NCBI GenBank assembly: GCA_026984835.1
Contig: JALSRI010000178.1
Location: 10,430-74,429 of the forward strand
Reading direction: 5' to 3'
DNA length: 64,000 bases
Source: Thiohalobacter sp.
GTDB taxonomy: Bacteria; Pseudomonadota; Gammaproteobacteria; DSM-19610
In this document: in pieces, positions 1-64,000 of the stretch
Position numbering within the stretch: position 1 is the first letter of the stretch
Layout: each line of letters starts with the position of its first letter
The notes under the pieces: generated by a model
Databases searched by the model: none
Told to the model about the DNA's origin: nothing
What the model saw: the letters and a program-made list of their open reading frames with translations, nothing else
Made by a program: the position numbers and the translations under genes

Positions 1-645
1 CACGGCCTGAGCGGCAAGCCCTACCAGCCGCAGGCCTATGGCCGGAAACTGGTGGGCGACGCCATGGCGCTGCTCGATCACCTCGGTATCGAATCGGCCT
101 GGCTGGGGGGCTATTCGCTGGGTGGCTATGTCGCCCTGCGCGCCAGTGCCGATCACCCGCGCCGCATCCGCGGCGCCGTGTTGATCGGTGCCGGCTGGCA
201 GGACCCGGACGACGAGGCATTCTTCACGGCACTCGACGACTATGCCGCACGCCTGGAACGCGGCGCCGAGACGCGGCCGCTGATGTCCTACCTGGGCGAC
301 GTGCCGCGTTCGCCCGGCCCGCTGCATCTCGCCATCGAACGCCTCATGCTGGGCGTGTTCAACGACAGGCGCGCGCTGGCGGCGCTGGTCAGGAGCCTGC
401 ACGATCTGACGCTGAGCGAGGCGGAACTGCGCCGGCTGACGGTCCCGCTGTGCATCATCGTCGGCACCAGGGATCCCTTGCTGCGCGAGGCCAGGGCGCT
501 GGCTGCGCGTGCGCCGCGTGCCTCGCTGCACCTCGTCGAAGGCGCCGATCACATCATGGCGGCGTTCCGGCGCGAGACCCGGCGGCAGTTCCGGCGATGC
601 CTGGCGCGATGGGAGCTTGATATGGATCAGAACAGCCCCCAATAG
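1..645 (+). CDS. alpha/beta hydrolase fold protein (5' end outside window)
   Basis: Frame 1 is open from base 1. GYSLGGY nucleophile-elbow motif (GxSxG), then a C-terminal D/H region (GADHIM). Confidence 0.7.
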   Translation, partial: HGLSGKPYQPQAYGRKLVGDAMALLDHLGIESAWLGGYSLGGYVALRASADHPRRIRGAVLIGAGWQDPDDEAFFTALDDYAARLERGAETRPLMSYLGDVPRSPGPLHLAIERLMLGVFNDRRALAALVRSLHDLTLSEAELRRLTVPLCIIVGTRDPLLREARALAARAPRASLHLVEGADHIMAAFRRETRRQFRRCLARWELDMDQNSPQ

Positions 646-717
646 TGCTTTTACGGCCACCCCGAAGGTGGTAGTTTGAGCGTACGAGCTTGTGGATCTG
701 CGAAAGGGGGTTCAACC

Positions 718-1041
718 ATGGCTGACGAAAGACTGCAGAAAGAGATCGATGCGATCCGTGCGGACGTCGCGAAGCTGAGCGAGGACATGGCGGAACTCAC
801 GCGCGTGATTCGCACGCTGGGCGTCGAGAAGGCCGGGGAAGTCAAGGATCGGGTCGGCGAGGGGGTGGACGGCGTCAGCGAGGAACTGCGCCGGCGCGTC
901 GAAGCGGCCCGCGAGCGGGCCGGCAAGGCCACCGAGGGTTTCGAGAAGACCGTGGAGCAGTATCCCATGAGCAGCCTGCTGGCGGCCTTCGGCGTGGGCA
1001 TGATCGTGGCCCGCCTGCTGGATTCGGGGGGACGGCGCTGA
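718..1041 (+). CDS. DUF883 / ElaB-YqjD-like membrane-anchored stress protein
   Basis: MADERLQKEIDAIRADVAKL coiled N-terminus and a C-terminal hydrophobic anchor (LLAAFGVGMIVARLL). ATG at 718 preferred over the upstream start at 676, with GGGGG 7 nt upstream. Confidence 0.6.
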   Translation: MADERLQKEIDAIRADVAKLSEDMAELTRVIRTLGVEKAGEVKDRVGEGVDGVSEELRRRVEAARERAGKATEGFEKTVEQYPMSSLLAAFGVGMIVARLLDSGGRR

Positions 1042-1100
1042 ACAACCTCTCGGAACTCGTCATCGCCTTCTTCGACCTGCTGGAGGCCGAGGGCAGGGCG

Positions 1101-1313
1101 TTGCAGCGGGGCGCATTGCGCACCGGTGTTGCGCTCGGGCTGCTGTCCCTGGCCGGCCTGCTGTCCCTGGCCGCCTTCGGTTTCCTGGTCTGGGCCCTGT
1201 ACGGATGGCTCGCGCTCAGTTTCACCCAGCCGGCCGCCGCCGCCCTGACCGGCCTGGCGATACTGTTGTTGACGGGGGTGCTGGCATGGCTGGCGATGCG
1301 CACGTCCCGCTGA
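1101..1313 (+). CDS. YqjE-like (phage holin family) small membrane protein
   Basis: Two hydrophobic helices. Sits second in a DUF883-type trio. The true start may lie upstream, since the frame stays open back to about 1038 and encodes LSELVIAFFDLLEAEGRAL. Confidence 0.45.
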   Translation: MQRGALRTGVALGLLSLAGLLSLAAFGFLVWALYGWLALSFTQPAAAALTGLAILLLTGVLAWLAMRTSR

Positions 1314-1510
1314 CCACCGGGCAGGCCAAGCAGCGGCTGCGCGAGGTGGCGCGCGACGCCGGCATCAGCGGCTGGACGCGCCGCCATCCCTACCACGCCG
1401 TGCTGGTGGCCATGATGGCCGGCCTGGCCGCCGGTGGCGCGCGCCGTTTCGACGACCGGCTGGCGCAGACGCTGCTGGCTGCGCTGCTCGGCGTGTCGCG
1501 GCTGCGATGA
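1286..1510 (+). CDS. YqjK-like small protein
   Basis: Third member of the trio. Internal ATG at 1286 overlaps the end of the previous gene. The stop overlaps the feoA ATG (ATGA). Confidence 0.35.
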   Translation: MAGDAHVPLTTGQAKQRLREVARDAGISGWTRRHPYHAVLVAMMAGLAAGGARRFDDRLAQTLLAALLGVSRLR

Positions 1511-1968
1511 CGGCGCGCCCGGTGCTGCTGCCCGGCACGCAATGTGTAATCGAGGACTTCGGTGACGACGGCGCCCTGACGCGCCACCTGCTGGAAATCG
1601 GTATCACGCCCGGCCTGCAGCTGACCATCGTGCGGCGCGGGCCTTTTGGCGACCCGGTGGAAGTGGCCATGCCCGGCACCCATTCCGTGGTCCTGCGCAG
1701 CGGCGAACTGGCCTCGCTGCGCTGCCGTTTCGTCTCCGGTCCGCTGGCGGCGCTGCCCTGTTCGGCGACCGGGCGCTACCGCGTACGTGCGCTGCAGGGC
1801 GGGCAGCGCCACACCCGGCGTGTCGCCGGGTACGGCCTGCGGCCCGGCCGGGAATTCAGCCTGCTGCCGTGCAGCCGCGGCCGCTACCGGCTTCGCATCG
1901 GGGCCGACGCCCCGGTCGTCGAGCTGGGACGCGGAGAAGCCGCCCGCCTGATCGTCGAGCCGGCCTGA
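1507..1968 (+). CDS. feoA: FeoA-domain protein with tandem FeoA repeats
   Basis: Two SH3-like FeoA segments (LLEIGITPGLQLTIVRRGPFGDPVEV and GYGLRPGREFSLL...RLRIG), directly upstream of feoB. Confidence 0.7.
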   Translation: MTARPVLLPGTQCVIEDFGDDGALTRHLLEIGITPGLQLTIVRRGPFGDPVEVAMPGTHSVVLRSGELASLRCRFVSGPLAALPCSATGRYRVRALQGGQRHTRRVAGYGLRPGREFSLLPCSRGRYRLRIGADAPVVELGRGEAARLIVEPA

Positions 1969-1979
1969 GAGGTGGCCAG

Positions 1980-4007
1980 GTGACGGAGCAGCGCCGCAGC
2001 GTCACGGTCGCCCTCGCCGCCATACCCAACACCGGCAAGACCACCCTGTTCAACCAGCTCACGGGGGCGCGTCAGAGCGTCGGCAACTGGGCCGGCGTGA
2101 CGGTGGCGCGGCGGGTGGGTCATTTCGAGCTGGGCGACTACGATGTCGAGCTGGTCGACCTGCCCGGCGCCTATTCCATCAGCCCCACCACCGAAGAGCA
2201 GCGCATCGTCGAGCGCTACCTGATGCAGACGCCCCCCGACGTGGTGCTCAACCTGCTCGACGCCCGCAACCTGTACCGCGGCCTCGGGCTGACCCTGCAA
2301 CTGGCCATGAGCGGCCTGCCCACGGTGGTGGCGGTGAACATGATGGACGAGGCGCGGCGCCAGGGCCTGGATATCGACATCGACGCCCTGTCACGGCACC
2401 TGGGCATGCCCGTGGTGCCCATCGTGGCGCGCAGCGGCGAAGGGCTGGAACAGCTCAAGGCCGCGCTGCGGGAGGTGATCGAACATCCGGAGACCGAGCA
2501 TCCGCCGCACATCTCCTTCCCGCCGGTGGTCGAGGAACAGGTCATGGAACTGGCGCGCCGCATCGACGCCTTGCCGGAGCGGCCGCCGCTGGACGAGAGT
2601 CTCATCGCCCTGCAACTGCTGAAGGGGGAGGGTGAGCAGGAAGTGCTGGACCCACGCGTACCCGGTTCCGGGGCGGTCGTCGAGGAAGCCGCACGGCGAC
2701 GCCGGACCATAGAGGCCGTGACCGGCCAGCCGTTTGCCACCACCTGCGCCGAGTGCCGCTTCAACGCGGCCCGCGGCCTGGCCATGGAGGCGACCCATGC
2801 CCTGCCGCGGGTCCGCGACGCCGTCGCCAACCGCCTGGACGCGGTGCTGCTGCACCCGCTGTTTGGCCTGCCGCTCTTTTTCCTCATCATGTTCGTGCTG
2901 CTGCAGGTGATCTACGCCATCGGTTTTCCCCTCCAGGATGCGGTGTCGAGCCTGTTCGCGGCCCTGGACGGCTGGTTGCGCGCGCTGGCGCCGCTGCGGG
3001 CCCTGCCGCCCCTGCTGCGCAGCTTCCTGCTCGACGGCCTGGTGGCGGGCGTCGGCGTGGTGGTGACCTTCTTCCCGCTGCTGGCGGTGTTCTTCGTGCT
3101 CATGTCGGTCATGGAGGGCAGCGGCTACATCGCCCGCGCCGCCTTTCTGATGGACCGGCTGATGCATGCGCTGGGACTGGACGGCAAGGCGTTCATCAAC
3201 ATCCTGCTCGGCTACGGCTGCAACGTGCCGGCGGTGATGGGCACCCGTATTCTGTCCAGTCACCACAACCGCATCGTCGCCATGCTGCTGGTGCCGTTCT
3301 CGCTGTGCAGCGCGCGACTGCAGGTGTTTGTGTTCCTGTCGGCCATCCTGTTCGCGCCGTCCACGGCGGCGCTGGTGTTGTTCGGCTTGTACGCGGGCAG
3401 CTTCCTGGCGGTGGTGCTGGTGGGGCTGGTGCTCAAGGCCCTGCGCATCGGCGGCCGGCCCGAGCCCTTCATCATGGAGCTGCCACCCTACCGCGTGCCC
3501 TTGCTGCGCAGCGTGCTGCTGCGCGCCTGGCAGGAGATCCGGGCCTTCCTGCGCCGCGCCGCGACCCTGATCCTGTCCGGCGTGGTGGTGGTGTGGCTGC
3601 TGACCCACGTGCCGGCAGACGTTCCGCCGGGCAGCGCCGGGACCCTGGCCGGCCGGCTCGGCCAGTCGCTGGCCTTCCTGTTCCAGCCGCTCGGCATCCA
3701 CTGGCAGGAGACGGTGGCGCTGATGTTCGGCTTCATCGCCAAGGAGATCGTCATCGGCTCCATGGCGGTGATCCATGGCGGCGGCGACCTGGCCGCGCAG
3801 ATCGAACGGCTGGTGACGCCGCTGCAGGGCCTGAGCTTCATGGTGTTCACCCTGTTGTACACGCCGTGCGTGGCGACCGTGGCGAGTATCCAGGCGGAGT
3901 CGCATTCGTGGAAGGTGACGGCCCTGTCGGTCGGCCAGGGACTGGCGCTGGCCTGGCTGGCCAGCTTCCTGGTCTACCAGGGCGGGCGCCTGCTGGGCTA
4001 CGCCTGA
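1980..4007 (+). CDS. feoB: ferrous iron transporter FeoB
   Basis: N-terminal G-domain (AIPNTGKTTLFNQLTG, DLPG) followed by a polytopic membrane domain. GTG at 1980 chosen because the upstream part of ORF 1869-4007 is Arg/Pro-rich and overlaps feoA. Confidence 0.9.
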   Translation: MTEQRRSVTVALAAIPNTGKTTLFNQLTGARQSVGNWAGVTVARRVGHFELGDYDVELVDLPGAYSISPTTEEQRIVERYLMQTPPDVVLNLLDARNLYRGLGLTLQLAMSGLPTVVAVNMMDEARRQGLDIDIDALSRHLGMPVVPIVARSGEGLEQLKAALREVIEHPETEHPPHISFPPVVEEQVMELARRIDALPERPPLDESLIALQLLKGEGEQEVLDPRVPGSGAVVEEAARRRRTIEAVTGQPFATTCAECRFNAARGLAMEATHALPRVRDAVANRLDAVLLHPLFGLPLFFLIMFVLLQVIYAIGFPLQDAVSSLFAALDGWLRALAPLRALPPLLRSFLLDGLVAGVGVVVTFFPLLAVFFVLMSVMEGSGYIARAAFLMDRLMHALGLDGKAFINILLGYGCNVPAVMGTRILSSHHNRIVAMLLVPFSLCSARLQVFVFLSAILFAPSTAALVLFGLYAGSFLAVVLVGLVLKALRIGGRPEPFIMELPPYRVPLLRSVLLRAWQEIRAFLRRAATLILSGVVVVWLLTHVPADVPPGSAGTLAGRLGQSLAFLFQPLGIHWQETVALMFGFIAKEIVIGSMAVIHGGGDLAAQIERLVTPLQGLSFMVFTLLYTPCVATVASIQAESHSWKVTALSVGQGLALAWLASFLVYQGGRLLGYA

Positions 4008-4024
4008 GGCCCCGGTCGGCGGGC

Positions 4025-4864
4025 TCAGCCGCCGTCGCCGTGTGCCAGGGCGTGGTACTTGCAGCGGATGGCGTCGATGTCGACGCGCGCCGGCGGCAGC
4101 TTCATGTCCAGGGATTCCAGCGTTTCCTGCACGATGCGCGAGATCACCAGGTTGCGATACCACTTGTGGTCGGCGGGGATCACGAACCAGGGCGCATGCC
4201 GGGTGCTGCATTTCTCCAGCGCGTCTTCGTAGGCGCGCTGGTAGTCGTCCCAGAACGCCCGTTCCGAGTAGTCCGATTCGCTGATCTTCCAGTGCTTGGA
4301 CGCATCTTCCAGACGCTTGCCGAAACGCTCCAGCTGCTCTTCCTTGCTGATGTGCAGGAAGAACTTCAGTATGCGCACGCCGCTGTCGGCGAGCTGTTTC
4401 TCGAAGGCGTTGATGGCCGCGTAGCGCTTCGACCAGACCTTTTTCCTGACCAGTTCGTGCACGCGCACCACCAGCACATCCTCGTAGTGCGAGCGGTTGA
4501 AGATGACCACCTCGCCGCGCCGCGGCGTCACCTTGTGCACCCGCCACAGGAAGTCGTGCGCCGCCTCCTCTTCGGTCGGCGCCTTGAAGGGCTGCACCCG
4601 GCAGCCCTGCGGATTCATATGACCGAGTACGTGGCGTATGGTGCCGTCCTTGCCGCCGGCGTCCATGGCCTGCAGGCAGATCAGCAGGGCATGGCGGTTC
4701 TCTGCATACAGCAGGTACTGGAGTTCGCGCAGGCGCTGGTTGGCCTGCACGATTTCCGCGCGGGCCTGCTGCTTGTCGCTCTTGCCGTCGGTGTCGCCGG
4801 GGTCGATGCGGTCCAGCCTGAGCTTCGAACCCGGTTCCACGCGGTATTTCCTGGTGTAGTCCAC
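4025..4864 (-). CDS. polyphosphate kinase 2 family protein (polyP:nucleotide phosphotransferase)
   Basis: PPK2 hallmarks: LICLQAMDAGGKDG Walker-A-like loop, FNRSHYEDVL, WYRN. Confidence 0.85.
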   Translation of the reverse strand: MDYTRKYRVEPGSKLRLDRIDPGDTDGKSDKQQARAEIVQANQRLRELQYLLYAENRHALLICLQAMDAGGKDGTIRHVLGHMNPQGCRVQPFKAPTEEEAAHDFLWRVHKVTPRRGEVVIFNRSHYEDVLVVRVHELVRKKVWSKRYAAINAFEKQLADSGVRILKFFLHISKEEQLERFGKRLEDASKHWKISESDYSERAFWDDYQRAYEDALEKCSTRHAPWFVIPADHKWYRNLVISRIVQETLESLDMKLPPARVDIDAIRCKYHALAHGDGG

Positions 4865-4885
4865 TGTTTTCCTCCTTCCGTCGTA

Positions 4886-7582
4886 TCAATGCTGCCGCCG
4901 CCAGCGCAGCCATTTCCAGGTTTCCATGAAAACGAACACGGGTAGCGCGATGGCGAAGATCAGGGCCCAGTCCACCCAGCCCAGCGTCACGGTGTGCAGG
5001 GCGTCCTGGAGCACGGGCAGGTAGACGGCGCCTACCTGCAGGCCCACGGTTGCCAGCCAGGCGCCCAGCACCCAGGGATTGGTGAAGAAGCCGATCACCG
5101 CCACCGGTTCCGCCAGGGCGCGGAAATTGAAGACGTTCATCTTCTCCAGCACGATGATGCCGGTGAAGGCCACGGTCTGGGCCAGGGCGACGGCCTCTTC
5201 CCCGCCGGTCTGCAGGTAATGGTGGAACAGCCACAGGGTTCCGGTGGCGATGTAGACCCCCAGCGCCAGGATCATCAGCATGCCGGTCCGGTCGAGGATG
5301 GGCTGGCGTGCGGCGCGCGGCGGGCGCTGCATGACGCCCTTCTCGGCCGGCTCCAGGCCCAGGGCCACGGCCGTCATGCCGTCGGTCACCAGGTTCATCC
5401 ACAGGATCTGCACCGGCAGTAGAACCAGAGGGCCGCCCAGCACGATGTTGACGAAGATGGCCAGTACTTCGCCGGTATTGGAGGACAGCAGGTAGCGCAC
5501 GAACTTCTGGATATTGTCGTACTGGCGCCGGCCCTCCTCGACGGCGCCGATGATGGAGGCGAAGTTGTCGTCGGTGAGCACCATGTCGGCGGCGCCCCTG
5601 GCCACGTCGGTGCCGCGCAGGCCCATGGCGATGCCGATGTCGGCCTTCTTCAGCGCCGGGGCGTCGTTGACGCCGTCACCGGTCATGGCCACCACCTCGC
5701 CCAGTCCCTGCAGCAGGGTGACGATGCGCAGCTTGTTGGCCGGCGTGGTGCGGGCGAACAGGACGTGGCCGCTCAGTGCCTGCTTCAGGTCCTCGTCGTC
5801 CAGTGTATCCAGTTCCCGGCCCGTGATGGCGCGTTCCACCGGCAGGCCGATGCGCCGGGCTATGGCCAGGGCGGTGGCGGCGGCGTCGCCGGTTATCATG
5901 AGCGGGCGGATGCCGGCGCCGCGCGCCAGCTCGACGGCCCGCGGCACTTCCGGACGCGGCGGGTCGATGATGCCGACCACGCCCAGCAGGGTGAGTTCGT
6001 TCTCCACCGCGTCCTCGTCGAGGTGGATATCGGGGGGCAGGGTGCGGCGCGCCAGCGCCAGGGTGCGCAGCCCGGATTCGGCCATGGCCGTGTAGGCCTG
6101 CGTGACGGCGGCGCGGCCGGCGTCGTCCAGTTCCCGCTCGACGCCGTCGACGAGCATGCGCGTCGAGCGTTCCAGGATGACCTCGGTCGCCCCCTTGACG
6201 AAGGCCACCATGCCCCCGGGGCGGTGCTCGATGAGGGTCATGCGCTTGCGCAGGGAATTGAAGGAGAATTCGGTGACCGTGTGCGCCTCCGTATCCGGCG
6301 ACAGCCAGGCCTTGCAGGCGGCGACCACCAGCGCCGCCTCGGTGGGTTCGCCGATCTGGTGCCAGCCGCGCTCGTCGCGTTCGATGCGGGCGTGGTTGCA
6401 GCGCAGGCCCGTTTCCAGCAGCGCCAGCAGATCGGTGCGCCGCCGGTAGTCGATCTTCCTGCCGTCCACTTCGAAATGGCCGGCCGGGTCGTAGCCGCTG
6501 CCCGTGACCTCGACTTCTCCGGCCGGCAGCCAGATGCGACGCACGGTCATCTCGTTCCTGGTCAGGGTACCGGTCTTGTCGGTGCAGATTACGGTAGCCG
6601 CGCCCAGGGTCTCGGCCGCCTGCAGGCGACGCAGCAGGGCCTTGCGGCGCACCATGGCGCGGATGCCCAGCGCCAGTGTAATGGTCACCACGGCCGGCAG
6701 CCCCTCCGGCACCACTGCCACCGCCAGGGAGACGCCGGTGAGGAACATCTCCAGCAGCGGCTTGCCCAGCAGCCAGCCGGTCGCTGCGACCACGACGGAG
6801 ACGGCGACCGAGAACAGCCCCAGCTGCTGGCCCAGCACCGCCAGCTTGTGCTGCAGCGGCGTGGTTTCCTCGCCGACGCTCTGGGTGAGGCGGGCGATAC
6901 GGCCGAATTCCGTGTCCATGCCGGTCGCGACGACCAGGCCGCGTCCGCGTCCGTTGGTGATGCTGGTGCCCATCCAGGCCATGCTGCGCCGCCCGGCCAG
7001 TGGCGTGTCGGCGGGCACGGGCTCCACGGCCTTGTGCACCGAGACCGACTCGCCGGTCAGTGCCGATTCGTCGGCCTTGAGATTGACGGCCTCGACCAGG
7101 CGCAGGTCGGCGGGCACGCGATCGCCGATCTCCAGCAGCACCAGGTCACCGGGCACCAGTTCGCCTGCATCGATCTCCAGCTCGTTGCCATTGCGCAGCA
7201 CGGTGCAGCGCGGAGACAGCATGCGCTGCAGTGCGGCCATGGCCTTTTCGGCCTTCCATTCCTGAACGAAACCCAGGACACCATTGAGACCGACGATGGC
7301 GAGTATGGTGAGGGCGTCGCCGGTCTCGCCGATGGTGAAGGAAATGACGGCGGCGACCAGCAGGATGAGGATGAGCACGTCGACGAACTGGCGCGCCAGC
7401 ACCTGATACCAGTGCTCGCGTCTGGCGACCTCGAGCACATTGGGGCCGTGTTCCACCAGGCGCCGCGCGGCGTCGGCGGCATCGAGGCCGTGGGCGGGAT
7501 CGGTCCGCAGCGCGGACGCCAGCACGGCCAGGGGCTGCGCGTGCCAGTCGCCGGCCGGCACTTCAGTCGCCATGCCGCTCAC
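4886..7582 (-). CDS. cation-transporting P-type ATPase (type IIA-like, Ca2+/Mg2+ class)
   Basis: ICTDKTGTLT phosphorylation motif, [26 protein letters not shown], ten predicted TM segments. Start is GTG 7582 or ATG 7573; both overlap the end of the upstream antiporter gene. Confidence 0.9.
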   Translation of the reverse strand: MSGMATEVPAGDWHAQPLAVLASALRTDPAHGLDAADAARRLVEHGPNVLEVARREHWYQVLARQFVDVLILILLVAAVISFTIGETGDALTILAIVGLNGVLGFVQEWKAEKAMAALQRMLSPRCTVLRNGNELEIDAGELVPGDLVLLEIGDRVPADLRLVEAVNLKADESALTGESVSVHKAVEPVPADTPLAGRRSMAWMGTSITNGRGRGLVVATGMDTEFGRIARLTQSVGEETTPLQHKLAVLGQQLGLFSVAVSVVVAATGWLLGKPLLEMFLTGVSLAVAVVPEGLPAVVTITLALGIRAMVRRKALLRRLQAAETLGAATVICTDKTGTLTRNEMTVRRIWLPAGEVEVTGSGYDPAGHFEVDGRKIDYRRRTDLLALLETGLRCNHARIERDERGWHQIGEPTEAALVVAACKAWLSPDTEAHTVTEFSFNSLRKRMTLIEHRPGGMVAFVKGATEVILERSTRMLVDGVERELDDAGRAAVTQAYTAMAESGLRTLALARRTLPPDIHLDEDAVENELTLLGVVGIIDPPRPEVPRAVELARGAGIRPLMITGDAAATALAIARRIGLPVERAITGRELDTLDDEDLKQALSGHVLFARTTPANKLRIVTLLQGLGEVVAMTGDGVNDAPALKKADIGIAMGLRGTDVARGAADMVLTDDNFASIIGAVEEGRRQYDNIQKFVRYLLSSNTGEVLAIFVNIVLGGPLVLLPVQILWMNLVTDGMTAVALGLEPAEKGVMQRPPRAARQPILDRTGMLMILALGVYIATGTLWLFHHYLQTGGEEAVALAQTVAFTGIIVLEKMNVFNFRALAEPVAVIGFFTNPWVLGAWLATVGLQVGAVYLPVLQDALHTVTLGWVDWALIFAIALPVFVFMETWKWLRWRRQH

Positions 7583-8816
7583 CCTTCCCGGGCAGTGCTT
7601 GCGGCTTTCGCCGCAGTTCCTCGCCCCAGCTGCGCACCAGCAGGGTAAAGGCGAGCGGCACCACCAGTGTCGATACCGAGGAGGCGGCGACCAGGGCGGT
7701 GAACAGCTTGATATCGATCAGCCGCGCGTCGAGCAGCAGCTTGGCGACGATGATCTCGGTGGTCAGGCGCGCGTTCAGCCCGATGCCGATGGTCCAGGCT
7801 TCGCGCACATCGATCTTGCCCATCGGCACCATGACGAAGATCCCCAGCAGCTTGCCGACGAAGGCGGCGAGAAACAGCAGCAGGGCGAGCTCCGGTTGCC
7901 GCAGCATGCCCTCCAGGTCCACGCTCAGGCCGACCCAGAAGAAGAATACCAGGCCGAAGAAGCCGTAGCTGATGGCGCGCACCGCACGCGTGGCCTGGGC
8001 ACCGCCCTCGCCGGCGTGCCGGAACACGGGACCGAGCAGCACGCCGGCGGTGATGGCGCCGACCACGGTGCCGAGTTCGGAGTGCTGGGAGTAGCCACCG
8101 AGGCCGAACAGCACCAGCATGGTGAGCAGGATCAGGTTGCGCGGCCGTGGCGCCAGCCAGCGGGCGAGCTGCGGCAGGATCCAGCGGTAGCCGAGCCATG
8201 CCACCAGGGCGAACACCAGCAGGCTGACGACGACGTCGAGTACCTCGCGCTCCGTGGCCATGATGGCGCCGCTCTTTTCGCCGATCCACACCGATACCAG
8301 CGCGACCAGGAATACCTCGATCACGTCGTCCAGCACGCCGGCGCCGACGATGAATTCGCCCACCCGCGTGCGGACGAGCTGGAATTCGTCGAGGATGGGG
8401 ACGATCACCGCCTCCGCTGTCGGCATGCGTGTAAGACCGATGATGAAGGCGATGCCCCAGCCGTAGCCCAGCGCCCACATCACCAGCACGCCGAGCAGGA
8501 ACGGTACGCCGGTGTTGAGCACCGTGGCCCAGACGATGTCCCGGCTGAGCCTGCGCATCTCTCCCAGGTCGATCTGGAGGCCGATGAAGAACAGCAGGAA
8601 CAGGACCCCGAGCTGGGCCAGGAACGCGAACGCATCTCCCAGTGGCGCCCGGACGAGTTCGACGTGGAGCGGGGTGTAGTGCACCGCCATCGCCACGAAC
8701 AGGGCGCCGAGGATGCCGGGGATGCGCAGCCTTTCCAGCAGGCCTGCGAGGCCGAAGGTCAGGCCGAACAGAACCGCCAGCAGCAGGAGCAGCAAGCCTG
8801 TCTCGCTTTCACTCAT
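7563..8816 (-). CDS. cation:proton antiporter (CPA2 / Kef-NapA-like)
   Basis: 417 aa polytopic membrane protein with Na_H_Exchanger-like helices throughout. No RCK domain visible. Confidence 0.75.
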   Translation of the reverse strand: MSESETGLLLLLLAVLFGLTFGLAGLLERLRIPGILGALFVAMAVHYTPLHVELVRAPLGDAFAFLAQLGVLFLLFFIGLQIDLGEMRRLSRDIVWATVLNTGVPFLLGVLVMWALGYGWGIAFIIGLTRMPTAEAVIVPILDEFQLVRTRVGEFIVGAGVLDDVIEVFLVALVSVWIGEKSGAIMATEREVLDVVVSLLVFALVAWLGYRWILPQLARWLAPRPRNLILLTMLVLFGLGGYSQHSELGTVVGAITAGVLLGPVFRHAGEGGAQATRAVRAISYGFFGLVFFFWVGLSVDLEGMLRQPELALLLFLAAFVGKLLGIFVMVPMGKIDVREAWTIGIGLNARLTTEIIVAKLLLDARLIDIKLFTALVAASSVSTLVVPLAFTLLVRSWGEELRRKPQALPGKGERHGD

Positions 8817-8912
8817 CTATCCTGTTTCTCCTGGCAGGGCTCCGGCAGCAGGGCATTGCCCCGACGGAGTACTCCCGCCAGGGTTCAGCCACGCCGGTTG
8901 GCAGCCGGGGGC

Positions 8913-11516
8913 TCAGGCATACAGCCCCTCGCGGCGCAGCAGGGCGAAGGTGCCTTTCTTCACCGCGTCGTTGAACAGACCCCAGGCCAGGGCGTAGGCC
9001 CAGATGTAAGCGGCCCATTGCCAGCCGACCGGTTCCACCCACCAGCCATAGACACCGATCAGCGTGCCCAGCACGGCGCTCCAGAAACTGGCGTGCAGCA
9101 GGGCCGGAGCCGGCAGCGGGCGCTTCCACATCCAGTCCTCGGTGCGGGTGACGAAGATGGTGGTATGGCCGGCCACGATGAGCTTGAGGAAGATGACCGA
9201 CTGGATGAAAGGCTCGGGATAGTCGAGCTGCTGGAGGATGAAGAACAGCAGGAAGGAACTGACGACGCCGGCCACGCCAAGGACGCTCGACACGATCATC
9301 AGCTCCTGCAGGTTCCAGCGCACCGGCTCCTGCTGCACGCGGGTGTTGTCGTAGGCGATGGCCAGGATGGGGATGTCGTTGAGCAGCGCCAGGATGACGA
9401 TCATGATGGCGGTGATGGGGTAGAAGTTGAACACCACGATGGACAGCGTCATGAACAAGAGCACGCGGATGGTTTCCGCGATGCGGTAGACGGCATAGGA
9501 TTTCATGCGCTCGAAAGTGATGCGGGCCTGTTCCATGGCGTGGCCGATGACCGACAGGCCAGGCGCGGTGAGAATGATGTCGGCGGCGGCGCGCGCCGCG
9601 TCGGTGGCGTTGGCGACAGCGAAGCCGCAGTCGGCTTTTCTGAGCGCCGGCGCGTCGTTGACGCCATCGCCGGTCATGCCGACGATATGGCCGGCTTTCT
9701 GCAGGGTCTCCACCAGCGCGTACTTGTCCTCGGGTACCACCTCGGCGAAGATGTCGACCGATTCGATCATCTCCACCAGGGCGGATTCGTGGGTGTGCAC
9801 GAACTCCTGCTCCAGCAAGCGGGTATCGAACAGGTGGTCCAGCTCCTCGATGACTTCGCTGGCGAAGTGGCGCGCCTCCTTGACCGAGACTTGCGGGTTG
9901 AGCTTGTGATAGATGGCGGTCGTCAGCGCCTCGGCCAAGGCCATCAGTTCACTGCCGGACTTGCCGGACAGCTGCTCCGAGCGCATGGCGCGCGGTTCCA
10001 GGCCCAGCAGGCGACCGATCTCGCGGGCGATGGCGATGTTGTCGCCGGTCACCATCTTGACCCGTACACCGTAGTCGCGCATGGCCTCGATGACGGCGGC
10101 CGAGTCTTCGCGCGGCGGATCCATGAGCGGGATCAGGCCGATGATCTCGGGCGGCTGTTTGTCTTCCTGGCGTGCCACCACCAGGGTGCGGTAGCCCTTG
10201 CTGGCCAGCAGGTCGATGGTGCGGCTGATGGCGATGCGTTCGTTGTCCGGCATCTCGGCCATTTCCAGCAGCACCTGGGCGGCGCCCTTGAACACCCGGA
10301 AGCGCCGGCCGTCGCGCTCGATCTCCGCCTCGGTACGCTTGCGCACCGGGTCGAAGGGCGTGAACCCGAGCTGACGGTACGCCTGCCAGTCGCTGTCCGG
10401 GAAGTGCTCGTCGATGTAGTGGAACAGCGGCAGCTCGATCGGGTCGTGGTTCTCCTTGCGTGATGCCAGCACGGCATACAGGAACAATTCCCGCTCGTCA
10501 TGGCCGTCGAGCACAACCGGTTCGGCGACATGCATTTCGTTCCGGGTCAGGGTGCCGGTCTTGTCCGAGCAGAACACGTCCACCCCGGCCAGTTCCTCGA
10601 TAGCCGTCAGGCGTGACACGATGGCCTGGCGCCGCGCCAGGTTCATCGCCCCCACCGCCATGGTGACGGACAGCACGGCGGGCAGGGCCACGGGTATGGC
10701 GGCCACGGTCAGCACCATGGCGAAGCGCAGGATCTCCAGGAAATCCTCATGGCGGAACAGCGCCACCATGAGGATCAGCAGTACCAGCGCGATGGTGACG
10801 ATGATGAGGAAGTTGCCGATCCTGATGACCATCTGCTGGAAGTGGCTGCGCTCCTCCAGCGAGGCCCGGGCCACCAGCGCCACCACAGAGTGGAAGCGGG
10901 TGCTGGCGCCCGTGTTGACCACCACGGCGCGCATCTCGCCCTGTTTGACGATGGTATTGGTGTAGGCGACCTCGCCGCGACGCCGGGTCACCGGCAGGGA
11001 TTCGCCTGTCAGCGCCGACTGGTCGATGGCCAGGTAGTCGCCATCCAGCAACTGTACATCGGCGGGCACCACGTCACCGATCTTCAGCTTGATGATGTCG
11101 CCGGGCACCAGTTCGCGCGCCGGGACCACCTGCCAGTCACCGTCGCGCAGCACGGTGACTTCCAGCGCCATCCTGCGCTTGAGCGCTTCCAGGGCATTCA
11201 TCGCCCGGTGCTCCTGCAGGAAATCCAGGCCGGCGTTGACCAGCAGCATCACGACGATGATGCTGAAATCCTCCCATTTCCCCACCAGCGCCGAGAGTAC
11301 CGCGGCGGTCTCTATCATCCAGGGGATGGGGCCCCAGAAGCGGCGGAAGATGCGATGCCAGAGCGGCTCGACCTTTTCCTCGCTCTCGTTGTAGCCGTAG
11401 CGCTGAAGCCTGGCCCGGACCTCGTCGCTGCGCAGGCCGCTGTCGGCGTCAACGTCGAGTTCGCGCAGGGTGCGGTCGACGTCCTGCCCCAGGTAGTCAT
11501 CCGTCTGTCGGTTCAT
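8913..11516 (-). CDS. P-type ATPase, plasma-membrane proton-pump (type IIIA)-like
   Basis: N-terminus GLRSDEVRARLQRYGYNE...[43 protein letters not shown] 11516 chosen because the longer ORF start at 11657 lies inside ftsH. Confidence 0.85.
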   Translation of the reverse strand: MNRQTDDYLGQDVDRTLRELDVDADSGLRSDEVRARLQRYGYNESEEKVEPLWHRIFRRFWGPIPWMIETAAVLSALVGKWEDFSIIVVMLLVNAGLDFLQEHRAMNALEALKRRMALEVTVLRDGDWQVVPARELVPGDIIKLKIGDVVPADVQLLDGDYLAIDQSALTGESLPVTRRRGEVAYTNTIVKQGEMRAVVVNTGASTRFHSVVALVARASLEERSHFQQMVIRIGNFLIIVTIALVLLILMVALFRHEDFLEILRFAMVLTVAAIPVALPAVLSVTMAVGAMNLARRQAIVSRLTAIEELAGVDVFCSDKTGTLTRNEMHVAEPVVLDGHDERELFLYAVLASRKENHDPIELPLFHYIDEHFPDSDWQAYRQLGFTPFDPVRKRTEAEIERDGRRFRVFKGAAQVLLEMAEMPDNERIAISRTIDLLASKGYRTLVVARQEDKQPPEIIGLIPLMDPPREDSAAVIEAMRDYGVRVKMVTGDNIAIAREIGRLLGLEPRAMRSEQLSGKSGSELMALAEALTTAIYHKLNPQVSVKEARHFASEVIEELDHLFDTRLLEQEFVHTHESALVEMIESVDIFAEVVPEDKYALVETLQKAGHIVGMTGDGVNDAPALRKADCGFAVANATDAARAAADIILTAPGLSVIGHAMEQARITFERMKSYAVYRIAETIRVLLFMTLSIVVFNFYPITAIMIVILALLNDIPILAIAYDNTRVQQEPVRWNLQELMIVSSVLGVAGVVSSFLLFFILQQLDYPEPFIQSVIFLKLIVAGHTTIFVTRTEDWMWKRPLPAPALLHASFWSAVLGTLIGVYGWWVEPVGWQWAAYIWAYALAWGLFNDAVKKGTFALLRREGLYA

Positions 11517-13404
11517 TCCCGCCGCCTTCGGTTTCCCTGACCACCTGCTGGACTTCCTCGCCATCGATGACTTCCTTCTCGCGCAGGCGGGCGGCCAGCG
11601 CGTCCAGGGTATTGCGCCGCGCAGTGAGGATCTCCCGCGCCCGCCGGTGGCCCTCATCGACCAGGGCGCGGACTTCCTCGTCGATCTGGCGCGCCGTCTC
11701 CTCGCTGTAGTTGCGTTCTTCCTGTTCCACGCCCAGGTACATGAGCTGCTGGTGCTTTCCGAAGGTCAGCGGGCCCAGCTTGTCGCTCATGCCGAGCCGG
11801 GTGACCATGGAGCGGGCGATTTCGGTGGCGCGTTCCAAGTCGTTGGAGGCGCCGCTGGAGACGTCGCCGTAGACGATCTCCTCGGCCACCCGGCCGCCCA
11901 GCAGGATGGCGATCTGGTCCTTGAGCTCGCTGACCGTGGACAGGAACTTCTCTTCCACCGGCAGTTGCAGGGTATAGCCCAGCGCCGCCACGCCGCGCGG
12001 GATGATGGAGACCTTGTGCACCGGTTCGCCGGTCGGCACCGTCACGGCCACCAGGGTATGGCCGGATTCATGGAAGGCCACGCGTTCCTTCTCTTCGTCG
12101 CCCAGACCCCGGTGTTTCTTCTCGGGACCGGCGATGACGCGGTCGATGGCGGCCTCGAAGTCGTCCATGGTGACGGCCTCGTGGTTCAGGCGCACGGCAT
12201 GGATGGCGGCCTCGTTGGCGATGTTGGCGAGGTCCGCGCCGACGAAGCCCGGCGTACGTTGCGCCACCACGCGCAGGTCGACGTCTTCGGCCAGCTTCAT
12301 GCCGCGGGTGTGGACCCTGAGGATGGCCTCGCGCGCCTCCAGGTCGGGCTTGTCGACCACGATCTGGCGGTCGAAGCGGCCGGCGCGCAGCAACGCCTTG
12401 TCGAGGATCTCGGGGCGGTTGGTGGCCGCCATCACCACCACGCCCACCGACGGGTCGAAGCCGTCCATTTCGGTGAGCAGCTGGTTCAGCGTCTGTTCGC
12501 GCTCGTCGTGCCCGCCCACCGGGGAGCCCATGCCCCGCGCGCCGCCGATGGCGTCCAGCTCGTCGATGAAAATGATGCAGGGAGCCTTCTGGCGCGCCTG
12601 CTCGAACAGGTCGCGGACCCGTGCCGCGCCCACGCCGACGAACATTTCGATGAACTCCGAGCCGCTGATGCTGAAGAAGGGTACCCGGGCCTCGCCGGCC
12701 ACCGCCCGCGCCAGCAGCGTCTTGCCGGTGCCGGGCGGGCCCATGAGCAGCACGCCCTTGGGCATGTGGCCGCCGAGACGCTGGATACGGGCCGGGTCCT
12801 TGAGGAAGGCGATGGTCTCGGCCAGTTCCTGCTTGGCCTCTTCGGCGCCGGCGACGTCGTCGAAGGTGACCTTGACGTCCTCCTCCGAATGGATGCGCAC
12901 CTTGTTGCCGATGTTGAGGAAGCTTCTGCCCATGCCGCCCATGCGCTGGGCCATCCAGCCCCACAACAGGAACAGCAGGCCGAAGGGCAGCACCCAGTTG
13001 AAGAAGAAATTGCTCAGCCAGTTGTCGCCCTGGCGCACGACGAACTTGACGCCATGCTTTTCCAGGTTCCTGGCCAGGTCGTTGTCCCACAGCGGAATGG
13101 TGACGAAGCGCCTGGGTTCCTGGGTGGCCGGGTCCTTGAGGGTCAGGGTGCCGGTGATGACTTTCCGGGTGACGACGGCCTCCGCCACCTCACCTTTCTC
13201 GACGTGTTCCAGGAACTCGCTGTAGGGGATCTCGGTCCGGCGCACCTCGCGGTAGCCCTGCCACAGGTAGAAGGACACCACCAGGAAGATGATGTACAGC
13301 CAGAGGGTGAAGTCGGGGCGCTGCCAGAACTTGCGTTCGGCCGGCTTGTTGATCTCGATTTCCGGTTTTTTGTTGCTGCCGACCTTGAAATGGCTCTTCT
13401 TCAT
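11497..13404 (-). CDS. ftsH: ATP-dependent zinc metalloprotease FtsH
   Basis: N-terminal TM pair, AAA+ Walker A GPPGTGKT, second region of homology, HESGH zinc site. Confidence 0.95.
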
Positions 13405-13461
13405 GGCGTCCTCGTCGGGTTGGCGTGCGTGCCGCAGTGGTCAGCGGACAGGATACACCGC

Positions 13462-13490
13462 ATAATGGTGCCCGACCCGGCGCGATTCAA
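13462..13490 (-). promoter_or_regulatory. sigma70-like promoter candidate for ftsH operon (TTGAAT-17-CATTAT)
   Basis: Read on the minus strand: -35 at 13490-13485, -10 at 13467-13462. ftsH ATG is at 13404. Confidence 0.3.
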
Positions 13491-13514
13491 GCCCGTTTCC
13501 CGCAAGGAGCCGTC

Positions 13515-13916
13515 ATGCTCGTTGGAATCCTGTTCATCTGGCTGGTCACGGCCTTCGGCCTGTGGATCGTCACCCTGGTGGTGCCCGGCGTCACGGCGCG
13601 TTCGACGGGCAGCCTGCTGCTGGCGGCGCTGGTGCTGGGCCTGGTCAACGCCTTCATCCGGCCGCTGCTCTGGTTGCTGACCCTGCCGCTCACGGTGCTG
13701 ACCTTCGGCCTGTTCGCGCTGGTCATCAATGCCTTCACCCTCTGGTTCACCGGCGCCGTGGTCAACGGCTTCGAGGTGCGCGATTTCGCTTCGGCGCTGC
13801 TGGCGGCGCTGGTCATGGCGCTGCTGGGCCTGGCCGGCTTCATCCTGCTGCAGTGGCTGATGATGGGCGAGGTGCACTGGATGTACATGACCGGCCGGCA
13901 AGGCGTCTACCTGTAG
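13515..13916 (+). CDS. DUF360 / phage holin 4_2 family membrane protein
   Basis: Four hydrophobic helices with FIRPLLWLLTLPLTVLTFGLF typical of the family. ATG 13515 preceded by AAGGAG. Confidence 0.6.
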   Translation: MLVGILFIWLVTAFGLWIVTLVVPGVTARSTGSLLLAALVLGLVNAFIRPLLWLLTLPLTVLTFGLFALVINAFTLWFTGAVVNGFEVRDFASALLAALVMALLGLAGFILLQWLMMGEVHWMYMTGRQGVYL

Positions 13917-13954
13917 GGGCTTTCCCTGCGAAGCTGCGGCGGTGGCCCGGACAT

Positions 13955-14737
13955 TCAGGCGCGGCCGCCGCCTGCGCGGGCATGGATCAGCACGTAGCGC
14001 AGGCCGAGCAGCACCAGGAAGAGGCCGAAGAAGGCCCGCAGCCGGGCCTCCGGCAGCGCCAGCGCCAGGTGGCTGCCGACGGCGGCGCCGGCCAGTGCAC
14101 CGATGGCCAGCGGCAGCACCAGCGGCCGGCAGACATTGCCCAGCCGCCAGTTCTCCCAGCTGCCGGCCAGCGTCGCCGGCAGCCGCGCGGCCAGCGAGCA
14201 GCCCTGGGCGAGTTGCTGCGGCATGCCCAGCCCCAGCACGAACAGCGGCGCCAGCACCGGTCCGCCGCTGATGCCGACAACGCCGGCGACCAGACCCTCG
14301 ACGATGCCCACCCCGACCAGGTAGGGTGCCGACCAGGGTTCCTGTATCACCCAGCCCGCCGGCAACTGTTCCCGGAAGATCACCAGCAGGCCGCCCACTG
14401 CCACCACGGCGCCGAATTCGCGCTTGAGCGTGTCCGGCGGCAGGCGTTCCGACCAGGCCGCCGCCAGCGGCGTGACGATCATCGACGGAATGGCCACCCA
14501 CAGTACCGTCCACAGGTCGACCTGGCCGCGCAAGCCGTAGACGGCCGTGCCGGTGGCGGCCGAGAAGACCGCCACCGTGATGGCCGTGCCGCGCGCCGCC
14601 AGCGGTGCCAGTCCGGCCCAGCCCATGAGCAGCGGGATCACCAGCGTACCGCCGCCGAGACTGACCAGGCCGCCGCCGAAGCCGGCGACGAAACCGATGC
14701 CGAGACCCTTGAGCCAGGACGGGCGTTGCGGTTGCAC
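13955..14737 (-). CDS. TauE/SafE family sulfite/anion exporter
   Basis: Gly-rich polytopic protein with a two-fold internal repeat (GGGLVSLGGG, GISGGPVLAP). GTG 14737 chosen, 7 nt after the glgP stop. Confidence 0.7.
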   Translation of the reverse strand: MQPQRPSWLKGLGIGFVAGFGGGLVSLGGGTLVIPLLMGWAGLAPLAARGTAITVAVFSAATGTAVYGLRGQVDLWTVLWVAIPSMIVTPLAAAWSERLPPDTLKREFGAVVAVGGLLVIFREQLPAGWVIQEPWSAPYLVGVGIVEGLVAGVVGISGGPVLAPLFVLGLGMPQQLAQGCSLAARLPATLAGSWENWRLGNVCRPLVLPLAIGALAGAAVGSHLALALPEARLRAFFGLFLVLLGLRYVLIHARAGGGRA

Positions 14738-14744
14738 GGCGCGC

Positions 14745-17252
14745 TCAACGCTGCCAGAGAATGCGGTTGGCCTCCAGCGGCACACTGGCATGCGGGTGCG
14801 CCGGTACCACCCGCACCGTGTAGTCACGGGCCGGTCGCTGGGCGGGAATCAGGGCAGAGTAGCGGTAACCGTTCACCGCGCCGGCGAGTTCCTCCATGCG
14901 TTGCAGGGGATAGCGTTCCGGCATCGACTCCGCGTCGTGGGGGTCGGCATAGAGTTCCACGCGGACGCTGTCCGGATCCAGGTCATCGAGGTACAGCTGG
15001 ACCTCGACGCCGATCTTCAGATCGTCCTCCTCGATCACGACATTGCCGAAATGGAGGGCCGGCCAGTGCAACTCGATCTGGCGCTGCCAGTCACGGATGG
15101 CGCGGGCCAGGGCGGCGTCATCTGCCGAGCGCGCCTGCGCCGCGCGGGCCAGCGGCAGGTAGTGGGCTTCCGTGTATTCGCGCAGCATGCGGTTGGTGGA
15201 GAAGCGCGGCGTGAGCTCCGCCATGCTGCGGCGCATGTGTGCCACCCACTCCCGTGGTATGCCCTGGGCGTCGCGGTGGTAGAACAGCGGCACGATCTCC
15301 TGTTCCAGCAGCCGGTACAGGGCCTCTGCCTCTTTGGCGTCCCAGGCCGGGTCGGCGTCGTGTTCGCGGCCGTCGCCGAGGCGCCAGCCCAGCCCCGGCT
15401 GCCAGGCCTCGGCCCACCAGCCGTCCAGTTCGGACAGGTTCAGACCGCCGTTGACCAATACCTTCATGCCGCTGGTGCCGCAGGCCTCCCAGGGCCGGCG
15501 CGGGGTGTTGATCCAGACGTCGATGCCTTCCACCAGGTGACTGGCGGCGAGCAGATCGTAGTCCACCAGGAACACCGTGTGGCGTCCTAGGTCGTGGTCG
15601 CGGATGAAACTGAACCACTCACGGATCATGGCCTGGCCTTCGTGGTCCCGGGGGTGCGCCTTGCCGGCGATGACCAGTTGTACGGGTTGCTCGCTGCGCC
15701 TGAGCAGCGCCGCCAGCCGGGCCGGTTCGTGCAGCAGCAGGTTGGGTCGCTTGTAGGTGGCAAAGCGGCGCGCGAAGCCGAGGGTCAGGATGTTGGGATC
15801 GAGCAGGTCGCCCGGGCCACGGTTGGCCGGTTGTTGATAGTCCCTGCGGCGGCGCAGCCATTCGACGAGCCGCTGGCGGTTGCGGGTGCGCATTTCCCAC
15901 AGCTCGGCATCCGACACCCGGTAGATGGCGTCCTTCATTTCCTGCAGTTCGTCGCGCCAGCGGTCCTTGCTGCAGGCGGTCGTCCACAGGCGGTCCGACT
16001 CCACCGAGTCCCAGCTCGGCACGTGCACGCCGTTGGTGACGTGGCCGACCGGCACTTCAGCGTTCGGCCAGCGCGGAAACAGCGGTTCGAACAGCCGGCG
16101 GCTGACCTGGCCATGCAGGCGGCTCACGCCGTTGACGGCGGCGCTGCCGTGGATGGCCAGCCAGGCCATGTTGAAGGGCTCGTTCGCATCGTCCGGGTTG
16201 GCGCGGCCCAGGGCCAGCAACGCGTCCGGCGCCAGCCCGGCCCGTTCGCACCAGGGCGCCAGGTAGTGGCGCACCAGCCCGGGTGCGAAGCGATCGAAGC
16301 CGGCATCCACCGGCGTATGGGTGGTGAACAGGTTGCCGGCACGGGTCGCCACCAGGGCGGTGGCGAAATCCGTGTCCTGGCGTGCCTTGAAGGCGCGCGC
16401 CCGTTCCAGCACCGCGAAGGCGGCGTGGCCCTCGTTGAGATGGCAGGCCCCGGGCGTTGCCCCCAGCTGTTCCAGCAGTCGCCAGCCACCCACCCCCAGC
16501 ACCAGTTCCTGCTGCAGGCGCAGTTCCGGTCCGCCGCCATAGAGCTCGCTGGTGATGCCGCGGTCAGCGGCGTCGTTGAGCGGGTGGTTGCTGTCCAGCA
16601 GGTAAAGGCGGACCCGGCCCACCTGCACCTGCCAGACGCGCAGCAGCAGTTCGCGGCCGGGGAATTCGAGGCGGACGGTCAGCCATTCGCCGTCGGCGTT
16701 GCGCATCGGGGTCGCCGGCAGCAGGGTGGGGTCGTTGTAGGGGTAGAAGGCCAGCTGGTTGCCGTCGGCGTCCAGCGCCTGGCGAAAATAACCCTGCTGG
16801 TAGAGCAGGCCGATGGCCTGCAGCGGCACACCCAGTTCGGAGCAGGTCTTGAGATGATCGCCGGCCAGTACGCCAAGCCCGCCCGAGTACAGGGGCAGCG
16901 CCTCGCTGAGGCCATACTCCATGCAGAAATAGGCCACCGGCTCCAGTCCGCCGGCGCCGTACTTTTGTGAGAACCAGGTATCGCCGCCCAGGGCCGCCTT
17001 CTGTTCCTCGCGCAGTTCCCGCAACAGGGTGCGGAAGTCTGCATCGCCGGCCAGCGCCTGCAGCCGTCCCAGGCTGACCGTCTGCAGTATCAGCCAGGGA
17101 TTGCGGGTATGGCGCCACAGCGGTTCGTCGATGCGTCGCCACAGGGCATCGGCCACATGGCTCCAGGACCAGCGCAGGTCCAGCGCCAGCAGGCGCAGGT
17201 CTGCCAGTTCCTGCGGCAGGTCGGGGCGTGCTTCGTAGGGCATGTGATCCAT
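14745..17252 (-). CDS. glgP: alpha-glucan (glycogen/maltodextrin) phosphorylase, GT35
   Basis: 835 aa. PLP-lysine region EACGTSGMKVLVNGGLNLSELDGWW. Confidence 0.9.
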   Translation of the reverse strand: MDHMPYEARPDLPQELADLRLLALDLRWSWSHVADALWRRIDEPLWRHTRNPWLILQTVSLGRLQALAGDADFRTLLRELREEQKAALGGDTWFSQKYGAGGLEPVAYFCMEYGLSEALPLYSGGLGVLAGDHLKTCSELGVPLQAIGLLYQQGYFRQALDADGNQLAFYPYNDPTLLPATPMRNADGEWLTVRLEFPGRELLLRVWQVQVGRVRLYLLDSNHPLNDAADRGITSELYGGGPELRLQQELVLGVGGWRLLEQLGATPGACHLNEGHAAFAVLERARAFKARQDTDFATALVATRAGNLFTTHTPVDAGFDRFAPGLVRHYLAPWCERAGLAPDALLALGRANPDDANEPFNMAWLAIHGSAAVNGVSRLHGQVSRRLFEPLFPRWPNAEVPVGHVTNGVHVPSWDSVESDRLWTTACSKDRWRDELQEMKDAIYRVSDAELWEMRTRNRQRLVEWLRRRRDYQQPANRGPGDLLDPNILTLGFARRFATYKRPNLLLHEPARLAALLRRSEQPVQLVIAGKAHPRDHEGQAMIREWFSFIRDHDLGRHTVFLVDYDLLAASHLVEGIDVWINTPRRPWEACGTSGMKVLVNGGLNLSELDGWWAEAWQPGLGWRLGDGREHDADPAWDAKEAEALYRLLEQEIVPLFYHRDAQGIPREWVAHMRRSMAELTPRFSTNRMLREYTEAHYLPLARAAQARSADDAALARAIRDWQRQIELHWPALHFGNVVIEEDDLKIGVEVQLYLDDLDPDSVRVELYADPHDAESMPERYPLQRMEELAGAVNGYRYSALIPAQRPARDYTVRVVPAHPHASVPLEANRILWQR

Positions 17253-17255
17253 GGT

Positions 17256-19643
17256 TCAGTCCTGTCCGGTGTCCGGCTGCGACCACGTCCAGTCGCGGAT
17301 CTCCGGCATGTCCTCGCCGTGGGTGGTGATGTATTCGCGGTGTTCCACCAGCTTGTCGTGCAGGGCCTGGTGCAGGTGGCCGGCGCGGTCGCTGAGCGCC
17401 GGCACCCGGTCGGCCACGTCCATGACCAGGTGGAAGCGGTCCAGGTCGTTGCGCACCACCATGTCGAAGGGCGTGGTGGTGGTGCCTTCCTCCTTGTAGC
17501 CGCGCACGTGCAGGTGGTCGTGGAAGCGGCGCCGGTAGGTCAGCCGGTGGATCAGCCAGGGATAGCCGTGGAAGGCGAAGATGACCGGGATGTCGGTGCC
17601 GAACAGGGCGTCGAAATCGGCATCCGGCAGGCCGTGCGGGTGCTCCTCGTGCGGCTGCAGGGTCATGAGGTCGACCACGTTGACGACGCGGATGCGCAGT
17701 TCCGGTGCGAACGCGCGCAGCAGTTGCACCGCCGCCAGGGTCTCGATGGTGGGCACGTCGCCGCAGCAGGCCATGATCACGTCGGGCTTGCCGTCCTGGT
17801 CGTTGCTGGCCCATTCCCAGATGCCGATGCCGGCCGTGCAGTGCTTGATGGCGGCATCCATGTCCAGCCACTGTGGTTCCGGCTGCTTGCCGGCGACGAT
17901 GACGTTGACCAGGTTGCGCGACGCCAGGCACCGGTGGGTGACGTGCAGCAGGCAGTTGGCGTCCGGCGGCAGGTAGACGCGCACGATGTCGGCCTTCTTG
18001 TTGACCACGTGGTCAATGAAGCCCGGGTCCTGGTGCGAGAAGCCGTTGTGGTCCTGGCGCCAGACGTGCGAGGTGAGCAGGATGTTGAGCGAGGCGATGT
18101 CGGCGCGCCAGGGGATCTCGTTGCACACCTTGAGCCACTTGGCGTGCTGGTTGAACATGGAGTCCACGATATGGATGAAGGCCTCGTAGCAGGAGAACAG
18201 GCCGTGGCGGCCGGTCAGCAAATAGCCCTCCAGCCAGCCCTGGCAGGTGTGCTCGGACAGGATCTCCATGACGCGGCCGTCGGGTGCCAGGTGGTCGTCG
18301 TAGTCGTAGCGCTCGGCCAGCCAGGTCCGGTCGGTGACTTCCAGCAGGGCGCCGAGGCGGTTGGAGACGGTCTCGTCCGGCCCCATGATGCGGAAGTTGG
18401 CTGCTTCTTCATTCCGCTTCATGACGTCGCGCAGGTAGTCGCCCATGCGCCGCGTGGCCTCGCCCTGCGCAGCACCGGGCTGCTTCACTTCCAGTGCGTA
18501 GTCGCGGTAGTCGGGCAGGTGCAGCGGTTTCAGCAGCAGGCCGCCGTTGGCGTGCGGGTTGGCGCCCATGCGCCGTCTGCCCTGCGGCGCCAGCCCGGCG
18601 ATCTCCGGTTTGAGCCAGCCGCTGTTGTCGAACAGTTCCTCCGGCCTGTAGCTCTTCATCCAGTCTTCGAGAATCTTCAGGTGTTCGGGCCGGGTCACAT
18701 CCGGGATGGGCACCTGGTGGGCGCGCCAGTAGCCTTCCACTTTCAGGCCGTCGACCTCCCTGGGCCCGGTCCAGCCCTTGGGGGTGCGCAGGATGATCAT
18801 GGGCCAGCGCGGCAGGCGCACCTCGCCCCCCTCGCGCGCGCGCTGCTGGATGGCGCGGATGTCGGCCATCACCCGGTCGAAGACCGCCGCAAGCTGCTGG
18901 TGGACGGCCTCGGGTTCGTCGCCCGCCACCAGGTGCGGCTGATAGCCGTAGCCTTCGAACAGCCGGATCAGGTCGGCGGCGTCGATGCGCGCCAGTACCG
19001 TGGGATTGGCGATCTTGTAGCCGTTCAGGTGCAGCACCGGCAGCACGGCGCCATCGCGCGCCGGATCCAGGAACTTGTTGGAGTGCCAGGCGGTGGCCAG
19101 CGGCCCGGTCTCGGCCTCGCCGTCGCCGACCACGCACAGGGCGACCAGGTCCGGGTTGTCGAACACGGCGCCGAAGGCGTGGGCGATGGAATAGCCCAGC
19201 TCGCCGCCCTCGTGGATGGAGCCGGGCGTCTCCGGCGCGCAGTGGCTGGGCACCCCGCCGGGGAAGGAGAACTGCCGGAACAGCCGCTTCATGCCGGCCT
19301 CGTCGCGCGACACCTCCGGGTACAGCTCGCTGTAGGTGCCCTCCATCCAGGTGCTGGCCACCAGCGCCGGGCCGCCGTGGCCGGGCCCGGTGATGAAGAT
19401 GGCGTTGAGGTCGTCGCGCTTGATGATCCGGTTCATGTGCGCGTACAGCAGGTTCAGGCCGGGCGTGGTACCCCAGTGACCGAGGCGACGCGGCTTGATG
19501 TGTTCGGGCTTCAGCGGTTCCTTCAGCAGCGGGTTGTCCATGAGGAAGATCTGGCCGGCGGACAGGTAGTTGGCGGCGCGCCACCAGGCGTGCAATTGCC
19601 ATACCTCGTGCTCGTCGAGCGGGGTGTCTGGATTTCCGTTCAT
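17256..19643 (-). CDS. xfp: phosphoketolase (xylulose-5-P / fructose-6-P)
   Basis: 795 aa. N-terminus [11 protein letters not shown]...[11 protein letters not shown] and TPP-binding regions typical of Xfp. Confidence 0.95.
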
Positions 19644-22150
19644 TTCCTTTCTCCTTTTGCATCCTGGTTCTGAAGAGTTGTTGCCGGTGGAGGTGCCTTA
19701 TGCCAGGAGCTGTGCAGTGATTGCTTGAGGGTGTCCAGGAATCTGCGGTGCCGCGGGTTGTGGTGCTCAAGATGGCGGTACACATGCACCTTGACCAGGT
19801 CGGTGACGAAGGCCGAGGCCACCGAGTAGCCCCAGATCAGGGCAATCTCAGGCCAACTGATCGGCGTGATTAGGCCAAAGCCGTAGGCGGCCATCAGCGT
19901 GGCGGCCAGCTTGGTGACCACCGCAGACCAGACCATGACAGGTGCAGGCCAGGGCCGTTCCCAGAAGTGCCCCTTCGAGCGGGCGACGAACAGCACCAGG
20001 TGGCCCGCCACTGCCATCTTGAGAAAGACATAGGTCTGGACCTGGGGCGTGTCGAGTTGCAGCCAGTCCATGGCCAGCAGCAGCATGCCAAAGCTGCCGA
20101 TTATGCCCACCACGCCCATGGCGGTGGCCACGGTGATCACCTGTGACATGTTCCAGCGCACCGGCCGCGGGGACAGGCCGGTGTGGTCGTAGGCGATGGT
20201 CATGATGGGTACATCATTGAAGAAGGCCAGCAGGATGATCATGACCGCGGTGATGGGATAGAAGTCGAAGAACACCATGGCCAGGACCACGAAGAACATG
20301 ATGCGGATGGTCTCGCTGATACGGTAGATGGCATAGCTGTTCATGCGCACGAAGATGCGCCGCGCCTCCTCGATGGCGCCAATGATGACCGACAGTCCCG
20401 GTGCCGTCAGCACAAGGTCTGCCGCCGCACGGGCGGCGTCGGTGGCACCGCTGACTGCAATGCCCACGTCGGCCTGTTTCAGGGCTGGCGCATCGTTGAC
20501 ACCGTCACCGGTCATGCCGGTGATGTGGTCGCGGGCCTGCAGGATCCTGACAATGGCGAACTTGTGCTCGGGGAAGACTTCGGCAAAGCCGTCGGCCTGC
20601 TCCACCCGATCGGCCGTTGCCGGGTCTGCTGCGTTGCGATCTCCGATGGCAGGCAGCGCATCGGCGCGCAGGATGTTCGCGCCAAGCCCGAGGCGGCTGG
20701 CGATCTGCCGGGCGATGGCAAGGTTGTCGCCAGTCACCATTTTCACTCCGACACCGTAAGCCCGTGCCCGGCCGATGGTATCAGCCGAGTCCTCGCGCGG
20801 CGGGTCGAACAGCGACAGGATGCCGAGCAGGGTCCATTCCCCTCCAGCCGGCTTGCGCGCCACGGCCAGCGCACGGTAGCCCTGATCTGCGAAACGTTCC
20901 ACCACTTGTTGCGCGTGCTGGCGCTGACTGGCGTCCAGTCCGGTCATTTCGATGATGACCTGCGGTGCCCCCTTGGCCACCTGGAACCGTTGTCCGGAGC
21001 TGTCTTCCAGGGTGGCCTCGGTTCGCTTGCGCACCGGGTCGAAAGGGACGAACTCCAGTTGCCGGTAGTCATCCAGGCCGGTTTTGTTCTCCAGCCCTCT
21101 CAGCACCGCCTCGTCGATGGCATCCCGGTCTTCCTCGCGGGAGGCCAGTGCCGCCGCCAGCAGGACCTCCTGCTCGTCACTGGCCACGAAGCGCTCCACT
21201 TCGCCGAGGGTCAGCCGGTTCTGCGTCAGTGTGCCGGTCTTGTCCGAGCACAGGACATCCATGCTGGCCATTTCCTCGATTGATTCCAGGCGGGTGACGA
21301 TGGCCTTGAGCCGTGACAGCGCCACAGCACCCACGGCCATGGTCATGGACAGAACCGCCGGCATGGCGACCGGGATGGAAGCCACGGTCAGGATGAGGGC
21401 GAACTGGACCAGGTCCAGCCAGGGTGCATGGCGGTGCAGTTGTACCAGCAGCAGCAAGGTCACCAGGCCGAGGCTGACATAGATCAGGTAGTCTCCGATG
21501 GAGAGTACGGCGTTCTGAAAGTGTGATGCGGTATGGGCCTGCTGTACCAGGCCGGCGGTTTTCCCGAAGCGGGTGCGGGTGCCGGTAGCGGTCACCTCGG
21601 CCAGCACTTCGCCCTGTTTGACCACTGTGCCGGAGAAGGCGGTATCTCCGGCGCGTACGGTGACAGGCAGAGATTCGCCGGTCAGCGCCGACTGGTCGAC
21701 ACTGAGGTAGTCGCCACCGACCAGTCTGACATCGGCAGGAATCACATCACCGAGACGGATCCGGACGATATCGCCGGGCACCAGCTCCCGGGCATCGATT
21801 TCCTGCCAGAGACCGTCCCGCAATACCCGTGCCTTCAGGGCAAGTTGCTTCTTCAGCGCCTCGACCGCATTACCTGCGGTATACTCCTGCCAGAAACCGA
21901 CCAGAGCGTTGAATATCAGCAGGGCGGATATGATGCCGAGATCCGCCCAGTGTCGGGCCAGTGCCGACAGTACGGCGGCAATCTCGATCATCCAGGGAAT
22001 GGGGCCCCAGAAATAGCCCAGCAACTTGAGCAAGGGAGATATCTTTTGCTCTGCCAGGGCGTTGGGGCCGTATTGCTGCAGGCGTCGTTCGGCCTCGCGG
22101 GAATCCAGTCCCCGTGGTTGCTGCTGCGCTTGTATTGTCGCGTGGTTCAT
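19640..22150 (-). CDS. P-type ATPase, plasma-membrane proton-pump (type IIIA)-like, second copy
   Basis: [17 protein letters not shown]...[40 protein letters not shown]. 4-nt overlaps with ackA upstream and xfp downstream. Confidence 0.85.
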
Positions 22151-23358
22151 TCCTGTCTCCTGGTCTGTTCATCCCGCGGCCCGACACAGACGAGTGAATG
22201 GGTGTGTCGGGCCACGACGTGCTCCTCGTCGGTGGCAATGCGCAATACCGACACGCGGCTGTCCGGTGCGCCGATGCAGGTCGCGTTGCGGTTATTGGCG
22301 CCGGCGTCGATCATGATCCCCAGCCAGGCCGTCTGGTGGCAGATACGCTCGCGTATGGCCGGCGCGTTCTCGCCGATGCCAGCGGTGAACACCAGCGCGT
22401 CCAGGCCGCCCAGCGCGCCCGCCAGCGAGGCGATGGCACGGCTGGTGTGGTGCACGAAATAGTCCACGGCCCCGGCCGCCTCCGGGCGCGGGTTGCCCAG
22501 CAGTTCGCGCATGTCGCCGTTGCCGCCGGCCAGGCCGGCCAGGCCGCTGTGGTGGTTGAGCAGGTCGTCCACTTCGGTCACCGACAGGCCGGCCTCACGG
22601 ATGAGGTAGGTCACCACGCCCGGGTCGAGCTGGCCGGGGCGGGTGGCCATGGGCACGCCGTCCAGCGGCGTGAAGCCCATGGTGGTGGCGACGCTGCGGC
22701 CGTCGCGCAGCGCGCACAGGCTGGCGCCGTGGCCGAGGTGCGCGATGACGATCTTTCCCCCGGCCGCGGCGCCGAGATGCGCTGGCAGTACCGACGCGAT
22801 GTATTCGTAGGACAGGCCATGGAAGCCGTAGCGGCGGATGCCGCGGTCGAACCAGTGGCGGGGCAGGGCATAGCGCTGCTCGTTGGGCGGCATGCTGCAG
22901 TGGAAGGCGGTATCGAAGCAGGCCACCTGGGGCAGGTCGGGATTGAGCCTGCGCAGCGCCTCGATGGCGGCCAGGTTGTGCGGCATGTGCAGCGGCGCCA
23001 GCGGCACGAAGGCGCGCAGCGCGTCGAGTATGTCCGCGTCGATGCGCACCGGCCGGTCGAAGCGGTGGCCGCCGTGTACCACGCGGTGGCCGGCGGCGGC
23101 CAGCTCGCCGTAGTCGGCCTGTCGTCCGAGCCAGTCCAGCAGCCGGTCGAGGGCCCGTTCGTGGTCGGCGACCGCCGCGGGTTCGTCCAGCAGCGGCTTG
23201 CTGCCGGCGTCGAAGACCCGGAAGCGCGCCGCCGCGCCGAGACCCTGGAACCGGCCATGGCAGCGGCGCAGCGGTTCCCGCCCGCTTGTGCTGAACAAGG
23301 CGAACTTGAGGCTCGAGGAGCCGGCGTTGAGTACCAGAATGGAATCAGCCCGGGCCAC
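22147..23358 (-). CDS. ackA: acetate kinase
   Basis: ILVLNAGSSSLKF N-terminus; 403 aa ASKHA fold pattern. Confidence 0.9.
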   Translation of the reverse strand: MARADSILVLNAGSSSLKFALFSTSGREPLRRCHGRFQGLGAAARFRVFDAGSKPLLDEPAAVADHERALDRLLDWLGRQADYGELAAAGHRVVHGGHRFDRPVRIDADILDALRAFVPLAPLHMPHNLAAIEALRRLNPDLPQVACFDTAFHCSMPPNEQRYALPRHWFDRGIRRYGFHGLSYEYIASVLPAHLGAAAGGKIVIAHLGHGASLCALRDGRSVATTMGFTPLDGVPMATRPGQLDPGVVTYLIREAGLSVTEVDDLLNHHSGLAGLAGGNGDMRELLGNPRPEAAGAVDYFVHHTSRAIASLAGALGGLDALVFTAGIGENAPAIRERICHQTAWLGIMIDAGANNRNATCIGAPDSRVSVLRIATDEEHVVARHTHSLVCVGPRDEQTRRQE

Positions 23359-23365
23359 GGGGACG

Positions 23366-24766
23366 CTACAGCTCGAACACGTCGTTCAGGCCGGGCATGT
23401 GTACCCGGGTGTCCTGAAGGTGGCTGGCGAAATGCCGCATCACCTCTTCCTCGCCGTGTACCAGGATGCAGTGCTCGGGGCCGCCGGTCTGGCGGTACCA
23501 GGCCAGCAGTTCGTCGCGGTCGGCGTGCGCGGAAAAACCGCCTATGGTATAGAGGCGGGCCCGTACCGGAATGTCCTCGTGGAAGATCCGCACCTTGTCG
23601 GCGCCGTCGATGATGCGCCGCGCCAGGGTGCCGCGCGCCGCGTAGCCGACGAAGATGACGCTGGAATCATCGCGCCACAGGTTGTGGCGCAGGTGGTGGC
23701 GCACGCGGCCGCCGGTGCACATGCCGGAGCCGGCCATGATGACGGCACCGCCGCCGATGTTGTTCAGCGCGATGGACTGGGCGGTCTCGCGGGTGAAGTG
23801 CAGGCCCGGCAGCGAGAAGGGGTCGTTGCCTTCCCGGAACAGTTCGGCAGTCCGGGCGTCGTAGCATTCCGGGTGGCGCTCGAAGATCCGGGTGGCGGAG
23901 ATGGCCATGGGGGAATCCAGGAACACCTGCATGCTGGCCGGCAGCCGGCCCTGATCCACGCCTTCGTGCAGGAAGTAGAGGATCTCCTGGGCGCGTTCCA
24001 GGGCGAAAGTGGGGATGATCACGTTGCCGCCGCGGCGGAACGTGTCCTCGATGCCGCTGTAGAGTTCCTCGATGGAGGGCTTGAGCTGCTTGTGCAGGCG
24101 GTCGCCGTAGGTGGTCTCCATGACCACCACGTCGGCGTGCGGCGGCGTGGCCGGGTCGCGCAGCAGGGCGCGGCCGGAGTAGCCGAGGTCGCCCGAGAAC
24201 AGCACGCTGCGGCGACGGCCGCCTTCCTCCAGCTCCAGGAAGATACTGGCCGAGCCCAGGATGTGGCCGGCGTCGAGGAAGGTGGCGCGGATGCCGGGAG
24301 CGATCTCCAGCGGACTGCCGTAGACGGCGCTGCGGCCGAAGAACTCCATGCCGTTCAAGGCATCGAGCAGGTTGTACAGGGGGTCGACTTCCCGTTGCGG
24401 GTGGTGGTGGCCGTGTGCGCGCCGGGCCTTGCGCGACTGGTACTCGGCTTCTTCCTCCTGCAGGTGGGCAGCGTCGAGCATGACCAGGCGTGCCAGCTCG
24501 CGGCTGGCCGCGGTGGTGATGATTTCGCCCTGGAAGCCGCGTTTGGCCAGCAGCGGTATGCGGCCGCAGTGGTCGAGGTGGGCGTGGGTGAGCAGCAGGT
24601 AGTCGATGTCGGCCGGCTCGAAGCCGAAGGGTGCCGCGTTTTCCTCGGCCAGTTCGCGGCCGCCCTGATACAGGCCGCAGTCGATGAGGATACGCTTGCC
24701 ATTGCATTCCAGCAGGTGACAGGAGCCGGTGACTTCGTGGTCGGCGCCGTGGAAGGAGATTTTCAT
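23366..24766 (-). CDS. MBL-fold metallo-hydrolase with beta-CASP / RNA-specificity domain
   Basis: HAHLDHCG motif, then beta-CASP-type motifs and a C-terminal FSAHAD. ATG 24766 (MKISFHGA) chosen because the upstream extension is Arg/Ser-rich junk. Confidence 0.8.
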   Translation of the reverse strand: MKISFHGADHEVTGSCHLLECNGKRILIDCGLYQGGRELAEENAAPFGFEPADIDYLLLTHAHLDHCGRIPLLAKRGFQGEIITTAASRELARLVMLDAAHLQEEEAEYQSRKARRAHGHHHPQREVDPLYNLLDALNGMEFFGRSAVYGSPLEIAPGIRATFLDAGHILGSASIFLELEEGGRRRSVLFSGDLGYSGRALLRDPATPPHADVVVMETTYGDRLHKQLKPSIEELYSGIEDTFRRGGNVIIPTFALERAQEILYFLHEGVDQGRLPASMQVFLDSPMAISATRIFERHPECYDARTAELFREGNDPFSLPGLHFTRETAQSIALNNIGGGAVIMAGSGMCTGGRVRHHLRHNLWRDDSSVIFVGYAARGTLARRIIDGADKVRIFHEDIPVRARLYTIGGFSAHADRDELLAWYRQTGGPEHCILVHGEEEVMRHFASHLQDTRVHMPGLNDVFEL

Positions 24767-24794
24767 GGTCTGTTGTTCCTCGTCGTGCAGGGGG

Positions 24795-25757
24795 TCAATC
24801 GAACAGCGGGGTTCCGTTGGCCTGGTGCCAGCGCTGGATGCCTTCCCAGGCGTCCAGCGCCGATTCCGCGAACCAGAACAAGTCCCGGTCCTCGTCGTCG
24901 ATGACGCCTTCCGCGGCGAGGAAGTCAAAGTCGACGACGCGTCGCCAGTAGGCCTCGCCCATCAGCACCACCGGCAGTGGCTTTATCTTGCGTGTCTGAA
25001 TCAGTGTCAGCGTCTCGAACAACTCGTCCAGGGTTCCGTAGCCACCGGGGAAGGCGACCAGCGCACGGGCGCGCAGCAGGAAGTGCAGCTTGCGCAGGGC
25101 AAAGTAATGGAATCGGAAGCACAGCCCGGGGGTGAGATAGGGATTGGGAAACTGTTCGTGGGGCAGGGTGATGTTGAGGCCGATGGTCTTGGCGCCCGCT
25201 TCCCAGGCGCCGCGGTTGGCCGCTTCCATCATGCCGGGCCCTCCGCCGGTCATCAGCACCACGCGCGAATCCTGTGGGCCGCTGCCGCTGTCGCCCACCA
25301 GGCGGCCGAACTCCCGGGCGATGTCGTAGAAACGGCTCTTGTCGAGAATGCGCCGGGCGATATCCAACTGACGTTTGAGCGCGGCGTCGGCGGGGCTGGC
25401 CTGCAGCGCCCGTTCGAGTTCCTTTACCCTGCGGCGCGCCATGGCCGGTTCGTGAATGCGGGTGCCGCCGAACACGACGATGGTGTGGCGGATACTGTGC
25501 TGTTCCAGCAGCAGTTCCGGCTTGCTGTAGTCGAGTTGCAGGCGGACTCCGCGGGTGGCGCCCTGGCGCAGAAAGTCGATATCCGCGTCGGCTGGCCGGT
25601 AGGACGGGTTTTCCATGAGTGCCTGCACCCGGTCATGGGCGCCGGCATCGTCCTCGATTGCCTTGGGCGTCTGCCAGGGAAGCTTCTCGTGGCGTCGGAT
25701 CGGGTGGGGTGGCGGCGGTATCGACAGATCGTCCCGCGGTGGTGGCTGCTTGCTCAA
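24795..25757 (-). CDS. LOG / TIGR00730 family Rossmann protein (nucleotide 5'-monophosphate nucleosidase-like)
   Basis: GGGPGMMEAANRGA and PGGYGTLDELFE motifs. Candidate TTG start at 25757 overlaps the pta stop (TTGA); the alternative is ATG at 25616. Confidence 0.75.
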   Translation of the reverse strand: MSKQPPPRDDLSIPPPPHPIRRHEKLPWQTPKAIEDDAGAHDRVQALMENPSYRPADADIDFLRQGATRGVRLQLDYSKPELLLEQHSIRHTIVVFGGTRIHEPAMARRRVKELERALQASPADAALKRQLDIARRILDKSRFYDIAREFGRLVGDSGSGPQDSRVVLMTGGGPGMMEAANRGAWEAGAKTIGLNITLPHEQFPNPYLTPGLCFRFHYFALRKLHFLLRARALVAFPGGYGTLDELFETLTLIQTRKIKPLPVVLMGEAYWRRVVDFDFLAAEGVIDDEDRDLFWFAESALDAWEGIQRWHQANGTPLFD

Positions 25758-26707
25758 GCTCGTTCCTCCCCCTCGTGATGCATGATCACGGCCAGTGCCG
25801 CCGCAGCCAGCCGCGCGACCGGCGGGTCGGACCGTGAGGGTAGCATGATGGGAACCCGTGCGCCGACCACGATGCCGGCCAGGGTGGCGCCGGCCAGGTA
25901 CTCCAGGTCCTTGGCGAGGATGTTGGCGGCATTCAGGTCCGGCGCCAGCAGGATGTCCACGTCGCCGGACACCGGACTGTCGATGTGCTTGATGTGGGCC
26001 GCTTCCGCCGAAATGGCGTTGTCGAAGGCCAGCGGGCCGTCGACGACGGCGTGCAGGATCTGACCGCGCTCGGCCATCTTGCTCAGGCAGGCGGCGTCGA
26101 TGGTGGAGGCGATGGCGGGCTTGACTACCTCCACGGCGGACAGGGCGGCCACCTTGGGGCGTTCGACGCCCAGCAGGCGTGCCAAGTCGATGGCGTTGCG
26201 CAGGATGTCGGCCTTGATGGCCAGATCGGGGGCGATGTTGATGGCGGCGTCGGTGATGAACAGCAGCTTGTCGTAGCTCGGCAGTTCGGTCACGAACACG
26301 TGGCTGACCCGCTTGCCGGTCCGCAGTCCGGCCAGTACCGGATGCATCAGGGCGTCGGTGTGGATCCAGCCCTTGGCCAGCGCCGCGACTTCGCCGCGCT
26401 GAGCCAGTTCGACGCCCAGGCGCGCGGCTTCCTGCTCCGTATCGGCCGCGATCAGGCGCTGCGCGTCGAGGGAGCGCCCCAGCGTCCCACACAGGGCGCG
26501 GACGCGCCGAGGGTCGCCAATCAGTACCGGTTCCACCAGGCCGGCATCATGGGCCTCCATCATGCCCTGCAGGACGTGACTTTCCTCGGCGTTGACGACG
26601 GCGACGGGGATGGGGCCGTAGCGGCGGGCCCGCTCCAGGTAGGCCTGCAGCCGCGGGCAGGCCCGGGCAGCGGCCGGAGTGGCTGGTTCCCGTGGCGGAG
26701 CGGACAC
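25754..26707 (-). CDS. pta: phosphate acetyl/butyryl transferase family protein
   Basis: PTA_PTB-like sequence (ITDAAINIAP, DGPLAFDNA, LLAPDLNAANILAK). GTG 26707 lies 2 nt after the ppsA stop. Confidence 0.8.
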   Translation of the reverse strand: MSAPPREPATPAAARACPRLQAYLERARRYGPIPVAVVNAEESHVLQGMMEAHDAGLVEPVLIGDPRRVRALCGTLGRSLDAQRLIAADTEQEAARLGVELAQRGEVAALAKGWIHTDALMHPVLAGLRTGKRVSHVFVTELPSYDKLLFITDAAINIAPDLAIKADILRNAIDLARLLGVERPKVAALSAVEVVKPAIASTIDAACLSKMAERGQILHAVVDGPLAFDNAISAEAAHIKHIDSPVSGDVDILLAPDLNAANILAKDLEYLAGATLAGIVVGARVPIMLPSRSDPPVARLAAAALAVIMHHEGEERA

Positions 26708-26709
26708 GA

Positions 26710-29166
26710 TCAGGTGTCCCCGGGCCCTTGCTTCGCGGTCTGCAGGCGTGCTTCCGCCTCCACCACGCGGCGCAGGGTGGCAAGCACGGTGTCCGGATTG
26801 AGGCTGATGGAGTCGATACCGATACCGACCAGGTATTCCGCCACCTCGGGGTAGTCCGAGGGCGCCTGGCCACAGATGCCGCTGTGGCGCCGGTTGCGGC
26901 GGCAACCCTCGACTGCCCAGCGGATCATCTTCAACACACCGGGGTCGCGTTCGTCGTAGTCGAAGGCCAGGATCTCGCTGTCACGGTCCACGCCCAGGGT
27001 GAGCTGGGTGAGGTCGTTGGAACCGATGCTGAAGCCGTCGAACAGTTCACTGAATTCGTCGATCTCGACCACGTTGTTGGGTATCTCGCACATCACGTAG
27101 ATCTTCAGGCCATTGTCGCCGCGTACCAGGCCGTGTGCAGCCATGCTGTCGATGACCTTGCGACCCTCCGGTACGCGCCGGCAGAAGGGGATCATCAGGA
27201 TGATGTTGTCCATGCCGATCACTTCGCGGGCGCGCTTCATGGCGGCGCACTCGAGGGCGAAGCCGTCGGCATAGTCCGGATGCGTGTAGCGGGCCGCACC
27301 GCGGAAACCGATCATCGGGTTGTCCTCGACCGGTTCGAAGGTCTTGCCGCCCAGCAGGGTGGCGTACTCGTTGGTCTTGAAATCACTCATGCGCACCACG
27401 CATGGCCGTGGCCACACCGACGCGGCCAGGGTGGCCACCCCCTCGGAAAGGGTCTTGACGAAAAAATCGACCGGGTCGTCGTAGGCAGCGCTAAGGACGC
27501 CCAGCGCCTCGCGGGTCCGGGCATCGACGCGGTCCGGGTGCCTGAGTGCCATCGGGTGCGCCTTGATGTATTCATTGATGATGAATTCCATGCGCGCCAG
27601 GCCGATGCCGTCCACCGGCAGGGCGGCCAGGCTGAAGGCCTGGTCAGGGTCGCCGAGGTTCATCATGATCCTGGTCATCGGTCGCGGCAGCTCGCCGAGA
27701 TCGGTCTCCTCGATGTCGTAGTCGAGGATGCCTTCGTAGACCTTGCCGGTCTCGCCCTCGGCGCAGCTGACGGTGACCGGCTGACCGTCGCCAAGCACCC
27801 TGGTGGCGTCCTCGGCGCCCACCACGGCGGGAATGCCGAGCTCACGCGAGACGATAGCAGCGTGACAGGTGCGCCCGCCGCGGTTGGTGACGATGGCGGC
27901 AGCGGTCTTCATCACCGGCTCCCAGTCCGGGGTGGTGGTGTCGGCCACCAGCACCTCGCCGGGCCGGAAATCGGCGAGATGGCCGACGTCGGCGATGACG
28001 TGCACCTTGCCGGCGCCGATGCGGGTGCCGACGGCCCGGCCCTGGACCAGCACACGGGATCTCGCCTTGAGGTGATAGAGGCGCAGTATGCTGTCCTTCT
28101 TCTGGGACTCCACCGTCTCCGGGCGCGCCTGCACCATGTAGAGCTGGCCGTCGATGCCGTCCCTGGCCCATTCCATGTCCATGGGTTTGTGGAAACCGGC
28201 CTGGCGGGAATAGTGCTTCTCGATCTTGATGGCGTAGTCGGCCAGCACCATGACATCGTCGTCCGAAATGCAGAAACGCGCGCGTTCTGTGGGCGTGGTG
28301 TCGATATTGCGTGTGTACTCGACGGCGATGTTGTCCGTGTTGAGGGTGTCGGTGAACACCATTTTCTGCTCTTTGGCGCCGAGCCTGCGCTTGAGTACCG
28401 CCCGGCAGCCTTTCTCGAAGGTGGGCTTGTGCACGTAGAAGCTGTCCGGATCGATGGTGCCCTGGACCACGTTCTCGCCCAGCCCCAGCGCCGCGTTGAT
28501 GAACACCACGTCGCGGAAGCCGGTTTCGGTGTCCAGCGAGAACATGACGCCGCTGGCGCCCTGGTCGCTGCGGACCATCTTCATGACGACGACACACAGG
28601 TAGACCCTGTAGTAGTCGAATCGGTTGTCGTACTTGTAATGAATGGAGCGGTCGGTGAAATTGGAGGCCAGGCAGCGCTTGTAGGCGTCGAGCAGGGCGT
28701 CGTCTCCGCTGATGTGCAGGTAGGTATCGTTCTGGCCAGCGAACGAGGCTTCGGGCGAGTCTTCCGCTGTCGCCGAGGAACGCACCGCCAGTGACACGTC
28801 GTCGCCGTATTCCTGCCTGAGCCGCGCGTACTGGGCAAGGATGTCCGCTTTCAGATCGTCGGGCAGGGTGCAGCCATAGACGATCTCCCGGGCCCTGGCG
28901 CCGCGCGTCTGCAGGTCCCTGACATCGTCGGGATCGAGCCCGTCCAGTGCCTGGTGCAGCCTCGGCCAGGCCTCGTTGGCATCCAGCACATAACGGTAGG
29001 CCGCGGCGGTTACCGCGAATCCATTGGGAACGCGAACGCCTTCGCTGGTGAGATTGCGGTACATCTCCCCCAGGCTGGCGTTCTTGCCGCCCACCTCGGG
29101 GATGTCGTCGATACCGATTTCGCCGAACCAGCGAGTATAGGCTGGCCTGTCTTTTGTCGCTGCCAT
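26710..29166 (-). CDS. ppsA: phosphoenolpyruvate synthase (pyruvate, water dikinase)
   Basis: 818 aa. N-terminus GGKNASLGEM, phosphohistidine loop GGRTCHAAIVSRELGIPAVVG, C-terminal PEP-utilising domain. Confidence 0.95.
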   Translation of the reverse strand: MAATKDRPAYTRWFGEIGIDDIPEVGGKNASLGEMYRNLTSEGVRVPNGFAVTAAAYRYVLDANEAWPRLHQALDGLDPDDVRDLQTRGARAREIVYGCTLPDDLKADILAQYARLRQEYGDDVSLAVRSSATAEDSPEASFAGQNDTYLHISGDDALLDAYKRCLASNFTDRSIHYKYDNRFDYYRVYLCVVVMKMVRSDQGASGVMFSLDTETGFRDVVFINAALGLGENVVQGTIDPDSFYVHKPTFEKGCRAVLKRRLGAKEQKMVFTDTLNTDNIAVEYTRNIDTTPTERARFCISDDDVMVLADYAIKIEKHYSRQAGFHKPMDMEWARDGIDGQLYMVQARPETVESQKKDSILRLYHLKARSRVLVQGRAVGTRIGAGKVHVIADVGHLADFRPGEVLVADTTTPDWEPVMKTAAAIVTNRGGRTCHAAIVSRELGIPAVVGAEDATRVLGDGQPVTVSCAEGETGKVYEGILDYDIEETDLGELPRPMTRIMMNLGDPDQAFSLAALPVDGIGLARMEFIINEYIKAHPMALRHPDRVDARTREALGVLSAAYDDPVDFFVKTLSEGVATLAASVWPRPCVVRMSDFKTNEYATLLGGKTFEPVEDNPMIGFRGAARYTHPDYADGFALECAAMKRAREVIGMDNIILMIPFCRRVPEGRKVIDSMAAHGLVRGDNGLKIYVMCEIPNNVVEIDEFSELFDGFSIGSNDLTQLTLGVDRDSEILAFDYDERDPGVLKMIRWAVEGCRRNRRHSGICGQAPSDYPEVAEYLVGIGIDSISLNPDTVLATLRRVVEAEARLQTAKQGPGDT

Positions 29167-29225
29167 GGTTCTTTCCTTGCCATGTGGTTGGTAGGCCGGC
29201 GCAGACGTTCCGGGGGATACGAACC

Positions 29226-29266
29226 ATTCTAGCGCATACGCCGCCGCGTGCCTTGATGCGGATCAA
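29226..29266 (-). promoter_or_regulatory. FNR/CRP-family box (TTGATgcggATCAA, 29253-29266) plus -10-like TAGAAT (29231-29226) upstream of ppsA
   Basis: Perfect 14-bp palindrome. Its centre is about 40.5 bp upstream of the start site implied by the -10 hexamer. ppsA ATG is at 29166. Confidence 0.6.
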
Positions 29267-29361
29267 CGGCAGGCCGAGGGGGCCGGCTTCGCTCCAGGAA
29301 TCATGCTGTCTTCGCCTTGCGCAGGGCGATGCCTGGCTGCGCGCTGCCGTCGAACAGTACC

Positions 29362-29400
29362 GCCAGCACCGGTCCGGCGTAGCCGAAGGCCGGTGCTGGC
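29362..29400 (-). terminator. long hairpin after yfdX (11-bp perfect stem GCCAGCACCGG / CCGGTGCTGGC)
   Basis: Starts 11 nt past the yfdX stop, between yfdX and the ppsA promoter. No clear U-tract, so an intrinsic terminator function is uncertain. Confidence 0.4.
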
Positions 29401-29410
29401 GCCAGCTGCC

Positions 29411-30320
29411 TCAGCGATTTTTGATCCACTGGCCGATACGGTCCCACCAGCCCTCGATGGTGGCGCCCGCACCCTTGTCCTTCTTGCCTTTCTTGAGTTC
29501 GTCGGACAGGGTTCTCATCTCCTTTTGCAATTGGGCGATGGCCTTCTTCTCGTCCTCGCCGGCCTTCCTCGCATAGGCGTCCAGCTCCCGCTTCGCCGCC
29601 GCCAGCGCCGCGCGGGCTTCCTCGTTGTCACCCTTGTCGATGGCGGCCTTGGCCAGCATCAGGTTGTCGCGGGCGCGCTCCAGCGGCAAGGTCACGTCCA
29701 GCTCGACGAAATACAGGCCCTGCGACACCGATGCCAGCGCCTGGTCGGCGCCCTTGGTGTCGTTCTTGGCCAGCCGCGTCGCCGCCAGGTCCAGTGCATC
29801 GCTGGCCAGGCCGACGTCGAACAGGATCTGCACGTCCCGCAATTCGTCGTTCGCCACGATCTCGGCGCCCGGGGCACCGGTGGCCCGGCCAGCCCGGCGC
29901 CGCGCAGCCATGGCCCGGTGCAGCGGGGTGAGCAGCGATACTTCATCCAGTTCGTCGAAGACGGGCACCAGGGTATCCTTGACCTCGTCCTCGTCCTCGT
30001 AGTTCAGCTCGCCGGCCGTGATCTTTGCCTTGACATGGTAGACGGGTTCCGCCTTTGCGATGATGGCGGCCAGCTTGCGGGCCTTGGCGATCTCCGCGGC
30101 GGCCTGCTTGCTGTCCTTGTGTTTCAGCGCCGTTCGGGCATTGTAGGTGTGGCGCAGCAGGCGCCCCGCGGCGATGGAGACGGCGCGCTGCTCGGCCGGT
30201 GTCAATGTATGTTCGGCCCGGGTGTCGATCTTGGCCGCGATGCGGGGTGTGGCCAGTACGGGGCCGGTGCCGAGGGCGAGCGCCAGGATCACGGCGCTGG
30301 TGAGATGGGTCTTGTGCATG
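29411..30320 (-). CDS. YfdX family periplasmic protein
   Basis: Signal peptide (AVILALALGTGPVLA). Helical repeats with AKxxL/ARxAL patterns and a Lys-rich C-terminus typical of YfdX. ATG 30320. Confidence 0.6.
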
Positions 30321-30345
30321 GGTATACTCCTTTTTTTCGTTTGTG

Positions 30346-30368
30346 AACAATCGACAGGTGGCGCGTCT
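30346..30368 (+). promoter_or_regulatory. ECF-type promoter candidate (GAAC-N15-CGTC) upstream of the ECF sigma gene
   Basis: tgtGAACaatcgacaggtggcgCGTCtcc, 42 nt upstream of ATG 30410. Matches the generic autoregulated ECF pattern. Confidence 0.4.
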
Positions 30369-30409
30369 CCACGACGCGATGACCTGTCCACTCCCTGGGA
30401 GTTGATTGA

Positions 30410-31000
30410 ATGACGGATGAGGATGCCAGTCGGTTCCCGGCAGGCTGGTTGGGGCGCCTGCGGCGCGGGGAACTGGCGCGGCCGCGGGGCCGTCTTTCCT
30501 CTGGGGAGTCGCGTTTCCGCCGCGAGCTCCTGGCCCTGCTGCCACGCATGCGCGGCCATGCTCTGGCGCTGACGGGGGCGGCGGATCGGGCCGACGATCT
30601 GTTGCAGGACACCTGTGAGCGGGTGCTGCTGCGCTGGCGGCAGTGGAACGGCAGTGGTTCGCTGGTCGCCTGGGTGCTGCGGATCATGCACAACCTGTGG
30701 TACGACCGCCTGCGCGCCGAGGCGGTGCGGGCCACGGACCCGCTGCCCGAGGACGACCCGGTGCTGGCGGATCCGCCCGGCGCCGAGGGGCATACGGAGT
30801 TGCAACAGACGCTGGCGGCCATGGTGGCGTTGCTGCCCGAACAGCGCGCGGCGCTGTTACTGGTCAGTGTCGAGGGTCTGAGTTACCGGGAGGCGGCCGG
30901 TATATTGGGGGTGCCGGTGGGTACGGTGCGCAGCCGGGTGTCCCGGGCGCGAGCGGCGCTGGTGGAGGCATTGAAGCCAGCGGTGGGGAGGCAATCATGA
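30410..31000 (+). CDS. ECF-type RNA polymerase sigma-70 factor
   Basis: Region 2 (DLLQDTCERVL...WVLRIMHNLWYDRLR) and region 4 (LLLVSVEGLSYREAAGILGVPVGTVRSRVSRAR). Confidence 0.85.
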   Translation: MTDEDASRFPAGWLGRLRRGELARPRGRLSSGESRFRRELLALLPRMRGHALALTGAADRADDLLQDTCERVLLRWRQWNGSGSLVAWVLRIMHNLWYDRLRAEAVRATDPLPEDDPVLADPPGAEGHTELQQTLAAMVALLPEQRAALLLVSVEGLSYREAAGILGVPVGTVRSRVSRARAALVEALKPAVGRQS

Positions 31001-31800
31001 TGCAGTTGGACGATGAAACGCTGAACGCCTACCTGGACGGTGAACTGGATCCGGTCGTGCGCGCCGACGTGGAAGCGGCGCTGGCCCGCGATGCGGAGGC
31101 GCGCGCGCGCCTGGAGGCGCTGCGGCGCGTATCCCTGCTGGGCCGGACGGCGGTGGACGAGTTGAGCCGTTTGAGTGTGGACGAATCACTGCAGGAACGG
31201 GTCTGGCCGTTGCCGAAGCCGGAACCCGACTGTCCTGCAGCACGAACCGGCCGTGCCATGACGATCCTGTCGGGTGCGCTGGTGCTGCTACTGGGGATGG
31301 GGCTCGGCGCCTGGCTGTTCCCGTCATCCCCCCGGCTGGCCGGGGAAGCGGCGGCCGTTGCCACGGCCTGGCCTCGCCAAGCCGCCTGGTTCCACCACCT
31401 GGCCGCCGAGCGGCGGACCCATGCACGGCCCCTGGTGCTGGATGTGGAGGGGAGCGAGCCGGCCCGGCTGCAGGTGGAACTGAACCGGACGCTTCAGCAG
31501 CGGGTCGTCGTCCCGGATCTCTCCGACCTGGGCCTGCGGCCGCTGGGTGCCCGCCTGCTGGTGGAACAGGCGCGGCCGCTGGCGCAGATCTTCTACCAGG
31601 ATGCCGGTGGCAACCTGGTCAGCCTGCTGGTGGCGCTGGACAGCGGGCCGGACACCCGGCCGCGCTTCGAACGGGTCGACGACGGTCCGGCGACGGCGCA
31701 GTGGCGGCGGGCGAACACCCGCTACGTACTGGTCGGAGAGCCGGAGCGCGTGCGCCTGCAGGACCTGGTGCCGGTGGTGGCGGAGCGCACCACCCGCTGA
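30997..31800 (+). CDS. anti-sigma factor (single-pass membrane)
   Basis: ATG overlaps the sigma stop (ATGA). N-terminus LNAYLDGELDP...ARL, one TM helix, periplasmic C-domain. Confidence 0.7.
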   Translation: MMQLDDETLNAYLDGELDPVVRADVEAALARDAEARARLEALRRVSLLGRTAVDELSRLSVDESLQERVWPLPKPEPDCPAARTGRAMTILSGALVLLLGMGLGAWLFPSSPRLAGEAAAVATAWPRQAAWFHHLAAERRTHARPLVLDVEGSEPARLQVELNRTLQQRVVVPDLSDLGLRPLGARLLVEQARPLAQIFYQDAGGNLVSLLVALDSGPDTRPRFERVDDGPATAQWRRANTRYVLVGEPERVRLQDLVPVVAERTTR

Positions 31801-31971
31801 GGGGCGGTATGCCTGCGGCACCACGGGCCTGCGGCGCGAAGGTCCCCGATCTTTTCCAGAGAACGGATCTCCTGTTGAGCCGGCATAGCTGGTTGCCGGG
31901 TCGACAAGGTAGAGAGACTCTGCCGGAACAAGGCGCTTCCAGGACTTCTTTCAGCAGGCTGAAGCGGCCGT

Positions 31972-32520
31972 TCATGGATGAACCCGCCCGTCAGACGCCG
32001 GTTGCGTCAGGCCGGCCTTTCGGTAGCGCAGGAAAGTCAATGGGCCGTAACAGGCGACGACCAGCGCATAGCCCATGATACCCAGACCCACATGGTAGCC
32101 GGGATCGGTGGTTTCGCTGGGATACAGATACATGACGGTTGCGCCCAGGATACCCATGAACAAGGCCGGCATCAGGCTGAAGATCAGGCTCGGGACGGGG
32201 CTGGCGGCAGCCGCCATGCGCACCAGCAGTGCACGGTATTCGTTTTCACCCATGGCGCGGATGAGCCACAGTTTGCTGCTGTTGGACGCGGCCACCAGCA
32301 ATGAAGCCACCATGATCACGATACCCGAACCGACATCCCACCAGGGTATGAGGAATACCAATGTCGTCAGCACGGCAAACGGCCAGCGCAGGCGCCGGAT
32401 CACAGCATTGGATTCGAGCTCCAGCCTGGGTGAGGCCAGGTAGGTCGACCCGATATCACCCAGGCGTGAGACCAGGATCAGGATGGCCAGGGCCGTCTTG
32501 ACGCTTTCATGTGCTTCCAC
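31972..32520 (-). CDS. hypothetical polytopic membrane protein
   Basis: 182 aa with 5-6 hydrophobic segments and coding-like composition. No family recognised. Confidence 0.45.
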   Translation of the reverse strand: MEAHESVKTALAILILVSRLGDIGSTYLASPRLELESNAVIRRLRWPFAVLTTLVFLIPWWDVGSGIVIMVASLLVAASNSSKLWLIRAMGENEYRALLVRMAAAASPVPSLIFSLMPALFMGILGATVMYLYPSETTDPGYHVGLGIMGYALVVACYGPLTFLRYRKAGLTQPASDGRVHP

Positions 32521-32807
32521 GATACGAATTCCTTGCCTGTCCGCGCCGGTTTGCAGGAGTGCGCCGGCTGTTGAGTCAAGTTATTGAATGATAGCACTCG
32601 CTGCTCGATCCGGCTTGCCCGGGATGACGCCGACTGATGCGCGGCGGGGAATCGGGAGGGCATTGCAGAAGCCTCTTGTTGCCCGTTGTGCGCGCTGGAC
32701 TTCATGCGGGCCCAGGCTGTGAGGGAGTCGTTTTGCTCGGGGAGAATCGTTATCATGGTCGCCAGCCAGGTTGCGATACGGGCCGTTCAGTCTCCGGTAG
32801 CCGAACC

Positions 32808-33656
32808 ATGACGTCCTTTGTGCACTATCTTCTGCCCTGGGAGTTTTCCCCCCTCGTCGTCCTGTTCTGCCTGCTGGCAGGCGGTGTCTACCTGCGTGGC
32901 TGGTCGCGCTGCCGACGCACCGCCCAGCCAGTCGGTTACTGGCCGTTGGCGTCTTATATGACCGGGCTGCTGATCGTTTACCTGGTGATGCAGACCCGGT
33001 TCGATTACCTGTCGCAACACATGCTGTGGATCCACCGGCTGCAGCACCTGGTGTTGCACCACCTCGGGCCTTTCCTGATGATGCTGGGCAATCCCGGCAA
33101 GGTCCTGGCCCAGGGCGTGCCGGCAGGGTTCCAGGCGGCGGTGCTGGCGCCCTTGTGGCGCTTCCCGCCGGTCCGGGCGCTGTATGCGCTGCTGCAGAAC
33201 GCGGTGGTGGCGCCGCTGCTGTTCGTCGGGCTGATCTGGTTCTGGCTGCTGCCGGACGTTCACTTCACTGCCATGCTGAGTGCCGGACGCTACCAGCTGA
33301 TGAACTGGAGCATGCTGATCGATGCGCTGCTGTTCTGGTGGCTGATCCTCGATCCGCGCCCGCGGCACGCGGCGCGCCGGCTCGGTTACGGGGCGCGCAT
33401 TGTCATCCTGACCCTGATCGTGCCGCCGCAGATTCTGATCGGCGCGCACATGGCACTGGCGAAAGTTTCACTGTACCCGGTGTACAACGTGTGCGGACGC
33501 GCCTGGCCGATCAGTCCGCTGGTCGACCAGCAGATCGCCGGGCTGGTGACCTGGATACCGGCCAGCATGATGAGCGTCATCGGGGTGCTGCTGCTGGTGC
33601 GGCGCTGGATGAATGAGAGTCAGAATACCGCGCTGCCGGCAGCGGGGCTGTCCTGA
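32808..33656 (+). CDS. cytochrome c oxidase assembly protein (Caa3_CtaG-like membrane protein)
   Basis: Polytopic. HMLWIHRLQHLVLHHLGPFL His-rich helix typical of the CtaG/caa3 family. ATG 32808. Confidence 0.65.
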   Translation: MTSFVHYLLPWEFSPLVVLFCLLAGGVYLRGWSRCRRTAQPVGYWPLASYMTGLLIVYLVMQTRFDYLSQHMLWIHRLQHLVLHHLGPFLMMLGNPGKVLAQGVPAGFQAAVLAPLWRFPPVRALYALLQNAVVAPLLFVGLIWFWLLPDVHFTAMLSAGRYQLMNWSMLIDALLFWWLILDPRPRHAARRLGYGARIVILTLIVPPQILIGAHMALAKVSLYPVYNVCGRAWPISPLVDQQIAGLVTWIPASMMSVIGVLLLVRRWMNESQNTALPAAGLS

Positions 33657-33657
33657 C

Positions 33658-34092
33658 ATGCCGGGCATGCGCATGACAGCGGCGACCTTGTTGCTGCTTG
33701 TCTGCTGCGGAGCTGCTGCAGCGGCCGGACTCTCCGCCCGGCATGCCTGGATACGCCTGCTGCCCGGAGACCTGCCTGCAGCCGGTTACCTGGAACTGGT
33801 GAACACGGGGGCGGACAGCGTGCGGCTGACAGGCGCGCAGAGTCCGGGCTTTGGCACGATCGAGTTGCATGAAAGCTCGGAGCAGAGCGGTGTCGCCCGC
33901 ATGCGCCGGGTGGAGCGCCTGGCGATCCCGGCGGGCGGAACCCTGGTGCTGGAACCCCGTGGTTACCACCTGATGCTGTCCGGGCCGAGCGGCGACCTGC
34001 AACCGGGTGAACGGGTGCCGGTGACGCTCGAGTTTTCGGATGGGACCCGTCTGCCGGTCAGCTTTCTCCTGCGCGACGCGAGCGGACGGTGA
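33658..34092 (+). CDS. copper chaperone PCu(A)C
   Basis: Signal peptide, then HxM-type Cu site (IELHES, GGYHLML equivalent PRGYHLMLSG). Confidence 0.75.
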   Translation: MPGMRMTAATLLLLVCCGAAAAAGLSARHAWIRLLPGDLPAAGYLELVNTGADSVRLTGAQSPGFGTIELHESSEQSGVARMRRVERLAIPAGGTLVLEPRGYHLMLSGPSGDLQPGERVPVTLEFSDGTRLPVSFLLRDASGR

Positions 34093-34679
34093 CACGACCG
34101 CGGCACAATCTGTGGGCGGTGGCCGTGCTGTTGATGCTGGCAGCCGGCTGTGCCCGCTCGCCGTCACCCTGGGGACTGCACGATATCAGCGGACTCATGC
34201 CGCCCCTGGTCTTCACGCTGCACGACGGCAGCGGCCACATCCGGCATGCGTATGATTTCCGGGGTGAGGTCGTGCTGCTGTACTTCGGTTATACCCACTG
34301 CCCGGACATCTGCCCCACCACGCTGGCCAGCCTGGTCAGCGCCACGCGAAGGCTGGGTGCAGCAGCCGACCGGACCCGGATACTGTTTGTTTCCGTGGAC
34401 CCGGCCCGTGATAGTCCAGCGGTGCTGCAGCGTTACCAGCAGGCGTTCGGTCCACGGGTCACGGCCCTGAGCGGGACACCGGCGCAGCTGCGCGAGCTGA
34501 CACGGCGTTATCGCGTCAGCTACGGTCTCGGCAAGCCCGACGCTGATGGCCGCTACGAAGTCTCGCACAGCAGCGCCGTGTTCATCTTCGACCGTGATGG
34601 CGCCGCACGCCTGCTGGCAACCGGCACGGACGGTGCCGGAAAAATCGCCACCGATCTCAAACGGCTGTTGGATGGATAA
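34089..34679 (+). CDS. SCO1/SenC family copper chaperone / thiol-disulfide protein (lipoprotein)
   Basis: Lipobox LAAGC, CPDICP motif, thioredoxin-like fold. 4-nt overlap with PCuAC. Confidence 0.85.
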   Translation: MTRPRHNLWAVAVLLMLAAGCARSPSPWGLHDISGLMPPLVFTLHDGSGHIRHAYDFRGEVVLLYFGYTHCPDICPTTLASLVSATRRLGAAADRTRILFVSVDPARDSPAVLQRYQQAFGPRVTALSGTPAQLRELTRRYRVSYGLGKPDADGRYEVSHSSAVFIFDRDGAARLLATGTDGAGKIATDLKRLLDG

Positions 34680-34837
34680 CCTGCCGGCCGGCGGATTGTG
34701 TATTGCCTGATTTCGGGCCAGAGCGAATGCCCGCTGATGCACAACCGGCGGGCGGCAGCGCCAGGTTGTCGGCCTGTGGTGGCGACGTATCGGCGGCAAC
34801 GGTCACGGGTGACGGTTCGATGCGGGGACGGGCGCGT

Positions 34838-35755
34838 TCAGGGCGCCGCTTTCCCGGCGGCCGCGAGGGGGACATACCCGGCGCGGGCGGCCACCGCCTG
34901 GCCGGCCGGTGAGCGCGCGTAGCGGACGAAGGCTGCCAGGGCCGCTGGCAGCCGTCCCGACGGCGGCAGGTTGACGGCGATGGCGAGCTTTCGGCTCATG
35001 GGATACCGCTGGCTGCGGATGGCGGCCGCGTCGGGCAGGGCGGCGGTGGCACCGGCGTCCCTGGCCACGGCCAGCGCCCGAAGGCCGGCCGAACGCAGCG
35101 CGCTGGAGGAGAAGCCGATGGCGTCAGGCTGGCTCGTCAGCGCCGCCTCCAGTGCATCCGGACCCGCCACGGCCTGGAAACCGGGGCCGAAATCGCCGCC
35201 GCACAGGGCGACCTTGCGAAACAGGCGGCTGGCCCCGGTATTGGTGGTCAGCCCATAGGGGCGGATGCGCCGCGATGCCAGTGAGCCCCCGACCCCGAGG
35301 GCGCCCCAGGTCTCGATGCCAGCGCGTGCGCCACAGCGCAGGGTATCGGAGTAGACGGCGTCGAGCTGGGCCAGCGTGATACGCCGGAGCGGGTTGCCGT
35401 CGCTCACATAGACGGCGACGGCATCCATGGCAACGGGGTAGAAGGTGGGGGGGTAGCCGAAACGCGCCTCGAAGGCGGCACGCTGACCGGCACTCGCGGG
35501 CAGCGCCACCAGCACGGCATCTTCGCTGCCGTTGACCAGCGCGGCAAAGCCGGCCTCGGTGCCGGTGTCGGCCACCGCCACGCTGATGCCGGGCGCGTAG
35601 CGCCGGAAGCCGTCGACCCAGGCGGTGACCAGGTCGGCCAGTGTCAGCGAACCGCCGAGCTGCAGCGGGCCGGCGACCAGCGGCCCGGCGTGCGCCGGCA
35701 GTATCGCTGTGGTGGCCAGCAGCAGCAGCGTGTTCAGCAGTCTTCTCGCCTTCAT
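34838..35755 (-). CDS. PstS-family phosphate-binding periplasmic protein (orphan)
   Basis: Signal peptide; PBP-like motifs (GGS.TLADL, DTGTEAGF, ITLAQLDAVY). No pstCAB genes nearby. Confidence 0.65.
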   Translation of the reverse strand: MKARRLLNTLLLLATTAILPAHAGPLVAGPLQLGGSLTLADLVTAWVDGFRRYAPGISVAVADTGTEAGFAALVNGSEDAVLVALPASAGQRAAFEARFGYPPTFYPVAMDAVAVYVSDGNPLRRITLAQLDAVYSDTLRCGARAGIETWGALGVGGSLASRRIRPYGLTTNTGASRLFRKVALCGGDFGPGFQAVAGPDALEAALTSQPDAIGFSSSALRSAGLRALAVARDAGATAALPDAAAIRSQRYPMSRKLAIAVNLPPSGRLPAALAAFVRYARSPAGQAVAARAGYVPLAAAGKAAP

Positions 35756-35818
35756 GTCCCTGTTCTCCGGGTCCGGCCATACCCGGTTCGAGTATGACGG
35801 GCAAATGTTACCAGGATG

Positions 35819-37279
<1,461 letters not shown>

Positions 37280-37302
37280 TCACCCCGGAACGAGGATGGC
37301 GT

Positions 37303-37896
37303 ATGGATCTCCACGCACTGGTGTACAGCACCTCGCCGCAGTGGTCGCAGTTCGGTCTGCCGCTCGTGTTCGCGGGCGCCCTGCTGGAGGGGGAAACGGT
37401 GGTGCTGCTGGCGGGGGTGCTCTGCCATCGCGGGCTTCTGCCGCTGGAGTGGACGGTCGTGCTGGCGGCTGCCGGTGCCTTCACGGGAGACCAGACCTGG
37501 TTTCATCTGGGGCGCCGCTACGGTCTGCGTGCCCTGTCCCGTTTTCCATGGCTGGCGCGACGCGCAGCGCAGGTGCGGCCCTGGGTCGAACAGCGCGCCG
37601 ACTGGATCGCCGCCACGTCGCGTTTCGTCTACGGGACCCGCACCGTGGCGCCGTTGCTGCTGGGCATGCACGGTTATCCGTCCCCGCGTTTCCTCCTCGT
37701 CAATTCGTTCAGCGCGCTGCTGTGGGCCGTCGCGGTGGTCGGCGCCGGTTACCTCGTCGGTGCGGGTGCCGAACAGCTGTTCGGGCGTGTCCGCCACATC
37801 GAGCAGCTGCTGCTGGTGGTCGGTGGGCTCATGCTGCTGCGCTGGTGGCTGCGGCGCAGGGAGACCGGCGGTTCTTCCAGTGAGGGCGGCAAATGA
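37303..37896 (+). CDS. DedA family membrane protein
   Basis: GETVVLLAGVL, GDQTWFHLGRRYG and YGTRTVAP motifs typical of the SNARE-associated/DedA family. Confidence 0.75.
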   Translation: MDLHALVYSTSPQWSQFGLPLVFAGALLEGETVVLLAGVLCHRGLLPLEWTVVLAAAGAFTGDQTWFHLGRRYGLRALSRFPWLARRAAQVRPWVEQRADWIAATSRFVYGTRTVAPLLLGMHGYPSPRFLLVNSFSALLWAVAVVGAGYLVGAGAEQLFGRVRHIEQLLLVVGGLMLLRWWLRRRETGGSSSEGGK

Positions 37897-39293
37897 CGGA
37901 GTTGAGTTCCACGCTGGAGGTCATCTGGGCGGCGTTGTTGCACCTGGCGACGGTTGTGGGCGTCCTGCTGGCACTGCTGCTGGTGGCGCAGGTGCTGCGC
38001 AGCCCGCGGACGCCGGCCGCGACCATCGGCTGGCTGCTCGCCATCCTGGTCGTGCCGGTGGCCGGTATTCCGCTCTACCTCGCCTTCGGCGAGCGCAAGG
38101 TGCGGGCACAGATCCGGCGCAAGGCCAGGATCGAATTGCCGGACACGCCTGATACCCACGACCACCCGCTGCACAGCCTGCTGGTGTCGTTGGGAATTCC
38201 GTCCTCCAGTCCCGGCAACCGGGTCGCTTTCCATGCCGATGAAGAACAGGCCCGCCAGGCGTTGTTCGCCATGTTGGATGGCGCCCGGCAGTCGATCGAC
38301 ATCGCCATCTTCATCCTGGGCGACGACCGGGTCGGGCGGGAGATCCTGACACGCCTGGAGCACAAGGCCGGCCAGGGGGTGCGGGTGCGGCTGTTGCTGG
38401 ATGGGGTGGGATCGTTCCAGTTGCCGCGGCACGCGCTGCAGCCATTGCGGGCGCAGGGGGGAAGGGTGGCCTGGTTCATGCCGGTGGTGCACCGCCCGTT
38501 GCGGGGCAGGACCAACCTGCGCAACCACCGCAAGCTGGTCATCGTCGACGGTGGGCAGGTGTGGACGGGCGGGCGCAATCTCGCCACCGAGTACCTGGGC
38601 CCCGGTTGTGACGGTGGTTGCTGGATCGATCTGAGTTTCTGCCTGCAAGGCCCCGGGGTGGCCGTTTGTCGTGCTGTGTTCGAGGCGGACTGGCGGTTTG
38701 CGACCGGTGACCGGAGCGACGTCGGGCTCGTGCCCGTACCCGCCGCCGATGGGGCGAGCCGCGTGCAGGTGATCCCTTCGGGGCCGGACGTGCGGGACGA
38801 CCCGATCTACGCCGCCCTGCTGACGGCTGCCTTCGAGGCGAGACAGCGGATCCTGATCGTCACGCCCTACTACGTACCGGACCCCGGGGTGCAGGAGGCC
38901 TTGCGGCTGGCCGCACTGCGTGGGGTGCGGGTCGAGCTGATTCTGCCGCTGCGTTCCAATCATCGCCTGGCAGACATTGCCCGCAATCGCTACCTGCGTG
39001 AACTGGCGGCGGCCGGTGCGGTTCTCTGGTTTCTGCCCGAGGTCATGATTCACGCCAAGGCCGTGGTGGTGGACAACGGCTTTGCCATGGCCGGTACCGC
39101 CAACATGGATATTCGCAGCCTGTTCCTGAACTACGAGGTGGTGTGCGCTTTTTATAGCCCCGCCGATATCGTCTGGCTGACAAGCTGGCTGGAGTCGCTG
39201 CGTGACCGCTGTCGGCGCCACCGTCCGCCGCCGGCCGGCGTACTCGGGGATATCCTGGAGGGGCTGGTACTGCTGGGCGCCTACCAGTTGTGA
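37893..39293 (+). CDS. cls: cardiolipin synthase (PLD superfamily)
   Basis: Two N-terminal TM helices and two HKD motifs (NHRKLVIVDG, IHAKAVVVDN). 4-nt overlap with dedA. Confidence 0.9.
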   Translation: MTELSSTLEVIWAALLHLATVVGVLLALLLVAQVLRSPRTPAATIGWLLAILVVPVAGIPLYLAFGERKVRAQIRRKARIELPDTPDTHDHPLHSLLVSLGIPSSSPGNRVAFHADEEQARQALFAMLDGARQSIDIAIFILGDDRVGREILTRLEHKAGQGVRVRLLLDGVGSFQLPRHALQPLRAQGGRVAWFMPVVHRPLRGRTNLRNHRKLVIVDGGQVWTGGRNLATEYLGPGCDGGCWIDLSFCLQGPGVAVCRAVFEADWRFATGDRSDVGLVPVPAADGASRVQVIPSGPDVRDDPIYAALLTAAFEARQRILIVTPYYVPDPGVQEALRLAALRGVRVELILPLRSNHRLADIARNRYLRELAAAGAVLWFLPEVMIHAKAVVVDNGFAMAGTANMDIRSLFLNYEVVCAFYSPADIVWLTSWLESLRDRCRRHRPPPAGVLGDILEGLVLLGAYQL

Positions 39294-39441
39294 CCGGGCG
39301 AGCGGACGACAGGCGCCCAGGCGGCAACCGCCCCGGGCCATTGCTCGTGGGCGCGCCTGCGAACCGGTAACACCGCGGTTGTGCTTGGCCGTGCCGCGCT
39401 ATCGCCGCGGGCGCACGGAAAATATGATGATCTCGCCCGCG

Positions 39442-40632
39442 TCAGCGCAGGGAACGGTAGCCCAGGTGCTGGCCGCGGCGCGACAGCACCAGCTGCCACA
39501 GCTGGCCCTGGCCGGAGCGGAACAGCCCGGCGCAGAGGTGCAGGTAGTATTTCCACATGCGATAGAAACGCACGTCGTAGCGGTGGCGCAATTCGGGCCA
39601 GGCGGCGTCGAAGTTTTGCCACCAGGCCATGAGGGTCGGTACATAGTCGGCGCCGAAGTTGTGCCAGTCCTGGATCACCAGCTGCGGTTCGATCGCGGCA
39701 CTGATCTGGCGCGCCGAGGGCAGCACGCCGTTGGGGAAGATATAGCGGTCGATCCAGGGGTCACTGCCGCGGCTGGTCTCGAAGTTGCCGATGGTGTGCA
39801 GCAGAAACAGCCCGTCCTCCGCCAGCAGGCGGTGCACGGTGTCGAAATAGGTGTCGTAGTTCTTCGGCCCGACGTGCTCGAACATGCCGACCGAGACGAT
39901 CTTGTCGAACCGGCCGCGCTGCTCGCGGTAGTCCCGCAGCGCGATCTCCACCGGCAGGCCGGCGCAGCGTTGCTGCGCCAGCCGCTGCTGTTCGCGCGAC
40001 ACGGTGATGCCCGTCACCCGGACCCCATAGTGGCGGGCGGCGTGGCTGGCCAGGCCGCCCCAGCCACAGCCGATGTCCAGCAGGTGTTCGCCGGGCTGCA
40101 GGTCCAGCTTGCGGCAGATCAGGTCCAGCTTGGCCAGCTGGGCATCGGCGAGGTTGTCGGCTGTGGCCCAGTAGCCGCAGCTGTAGCTCATGGTGGGGTC
40201 GAGCATGGCCTGATAGATGTCGTTGCCGATGTCGTAGTGGCGCTCACCGACCTCGAAGGCGCGCCGGCCCGCCTGGCGATTGACGAGCAGGTTGTGCAGC
40301 AGGCTGAGCGCGCCGGCCAGTAACAGCCGCAGGCGGGGCAGGAGGCGGATACGGCGGTCGATGTCGGCGCGCAGCAGGCGCTCGAAGAGTACGTCGAGCT
40401 GCCCGGCGTCCCACAACCCGTCCATGTAGGCCTCGCCGAAGCCGAGCGAGCCGCGACTGAGGACGCGGCGGTAGGTGGCGGGATCGTGGATACGGATATC
40501 CCAGGGGCGGTGGCCGTTCAGACGCACGTCTGCCTCTGCCAGCAGTTCGACCAGTATCCGCGGGGCGGCAGCCGACTTTGCGGCGGGTGCGCCCGGGTTC
40601 AGGTCGCCATTGATGTGGGGAGTGTAATCCAT
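39442..40632 (-). CDS. cfa: cyclopropane-fatty-acyl-phospholipid synthase
   Basis: SAM motif LLDIGCGWGGLA, FDKIVSVGMFEHVG, C-terminal YLxxCAGxFR. ATG 40632 preceded by GGAGGG. Confidence 0.9.
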   Translation of the reverse strand: MDYTPHINGDLNPGAPAAKSAAAPRILVELLAEADVRLNGHRPWDIRIHDPATYRRVLSRGSLGFGEAYMDGLWDAGQLDVLFERLLRADIDRRIRLLPRLRLLLAGALSLLHNLLVNRQAGRRAFEVGERHYDIGNDIYQAMLDPTMSYSCGYWATADNLADAQLAKLDLICRKLDLQPGEHLLDIGCGWGGLASHAARHYGVRVTGITVSREQQRLAQQRCAGLPVEIALRDYREQRGRFDKIVSVGMFEHVGPKNYDTYFDTVHRLLAEDGLFLLHTIGNFETSRGSDPWIDRYIFPNGVLPSARQISAAIEPQLVIQDWHNFGADYVPTLMAWWQNFDAAWPELRHRYDVRFYRMWKYYLHLCAGLFRSGQGQLWQLVLSRRGQHLGYRSLR

Positions 40633-40758
40633 ACTGCCCTCCATGAACGGGTACCGACCGGCTGTCAGTGACCCACGGCCCCACGGCCCAACGGGCCACG
40701 ACAATCGTGTCGAAGTTGATAAATTGGGGCTGGCTGCAGGAATGTCAAGCCCGGCCGA

Positions 40759-41451
40759 TCAGGCCCCGGGTGCCGGCACCCGGTGTTCCCGCAGGCGCAG
40801 ATCGGCCGTGAATTCATAGACCAGCGGTGTTCCTGTCGGAATCTCCCGCTGCACGATCTGCTGCGGAGACAATGCCTCGATGTGCATGACCAGCGCGCGC
40901 AGCGAATTGCCGTGCGCCGATACCAGTACCCGCTGCCCCGCGCGCAGCTGCGGCACGATGCGTTCCTGGTAGTAGGGTATGACGCGCGCGGCGGTCATGG
41001 CCAGGCTCTCGCCGCCCGGTGGCGGTTCGTCGTAGCTGCGCCGCCAGCGGTGCACCTGATCGGCGCCGAAGCGCTTGCGCGCCAGGTCCTTGTTCATGCC
41101 CTGCAGGTCCCCGTAGTAGCGCTCGTTGAGTGCCTCGGCGACATAGACCTTGAGTTCTCCGGCATCGCCCGGCGCCGGTGTGAAACGCTCGTACCAGTCC
41201 CGCTCGTGCTCGTGGACGCGCACGTATTGTTCGCAGAAACGGTTCCGCTTCAGGATCTCGTACAGCGTGTCCTGCGCCCGCAGCAGGGCAGAAGTGAAGG
41301 CGACATCGAAATGTTCCTGCGCCAGCCGTTCTCCGGCCCGTTGTGCCTCCGCCGTGCCGCCGTGGCTCAGGGAGACGTCGATCCAGCCGGTGAAGCGGTT
41401 CTGCAGGTTCCAGACCGACTGGCCATGACGGACCAGGACGAGGTGCGCCAT
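40759..41451 (-). CDS. gpmA: 2,3-bisphosphoglycerate-dependent phosphoglycerate mutase / histidine phosphatase
   Basis: LVRHGQSVWN catalytic His motif, RRSYD, SAHGNSLRAL. Confidence 0.85.
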   Translation of the reverse strand: MAHLVLVRHGQSVWNLQNRFTGWIDVSLSHGGTAEAQRAGERLAQEHFDVAFTSALLRAQDTLYEILKRNRFCEQYVRVHEHERDWYERFTPAPGDAGELKVYVAEALNERYYGDLQGMNKDLARKRFGADQVHRWRRSYDEPPPGGESLAMTAARVIPYYQERIVPQLRAGQRVLVSAHGNSLRALVMHIEALSPQQIVQREIPTGTPLVYEFTADLRLREHRVPAPGA

Positions 41452-41458
41452 GGCGCTG

Positions 41459-41812
41459 TCAGGCCGTCGTCGCCGGTGGAGCGAACTCGTCCACCGCTTT
41501 CAGCAGCGGCGTCATGAACATGTAGGCCGGGCCACCGTGCATGATGACCGCCATGAAACCGGCCTCGACGATCTGGTCGCGGCTGGCGCCGGCCTTGACC
41601 GCTTCCTCGACGTGGAAGGCGATGCACCATTCGCATTGGGCGGCCACCGCCAGCGCCACGTTGATGAGTTCCTTCTGGCGGATGTCCAGCGCCTTGCCTC
41701 CCTCGGCCCGCTTGAGAAAGCTGAGAAAGCCGCTGGTTTCGACGGGATAGTCCTCTTCCAGCCGTTGGGTGAGTTGCATGACTTCGCCGAGCTTGTCTTT
41801 CATGGTTCCCAC
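41459..41812 (-). CDS. carboxymuconolactone decarboxylase (AhpD-like) family protein
   Basis: 117 aa with a CEWCIAFH CxxC motif. Confidence 0.75.
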   Translation of the reverse strand: MGTMKDKLGEVMQLTQRLEEDYPVETSGFLSFLKRAEGGKALDIRQKELINVALAVAAQCEWCIAFHVEEAVKAGASRDQIVEAGFMAVIMHGGPAYMFMTPLLKAVDEFAPPATTA

Positions 41813-41850
41813 GGGATACCTCCTTGCCGGGTTGCAATGGTCGTAACGCC

Positions 41851-41873
41851 GGGTCCGGGGTTCGCCCGGACCC
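41851..41873 (-). terminator. hairpin after DedA-related gene (GGGTCCGGG gttcg CCCGGACCC)
   Basis: 9-bp GC stem 10 nt past the stop at 41883. No U-tract. Confidence 0.3.
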
Positions 41874-41882
41874 CGCCTGGAT

Positions 41883-42485
41883 TCAGTCCCGGTTGCCGTT
41901 GCGATGTGTGACCCAGATCACCAGCAGCGCCGCCAGCGTCAGGGCGACCAGCATCCAGGGCCGCTGCGCAGGCGCCAGCTGCAGCCACAATACCCCCAGC
42001 CAGTGTCCACTGCCAAGGTGCACGAGCAGCCACAGGAAGGCCGCAGCGACATCGATGGCATAGAAGGTCAGTACAGGTACACCGAACACGCCGGCCGCCA
42101 TGGGGACCATGGGATGAATCACCCACATGATGCGGCCGGCGAACAGTGCAAGGCGGCCGTGACGCTCGAACAGGGCATGGGCGCGCCGCTGCAGGCGGCG
42201 GGAATGGTGCCAGCCCAGCCGCTCCTGCCATTGCGTATGGCCCAGCCGACCCAGCCAGTAGCCCAGGCTGTCGGCGCACAGCGCACCCGCCAGTGCGCAG
42301 GCCAGCACGTGCCGGAAATCCAGCAGGCCCTGGGCCGACAGTGAGCCGATGGCCGGGATCAGGATGAAGCCGGGGATGAGCAGGCCAAGCACCGGGCTGG
42401 ATTCCAGGCTCACCAGCAGGGCGATGGCCGGGCACGGCCAGGGACTGTGCAGCAGCCAGTCTCCGATGGCTGGGTGCGGTGTCAT
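41883..42485 (-). CDS. DedA-related membrane protein
   Basis: 200 aa, polytopic, with DSLGYWLGR and LFAGRIMWVIHP segments resembling DedA. Confidence 0.55.
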   Translation of the reverse strand: MTPHPAIGDWLLHSPWPCPAIALLVSLESSPVLGLLIPGFILIPAIGSLSAQGLLDFRHVLACALAGALCADSLGYWLGRLGHTQWQERLGWHHSRRLQRRAHALFERHGRLALFAGRIMWVIHPMVPMAAGVFGVPVLTFYAIDVAAAFLWLLVHLGSGHWLGVLWLQLAPAQRPWMLVALTLAALLVIWVTHRNGNRD

Positions 42486-43192
42486 CGCCGGTATTTCTTG
42501 TGCAGGTCGCTCAGCATCTCCGCCTGCAGGGTCTGGATCTCCAGCAGCCGTGGCAGCTCGTGGTGCAGAATCTGGTCCAGCTTCTCGTCGATGATGCGAA
42601 TCTCGAGTTCGGCCTTCAGGTTGACCTGGTAGTCATTCTCGGCGCGCAGTCGGTCGCGCTCTTCCTGCCGGTTCTGGCTCATCATGATGACCGGCGCCTG
42701 CAGGGCGGCCAGCAGCGACAGCACCAGGTTGAGGAGGATATAGGGGTAGGGGTCGAACGGCGTTTTCAGGATGAGAAACGTATTGATGACGATCCACAAT
42801 GCGAGAAACAGGCTGAACGAGATGATGAAACTCCAGCTGCCGCCGAATTCCGCAACCTTGTCGGCGATGCGGTCACCCAGGCCGAGACTCTGCTCGTACT
42901 GCTCGTTGATGTTCTCCGACAGCAATTGCTCGTTCTGCAGGCTTTTCACCACCTCCTGTTCCAGCTCGTCGAGTTCGCCCAGATCCTTTTCCATCAACTG
43001 GCGTATGTAACGGGTGCGGAAGCGGTTCAGGCACGAAAAACAGATGCAGCCGTCCTCCGACCAGTCCGGCACCTCCTGGCGGATCATCGGCAGCAGGTCC
43101 TGGCGGACCAGTGCGGCCGACAGCATCTCGCGCCGCGGCTTGGTCTGGTGGCAGACCTGGCAGGTGCACGGGTTATGGCCGCGCCGGCTCAT
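42482..43192 (-). CDS. DUF1003 domain membrane protein with N-terminal Cys-rich segment
   Basis: GSWSFIISFSLFLALWIVIN...DPYPYILLNLVLS...QAPVIMMSQNRQ is the DUF1003 core. N-terminus has CTCQVC...CICFSC. Confidence 0.7.
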   Translation of the reverse strand: MSRRGHNPCTCQVCHQTKPRREMLSAALVRQDLLPMIRQEVPDWSEDGCICFSCLNRFRTRYIRQLMEKDLGELDELEQEVVKSLQNEQLLSENINEQYEQSLGLGDRIADKVAEFGGSWSFIISFSLFLALWIVINTFLILKTPFDPYPYILLNLVLSLLAALQAPVIMMSQNRQEERDRLRAENDYQVNLKAELEIRIIDEKLDQILHHELPRLLEIQTLQAEMLSDLHKKYRR

Positions 43193-43480
43193 GTACGGCC
43201 CCCGGCAGCGGTATTCCACAGTGGCCGGGCAGGCGGGACCGGCGCAGCGGGCCGGGTGAACTCCGGGGCGGGGCGTGCCGACATGCTCATTCCTCCTGCG
43301 GGCGTGGCCGGACGGATCATGCGTACCCTAGGCGGCCAGGCTGCACAATTCAAGCCGGCTGGCACGGCCCCGAATTCGTCGGTAACAGCCGGCGGGCGGC
43401 GTGGACGCGCCGGTTTGCTGTTATCATCCCCGTCGAGGGGCCACGTTGGCCCGGAGGTTAACTTTCTGTGAGACGCTATC

Positions 43481-43930
43481 ATGAATGCTGACAATCCTTC
43501 CTGTGTCATCGCCGCCCTGGATCTCTCCGACGACGTCCATGCAGTAGCGGAACGTGCCTGCCTGCTGGCGTCCTGCCTGGAAGTCCCGGCCCGCCTCGTG
43601 CACATCGTCGACGATGCGGCGATCGTCAACCCGGCCAACGAATTCAGCCTCGGCGGCCTGGTGGCGGGGGAGTTCGAGGAGCAGGAGATCGAGGCGGAGC
43701 TGTTCGCGCGCCGCTATATCGAATCGCGCATCGAGGGCATCAGCAGTGAATGCGCCACCCTGGAGATACTGACGGGGCGTCCGGCCGGCAAGCTGGAAGA
43801 CCATGCCCGGGAGACGGGCGCCCGGGTGATCGTGGTTGGCCAGCCCGAGAGCCGCTTCGGCTCCATCGTCAAGCACCTCACCCGGCACGCGCCTTGCGAC
43901 GTGCACATCGTACGGGTGCCCGAGCGCTGA
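43481..43930 (+). CDS. universal stress protein family
   Basis: USP-like layout (VIAALDLSDD...ARLVHIV...ARVIVVG...APCDVHIV). The ATP-binding Gly motif is degenerate. Confidence 0.65.
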   Translation: MNADNPSCVIAALDLSDDVHAVAERACLLASCLEVPARLVHIVDDAAIVNPANEFSLGGLVAGEFEEQEIEAELFARRYIESRIEGISSECATLEILTGRPAGKLEDHARETGARVIVVGQPESRFGSIVKHLTRHAPCDVHIVRVPER

Positions 43931-43939
43931 GTGCGGCGA

Positions 43940-44878
43940 TCAAGCCAGCCGTTTCGCCAGCGCGTCCCTGAGTTCGCGTTTGGCCGGCCGCGCCTGGCGG
44001 TAGATCTCGTCGGCGCGAAAGAATTCCAGCATGCGGATATTGCTGAGCGGCGGCCGGATGTAGATATCCGGACGTCGCAGCTTCAGTTTTTCGTCGACGA
44101 TGGCGCGCTGCATGATGTGCACGGAGTTGAAGATGGCGTCGAAGAAGGAGGGGCGGGCGTCACCGTTCTCGGGTGAAACAGTGCCCATGACATCGATGGC
44201 GACGGTGATGTCACAGTCGTCGGGCAGCAGGTCCCAGGGCACCGGGTTGACCGTGCCGCCGTCCACCAGCACGCGGTCGTCCAGTCGCACCGGCGTAAAC
44301 AGGCCGGGCAGCGCCATGCTGGCCTGGATGGCGGGCAGTACCGGTCCGCTGTCCAGCACCACCTGGCGCCGCTCCCAGAAGTCTGCCGCCACGATCTTGA
44401 GGGGGATGGCGAGCTGGTCGAAACGGCTGGCGTGGACCGCCTGGCGCAGGTAGCGGATGAAGTTCTCGCCGTCGATGAGGCCGCCGCTGCCCAGTTCCGG
44501 ATCGATGAAATCGATCCATTTGAATACATCCGAGCGGAACAGGGAGTTGGACCAGCCGCGCTTGCCGGGCGCCACCGGGCCGTTGATGAAGCGGTGGATC
44601 TGCCTGCCGGACAGGCCGCTGGCATAGAGGGCGCCGATCACCGCCCCCATGCTGCTGCCGCTGATGGCGCAGGGCTTGATGCCCAGTTCGTCGAACACCT
44701 CCAGCATCAGGATGTGCGCCAGGCCCTTGGCGCCGCCGGCGCCCAGCGCCAGGCCGACCCGCGGCGCCGGCCTGGCCGGCTGGCCCGTTCCGTCGCCAGT
44801 GGCCAGTGAACGCGAGGCTGCGCCTGCCATCAGCATGGCGATGAAACTCCTTCTCGACAGGGTGCAGGACATGGACAT
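43940..44878 (-). CDS. patatin-like phospholipase with Tat-type signal
   Basis: SRRSFIAML twin-arginine motif, GAGGAKG oxyanion loop, GSSMG nucleophile, DGG catalytic Asp. Confidence 0.8.
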   Translation of the reverse strand: MSMSCTLSRRSFIAMLMAGAASRSLATGDGTGQPARPAPRVGLALGAGGAKGLAHILMLEVFDELGIKPCAISGSSMGAVIGALYASGLSGRQIHRFINGPVAPGKRGWSNSLFRSDVFKWIDFIDPELGSGGLIDGENFIRYLRQAVHASRFDQLAIPLKIVAADFWERRQVVLDSGPVLPAIQASMALPGLFTPVRLDDRVLVDGGTVNPVPWDLLPDDCDITVAIDVMGTVSPENGDARPSFFDAIFNSVHIMQRAIVDEKLKLRRPDIYIRPPLSNIRMLEFFRADEIYRQARPAKRELRDALAKRLA

Positions 44879-44980
44879 GCCAGCCGCTCGATGCCGTATG
44901 CACGGTGGAGCCCCAAGGGTACACGCCTTGGCGGTTCTGTTACAAACGCCGATCCGGTAGCATCCCGGCCAGGGCCGTTC

Positions 44981-46099
44981 CTACAGGGGGGCGGGGGTTT
45001 CCAGGCGCTGGGCGAGGGTGGCCAGGAGTTCGTCGAAAGGCTGGATGAACTTGTCGATGCCTTCCCGCAGCAGTTGCTCCGTTACGCTGTCGAGGTCGAT
45101 GCCGACGGCGGCCAGTTCCTGCAGCTGCGCGCGCGCCGCGTCGACGTCCTGCTCCAGCCGCAGCGCCGGCCGGCCGTGGTCACGGTAGGCGGCCAGGGTC
45201 TTGAGCGGCACGGTGTTGACGGTGTCCGGGCCGATCAGGGCGTCGACGTACAGCACGTCGCTGTAGGCCGGGTTCTTGGTGCTGGTGCTGGCCCACAGCA
45301 GCCGCTGGCTGCGGGCGCCGGCGCCTTCCAGAGCCTCCCAGCCGGGGCCGGAGAACCGTGCCTTGTACTCCTGGTAGGCGATCTTGCCCGAGGCGATGGC
45401 GGTCTTGCCGCGCAGGGCCAGGGCGCGCCGGCGCAGGCTCTCGTCACGTACCGATTCCAGCAGCCTGTCGACCAGCACGTCGATGCGGCTCATGAAGAAG
45501 CTGGCCACCGAGGCGACGCCGTCGAGCGGCTTGCCCAGCCGCTGGCGATCCTGCAGGCCGTCGATGAAGGCCTGCGCCACCTCGCGGTAGCGCGCCAGGC
45601 TGAACAGCAGCGTGGCGTTGACGTTGATGCCTTCGCAGATCAGGCTGCGGATGGCCGGCAGGCCCTCCCGGGTAGCCGGCACCTTGATCATGACGTTGGG
45701 CCGGTCGAGCAGGCCCCACAGGCGGCGCGCGGCGATGACCGTGGCCTCGCTGTCGTGGGCCAGGTGCGGCGAGACTTCCATGCTGACATAGCCGTCGCGG
45801 CCGCCGCTGGTTTCGTACACCGGGCGCAGCAGGTCGGCGGCCTGGCGCAGATCCTCCAGCACCAGCGCCTCGTAGGCGGCGCGCGCGTCGCTGCCTTCGC
45901 GCGCCAGTTGCTCTATGGCGGCGTCGTAGTCGTCGTGGTCCAGGATGGCCTTGCGCAGGATGGCGGGGTTCGAGGTGACGCCGGATATGCCGTCCTCCTC
46001 GATGAGGCGGCGGAACCCGCCGCCGGTCAGCAGGCCGCGGTGGATGTCGTCCAGCCAGATGCTCTGGCCGAGGCTTTGCAGTCGTCTGAGCGGATTCAT
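44981..46099 (-). CDS. tal: transaldolase
   Basis: GQSIWLDDI, GVTSNPAI, Schiff-base Lys region VMIKVPAT. Confidence 0.9.
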   Translation of the reverse strand: MNPLRRLQSLGQSIWLDDIHRGLLTGGGFRRLIEEDGISGVTSNPAILRKAILDHDDYDAAIEQLAREGSDARAAYEALVLEDLRQAADLLRPVYETSGGRDGYVSMEVSPHLAHDSEATVIAARRLWGLLDRPNVMIKVPATREGLPAIRSLICEGINVNATLLFSLARYREVAQAFIDGLQDRQRLGKPLDGVASVASFFMSRIDVLVDRLLESVRDESLRRRALALRGKTAIASGKIAYQEYKARFSGPGWEALEGAGARSQRLLWASTSTKNPAYSDVLYVDALIGPDTVNTVPLKTLAAYRDHGRPALRLEQDVDAARAQLQELAAVGIDLDSVTEQLLREGIDKFIQPFDELLATLAQRLETPAPL

Positions 46100-46911
46100 G
46101 GGGCGTACTCCCTGTGTGGGTCGGGCTGCCGTTGCAGCGGGTCCTGGCGGTAGAAGAGCTGCAGTTGCCGGTAGACGTCAGGATACGTGTGGTGCAGGCG
46201 CTGCGGCAACTCGAAGAACAGCTCGCTCAGCACCGCGAAGAACTCGGCGGGGTTTTCCGCCGCGTAGGGGTCGATGGCCGTATGGTGGTGGCGTTCGACC
46301 TTGTCGTACAGGTCCCGGTAGGCCTGCGACAGGGCCCGGGTCCAGTCTTCGCGCACCATGCCGGGGTGCAGGGGCGGCATGCCGTTGGCGGCGCCGTTGA
46401 GCATGTCCAGCTTGTGGGCGAACTCGTGCAGGATGACGTTGGAACCGGCGCCGTGCGGACTGGCGTCCGGGCGTGCGTCGTCCCAGGACAGGATGACCGG
46501 ACCGCGGCCCCAGGCCTCGCCGCCCAGGGCGCGGCGCTTTTCGTGCACCACGCCGGCGGCGTCCATCTCTTCGTGGGTGACGACGAAGGTGTCGGGGTAG
46601 ACGATGACCTCGCTCCAGCCGTCGAACCAGTCGAGGTCGAGTTCCAGGATCAGCAGGCAGGCCTGGGCGGCGATCAGCACACGCATGCGTGCGTCCACTT
46701 CCAGGCCGCCGGCGCCGTTGACGGTCTTCTCGTGCAGGAACAGGGAGGCCAGCAGGCGCAGCCGGTGCTGCGCGTCGCGGTCGAGGGCGGCCAGTACCGG
46801 CACCTCGGCGACGCAGGCCGCCCACAGCCGGGCCGGGATGCGCCGGTGCAGCAGGATGCGGCTGCGCCACCAGCGCCGCAGCCGCGTCAGGACACCGGGG
46901 GCCCGACTCAC
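46096..46911 (-). CDS. M90 (MtfA-like) zinc metallopeptidase
   Basis: HEFAHKLD zinc motif and NPAEFFAV(L)SE. GTG 46911 chosen, since upstream in-frame sequence is low-complexity. 4-nt overlap with tal. Confidence 0.7.
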   Translation of the reverse strand: MSRAPGVLTRLRRWWRSRILLHRRIPARLWAACVAEVPVLAALDRDAQHRLRLLASLFLHEKTVNGAGGLEVDARMRVLIAAQACLLILELDLDWFDGWSEVIVYPDTFVVTHEEMDAAGVVHEKRRALGGEAWGRGPVILSWDDARPDASPHGAGSNVILHEFAHKLDMLNGAANGMPPLHPGMVREDWTRALSQAYRDLYDKVERHHHTAIDPYAAENPAEFFAVLSELFFELPQRLHHTYPDVYRQLQLFYRQDPLQRQPDPHREYAP

Positions 46912-46939
46912 TCCGGGACAGCGCCGCCGGTCGCAAGAC

Positions 46940-47470
46940 TCATTGCGGGCGCACGCGGTGGAAGCTGGTGCCGTGGCACTTCGGGCAGGGCGGGATGCGG
47001 CCGGCGCGCTTGAAATGGAGCTGCTCGCCACACTGGTCGCAGATCAGGGTGCCGGGGCCGGCGATCTCGCCGGTATGGTAGGTCGGACCCAGTTCCAGGT
47101 CTTCCTTGAACTTCAGCAGCTCGACGGTGGTCTTGTCGCTGGCCTGCAGGATCAGGTCCAGCAGGCTGCTCTCGATGAGCTCGGTCTCGAATCCCAGCCA
47201 GTCCTTCAGTTCGCCGCCGGTCTCGGCCAGGTACTCGCCGGCGTCCACCAGGTCGCGCTTGAGGTACCCGGCAACTTTGTCGGCCTCTTCGCGCGTCAGC
47301 TCTTCCAGCTCCAGGGCCTTTTCCTTGGCTTCGTCGATCAGCTTGTGCAGGACCGGCGCGCTTTTCTCCTTCGCCTTGCGGAAATCCGCCATCACGCGTT
47401 CCAGCATCAGTTCGTAGGCTTCGCCGAGCACGTCCACCGGGTCGTGGCGTAGGGGGTCTTTTCTGCTCAT
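46940..47470 (-). CDS. zinc-ribbon protein (DUF1451-like)
   Basis: Helical N-domain and C-terminal CDQCG...CPKCH ribbon. ATG 47470. Confidence 0.6.
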   Translation of the reverse strand: MSRKDPLRHDPVDVLGEAYELMLERVMADFRKAKEKSAPVLHKLIDEAKEKALELEELTREEADKVAGYLKRDLVDAGEYLAETGGELKDWLGFETELIESSLLDLILQASDKTTVELLKFKEDLELGPTYHTGEIAGPGTLICDQCGEQLHFKRAGRIPPCPKCHGTSFHRVRPQ

Positions 47471-47693
47471 TCGGACAGATCTCCGTCGGTTCGTGTCATG
47501 AAGGCCGGCGGGCGGCGCCGCGCGCCTGGTGCGCCGCAGTCGCTTCGCCTTGCCTGGGATCAATTTGAAAACAACCAAATTGAACTATATTTGTCATAGA
47601 AGTGTAGGCCCGCTGCCGGGATTTCAATCTGGCGGCCTGTCGTGGTCCCGAAGGGTACAACTATAACCTAACCGCAAAAAGGAGGTATTTATC

Positions 47694-48197
47694 ATGAGAC
47701 GTCTGTATTTTCTGCTGCCCGATCTGGAGACCACCCACAAAGTGGTGGACGAGCTGCTGCTGGCGCGGGTCGAGGAGCGTCATATCCATGTCATCGCCCG
47801 CGAGGGCGTGCCCCTGGGCGACCTGCCGCAGGCATCGCTGGTGCAGAAGAGCGATTTCGTGCCGGCCATGGAGCGCGGCATCGCGCTGGGCGGCGCCACC
47901 GGCGTGCTGGCGGGCCTGGCGGCGCTGGCCATGCCGGGCGTGGTGGTGGCCGGCGGCGCGCTGCTGGCCATGGGCCTGCTGGGCGCCGGCATGGGCGCCT
48001 GGCTGGGCGGCATGATCGGCCTCGACGTGGAGAACACCCGCATCAAGCAGTTCGAGTCGGCAATCCAGGCGGGCGAGATCCTGGTGCTGGTCGACGTGCC
48101 CAAGGACCGGGTGGAGGAGATCCAGAACCTGGTCCGCAAGCATCATCCGGACGTGGACTTCGAGGGCACCGAGCCGACCATCCCGGCCTTCCCCTGA
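47694..48197 (+). CDS. DUF1269-like membrane-associated stress protein
   Basis: Soluble N-domain, Gly-zipper hydrophobic core (GIALGGATGVLAGLAALA...GAGMGAWLGGMIG), C-terminal domain. Strong AAGGAGG RBS. Confidence 0.6.
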   Translation: MRRLYFLLPDLETTHKVVDELLLARVEERHIHVIAREGVPLGDLPQASLVQKSDFVPAMERGIALGGATGVLAGLAALAMPGVVVAGGALLAMGLLGAGMGAWLGGMIGLDVENTRIKQFESAIQAGEILVLVDVPKDRVEEIQNLVRKHHPDVDFEGTEPTIPAFP

Positions 48198-48206
48198 GCG
48201 AAGGGT

Positions 48207-48647
48207 TCAGCCGCTGCGGACGGTCAGTACGTCGCAGGGGGCGCGGTGCAGGACGCCGTGGGCCGTCGATCCCAGCAGGCGGCCGATGCCGCGGCGTCCG
48301 TGGCTGCCGATGACGATGAGGTCGGCGCCGTGACGTTCGGCGGCATGGGCGATCTCGACGGCCGCCGAGCGGTTGGTGAACAGGATCTCGGTGTCGTCGG
48401 CCTCAACACCCAGTTCCCCGGCCAGTCGTTGCAGCCGTTGCTGCGCTTCCTGCTCGAACCAGCTGGCGGGGTCGAGGTTTTCCGGCGGTATCCAGTCCAT
48501 CGGCAGGTCTTCCGGGAAATAGTCGATGACGTGCAGCAGCCGCAACCTGGCGTGGCAGCAGTCGGCGATTTCGCGCGCTTTGCGGGCGGCGGCCCGGGAG
48601 GCCTCGGAAAAGTCCGTGGCCAGGAGGATATTCCCGTAGATGTCCAT
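48207..48647 (-). CDS. universal stress protein UspA family
   Basis: ILLATDFSE, LLHVID, GSHGRRGIGRLLGSTA ATP-binding motif. ATG 48647, because the upstream ATG 48683 falls inside the predicted -10 region. Confidence 0.85.
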   Translation of the reverse strand: MDIYGNILLATDFSEASRAAARKAREIADCCHARLRLLHVIDYFPEDLPMDWIPPENLDPASWFEQEAQQRLQRLAGELGVEADDTEILFTNRSAAVEIAHAAERHGADLIVIGSHGRRGIGRLLGSTAHGVLHRAPCDVLTVRSG

Positions 48648-48681
48648 GGTGCGTTCTTCCGTCCGGTGTGGGTGCGCTTTC

Positions 48682-48723
48682 ATGATAGGGCCAGGCCGCC
48701 ATGTATTGCTTGACCCAGGTCAA
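48682..48723 (-). promoter_or_regulatory. FNR/FixK-type box (TTGACccagGTCAA, 48710-48723) plus -10-like TATCAT (48687-48682) upstream of usp
   Basis: Perfect palindrome. Its centre falls at -41.5 relative to the start site implied by the -10 hexamer. usp ATG is at 48647. Confidence 0.55.
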
Positions 48724-48909
48724 GCACCGTGGCCGCGATCCGTGGCAGAGTGAGGAATCTGCCGGGCGGGCTTGAAATGGAATTGCGTGGCCCCACTAAC
48801 TGTTCCAGTTCGATGCCCGATCCGTCCCGCAACCGCGCACCAGGAGGCACCACCGGTTGGAACCGAAAAGCCACGTTCCGAAGCAGATCACAGCGCGGGT
48901 CGCGCTCTG

Positions 48910-49233
48910 ATGGAGCACCGGCGTGACCAGCGCATCCCATGCTCGCTCGATGTCGCCCTGTACCGGCGTGGCGTCTACGCGGGCCCCGCGGTCACACTCA
49001 ATGTCAGCCCGGACGGGCTGTGCATACGCACCGGGCTCGAGCTGAGGCGCAACGAAATGGTCGAAGTCGTATTCCCTGAACAGCTCAGGGCAGACGGCTG
49101 GCCGCCCCGGGAGCACGCGCTGGTGACGCACGTGGAGCCGGGTCATGCGGGGCTGTGGTTCGGGGAGCGCGTGTTCCGCGACGTGGCAATCATCGAGCGC
49201 GGCTGCCGCGACTCGCACGATAATCCTGATTAG
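48910..49233 (+). CDS. PilZ domain protein (putative c-di-GMP receptor)
   Basis: RRDQR (RxxxR) followed by NVSPDG (D/NxSxxG). Confidence 0.6.
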   Translation: MEHRRDQRIPCSLDVALYRRGVYAGPAVTLNVSPDGLCIRTGLELRRNEMVEVVFPEQLRADGWPPREHALVTHVEPGHAGLWFGERVFRDVAIIERGCRDSHDNPD

Positions 49234-49270
49234 TCGGTCAACGACCGCAGGGCGGTCACGGAGAGCGAAC

Positions 49271-50302
49271 ATGGACAAGAGGTTGCAAGGTCTGCAGGAC
49301 ACCATCGCGGACATGGTGCAGGAAGGACGCGGCATCCTGGCCGCCGACGAAAGCCTGCCCACCATGGCCAGGCGATTCAAACCGATCGGTGTGGAATCCA
49401 CCGAAGAAACGCGCCGCAGCTGGCGCTCGCTGCTGCTCACCACGCCGGGTCTGGGGGAATACATCAGCGGCGTCATCCTGTTCGAGGAGACGCTGGGCCA
49501 GAAGAGCGACGACGGCACCCTGTTGCCGGCGGTGGCCTGGCAGCAGAAGATCGTGCCGGGCGTGAAGGTGGACAAGGGCAAGATTCCGCTGGCGCTGTCG
49601 CCGGGCGATCTCATCACTCAGGGGCTGGACGGACTGGCGGAGCGGCTGCGGACCTACCGCGACCAGGGCGCCCGTTTCGCCAAGTGGCGCGAAGTCTATC
49701 CGATCGACAAGCACGTCCCCAGCAGGCACGGCATCAAGGCCAATGCGGAAATGCTGGCGCGCTACGCGGCCGTCTGCCAGGAAGAGGGCTTCGTGCCCAT
49801 CGTCGAGCCGGAAGTGCTGATGGACGGCGACCACGACATCGAGCGCTGCGCCGAGGTCACCGAGGCGGTGCTGCACGCGGTGTTCCATGCCCTGCACCGC
49901 CACCACGTGGCACTGGAGTACATGCTGCTCAAGCCCAACATGGTGCTGCCGGGCAAGGAGACCGGCAGGGCCCGGCCGGCGGAGGTGGCCGAGGCGACGC
50001 TGCGGGTGCTGAAACGCACCGTGCCGGCGGCCGTGCCCAGCGTCAATTTCCTGTCTGGCGGCCAGGGGCCGGAAGAGGCCACCGTCAACCTCGACGCCAT
50101 CAACCGCCTGGCGAAGGACGTCGGCGCCCCCTGGCGGCTGAGCATTTCCTACGGCCGCGCCCTGCAGCAGCCGGCCCTGCATGCCTGGGCCGGCAGGGCG
50201 GAGAACGTCGCCGCTGCCCAGCAGGCGCTGCTCAAGCGCGCCCGCCTCAACAGCCTGGCGATGCGGGGCGCCTATACGCCGGACATGGAGGACGAGACGT
50301 GA
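49271..50302 (+). CDS. fba: fructose-bisphosphate aldolase, class I
   Basis: GILAADES, ISGVILFEETL, KVDKG and LLKPNM patterns of class I FBA. Confidence 0.9.
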   Translation: MDKRLQGLQDTIADMVQEGRGILAADESLPTMARRFKPIGVESTEETRRSWRSLLLTTPGLGEYISGVILFEETLGQKSDDGTLLPAVAWQQKIVPGVKVDKGKIPLALSPGDLITQGLDGLAERLRTYRDQGARFAKWREVYPIDKHVPSRHGIKANAEMLARYAAVCQEEGFVPIVEPEVLMDGDHDIERCAEVTEAVLHAVFHALHRHHVALEYMLLKPNMVLPGKETGRARPAEVAEATLRVLKRTVPAAVPSVNFLSGGQGPEEATVNLDAINRLAKDVGAPWRLSISYGRALQQPALHAWAGRAENVAAAQQALLKRARLNSLAMRGAYTPDMEDET

Positions 50303-50883
50303 GCGATGCACAGCAGGACAAGCCGACGCCGTCCGGGCGTCTGGTGCTCGCCATCGGCATCTACGACGACGAGAACAAGGCCACCCGGGCCATCGAACGG
50401 CTGATCGCCGACGATTTTCCCATGGACCGCATCTCCCTGCTGCGCAAGAGCGGCGGCCTGGGTGACGACATGCTGGGGCTGGCCTACACCAACACCGCCG
50501 AGCGGGTGAAGACCTGGGGACGGCACGGTGCCGCGTGGGGGGCATTGTGGGGACTGCTGGCCGGCGCCACCGGCCTGTTCGTGCTGCCCGGCATCGGGCC
50601 GCTGCTGGCGGCCGGGCCGGTGGTCGAGGCCCTGGGTGGCGCCATCGCCGGGGCGGCCGTGGCCGGCGGCGCCATGGCCGCCGGCGCCGCCCTGACACAG
50701 CTGGCCAGCGCCCTGCACCGCATGGGCATTCCCGCAGAAGACATCAAGCAGATCCACGAGGCCATCGAGCAGGACCGCTATGTGCTGATTCTGCATTGCC
50801 AGCCCTCGGAGGCCGAACACTGCGCCTCGCGCCTGGGCTGGTCCGGCGCCGACCCGGTGCTGGTGATGCCGGTGGAGCACTGA
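50299..50883 (+). CDS. DUF1269-like / general-stress-type membrane-associated protein
   Basis: GTG overlaps the fba stop (GTGA). Same three-part layout as 47694-48197, with Gly/Ala-zipper core WGALWGLLAGATG...GGAIAGAAVAGGAMAAGA. Confidence 0.55.
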   Translation: MSDAQQDKPTPSGRLVLAIGIYDDENKATRAIERLIADDFPMDRISLLRKSGGLGDDMLGLAYTNTAERVKTWGRHGAAWGALWGLLAGATGLFVLPGIGPLLAAGPVVEALGGAIAGAAVAGGAMAAGAALTQLASALHRMGIPAEDIKQIHEAIEQDRYVLILHCQPSEAEHCASRLGWSGADPVLVMPVEH

Positions 50884-50916
50884 GGCTCTGGCATACGGAG
50901 GCTCTGGCACAGGCAG

Positions 50917-50943
50917 GGTGGGGTGAGCGCAGCGAACCCCACC
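50917..50943 (+). repeat. REP-like palindromic element, type 1 (GGTGGGGTgagcgcagcgaACCCCACC)
   Basis: 8-bp stem with 11-nt loop. Near-identical copy at 51096-51122. Confidence 0.8.
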
Positions 50944-51047
50944 ACGACACCGGTGCGGTGGATACCGCCGCGGGGGATCGAGTGCTTCCGCTCCACCACA
51001 CCATCCACGTCGTTGCCTCCCGGTCGGTGGTTCTGCCGGCCGGTCAT

Positions 51048-51075
51048 GGTGGGGTTCCCTTCGGTTACCCCGCCC
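51048..51075 (-). repeat. REP-like palindromic element, type 2 (inverted orientation)
   Basis: The reverse complement, GGGCGGGGTAACCGAAGGGAACCCCACCATGAC, matches 60988-61020 closely. Confidence 0.75.
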
Positions 51076-51095
51076 TACGGGCTTCGTTGCGGCAG

Positions 51096-51122
51096 GGTGG
51101 GGTGAGCACAGCGAACCCCACC
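51096..51122 (+). repeat. REP-like palindromic element, type 1
   Basis: GGTGGGGTgagcacagcgaACCCCACC, one mismatch to the copy at 50917. Confidence 0.8.
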
Positions 51123-51170
51123 GGCGGTGTCGGAGGCGGCTGCCCCGGGGGTTGACGTGCAGACGCTCCA

Positions 51171-51779
51171 CTAGTCCTGCGGAGGGTCTTGCGCCAGGTC
51201 GTCGAACCGGTGGCGTATCTTGTCCAGTTCCTTTCTCCAGGCTTCCGGGTCGCCGTAGTCCATGAAATGGCTGAAGCGGCTGTGCGGTTCCAGCACCCGG
51301 CTGGCGTGCTTGATGGGGCACCAGTACTGTTCCGTGCGGGCCGCCACCTCTCGCACGAAGGCGATGACGCCGTTGCCATAGCCGCAGTACACGCAGTTGA
51401 GTTTCTCGATGGCATTCAGGTAGGCGAGCTGGTGCCGGTCGATGATGACGTAGTCGGCGCGCCGCACCCGCGGGATGCCGTAGACGCGGAAACAGGTGTG
51501 CTGGTAGATCACCACCATCAGGTCGAGCAGCGCGAAGGGCACCACCAGGCTGTAGATGACGGGGGCGGTGAGGATGTGGGCGGGGCGGGCCTCGCGCAGG
51601 TAGCGCAGCAGGCTGATCTTCTGGCGCCGGTGCAGGCGGCGCACGGCCCGCGCGAAGCGCACGTGGTGGCCGCGAAGCTGGTAACTCAGCGCCTGCTGGC
51701 GGGCGTTGAGCTCCTCTTCGAGCTGTTTCTCCAGCTCGCGGATCTTCGCGACAATCGAGGTGATGTTCTCGTTGATCAT
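51171..51779 (-). CDS. hypothetical protein: coiled-coil N-terminus, one TM helix, Cys-rich C-domain
   Basis: 202 aa with clean coding composition. CFRVYG...NCVYCGYGNG...WCPIKH cysteine pattern. No family recognised. Confidence 0.55.
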   Translation of the reverse strand: MINENITSIVAKIRELEKQLEEELNARQQALSYQLRGHHVRFARAVRRLHRRQKISLLRYLREARPAHILTAPVIYSLVVPFALLDLMVVIYQHTCFRVYGIPRVRRADYVIIDRHQLAYLNAIEKLNCVYCGYGNGVIAFVREVAARTEQYWCPIKHASRVLEPHSRFSHFMDYGDPEAWRKELDKIRHRFDDLAQDPPQD

Positions 51780-51833
51780 GGGGTGCGCTCCGGGCCTGGC
51801 CGGCCCGCCGGCGGATGTGGCGCACCAGGGCTG

Positions 51834-52757
51834 TCAGGCGGGTTCGTGAGACGCCAATACTGACCCAGGTTCGAGTGCACTGGCAAGCAGCGGCGCCAGC
51901 GGCAGGCGGTTGCTCGGGTGCGGCACGCTGTCGGTGCTGCACACGTGGGTGACGCCGGCCGCCGCCAGGCGCTGCTCGGCGTCGCCCACGAACAGCGCGT
52001 GGGTGACCAGCACCGACAGCGAGGCGGGGCGGTGGCGGGCCAGCGCGCGCGCCGTCTCTTCCAGGGTGCGTCCGGTGCTGGCGACGTCGTCGACCAGCAC
52101 CAGGTTGCGGCCGCCGTAGTCGGCCGCGGGGAGGGAGATGCGCACGTCGCGGTCGCCGCGACGCTCCTTGCGGGCGACCCGGTAGTCGAAGCCGCCGCGC
52201 GCGGCGATGGCGGCGACCCACTGTTCGGATTCCTCGTCGGGCCCGATCAGGAAGGGGCGGTCGCCGTGCACGGCCAGGTAGTCGGCCATGGGCGCGGTGG
52301 CGCTGAGGGTGACGGCGCGCGCCACCGGCACGGCCTCCTGCAGCCGGTGCACGCGGTGCAGGTGCGGGTCGACGGTGATCAGGGCGTCGAAGTGGCGCGC
52401 CAGCATGGCGCCGACGACACGCTGGCTGACCGCCTCGCCGGGATGGAAGGCGATGTCCTGGCGCATGTAGGCCAGGTAGGGCGCCACCAGGGTCAGGTGA
52501 CGGGCGCCGAGCTGGCGCGCAGTGACCGCCGCCAGCTCCAGTTCCACCAGCTTGTCGTTGGGCCGGTCGAGGCTGCGGCAGAAGATCACCTGCTCGGGCA
52601 GCGGCAGCGGCAGGCGCACCTTGCTCTCGCCGTCGGGGAAGTGGTGGACCTCCACTTCCGCGTAGGGCAGGCCGGCCGCCCCGGCCAGGCGGCGGGCGGG
52701 GTCGCGGTAGTCGGGGAAGCCGAGAAGGGTGCGGGAGCCTGCTTTGGGATCTGCCAT
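51834..52757 (-). CDS. ribose-phosphate pyrophosphokinase-like phosphoribosyltransferase
   Basis: FPDGESKVRL, VDPHLH, and PRPP loop LVLVDDVASTGRTL. Diverges from canonical Prs in the R5P loop. Confidence 0.75.
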   Translation of the reverse strand: MADPKAGSRTLLGFPDYRDPARRLAGAAGLPYAEVEVHHFPDGESKVRLPLPLPEQVIFCRSLDRPNDKLVELELAAVTARQLGARHLTLVAPYLAYMRQDIAFHPGEAVSQRVVGAMLARHFDALITVDPHLHRVHRLQEAVPVARAVTLSATAPMADYLAVHGDRPFLIGPDEESEQWVAAIAARGGFDYRVARKERRGDRDVRISLPAADYGGRNLVLVDDVASTGRTLEETARALARHRPASLSVLVTHALFVGDAEQRLAAAGVTHVCSTDSVPHPSNRLPLAPLLASALEPGSVLASHEPA

Positions 52758-52775
52758 CTGTGTGTTCCGTCGATC

Positions 52776-52804
52776 TGGTGGGGTTCGCTGCGATCACGTC
52801 ACCC
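52776..52804 (-). repeat. REP-like element, type 1, degenerate left arm
   Basis: The reverse complement contains GATCGCAGCGAACCCCACC. Lies between the TP-like and Prs-like genes. Confidence 0.6.
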
Positions 52805-52844
52805 TGGAGTGATTGTGGGCAGGGATGCCGGATTGATATCGGCC

Positions 52845-54362
52845 TCAGCCTTCTACGCTGAAGCCGCTGTCGCGTTCGGCGGCGGCGCAGGCGAAGCGGA
52901 AATCGGCCTCGAACTCGGCGTGGATGGCATACAGGGGCTCGCCGCGTTTCACGCTGTCGCCCACCTTGTGGTACAGGTCCACGCCGGCACCCTTGTCCAT
53001 GGGGGCGCCGGCCAGGCGTGCGATGCGGGCCATGCGCAGGTTGTCGATGGCTGACACAGTGCCGGTGCGCGGCGAGACGACCTTGCGGCACAGGCGGCCC
53101 GGTTCGAGCCGCTCCCGGCGTGGGCCCTGGGCGGCGACGATGGCCTGCATCTTTTCCAGCGCGCGGCCGGAGTCGAGGATGTCACGGGCCAGCGCATAGC
53201 CCTGGCCGCCACGCACATCGGGGTCGAATTCGAGGATGCGGCCGGCCAGTTGCAGGGCTTTCTCGCGCAGATCGGCCGGCGCCTGCGGATCGCGGCGCAA
53301 CACGCGCATGACGTCGCGCGCTTCCAGCACCGGGCCGATGCCGTTTCCGATCGGCTGGTGACCGTCGGTGAGGACCACTTCCAGGTGCAGGCCGCTGCGG
53401 TCGCCGACGAACTCGAACAGCTTGCGCAGCTGCAGCGCATCCTGCTGGCGGCGCACCTTGGCGGTGGGTCCGACCGGGATGTCGATCAGCAGGTGGGTGG
53501 CGCCGGCGGCCAGCTTCTTGGACAGGATGGAGGCCACCATCTGGCCGGGCGAGTCCATGGACAGGGGGCGTTCCACCGAGATCAGGATGTCGTCCACCGG
53601 CGCCAGCCTGGCGGTGCCGCCCCAGGCCAGGCAGCCGCGCTGGATGTGCACGATCTCCTTGAGCCGGTCCGGCGGCAGTTCCACTTCGGCCAGCACTTCC
53701 ATGGTGTCGGCGGTGCCGGCCGGGGAAGTGATGGCACGGCTGGAGGTCTTGGGAATGGGCATGCCGTGGGCCGCCACGATGGGCACCACCAGCATGCTGG
53801 TGCGGTTGCCGGGAATGCCGCCGATGCAGTGCTTGTCGGCCACCAGCGGTTCACCCCAGTTGAGGCGTTCGCCGCTGTCGACCATGGCCTGGGTCAGGTG
53901 CAGCACTTCCTCGCGCTCCAGTCCGGTCTCGGCGCAGGCCACCAGGAAGGCTGCCATTTCGATCTTGGAATAGCGGTTCTCGACGATGTCGCGGGTGATG
54001 CCGGTATAGTCGTCACGGCCCAGACGCTCGCCGGCGATCTTGCGGTGCACCGCGTGCAGGGAGGCGGGCGGCTGGGCGTGGGCCACGCAGGCGGCGCTGC
54101 CTTCCGGCAACGCCAGTTGTTCGAAGGCCTGTTCGGACAGGCCCAGTTCCCCGGGCGCGGTGATGGCGTCGTCGTCGACCACGTTGAGCACCGCCAGCAC
54201 CGGCGCGCCGTTGCCCTCGACCCGGATCTCGACCTTGTTGAGGGCCTGGAAGCCCTCGCTGCGGTAGACCCGGCAGTTGCGGTTCAGGTAGGCAACGTTC
54301 TCGCGGTAGGTGTCGATGGCGACGCGCCGCAGTTGCAGCGAATGGGTGGTGTTCTGGTCCAC
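52845..54362 (-). CDS. thymidine phosphorylase family protein (AMP-phosphorylase-like subgroup)
   Basis: [37 protein letters not shown]. The N-terminal extra domain resembles the roughly 500-aa putative thymidine phosphorylase group. GTG 54362 is a provisional start. Confidence 0.75.
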
Positions 54363-54454
54363 GCGAAAGGTCTCCCCGTGCAGTCGTGCCAGTGTTGCAT
54401 CCCGGCCGCGCCGGCGCAACGCCGCCCGCGGCTCTTCGCCCGCGTGATGCGCGC

Positions 54455-55591
54455 TCAGCCCGCGTGCCGGTAGCGGTACAGGTACAGCCACTCGAAGAAA
54501 CGCTTGGCCAGGTGCAACAGGCGGCTGCGCAGCACCAAGGTGCGAGACGGGTTGCGGAAAACCAGGATGCCCGAGTCCAGGGTGTCGACGATGCAGACGA
54601 GTTCTGCGCGGAAGGTCGCGGTGGCGGGTTTTCCATCTAGCTCCGCCAGCAGGTTGTCGGCGGCGGCCACCGCTTGCAGGTCGGCCATGTGGGCCTGCTT
54701 GGGCATCCAGTCCGGGCCCGGGAAGCTGCCGCTGTCGCCGGCCACGTAGACGCGCTCGCTTTCGACCACCCGGCACTGCGCGTCGGCGCGGAACAGGCCG
54801 CCCTCCGAGAGGGGCAGGCCGCTGTCGGCGGCCCAGGCCGGACCCGTCATGCCCGGCATGAACAGGATCAGGTCGGCTTCGATGTCGCCGCCCTCGGTCT
54901 CCACCCGGTTCTCCGCGAAGCCCTTGATCTTGTGTCCGAGGTGCGTTTCGATGCCGCGCCGCCGCATCTCCGCCAGTAGCCCGCGCACCGCCTTTTCGCC
55001 CAGGCGCTTGCCCGGCTGCGGCGCCGGGTTGAAGAACACCAGCCGGAATCGCTCCCGTCGGCCTTCGCGACGCAACTGGGTGTCGAGGCCGAACAGCACT
55101 TCGAACATGGGGCCGCCGCGCATGGCCGAGGGCTCTTTCGGGTTGCCGCCGAACCCCACCGCGATGGTGCCCTGTTGCAGCGCGGCCAGCCGGTCGCGGA
55201 TCCGTTCGGCTGCTTCCACGCCCTCGCAGATCGTCAGCGCGTGTTCGATGCCGGGCAGCTTCCTGATGAAGCGGCCGCCGCTGGCGATCAGCAGGGCGTC
55301 GTTGTGCAGATCGCCATGGTCGGTATGCACCACGCGCCCGCCCCCGGACAGGCCGGTCACCGTGCCGGCGTGGAAGTTCAGCCGGTGCTTGCGCAGAAAG
55401 CCCTGCAGCGGGACGCGCAGGTCTTCGCCGCGGCGCAGACCCGACGGGATCCAGATCAGGCCCGGGTAGTAGAGGAACTCGTCGCGCGGTGCGACCAGGG
55501 TGATGTCGGCGTCCGGTGCCTTGCGGCGCAGCCGCCGTGCGGCGGTGAGTGCGGCAAAGCCGGCTCCGATGACGGTGATCGAACGTGACAT
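54455..55591 (-). CDS. NAD(P)/FAD-dependent oxidoreductase (NDH-2 / sulfide:quinone reductase-like)
   Basis: [17 protein letters not shown] dinucleotide fold, a second GG motif, VYVAGD. ATG 55591. Confidence 0.7.
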
Positions 55592-55726
55592 GCTGCGCCT
55601 CCTGGCGGGATCCCGGCCGTGGATATTAGCAGAAACTGATATTGAGGGCGGCGCCGGCCGTTTCAAGCGGGCGTTCTGTGGGAAAGGGGTTTCGGTGGTG
55701 GCGGCCGTTCGCGGGTGGTGCGGACA

Positions 55727-55996
55727 TCATCCGGGCGTCTTGCCGGACAGGTGGTAGGCGAAGGCGATGACCTGGGCGACGGCGAGATACAGGTTCTCGG
55801 GGATTTCCTCACCCAGGTCGACGCGCGCGAGCAGTTCCGCCAGCGCCTCGTTCTCCTGCAACGGAATATCGTGGCGGCGGGCCAGCTCGACGATGCGTTC
55901 GGCGAGCGCATGGCGGCCCTTGGCGGTGACGCGCGGCGCCTGGCTGCCGTCGTATTCCAGCGCCACGGCCAGCAGCGGCGGATCGGCGTCCTTCAT
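55727..55996 (-). CDS. FlhB C-terminal-domain-like protein (EscU/YscU/HrcU family fragment)
   Basis: 89 aa: AVALEYD...APRVTAKG...ALAERIVELARRHDIPLQENEALAELL. 4-nt overlap with the upstream FliK-like gene. Confidence 0.7.
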   Translation of the reverse strand: MKDADPPLLAVALEYDGSQAPRVTAKGRHALAERIVELARRHDIPLQENEALAELLARVDLGEEIPENLYLAVAQVIAFAYHLSGKTPG

Positions 55997-57378
55997 GCCT
56001 GCTCGTCGATCAGGGGAGCGGCGCTGGCCGTATCCGCCGCGGGGAGGCTGCCGCGGTGGCATTCGATGTCCCCGACATCCAGGCCCGTATCCCGCAGCGT
56101 GCGGCGCAGCTCGTGCAGGTGATCCCGCAGCAGCGGTACGGTATCCGGCCGCTCGGCCCAGAAACGCGCCGACACGGTGTCGTCCTGCAGTTGCACCTGC
56201 GCCTGTACCGGGCCCAGTGCCGGCAGGTCGAACGCCAGCTGTACTGTCCAGATGGCCGGCTGGCGCCGCCCGCCCGCCCGGGGCCGGCCGCCTTCGCGTC
56301 TGACGCGCAGCGACCACAGGTCGATGTCGTCGCCGCGCCGCACCGGCAGGTCGAACAGCCATTCGATCAGGCCGCGGTCGCCCTCCCTGGGCACCGCCGC
56401 CAGCTGCGACAGGTGCAGACGCGCCAGCGCCGCTTCGGCCTGCTGCAGCAGTTCCGTGCGCAGGCTGCCGAGGCGGACCAGTTGTTCGAGGTCGCGCGCG
56501 ACCACCGCCTGGGGGCGGGGCGGCCGGCCTGGCAGCGGCGGTGGCGGGGGGGATGCCGGGGGACGGACGCCGATCGACCGGCCGGGTGTCGCCGGTGGCA
56601 GGGGCAGGGCGGCAGCCGCCGGGCGCAGCGGCGGTGGCGCCATCCTCTGTTGCAGCCGCGCCAGCACCTGCAGGGGGAGGGGGCTGCCACGTGCATCGAC
56701 TGCTTCCGCTGCCGGACGGTCCGCTCCGGCTGCTGGCCGGGCGCGTCCGGGCGGAGCCGCTGCCGCGGCCGGCGGCGCGGATCCCCGGGGGGCGCCAGGC
56801 AGGCTGGCGCGCAGCAATCGCACCAGCCGCAGCAGGTTGGCCTTGAAGTCGCCGCCAGGCGGAGTGGCGCCGCTGCCGGCCAGCAGCCGCGGCTCCAGGA
56901 ACAGGCCGGTGTTGCGCAGGGCCTCTTTCAGCCCCGGCGCCCTGGCCACTTCGCGGCTGTCGGCCAGATCGGCGGTGAGTTTCCGTACTGCTGCGTCGAG
57001 GGCGGCGGGCAGGGCGGGACGCGACTGGCGCGTCAGCGCGGCGAGGGTTCCGAGCAGCGGCGCCAGTGGCGCCTGACGTGGCAGCAGCTGCCGGAAGGCG
57101 CTTGCCACCGGGTCGTCTTCGGCCAGCGCCGACAGGATGCGCAGTACCGGCAGGCGGCCCGTCTCCTGGACCCGCAGATCGATGCGCTGGCCCGGCTGCA
57201 GCGGCAGTGAAGTCTCCGCCATCACCTGCCGATGACCTATCTGCAGCAGTACCCGGCCGGCCTCGCTGCGGCCGACCGTCGCCTGCAGCAGCTGGCCGGC
57301 GGTCCAGGCCGGCGATTTGCCGGTGGCCGGGCCGGCGGGTTGGCCGGGAATGCCGGATGTGGGTGAAGGGGGCTTCAT
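55993..57378 (-). CDS. FliK-like hook-length control domain protein
   Basis: Pro/Ala-rich centre. C-terminal Flg_hook-like region (WLFDLPVRRGDDIDLWSLRV...WTVQLAFDLPALGPVQAQVQL). Confidence 0.6.
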   Translation of the reverse strand: MKPPSPTSGIPGQPAGPATGKSPAWTAGQLLQATVGRSEAGRVLLQIGHRQVMAETSLPLQPGQRIDLRVQETGRLPVLRILSALAEDDPVASAFRQLLPRQAPLAPLLGTLAALTRQSRPALPAALDAAVRKLTADLADSREVARAPGLKEALRNTGLFLEPRLLAGSGATPPGGDFKANLLRLVRLLRASLPGAPRGSAPPAAAAAPPGRARPAAGADRPAAEAVDARGSPLPLQVLARLQQRMAPPPLRPAAAALPLPPATPGRSIGVRPPASPPPPPLPGRPPRPQAVVARDLEQLVRLGSLRTELLQQAEAALARLHLSQLAAVPREGDRGLIEWLFDLPVRRGDDIDLWSLRVRREGGRPRAGGRRQPAIWTVQLAFDLPALGPVQAQVQLQDDTVSARFWAERPDTVPLLRDHLHELRRTLRDTGLDVGDIECHRGSLPAADTASAAPLIDEQA

Positions 57379-57398
57379 GGCGGCTGCTGGCGCAAAAC

Positions 57399-57414
57399 TG
57401 GCATCTATACTGCA
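57399..57414 (+). promoter_or_regulatory. sigma54-type -24/-12 candidate (TGGCAT-N5-CTGCA)
   Basis: GG and GC dinucleotides at canonical spacing. Sits 46 nt upstream of the GYF-pentapeptide ATG (57460). Confidence 0.35.
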
Positions 57415-57459
57415 GTATTTTACCCGGCAAGGGAACGGTCCCTCCCCTCAGGACAGGTT

Positions 57460-58389
57460 ATGGACGCTCGGCATTCGAAACAGACTCTGTGGTATACGCG
57501 ACGCGGCGGCGTGGAGCGGGGCCCCTATCCGGCCGGCCAGATCAGCCGCTACGTTCTGCTCGGGCGCATTCGCATGGACGACGAGCTGCGACCCGACAGC
57601 GGCGGCCCCTGGCTGCCGCTCGCTGAGCGCCAGGAACTGGTGCCCGAGGTCATGAAGCTGCCGCCCACCGAGGAAAACCTGCAGAAGCTGGCCATGGCGC
57701 GCATGCGCGAGGACGAACGCCGGCCCGGCGATCGGCGCGAACGTCAGCCGCGTCCACCGGCGGAGGTGCTGGAGCGGCGCCGCAGCGACGAGCGGCGCCA
57801 GCCCGAGACCGAGACCATGCAGCGCCACCGCGAACTCAAGCAGCAGGTCATTGCCGCTGAACCGGCCGGGGCCGATTCATACCGTTATCCGCTGTTGTTC
57901 GCTGTGCTGGTGCTGGTCGCCTTCGCCGCCGGCTACCTGATGGGGGACGTCGACAGTGCCGCGACCGCGGCACCCGATTGCGCCGCGGTCGCGGCCGCCG
58001 GCGTCAACTGGGACAACTGCACCCTGTCCGGCATGCGCGCCAGCGGCGCCGACCTGGCTGGCGCCAGCATCCGCAACGCCCGGCTGGATCACGCCAGCCT
58101 CAGGCGTGCCGCACTCGGCGGCGCGCGGCTCGATTACAGCAGCCTAGCGCTGACCGACCTCCGGCACGCCGACCTCACCGGGGCGGCGCTGGTCGGTGCC
58201 GTGTTGCGCGGCGCCGACCTGCGCGGCGCGCGGCTGCGCCAGGCCAACCTGGCCTATGCCAATCTCAGCGGCGCGCGCATCGAGGGAGCGGATTTCCGCG
58301 GCGCCGTGCTCGACCAGGCCATCTGGGTCGACCGCCGCGTCTGCGCACGCGGCTCGGTGGGCGTGTGCCGGCGCTCAGCGGCGGAATGA
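57460..58389 (+). CDS. GYF_2-domain / single TM / pentapeptide-repeat protein
   Basis: N-terminus WYTRRGGVERGPYPAGQISRYVLLGRI, Arg/Glu-rich linker, TM helix, C-terminal A(D/N)LxG pentapeptide repeats. Confidence 0.65.
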   Translation: MDARHSKQTLWYTRRGGVERGPYPAGQISRYVLLGRIRMDDELRPDSGGPWLPLAERQELVPEVMKLPPTEENLQKLAMARMREDERRPGDRRERQPRPPAEVLERRRSDERRQPETETMQRHRELKQQVIAAEPAGADSYRYPLLFAVLVLVAFAAGYLMGDVDSAATAAPDCAAVAAAGVNWDNCTLSGMRASGADLAGASIRNARLDHASLRRAALGGARLDYSSLALTDLRHADLTGAALVGAVLRGADLRGARLRQANLAYANLSGARIEGADFRGAVLDQAIWVDRRVCARGSVGVCRRSAAE

Positions 58390-58938
58390 TTCGGTACCGT
58401 AGCGCCACACCCGGACGCTGTCGGACCAGTAGTCGGGCGCCAGGCCGGCTTTCAGCTTGAGCTGCTGCAGGAACAGGCGCGGCTCCGGCAGCGATTCCCA
58501 CACGCTGGGCAGGAAGGTGCCCCGGTTGCCGCCTTCCTGCAGGATGAGGCCGTCGACGCCGGGCCGAAGCTGGCGCAACAGATCCTGTTCCGAATCGAAT
58601 TCCATCGGTTCGGGCCTGCTCAGCACGGAGATCTCCAGGTCCAGCCCATCCAGTTCCTTCGCTTCCAGCGGCAGGAAGCGCGGGTCGCGGAAGGCGGCGG
58701 CGAAGGCGTTGTAGGCCACGTCCTCGATCAGCGGGCGGTGGGCCTCCAGGCTGCCGATGCAGCCGCGCAACTGCCCGTGCCGGTGCAGGGTCACGAAGCT
58801 GGCACCGGGTTCGCGCAGGCGTTCCCCGTAGTCCGTCGGCGATACCGCAAGGGGGCGACCCTGTTGCAGGCCGTTGCGTATCGACTGCCATGCGGTGTCG
58901 ATGAGGGTGGCGCGCTCGTCCTCGCTCAGCATGGTCAA
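58375..58938 (-). CDS. AmmeMemoRadiSam system protein A (AMMECR1 domain)
   Basis: LRGCIGSLEA motif. Adjacent to a MEMO1 homologue and a radical SAM gene. Confidence 0.85.
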   Translation of the reverse strand: MTMLSEDERATLIDTAWQSIRNGLQQGRPLAVSPTDYGERLREPGASFVTLHRHGQLRGCIGSLEAHRPLIEDVAYNAFAAAFRDPRFLPLEAKELDGLDLEISVLSRPEPMEFDSEQDLLRQLRPGVDGLILQEGGNRGTFLPSVWESLPEPRLFLQQLKLKAGLAPDYWSDSVRVWRYGTESFRR

Positions 58939-59729
58939 TGCAGTTCGTAGGCCCCGTAGCCGACCACGCGGTCACGGGGGCCGGCGGTATCGCCGGAGTT
59001 GCGCAGGTCCAGCGTGTGCGCCTGCAGGCCGTGGCGACGGGCCGCCAGCAGCAGCCCGTTCAAGGGGTTGCGACCGCAGGCCTGCTCGTGGTGGATGGCT
59101 TCGGGGTGCAGCTGTTCGATGGCACGCGAAGTGGCCGAGTCGATGGTGCGCGCCGTCTCGTAGTCGTGATAGTGGCTCAGGTCGGAACTGATGACGAACA
59201 GGGTCTCGTCACCGTCCCACAGTGGCTCCAGCACCTCGGCCACCTCCCCGGGCTCCGCATCGCCCACGACCAGCGGCACCAGGCTGAAGTCCTCCAGTAC
59301 CGTCTGCAGGAAGGGCAACTGCACCTCCAGGCTGTGTTCGTCGCGGTGTGCCTCGTCCAGTACCTGGACCTGGGGCAGTGACAGGATCTGCTCCAGCGCC
59401 GCCTGGTCGACCGGCACCAGCCCCAGCGGGGTGGCGAAATAGCGTGCGCTGCTGGCCGCCAGACCGTGGAAGGCGACGCGGTGCGCCGGCCCCAGCAGCA
59501 CCACCCGGCGGATGCGCGAGCGCAGCGGTTGCAGCCGGGCGTAGGCGCGGGCCGCCACCGGGCCGGAATAGATGTAGCCGGCGTGCGGCACGATGAGCGC
59601 CTTCGGCGGCGGGCCGGCCGGCGCCTCTTCCCCGGCCAGGAAGTCCGCCACCTGCTGCTGCAGCAGCGCCGGGTCGTCGGGATAGAACATGCCGGCGACC
59701 GCGGGTTGTCTGATCTGGATCACTGTCAT
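58935..59729 (-). CDS. AmmeMemoRadiSam system protein B (MEMO1 family)
   Basis: AGMFYP, IVPHAGYIYSG, SSDLSHY. Confidence 0.85.
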   Translation of the reverse strand: MTVIQIRQPAVAGMFYPDDPALLQQQVADFLAGEEAPAGPPPKALIVPHAGYIYSGPVAARAYARLQPLRSRIRRVVLLGPAHRVAFHGLAASSARYFATPLGLVPVDQAALEQILSLPQVQVLDEAHRDEHSLEVQLPFLQTVLEDFSLVPLVVGDAEPGEVAEVLEPLWDGDETLFVISSDLSHYHDYETARTIDSATSRAIEQLHPEAIHHEQACGRNPLNGLLLAARRHGLQAHTLDLRNSGDTAGPRDRVVGYGAYELH

Positions 59730-59800
59730 CGCCCCTGTCTGCTTCTATACTATTATCAATAGGACTGCAAGGCAGGAATTGCAAGGGGAGTGGACAGCCG

Positions 59801-60907
59801 ATGAACGAACACAGCGACGAATTCGATCCCAGGTATACCGTGCCCACCCGCTACTGGCACAAGCTGGAAGACGGCCGCGTGCAGTGCGACCTGTGTCCCC
59901 GGCTGTGCAAGCTGCACGAGGGCCAGCGCGGCCTGTGTTTCATCCGCGCCAACCAGGGAGGCGAGATCGTGCTGACCAGCTACGGGCGCTCCAGCGGCTT
60001 CTGCGTGGACCCGATCGAGAAGAAGCCGCTCAACCATTTCCTGCCCGGCACGCCGGTGCTGTCCTTCGGCACCGCCGGCTGCAACCTGGCCTGCAAGTTC
60101 TGCCAGAACTGGGATATCAGCAAGTCGCGCGAGATCGACACCCTGGCCGACCACGCCAGCCCGGAACGCATCGCGAAAGTCGCGCAGGAACTGGGCTGCC
60201 GCAGCGTCGCCTTCACCTACAACGACCCGGTCATCTTCCACGAATACGCCATCGACATCGCCCGTGCCTGTCACGAGCGCGACATCCGGACCGTCGCCGT
60301 GACCGCCGGTTATATCGAGCCCGAGCCGCGCAAGGAGTTCTTCGCCCACATGGATGCCGCCAACGTCGACCTGAAGGCCTTCACCGACCGCTTCTACTGG
60401 AAGATCTGCGGCGGCCACCTGCAGCCGGTGCTGGATACCCTGGTCTACCTGAAGCACGAGACCGACGTCTGGTTCGAGCTCACCACGCTGCTGATCCCGG
60501 GCGAGAACGACAGCGACGAGGAACTCGAGGAGATGACCCGGTGGGTGGTGAAGGAACTGGGGCCCGACGTGCCCATGCATTTCACCGCCTTCCATCCCGA
60601 CTACAAGATGATGGACTACCCACTGACCCCGCCCGGGACGCTGGAACGGGCACGGCGCATCGCCATGGACAGCGGCGTACGCTATGCCTACACCGGCAAC
60701 GTGCACGACAAGGCCGGCGGCAGCACCTGGTGCCACAAGTGCGGCGCCCTGCTCATCGAGCGCGACTGGTACGTGCTGGGCGAATGGGGCCTGGACGAGA
60801 ACGGCTGCTGCAAGTCCTGCGGCGAGAAGCTGCCCGGTGTCATCGAGGCCCGGCCGGGCGACTGGGGCGCCAAGCGCCTGCCGGTGCGGCTGGCGGCCTA
60901 CGGTTGA
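59801..60907 (+). CDS. AmmeMemoRadiSam system radical SAM enzyme
   Basis: N-terminal CDLCPRLC, CNLACKFCQN radical SAM cluster, C-terminal CHKCG...CKSCG. Confidence 0.85.
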   Translation: MNEHSDEFDPRYTVPTRYWHKLEDGRVQCDLCPRLCKLHEGQRGLCFIRANQGGEIVLTSYGRSSGFCVDPIEKKPLNHFLPGTPVLSFGTAGCNLACKFCQNWDISKSREIDTLADHASPERIAKVAQELGCRSVAFTYNDPVIFHEYAIDIARACHERDIRTVAVTAGYIEPEPRKEFFAHMDAANVDLKAFTDRFYWKICGGHLQPVLDTLVYLKHETDVWFELTTLLIPGENDSDEELEEMTRWVVKELGPDVPMHFTAFHPDYKMMDYPLTPPGTLERARRIAMDSGVRYAYTGNVHDKAGGSTWCHKCGALLIERDWYVLGEWGLDENGCCKSCGEKLPGVIEARPGDWGAKRLPVRLAAYG

Positions 60908-60928
60908 CTCCGAAAAACTCGGCGTTCC

Positions 60929-60955
60929 GGTGGGGTTCGCTGCGCTCGCCCCACG
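60929..60955 (-). repeat. REP-like palindromic element, type 1 (inverted orientation)
   Basis: The reverse complement is GTGGGGCGAGCGCAGCGAACCCCACC. Confidence 0.75.
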
Positions 60956-60987
60956 GGTGACCTTGACGGTTGTCGCGGCCTCCGTTG

Positions 60988-61014
60988 GGTGGGGTGACGG
61001 AAGGGAACCCCACC
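60988..61014 (+). repeat. REP-like palindromic element, type 2
   Basis: GGTGGGGTgacggaagggAACCCCACC followed by ATGAC, as in the copy at 51048. Confidence 0.75.
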
Positions 61015-61044
61015 ATGACTGTCCGGCAGCCACCCGCCGGTGCT

Positions 61045-63234
61045 TCAGTCCTCGAGCACGAGGAACAGCCCCGCCAGCGGCGGCAGGTCCAGCACGATGG
61101 AGCAGGGCTGCCCCATCCAGGGCACGTCTTCGCTCTGGTGCACGCCGTCCACGTGCAGGTTGCTGCCGGCGTAATACTCCGAGTCGGAGTTCAGCAGCAG
61201 GCGGTAGCTGCCGGGCGCCGGTACGCCGAGGCGGAAGCCGGGACGCGGCACGGGGGTGAAGTTGAAGGTGGCGAGCAGGATCTGGTCGGGCGCCAGGCGC
61301 ATGAAGCTCAGCAGCGAGTTGTCGGCGTCGTCGCAGTCCAGCCAGGCGAAGCCAGCGGATTCGAAGTCGTGGTGGTGCAGGGCCGGCTGGTTGCGGTGCA
61401 GGTGGTTGAGGTCGCGCACCAGTTGCTGCAGGCCGCGGTGGCGGAACTCGTCCAGCAGGTGCCAGTCCAGTGACCGGTCGAAATCCCACTCCGCATACTG
61501 GCCGAACTCGTTGCCCATGAACAGCAGCTTCTTGCCGGGGTAGGCGTACATGTAGGTATAGAGCAGGCGCAGGTTGGCGAAGCGCTGCCAGGCGTCGCCG
61601 GGCATCTTGTCCAGCATGGAACCCTTGCCGTGCACCACCTCGTCGTGCGAGAAGGGCAGCACGAAGTTCTCCGTGAAGGCGTACAGCAGGCCAAAGGTGA
61701 GTTCCTTGTGGTGGAACTTGCGGTGTACCGGGTCCTTGCTCATGTACACCAGGGTGTCGTGCATCCAGCCCATGTTCCATTTCATGCTGAAGCCGAGGCC
61801 GCCGGCATCCACCGGCCGGGTGACCTGTGGCCAGGCGGTGGATTCCTCGGCGATGACCAGGGTGCCGGGCTGTTCGGTATGGGTGACTTCGTTGAGGTGG
61901 CGCAGGAAGTCGATGGCTTCCAGGTTTTCGCGGCCGCCGAATTCGTTGGGGATCCAGTCCCCCGGGTCGCGCGAGTAGTCGAGGTACAGCATGGAGGCGA
62001 CGGCATCCACGCGCAGGCCGTCGATGTGCATGTCTTCCAGCCAGAACACCGCCGAGGCGAGCAGAAAGTTGCGCACCTCGTTGCGTCCGTAGTTGTAGAT
62101 GTAGGTGCCCCAGTCGCGGTGTTCGCCGCGGCGCGGGTCCTCGTGTTCGTACAAGGGTGTGCCGTCGAAGCGGGCCAGGGCAAAATCGTCCCGGGGGAAA
62201 TGCGCCGGCACCCAGTCCAGGATCACGCCGATGCCGTTGCGGTGGCAGTGGTCGACGAAGTAGCGGAAGTCGTCGGGGTCGCCGAAGCGGCTGGTGGGGG
62301 CGAAATAGCCGGTGCTCTGGTAGCCCCAGGAGGCGTCCAACGGGTGTTCCGTGACGGGCAGCAGTTCGATGTGGGTGAAGCCGAGCGGCTTGACGTAGTC
62401 GACCAGCCGGTGGGCCAGGGCGCGGTAGTTCAGGAACTGGCCGGCCTCGTCACGCTGCCACGAACCCAGATGCACCTCGTAGGCGGACATGGGCGCATGC
62501 AGCCAGTCGCCGCCGCGGCGCGCCTGCATCCAGGCCTCGTCCGACCAGGCGTATTCGCTGGGCCGGGTGACCATGGAAGCGGTGCCGGGACGGACCTCGT
62601 AGCGCCGGGCATAGGGGTCGGCCTTCAGGTGTATGCTGCCGTGGGCGCGGTTGCGCAGCTCGAACTTGTAGTATTCGTGGTCGCCCAGGCCGGGGACGAA
62701 CAGCTCCCAGACGCCGCTGCCGCCGCGAACCCGCAGCGGGTGGCAGCGGCCGTCCCAGCGGTTCCAGTCGCCGACCACGCTGACCCGCTCGGCGTTGGGC
62801 GCCCACACGCCGAAGCGCACGCCCCGGACGCCGTCGACCTCCACCCTGTGCGCACCCAGGAAGCGGTGCGCGTGCAGGTGGCGTCCCTCGCCGAACAGGT
62901 GCAGGTCGAAGTCGCCGATCTGCGGCGGGAAGCAGTAGGGGTCCCAGTTGGTCCACTCGATGCCGGCGTCGTCGATCCAGCGCAGCCGGTAGCGCTCCGG
63001 CACCCGTTCGGCGGCGCCGCGCCATTCGAAGAAGCCGCTGTCGCCCAGCCGTTGCAGGGGCTCGCCGGCCTCCTCCAGCCACACCTCGGTGGCGTAGGGC
63101 AGCCAGGCCCGCACCAGCGCCTGGTCGCCGTCCTGGTGGCGGCCCAGTACCTCGAAGGGGTCGTGGTGGCGTGCCTGCTGGATGCGCAGCAGCCCGTCGG
63201 GCAGGGGGGGGGCGGATTGGAGCGCACGTGTCAC
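61045..63234 (-). CDS. glgB: 1,4-alpha-glucan branching enzyme
   Basis: 729 aa. GH13 motifs [44 protein letters not shown]. Confidence 0.95.
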
Positions 63235-63377
63235 GGATGAAACCCTGTCGTGTGGATGGACGGAAACGAATCGGCCGGCGGGTCTTCAACACCGGCGCAT
63301 AGATGGTACCATAGGCGGCAACGAAGGCGGCCACCAGCGGGACGAGGCTGCCAGCGCCTGCAGGGAGACGTCGTTTC

Positions 63378-64000
63378 ATGAACCCTACCCATTCGGCACG
63401 CTTCGTCAGTCGCCTGACGCGGGATACCATTGCCTTGATCCTGGCCGGGGGGCGTGGCTCGCGCTTGCGGCAGCTCACCCTGTGGCGCGCCAAGCCGGCG
63501 GTGCCCTTCGGCGGCAAGTTCCGCATCATCGACTTCCCGCTGTCCAACTGCGTGAACTCGGGCATCCGTCGCATCGGCGTGCTGACCCAGTACAAGGCGC
63601 ACTCGCTGATCCAGCACATCCAGCGCGGCTGGGGTTTCCTGCGCGGCGAGTTCGGCGAGTTCGTGGAGCTGCTGCCGGCCCAGCAGCGCATCGAGTCGTC
63701 CTGGTATGCCGGTACCGCCGACGCCGTCTACCAGAATCTCGATATCCTGCGCAATCACAACCCGGAATACGTACTCGTCCTGGCCGGGGACCACATCTAC
63801 AAGATGGACTACGGTCCCATGATCGCCCAGCACGTAGAGAGCCAGGCCGACATGACCATCGGCTGTATCGAGGTGGACCTGCAGCGGGCGCGGGAGTTCG
63901 GGGTCATGACAGTGGATGCCGACGACCGCATCACCGACTTCAACGAAAAGCCGGATCAGCCCCAGCCCCTGCCGGGCCGGGACGACGTGGCGCTGGCGTC
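63378..64000 (+). CDS. glgC: glucose-1-phosphate adenylyltransferase (3' end outside window)
   Basis: My own translation from ATG 63378: [58 protein letters not shown]. Not in the ORF track because no stop falls inside the window. Confidence 0.9.

Follow-up and report, generated by a model that had tools for sequence, protein, structure and literature searches.

Of four genes that lie in a row in the 64,000-nucleotide stretch of DNA analysed here (the window), only those for a thymidine phosphorylase-like (TP-like) protein and a ribose-phosphate diphosphokinase-like (Prs-like) protein stay together across bacteria. This pair probably serves, under oxygen shortage, to recover the sugar-phosphate of nucleotides that come from RNA. 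In the scheme that we consider moderately likely, the two-gene cassette, often joined by a beta-CASP gene, serves at low oxygen or in dormancy to convert nucleoside 5'-monophosphates (NMPs) and phosphate (Pi) into free bases and ribose-1,5-bisphosphate (R15P), and R15P in turn into PRPP. The four ORFs, for a flavoprotein, the TP-like protein, the Prs-like protein and a 202-aa Cys-rich protein, run in one direction (Table 1). All those named in the original prediction are present, also as identical gene calls on a public ENA metagenome contig, and its family assignments for the first three are upheld by Pfam and NCBIfam model scores.

Table 1. Features of the window discussed in the text
Feature	Positions	Strand	Remarks
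Flavoprotein gene	54455-55591	-	378 aa; SQR/NDH-2-like; upstream neighbour, outside the unit
TP-like gene	52845-54362	-	505 aa; core component 1
Prs-like gene	51834-52757	-	307 aa; core component 2
Cys-rich protein gene	51171-51779	-	202 aa, single hydrophobic helix; lineage-specific downstream neighbour
beta-CASP metallo-beta-lactamase-fold (RNase-type) gene	23366-24766	-	466 aa; candidate third partner
ppsA, pta-like, LOG/TIGR00730-like, beta-CASP, ackA, P-type ATPase, phosphoketolase and glycogen phosphorylase genes	14745-29166	-	Pfam
FNR/Anr-type box TTGATGCGGATCAA	29253-29266	+	perfect palindrome, ~93 nt upstream of the ppsA start codon
REP copy	50917-50943	+	exact consensus match; convergent intergenic region downstream of the 202-aa gene
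REP copy	51096-51122	+	exact consensus match; convergent intergenic region downstream of the 202-aa gene
REP copy	52777-52803	-	3 mismatches; in the 87-nt TP-like/Prs-like spacer
REP copy	60929-60955	-	2 mismatches

The linkage of the TP-like gene to a divergent Prs-like gene extends far beyond the window. Among 80 related genome loci at the species level, 74 have the Prs-like gene as the next one downstream of the TP-like gene, while each other family around the TP-like gene occurs in at most 13 of the 80. Of 10 plasmid loci sampled, 8 keep the same order, with 4-nt overlaps; the plasmids that carry the pair belong to Alphaproteobacteria, Betaproteobacteria, Legionella and Bacteroidota, and the linkage in genome and plasmid loci together spans three phyla. 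That this translational coupling is conserved between phyla argues that the two proteins act together. Neither the window nor the flanks of the 80 loci showed an R15P isomerase, a PhnN or any other consumer of R15P.

The TP-like gene has a GTG start preceded by GGGGAGA. Its product scores well above the cut-offs of NF003338 (702 bits, cut-off 434) and TIGR02645 (624 bits, cut-off 434.6), but belongs to a bacterial clade that falls just under the cut-off of TIGR03327 (AMP_phos), the archaeal AMP-phosphorylase equivalog (502.5 against 535 bits). The TP and PyNP equivalogs all remain below their cut-offs (205 vs 269, 156 vs 571 and 136 vs 559). The best solved relative is the AMPpase of Thermococcus kodakarensis (4GA5, E=2e-106), and identity is 44% over 440 residues to this NMP/AMP phosphorylase and 29% to E. 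coli TP. Both the archaeal and the window protein possess an N-terminal extra domain, the signature DxH(C/S)xGG(I/V)PG(N/S)(R/K)T with its GG(V/I)PGN(K/R)T core, and a 10-residue active-site signature followed by (P/A)AGTAD, in both of which signatures E. coli TP differs. The 11-residue motif pointed out in the original prediction is present as described, with a 13-residue motif at residues 176-188 (window positions 53799-53837), and placement in the archaeal AMP/NMP-phosphorylase branch of the NP-II family, not with DeoA, agrees with these identities and signatures. The TP-like protein is thus predicted from homology to be a nucleoside-5'-monophosphate (AMP/NMP) phosphorylase that forms R15P. 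Among the closest known systems is the archaeal pentose bisphosphate pathway or 'NMP shunt', whose T. kodakarensis phosphorylase (TK0352; PDB 4GA4-4GA6) converts AMP, CMP and UMP by phosphorolysis to R15P (PMC9700705). The archaeal partners are R15P isomerase and type III RuBisCO, whereas the partner of the TP-like protein is predicted to form PRPP. No assay of any bacterial member of the TP-like or Prs-like family was found in the literature covered (a 2019 review on ribosyl 1,5-bisphosphate lay outside its scope).

The Prs-like protein matches NF005537/PRK07199 (369 bits, cut-off 322) and is predicted to be a divergent, PRPP-forming ribose-phosphate diphosphokinase of this type. Its closest structures are the class III PRPP synthases of Sulfolobus solfataricus (4TWB) and Methanocaldococcus jannaschii (1U9Y), with which it shares the two-domain PRTase fold and the catalytic motifs, although it belongs to a separate NCBIfam subfamily (PRK07199). 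Among 75 family members the motifs FPDGE, RQD, DxH, PD, KxR and DDxxSTGxT are at least 95% conserved, as are MRQD, VSQ, HLHR and GPDxESxQWV, which set the family apart from class III; the last, with its family-specific GPDxES loop, replaces (A/S)PDxG(A/G). Since all canonical Prs catalytic motifs are retained, the simplest expectation would be the reaction of ribose-5-phosphate (R5P) and ATP to PRPP and AMP, which would leave the step from R15P to R5P or PRPP without an assigned enzyme.

The connection to R15P and PRPP that the original prediction had proposed gains independent support from widespread fusions of PhnN to a TP-like domain, which occur in many Burkholderiales, Pseudomonas and alphaproteobacteria. 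At least 120 protein clusters of fusion size (587-718 aa) are listed, from Cupriavidus, Caballeronia, Paraburkholderia, Variovorax, Herbaspirillum, Pseudomonas, Bosea and Inquilinus, and most of those with a name are called PhnN by NCBI. The two fusion proteins that were scanned combine a PhnN domain (TIGR02322, 180 bits, cut-off 156) with a TP-like domain (NF003338, 590-604 bits), and the TP-like domain of the fusions is 45-48% identical to the window protein. PhnN converts R15P and ATP into PRPP (cited in PMC9700705), so that the same TP-like domain is coupled to a PRPP-forming activity here as well; the partner is a fused R15P kinase of guanylate-kinase fold, and in the window it is a separate Prs-like protein. 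No phosphonate (phn) genes were found at the five fusion loci examined, and no Prs-like gene at the fusion loci examined; conversely, no PhnN was found at loci with the Prs-like gene. This mutual exclusion suggests that PhnN and the Prs-like protein are alternative partners of the TP-like domain. A QRPTase (nadC-like) gene always immediately precedes the fusion gene, and an ABC transporter and a MarR regulator often accompany it; unlike the window-type pair, the fusion gene was not found with beta-CASP or stress genes.

A beta-CASP ribonuclease-type hydrolase is a candidate for a recurrent third partner of the pair. Of the 10 plasmid loci sampled, 8 have a homologue that adjoins or overlaps the TP-like gene; among the 80 gammaproteobacterial-type loci, only 5 have one next to the pair. 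In the window itself, the gene lies 27 kb from the pair and is unlinked to it; its product, with Beta-Casp and RMMBL domains, is 46.6% identical to that of the beta-CASP gene directly following the pair in one related locus (L030). The gene forms part of a co-directional run from ppsA to the glycogen phosphorylase gene, inferred to be an operon (PpsA, 1104 bits; phosphoketolase, 1474 bits), which provides the metabolic setting and could serve as a sink for pentose phosphate. A LOG/TIGR00730-like gene adjoins the beta-CASP gene in this run. Usp genes and genes for a class I aldolase and a transaldolase are also found in the window.

Two lines of evidence support the proposed low-oxygen link. 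One is the FNR-type box ahead of the phosphoketolase operon, which is intergenic and the only perfect palindrome among four matches to the FNR-box pattern in the window (0.24 expected). The pattern search of the window gave no such box upstream of the TP-like/Prs-like cassette, and such a box precedes it in only 4 of 76 related loci, with about 1.5 expected. The other is the orthologous, microoxia-induced bll3117-bll3116-bll3115 operon of Bradyrhizobium diazoefficiens, in which a TP family gene is likewise followed by a Prs gene; it belongs to the core microoxic proteome, carries a FixK2 box at -74, and its expression falls in a fixK2 mutant. The papers on this operon deal with its expression only. 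A Bradyrhizobium plasmid pair matches the same NCBIfam models as the window pair. The operon differs from the window in having the beta-CASP gene as third cistron and the FixK2 box in front.

The mechanism that we propose has as its conserved unit the TP-like and Prs-like genes in this order, to which many lineages add the beta-CASP ribonuclease-type gene. The NMPs would probably derive from breakdown of RNA or ribosomes by the beta-CASP nuclease. Homology and the gene fusions point to a first step in which the TP-like protein would split NMP with Pi into free base and R15P; the Prs-like protein would then form PRPP, taking the role that PhnN has in the fused versions, with either R15P directly or R5P as its substrate. 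The net result would be the transfer of the ribose-phosphate of NMPs to PRPP, with release of free bases, and at low oxygen or in dormancy this could allow nucleotide and NAD pools to be rebuilt or re-balanced, or could feed pentose phosphate to phosphoketolase and acetate kinase. The pathway idea of the original prediction is thus largely supported for a unit of two or three genes, but not for four. E. coli AMP nucleosidase (Amn) and the NMP nucleosidases of the PpnN/LOG type also convert NMPs into base and pentose phosphate, adjusting nucleotide pools. Their role at the level of the pathway resembles that proposed for the pair, but they are hydrolytic rather than phosphorolytic, have unrelated folds and yield R5P instead of R15P.

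By the names that automatic annotation gives, the TP-like protein would be a simple thymidine or pyrimidine-nucleoside phosphorylase and the Prs-like protein an additional standard PRPP synthetase, and the two genes would be neighbours only through nucleotide salvage. The TP-like protein does retain SILSKK, the segment that binds the base, and the Lys-His of the phosphate site, and the Prs-like protein its catalytic motifs, but the identities, the equivalog scores, active-site loops of the AMPpase pattern and the conserved coupling all oppose such ordinary salvage, and a nucleoside phosphorylase, which yields ribose-1-phosphate, would have no sensible use for a fused R15P kinase; we regard this reading as quite unlikely. 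It could also be argued that the TP-like protein is a TrpD-like phosphoribosyltransferase, which would use PRPP (or R15P) supplied by the Prs-like protein, or by PhnN in the fusions, and a base or other acceptor to make a ribonucleotide or a modified riboside phosphate under stress. PRPP would then be the common denominator of both partners, the NP-II fold is shared with TrpD, and the NMP phosphorylase reaction is reversible in principle. Nevertheless, the TrpD model gives a weak match (46.7 bits, cut-off 199), the closest characterised homologue works in the direction of phosphorolysis, and the fused PhnN needs R15P, of which no evident source exists besides the TP-like domain at the five loci without phosphonate genes, so that this PRPP-consuming role is unlikely. 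An archaeal-type shunt, in which R15P would pass via ribulose-1,5-bisphosphate to the RuBisCO of the host with the Prs-like protein as an accessory, would fit the homology to the archaeal enzyme and the many sulfur-oxidising or nitrifying autotrophs among the hosts (carriers include Chromatiales, Thiogranum, Sedimenticola, Nitrosomonas and Bradyrhizobium). The cassette is, however, also common in non-autotrophs (Legionella, Sphingomonads, Pontibacter, Dysgonomonadaceae), its conserved partner is PRPP-forming and not an isomerase, and neither the conserved neighbours at the 80 loci nor the annotated stretches of the window include a gene for RuBisCO or an R15P-isomerase-like protein, which makes the shunt distinctly improbable.

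The arrangement in the window could, finally, suggest that all four genes form one operon for a single pathway, as they share a strand, are separated by gaps of only 92, 87 and 54 nt, and no terminator-like site was found between them on the minus strand. The comparison of gene neighbourhoods, set beforehand as the test of co-conservation, sustained the link between the TP-like and Prs-like genes but not a four-gene module: the flavoprotein gene is present in none of the 80 loci and the Cys-rich protein gene in one. The flavoprotein has a Pyr_redox_2 family match and a weak one to SQR type III (72.7 bits, cut-off 525); a syntenic close relative (L104) lacks it at the site between its FlhB-like and TP-like genes, and homologues of the flavoprotein elsewhere sit inside cytochrome bd (cydAB) operons. 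It lies outside the unit, probably as a local insertion. The Cys-rich gene adjoins the pair only in the close relatives L002 and L104, and three distant homologues stand alone in unrelated contexts. A four-gene operon is therefore hardly credible, and the proposed two-gene cassette would have the flavoprotein and the Cys-rich protein as independent genes of the same stress-island neighbourhood, not as steps of the pathway.

The 202-aa protein belongs to a widespread stand-alone orphan family, with more than 7,800 homologues, outside the conserved core. It has no Pfam or NCBIfam match, and its AF2 model (pLDDT 75) gave no PDB fold match. A long N-terminal helix is accompanied by one hydrophobic stretch (best 19-residue hydropathy window 2.27, residues 74-92), and the four cysteines noticed earlier, C96, C129, C132 and C154, are invariant in 30 homologues together with H158.

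The REP palindromes reported around the genes are present at the sites claimed, but to call the cluster bracketed by them was an overstatement, as copies occur in its 3' flank and inside it, with none in its 5' flank (55592 onward). The 27-nt palindrome GGTGGGGTGAGCRCAGCGAACCCCACC has four copies in the window, with none expected by chance. All four are intergenic, and they are ordinary extragenic repeats that delimit no unit.

The four genes lie in a row on the minus strand (see the table), and identical calls for all of them are found on the public ENA metagenome contig that contains the window. The original prediction treated them as one module bracketed by REP elements. The co-directional open reading frames, the TP-like motif (residues 176–188 of the thymidine phosphorylase-like protein), the cysteines and the REPs are present, but the bracketing is not, since REPs occur on one flank only. 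The 27-nt palindrome GGTGGGGTGAGCRCAGCGAACCCCACC has four copies in the window, against none expected, two on each strand and all intergenic; two lie 3' of the gene for the 202-aa Cys-rich protein, one in the spacer between the TP-like and Prs-like genes, and one at 60929. Being short, imperfectly palindromic, present in both orientations and exclusively intergenic, these repeats are REP elements. An 89-aa gene call of the public contig overlaps one copy and is probably spurious, running across the REP region. No sigma-70 promoter or intrinsic terminator was found on the minus strand between 50800 and 55900. An anti-phage defence role for the four genes was rejected, as none of the proteins matched a PADLOC model at E ≤ 0.01.

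Positions of the features discussed, in the window unless a comparison locus (L-number) is named
Feature	Position	Strand	Properties
Flavoprotein gene	54455-55591	minus	378 aa; Pyr_redox_2; best specific match type III SQR, 72.7 bits vs cut-off 525
TP-like gene	52845-54362	minus	505 aa; GTG start preceded by GGGGAGA; NF003338 702 bits vs 434; TIGR02645 624 bits vs 434.6
Prs-like gene	51834-52757	minus	307 aa; PRK07199 subfamily; NF005537 369 bits vs 322; TIGR01251 165 vs 113
Cys-rich protein gene	51171-51779	minus	202 aa; no Pfam or NCBIfam match
89-aa gene call	50778-51047	minus	overlaps REP copy 50917-50943; no family match
AT-rich imperfect inverted repeat	55620-55650	minus	ATATCAG-N6-CTAATAT; 30-60 nt 5' of flavoprotein start
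Co-directional run	14745-29266		ppsA (1104 bits), pta-like, LOG/TIGR00730-like, beta-CASP, ackA, P-type ATPase, phosphoketolase (1474 bits), glycogen phosphorylase
FNR-type box TTGATGCGGATCAA	29253-29266		perfect; ~93 nt 5' of ppsA
beta-CASP gene	23366-24766		46.6% identical to beta-CASP gene after the pair in L030
PLD-type gene	37893-39293		cardiolipin-synthase-like
CFA synthase gene	39442-40704
Split Prs-like gene	L027:9523-10384		two ORFs
Prs-like fragment	L081:9544-9876
ORFs after TP-like gene	L010:9554-10991; L012:9542-10969		194 aa, then 267 aa; no Prs-like gene
QRPTase + fusion genes	L087:4400-7395; L088:3651-7236; L094:4159-7046; L095:4161-7043; L096:4159-6785
ATP-cone + PD-(D/E)XK (Mrr-like) gene	L092:1972-2817		Pontibacter
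Flavoprotein family in cydAB-cydX-ybgE operons	L086:5001-6146; L103:6001-7131		Thiobacillus MAG and a metagenome contig

With each species represented by a single genome, a scan recovered at least 582 TP-like relatives; the neighbourhoods of the best 80 loci (67–80% identity, 8-kb flanks) were compared. Most of these are gammaproteobacterial, and a few belong to bins assigned to Zetaproteobacteria, Burkholderiales, Nitrosomonas and Thermodesulfatator. By tblastn and de novo ORF clustering, the Prs-like gene lies directly 3' of the TP-like gene in 74 of the 80, and no other neighbour family is found in more than 13. Further Prs-like copies are split into two ORFs in L027 and fragmentary in L081, which has a second copy 7 kb from the fragment; these are possibly pseudogenes or assembly errors, and one more locus stops at a contig edge. 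The flavoprotein is found in none of the 80 loci and the Cys-rich protein in a single one, the closest relative (a Thiogranum MAG), and phmmer at E ≤ 10 adds no case of either. The proposed four-gene module is thereby reduced to its TP-like/Prs-like core. A syntenic contig of the same study has the order AMMECR1, pentapeptide, Flg_hook, FlhB-like, TP-like, Prs-like, Cys-rich and aldolase, without the flavoprotein, which therefore appears to be a local insertion in the window. Co-directional as they are, the four genes are most unlikely to form one true operon. Two other loci (L010 and L012) have, in place of a Prs-like gene, two ORFs that by eye resemble pyridoxamine-5'-phosphate-oxidase-like and MOSC-like proteins and may be an alternative partner set.

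Within the NP-II family, the TP-like protein falls over its full length into the 'putative thymidine phosphorylase' clade (NF003338/TIGR02645). It scores 502.5 bits with the archaeal AMP-phosphorylase equivalog TIGR03327, under the cut-off of 535, and falls short of all TP/PyNP equivalogs (NF004490, 205 vs 269 bits; TIGR02643, 156 vs 570.7; NF004747, 136 vs 559; TIGR02644, 192 vs 409). Its nearest solved structure is the AMP phosphorylase of Thermococcus kodakarensis (4GA5, E = 2e-106, 195 of 440 aligned residues identical), whose N-terminal domain of about 100 residues it keeps. In an alignment of 86 sequences, DxH(C/S)xGG(I/V)PG(N/S)(R/K)T and a second signature ending in (P/A)AGTAD are common to the bacterial family, the archaeal enzyme and the PhnN fusions described below, at positions where E. 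coli TP presumably reads DKHSTGGV-GDVTS and PMISGRGLGHTGGTLD. The active-site loops align with those of the archaeal enzyme and depart from this assumed E. coli sequence. Such loops, the nearest structure and the low TP/PyNP scores bear out the earlier placement of the protein nearer to the archaeal AMP-phosphorylase branch than to DeoA. The T. kodakarensis enzyme, now named NMP phosphorylase, phosphorolyses the nucleoside 5'-monophosphates (NMPs) AMP, CMP and UMP to ribose-1,5-bisphosphate (R15P) (PMC9700705). Judged by its sequence relationships, the TP-like enzyme is probably also an NMP phosphorylase giving R15P.

The strongest new evidence on TP-like function comes from a gene fusion. One protein of Variovorax sp. 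SRS16 and one of Cupriavidus pauculus carry the TP-like domain (NF003338, 590–604 bits) behind a PhnN domain (TIGR02322, 180 bits vs a cut-off of 156), and a database search found at least 120 clusters of fusion length (587–718 aa), hosted by Cupriavidus, Caballeronia, Paraburkholderia, Variovorax, Herbaspirillum, Pseudomonas, Bosea and Inquilinus. PRPP is the product of R15P phosphorylation by PhnN (Hove-Jensen 2003, cited in PMC9700705). Phosphonate genes are absent from all five fusion loci examined, which leaves the TP-like part of the fusion as the only evident R15P source there. The fusion loci lack a Prs-like gene, and no PhnN gene was found within 8 kb in the 80 Prs-linked loci; never seen in each other's loci, Prs-like and PhnN appear to be alternative partners yielding the same output, PRPP. 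The fusions lend indirect support to phosphorolysis of NMPs to R15P by the TP-like family. Directly 5' of the fusion gene, all five loci have a QRPTase-family (nadC-like) gene, with a gap of 5–6 nt in four and a MarR gene in between in the Cupriavidus locus; genes for a MarR regulator and an ABC transporter of NMT1 type often lie near the fusion genes. This arrangement suggests a closed cycle, in which an imported pyridine carboxylate would be ribosylated by PRPP, the nucleotide phosphorolysed, and R15P returned to PRPP; we found no description of such a cycle in the literature.

The Prs-like protein passes the cut-offs of both its models, and its nearest structures are the class III PRPP synthases 4TWB and 1U9Y (E ~1e-31). 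The motifs FPDGE, RQD, DxH, PD, KxR (flexible loop) and DDxxSTGxT (ribose-5-P loop) are at least 95% conserved in 75 family members, which predicts a catalytically active protein; a non-catalytic, PAP-like subunit was rejected on the same conservation. Several of the family's invariant positions set it apart from class I and class III enzymes, most notably in the loop after the metal-binding Asp, where GPDxESxQWV, with ES instead of GG or GA, replaces (A/S)PDxG(A/G). Besides PRPP formation from ribose-5-phosphate (R5P) plus ATP, a shift of substrate from R5P to R15P is a possible alternative for this family.

A third gene frequently accompanies the pair. Searching the annotated plasmid collection by tblastn gave 138 records, and ten non-fused loci were inspected (Azospirillum, Bradyrhizobium septentrionale, Legionella pneumophila, Pontibacter, a Dysgonomonadaceae bacterium, Variovorax RA8, Shinella, Sphingomonas sanxanigenens, Ralstonia and Sphingobium). 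The Prs-like gene is directly downstream in eight of the ten, mostly with a 4-nt overlap, and a gene annotated as 'MBL fold metallo-hydrolase' abuts the TP-like gene in eight as well. These hydrolases have Beta-Casp and RMMBL (RNA-specificity) domains and resemble aCPSF1 and Cas14, both under the cut-off. The window has its own beta-CASP gene, apart from the pair. Oleate hydratase, CFA synthase, P-type ATPases, Usp, Hsp20 and ppsA are encoded next to the plasmid cassettes. DUF2933, isoprenylcysteine carboxyl-methyltransferase-like, beta-CASP, TP-like and Prs-like genes recur on plasmids as one block (L098, L100 and L101, from Variovorax, Sphingomonas and Ralstonia; also L091 and L097), near genes for heavy-metal/copper P-type ATPases, oleate hydratase, CFA synthase and Hsp20, which suggests a mobile stress island. 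In Pontibacter the module has a second gene of nuclease type: directly 5' of its beta-CASP, TP-like and Prs-like genes lies one for a protein with an ATP-cone and an Mrr-like nuclease domain.

The dormancy setting of the original prediction, or a low-oxygen one, is plausible, given the microoxic operon of an alphaproteobacterium, the FixK2 table and the stress genes of the window. The core microoxic proteome of Bradyrhizobium diazoefficiens, 62 proteins in all, includes bll3117 (TP family), bll3116 (Prs) and bll3115 (MBL), with protein log2 fold changes of 2.1, 4.4 and 2.9 and transcript fold changes of 5.1, 7.7 and 15.4 (PMC6515984). A FixK2 box lies at -74 of the predicted bll3117–bll3115 operon, and in a fixK2 mutant bll3117 is lowered 6.6-fold and bll3115 30.6-fold; phosphoketolase, acetate kinase and oleate hydratase are also in the FixK2 table (PMC9104804). 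A Bradyrhizobium plasmid copy matches the same two NCBIfam models as the TP-like and Prs-like proteins of the window. The window also holds two Usp genes, a class I aldolase, a transaldolase, three P-type ATPases, a CFA synthase gene and a PLD-type gene. Its ppsA-to-glycogen-phosphorylase run, preceded by a perfect FNR-type box, is probably one operon and looks like an anaerobic-survival operon that joins the breakdown of RNA and NMPs to the use of glycogen and to ATP formation from acetyl phosphate; the LOG/TIGR00730-like gene in it is possibly an NMP nucleosidase. Upstream of the window cassette no FNR/FixK box was found within one mismatch, and among 76 related loci only four have an FNR box within 300 nt upstream of the pair (about 1.5 expected), so that conserved FNR control of the pair outside rhizobia is not supported. 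When inverted repeats and 8-mers were sought de novo 5' of the TP-like gene, just lineage-restricted words came up, such as GATGATGCGGTTTGA in 10–15 loci, which probably reflect shared ancestry or upstream coding sequence.

In bacteria, nucleotide ribose is thought to pass via nucleosidases, nucleoside phosphorylases and the pentose phosphate pathway, and direct phosphorolysis of NMPs to R15P is seen as a trait of archaea (and CPR) with a link to RuBisCO. In the reading that we favour, and hold to be moderately likely, the TP-like enzyme would convert NMP and Pi to base and R15P and the Prs-like enzyme would form PRPP, with NMPs supplied by the beta-CASP nuclease; the products would go to rebuilding of the nucleotide/NAD pool or to phosphoketolase-based ATP formation. 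As a pathway, this would be a bacterial version of the archaeal NMP shunt, differing from it in ending in PRPP rather than in RuBisCO. A bolder and rather unlikely possibility is that beta-CASP, TP-like and Prs-like proteins constitute an undescribed bacterial 'RNA-to-PRPP' route in which the Prs-like protein, a re-tooled PRPP synthase, would phosphorylate R15P directly, as a non-orthologous replacement of PhnN. A bacterial shunt through an isomerase and RuBisCO would likewise start from R15P, but neither R15P isomerase nor type III RuBisCO is among the conserved neighbours of the 80 loci or in the annotated window, and we consider it improbable. A plain TP beside an ordinary Prs would agree with the family names and with the intact catalytic motifs of the Prs-like protein; set against the TP/PyNP scores and the AMP-phosphorylase-type loops, it has at best a small chance of being right. 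Hardly more credible is a transferase direction that consumes PRPP: a PRPP-forming partner could feed it, but in the fusions PhnN needs a source of R15P.

The pair is already widely annotated and its rhizobial induction published, and the window instance is one more member. In the literature that could be consulted, we found no biochemistry of bacterial TP-like or Prs-like proteins or of the PhnN fusions, and no paper giving the proteins a function or naming the fusions; papers on the Burkholderia lxa locus do not mention the pair. If the cassette couples NMP phosphorolysis to PRPP formation, it would be a new branch of bacterial nucleotide salvage, giving functions to two large 'putative' families, explaining a conserved microoxia-induced rhizobial operon and offering a concrete biochemical handle on RNA recycling by non-growing, oxygen-limited bacteria. 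Through the RNA-to-PRPP route, RNA-derived NMPs would be turned into PRPP at the cost of one ATP-to-ADP step, and oxygen-starved or dormant cells could re-balance their adenylate and NAD pools. The cassette is spread over many plasmids, and thanks to the PhnN fusions, three purified proteins would be enough to put the hypothesis to a direct test.

The two remaining genes of the four have other associations. The flavoprotein stays under the cut-off of its best SQR model. Three contexts of its homologues (68–74% identity) were sampled, and in two the gene lies within a cydAB (cytochrome bd) operon. Among 120 homologues C122 and C333 are invariant, as is an Arg at what we take to be the site of the middle redox cysteine of SQR. 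Instead of oxidizing sulfide, the protein may serve cytochrome bd as a quinone-linked partner. The AT-rich inverted repeat 5' of its start, in a genome of about 70% GC, has no match to the sigma-70 consensus and may be an operator or promoter element. The Cys-rich protein has no Pfam family, and its AF2 model (pLDDT 75) has no PDB match better than E = 1.4. It has a hydrophobic stretch at about residues 72–97 and, in 30 homologues, invariant C96, C129, C132, C154 and H158, a C...CxxC...CPxxH pattern that may bind metal. The family counts more than 7,800 homologues in Gamma- and Alphaproteobacteria, Zetaproteobacteria and Spirochaetes. In three distant genomes its gene stands alone, never with the pair, twice near Usp and once also near acs and ackA.
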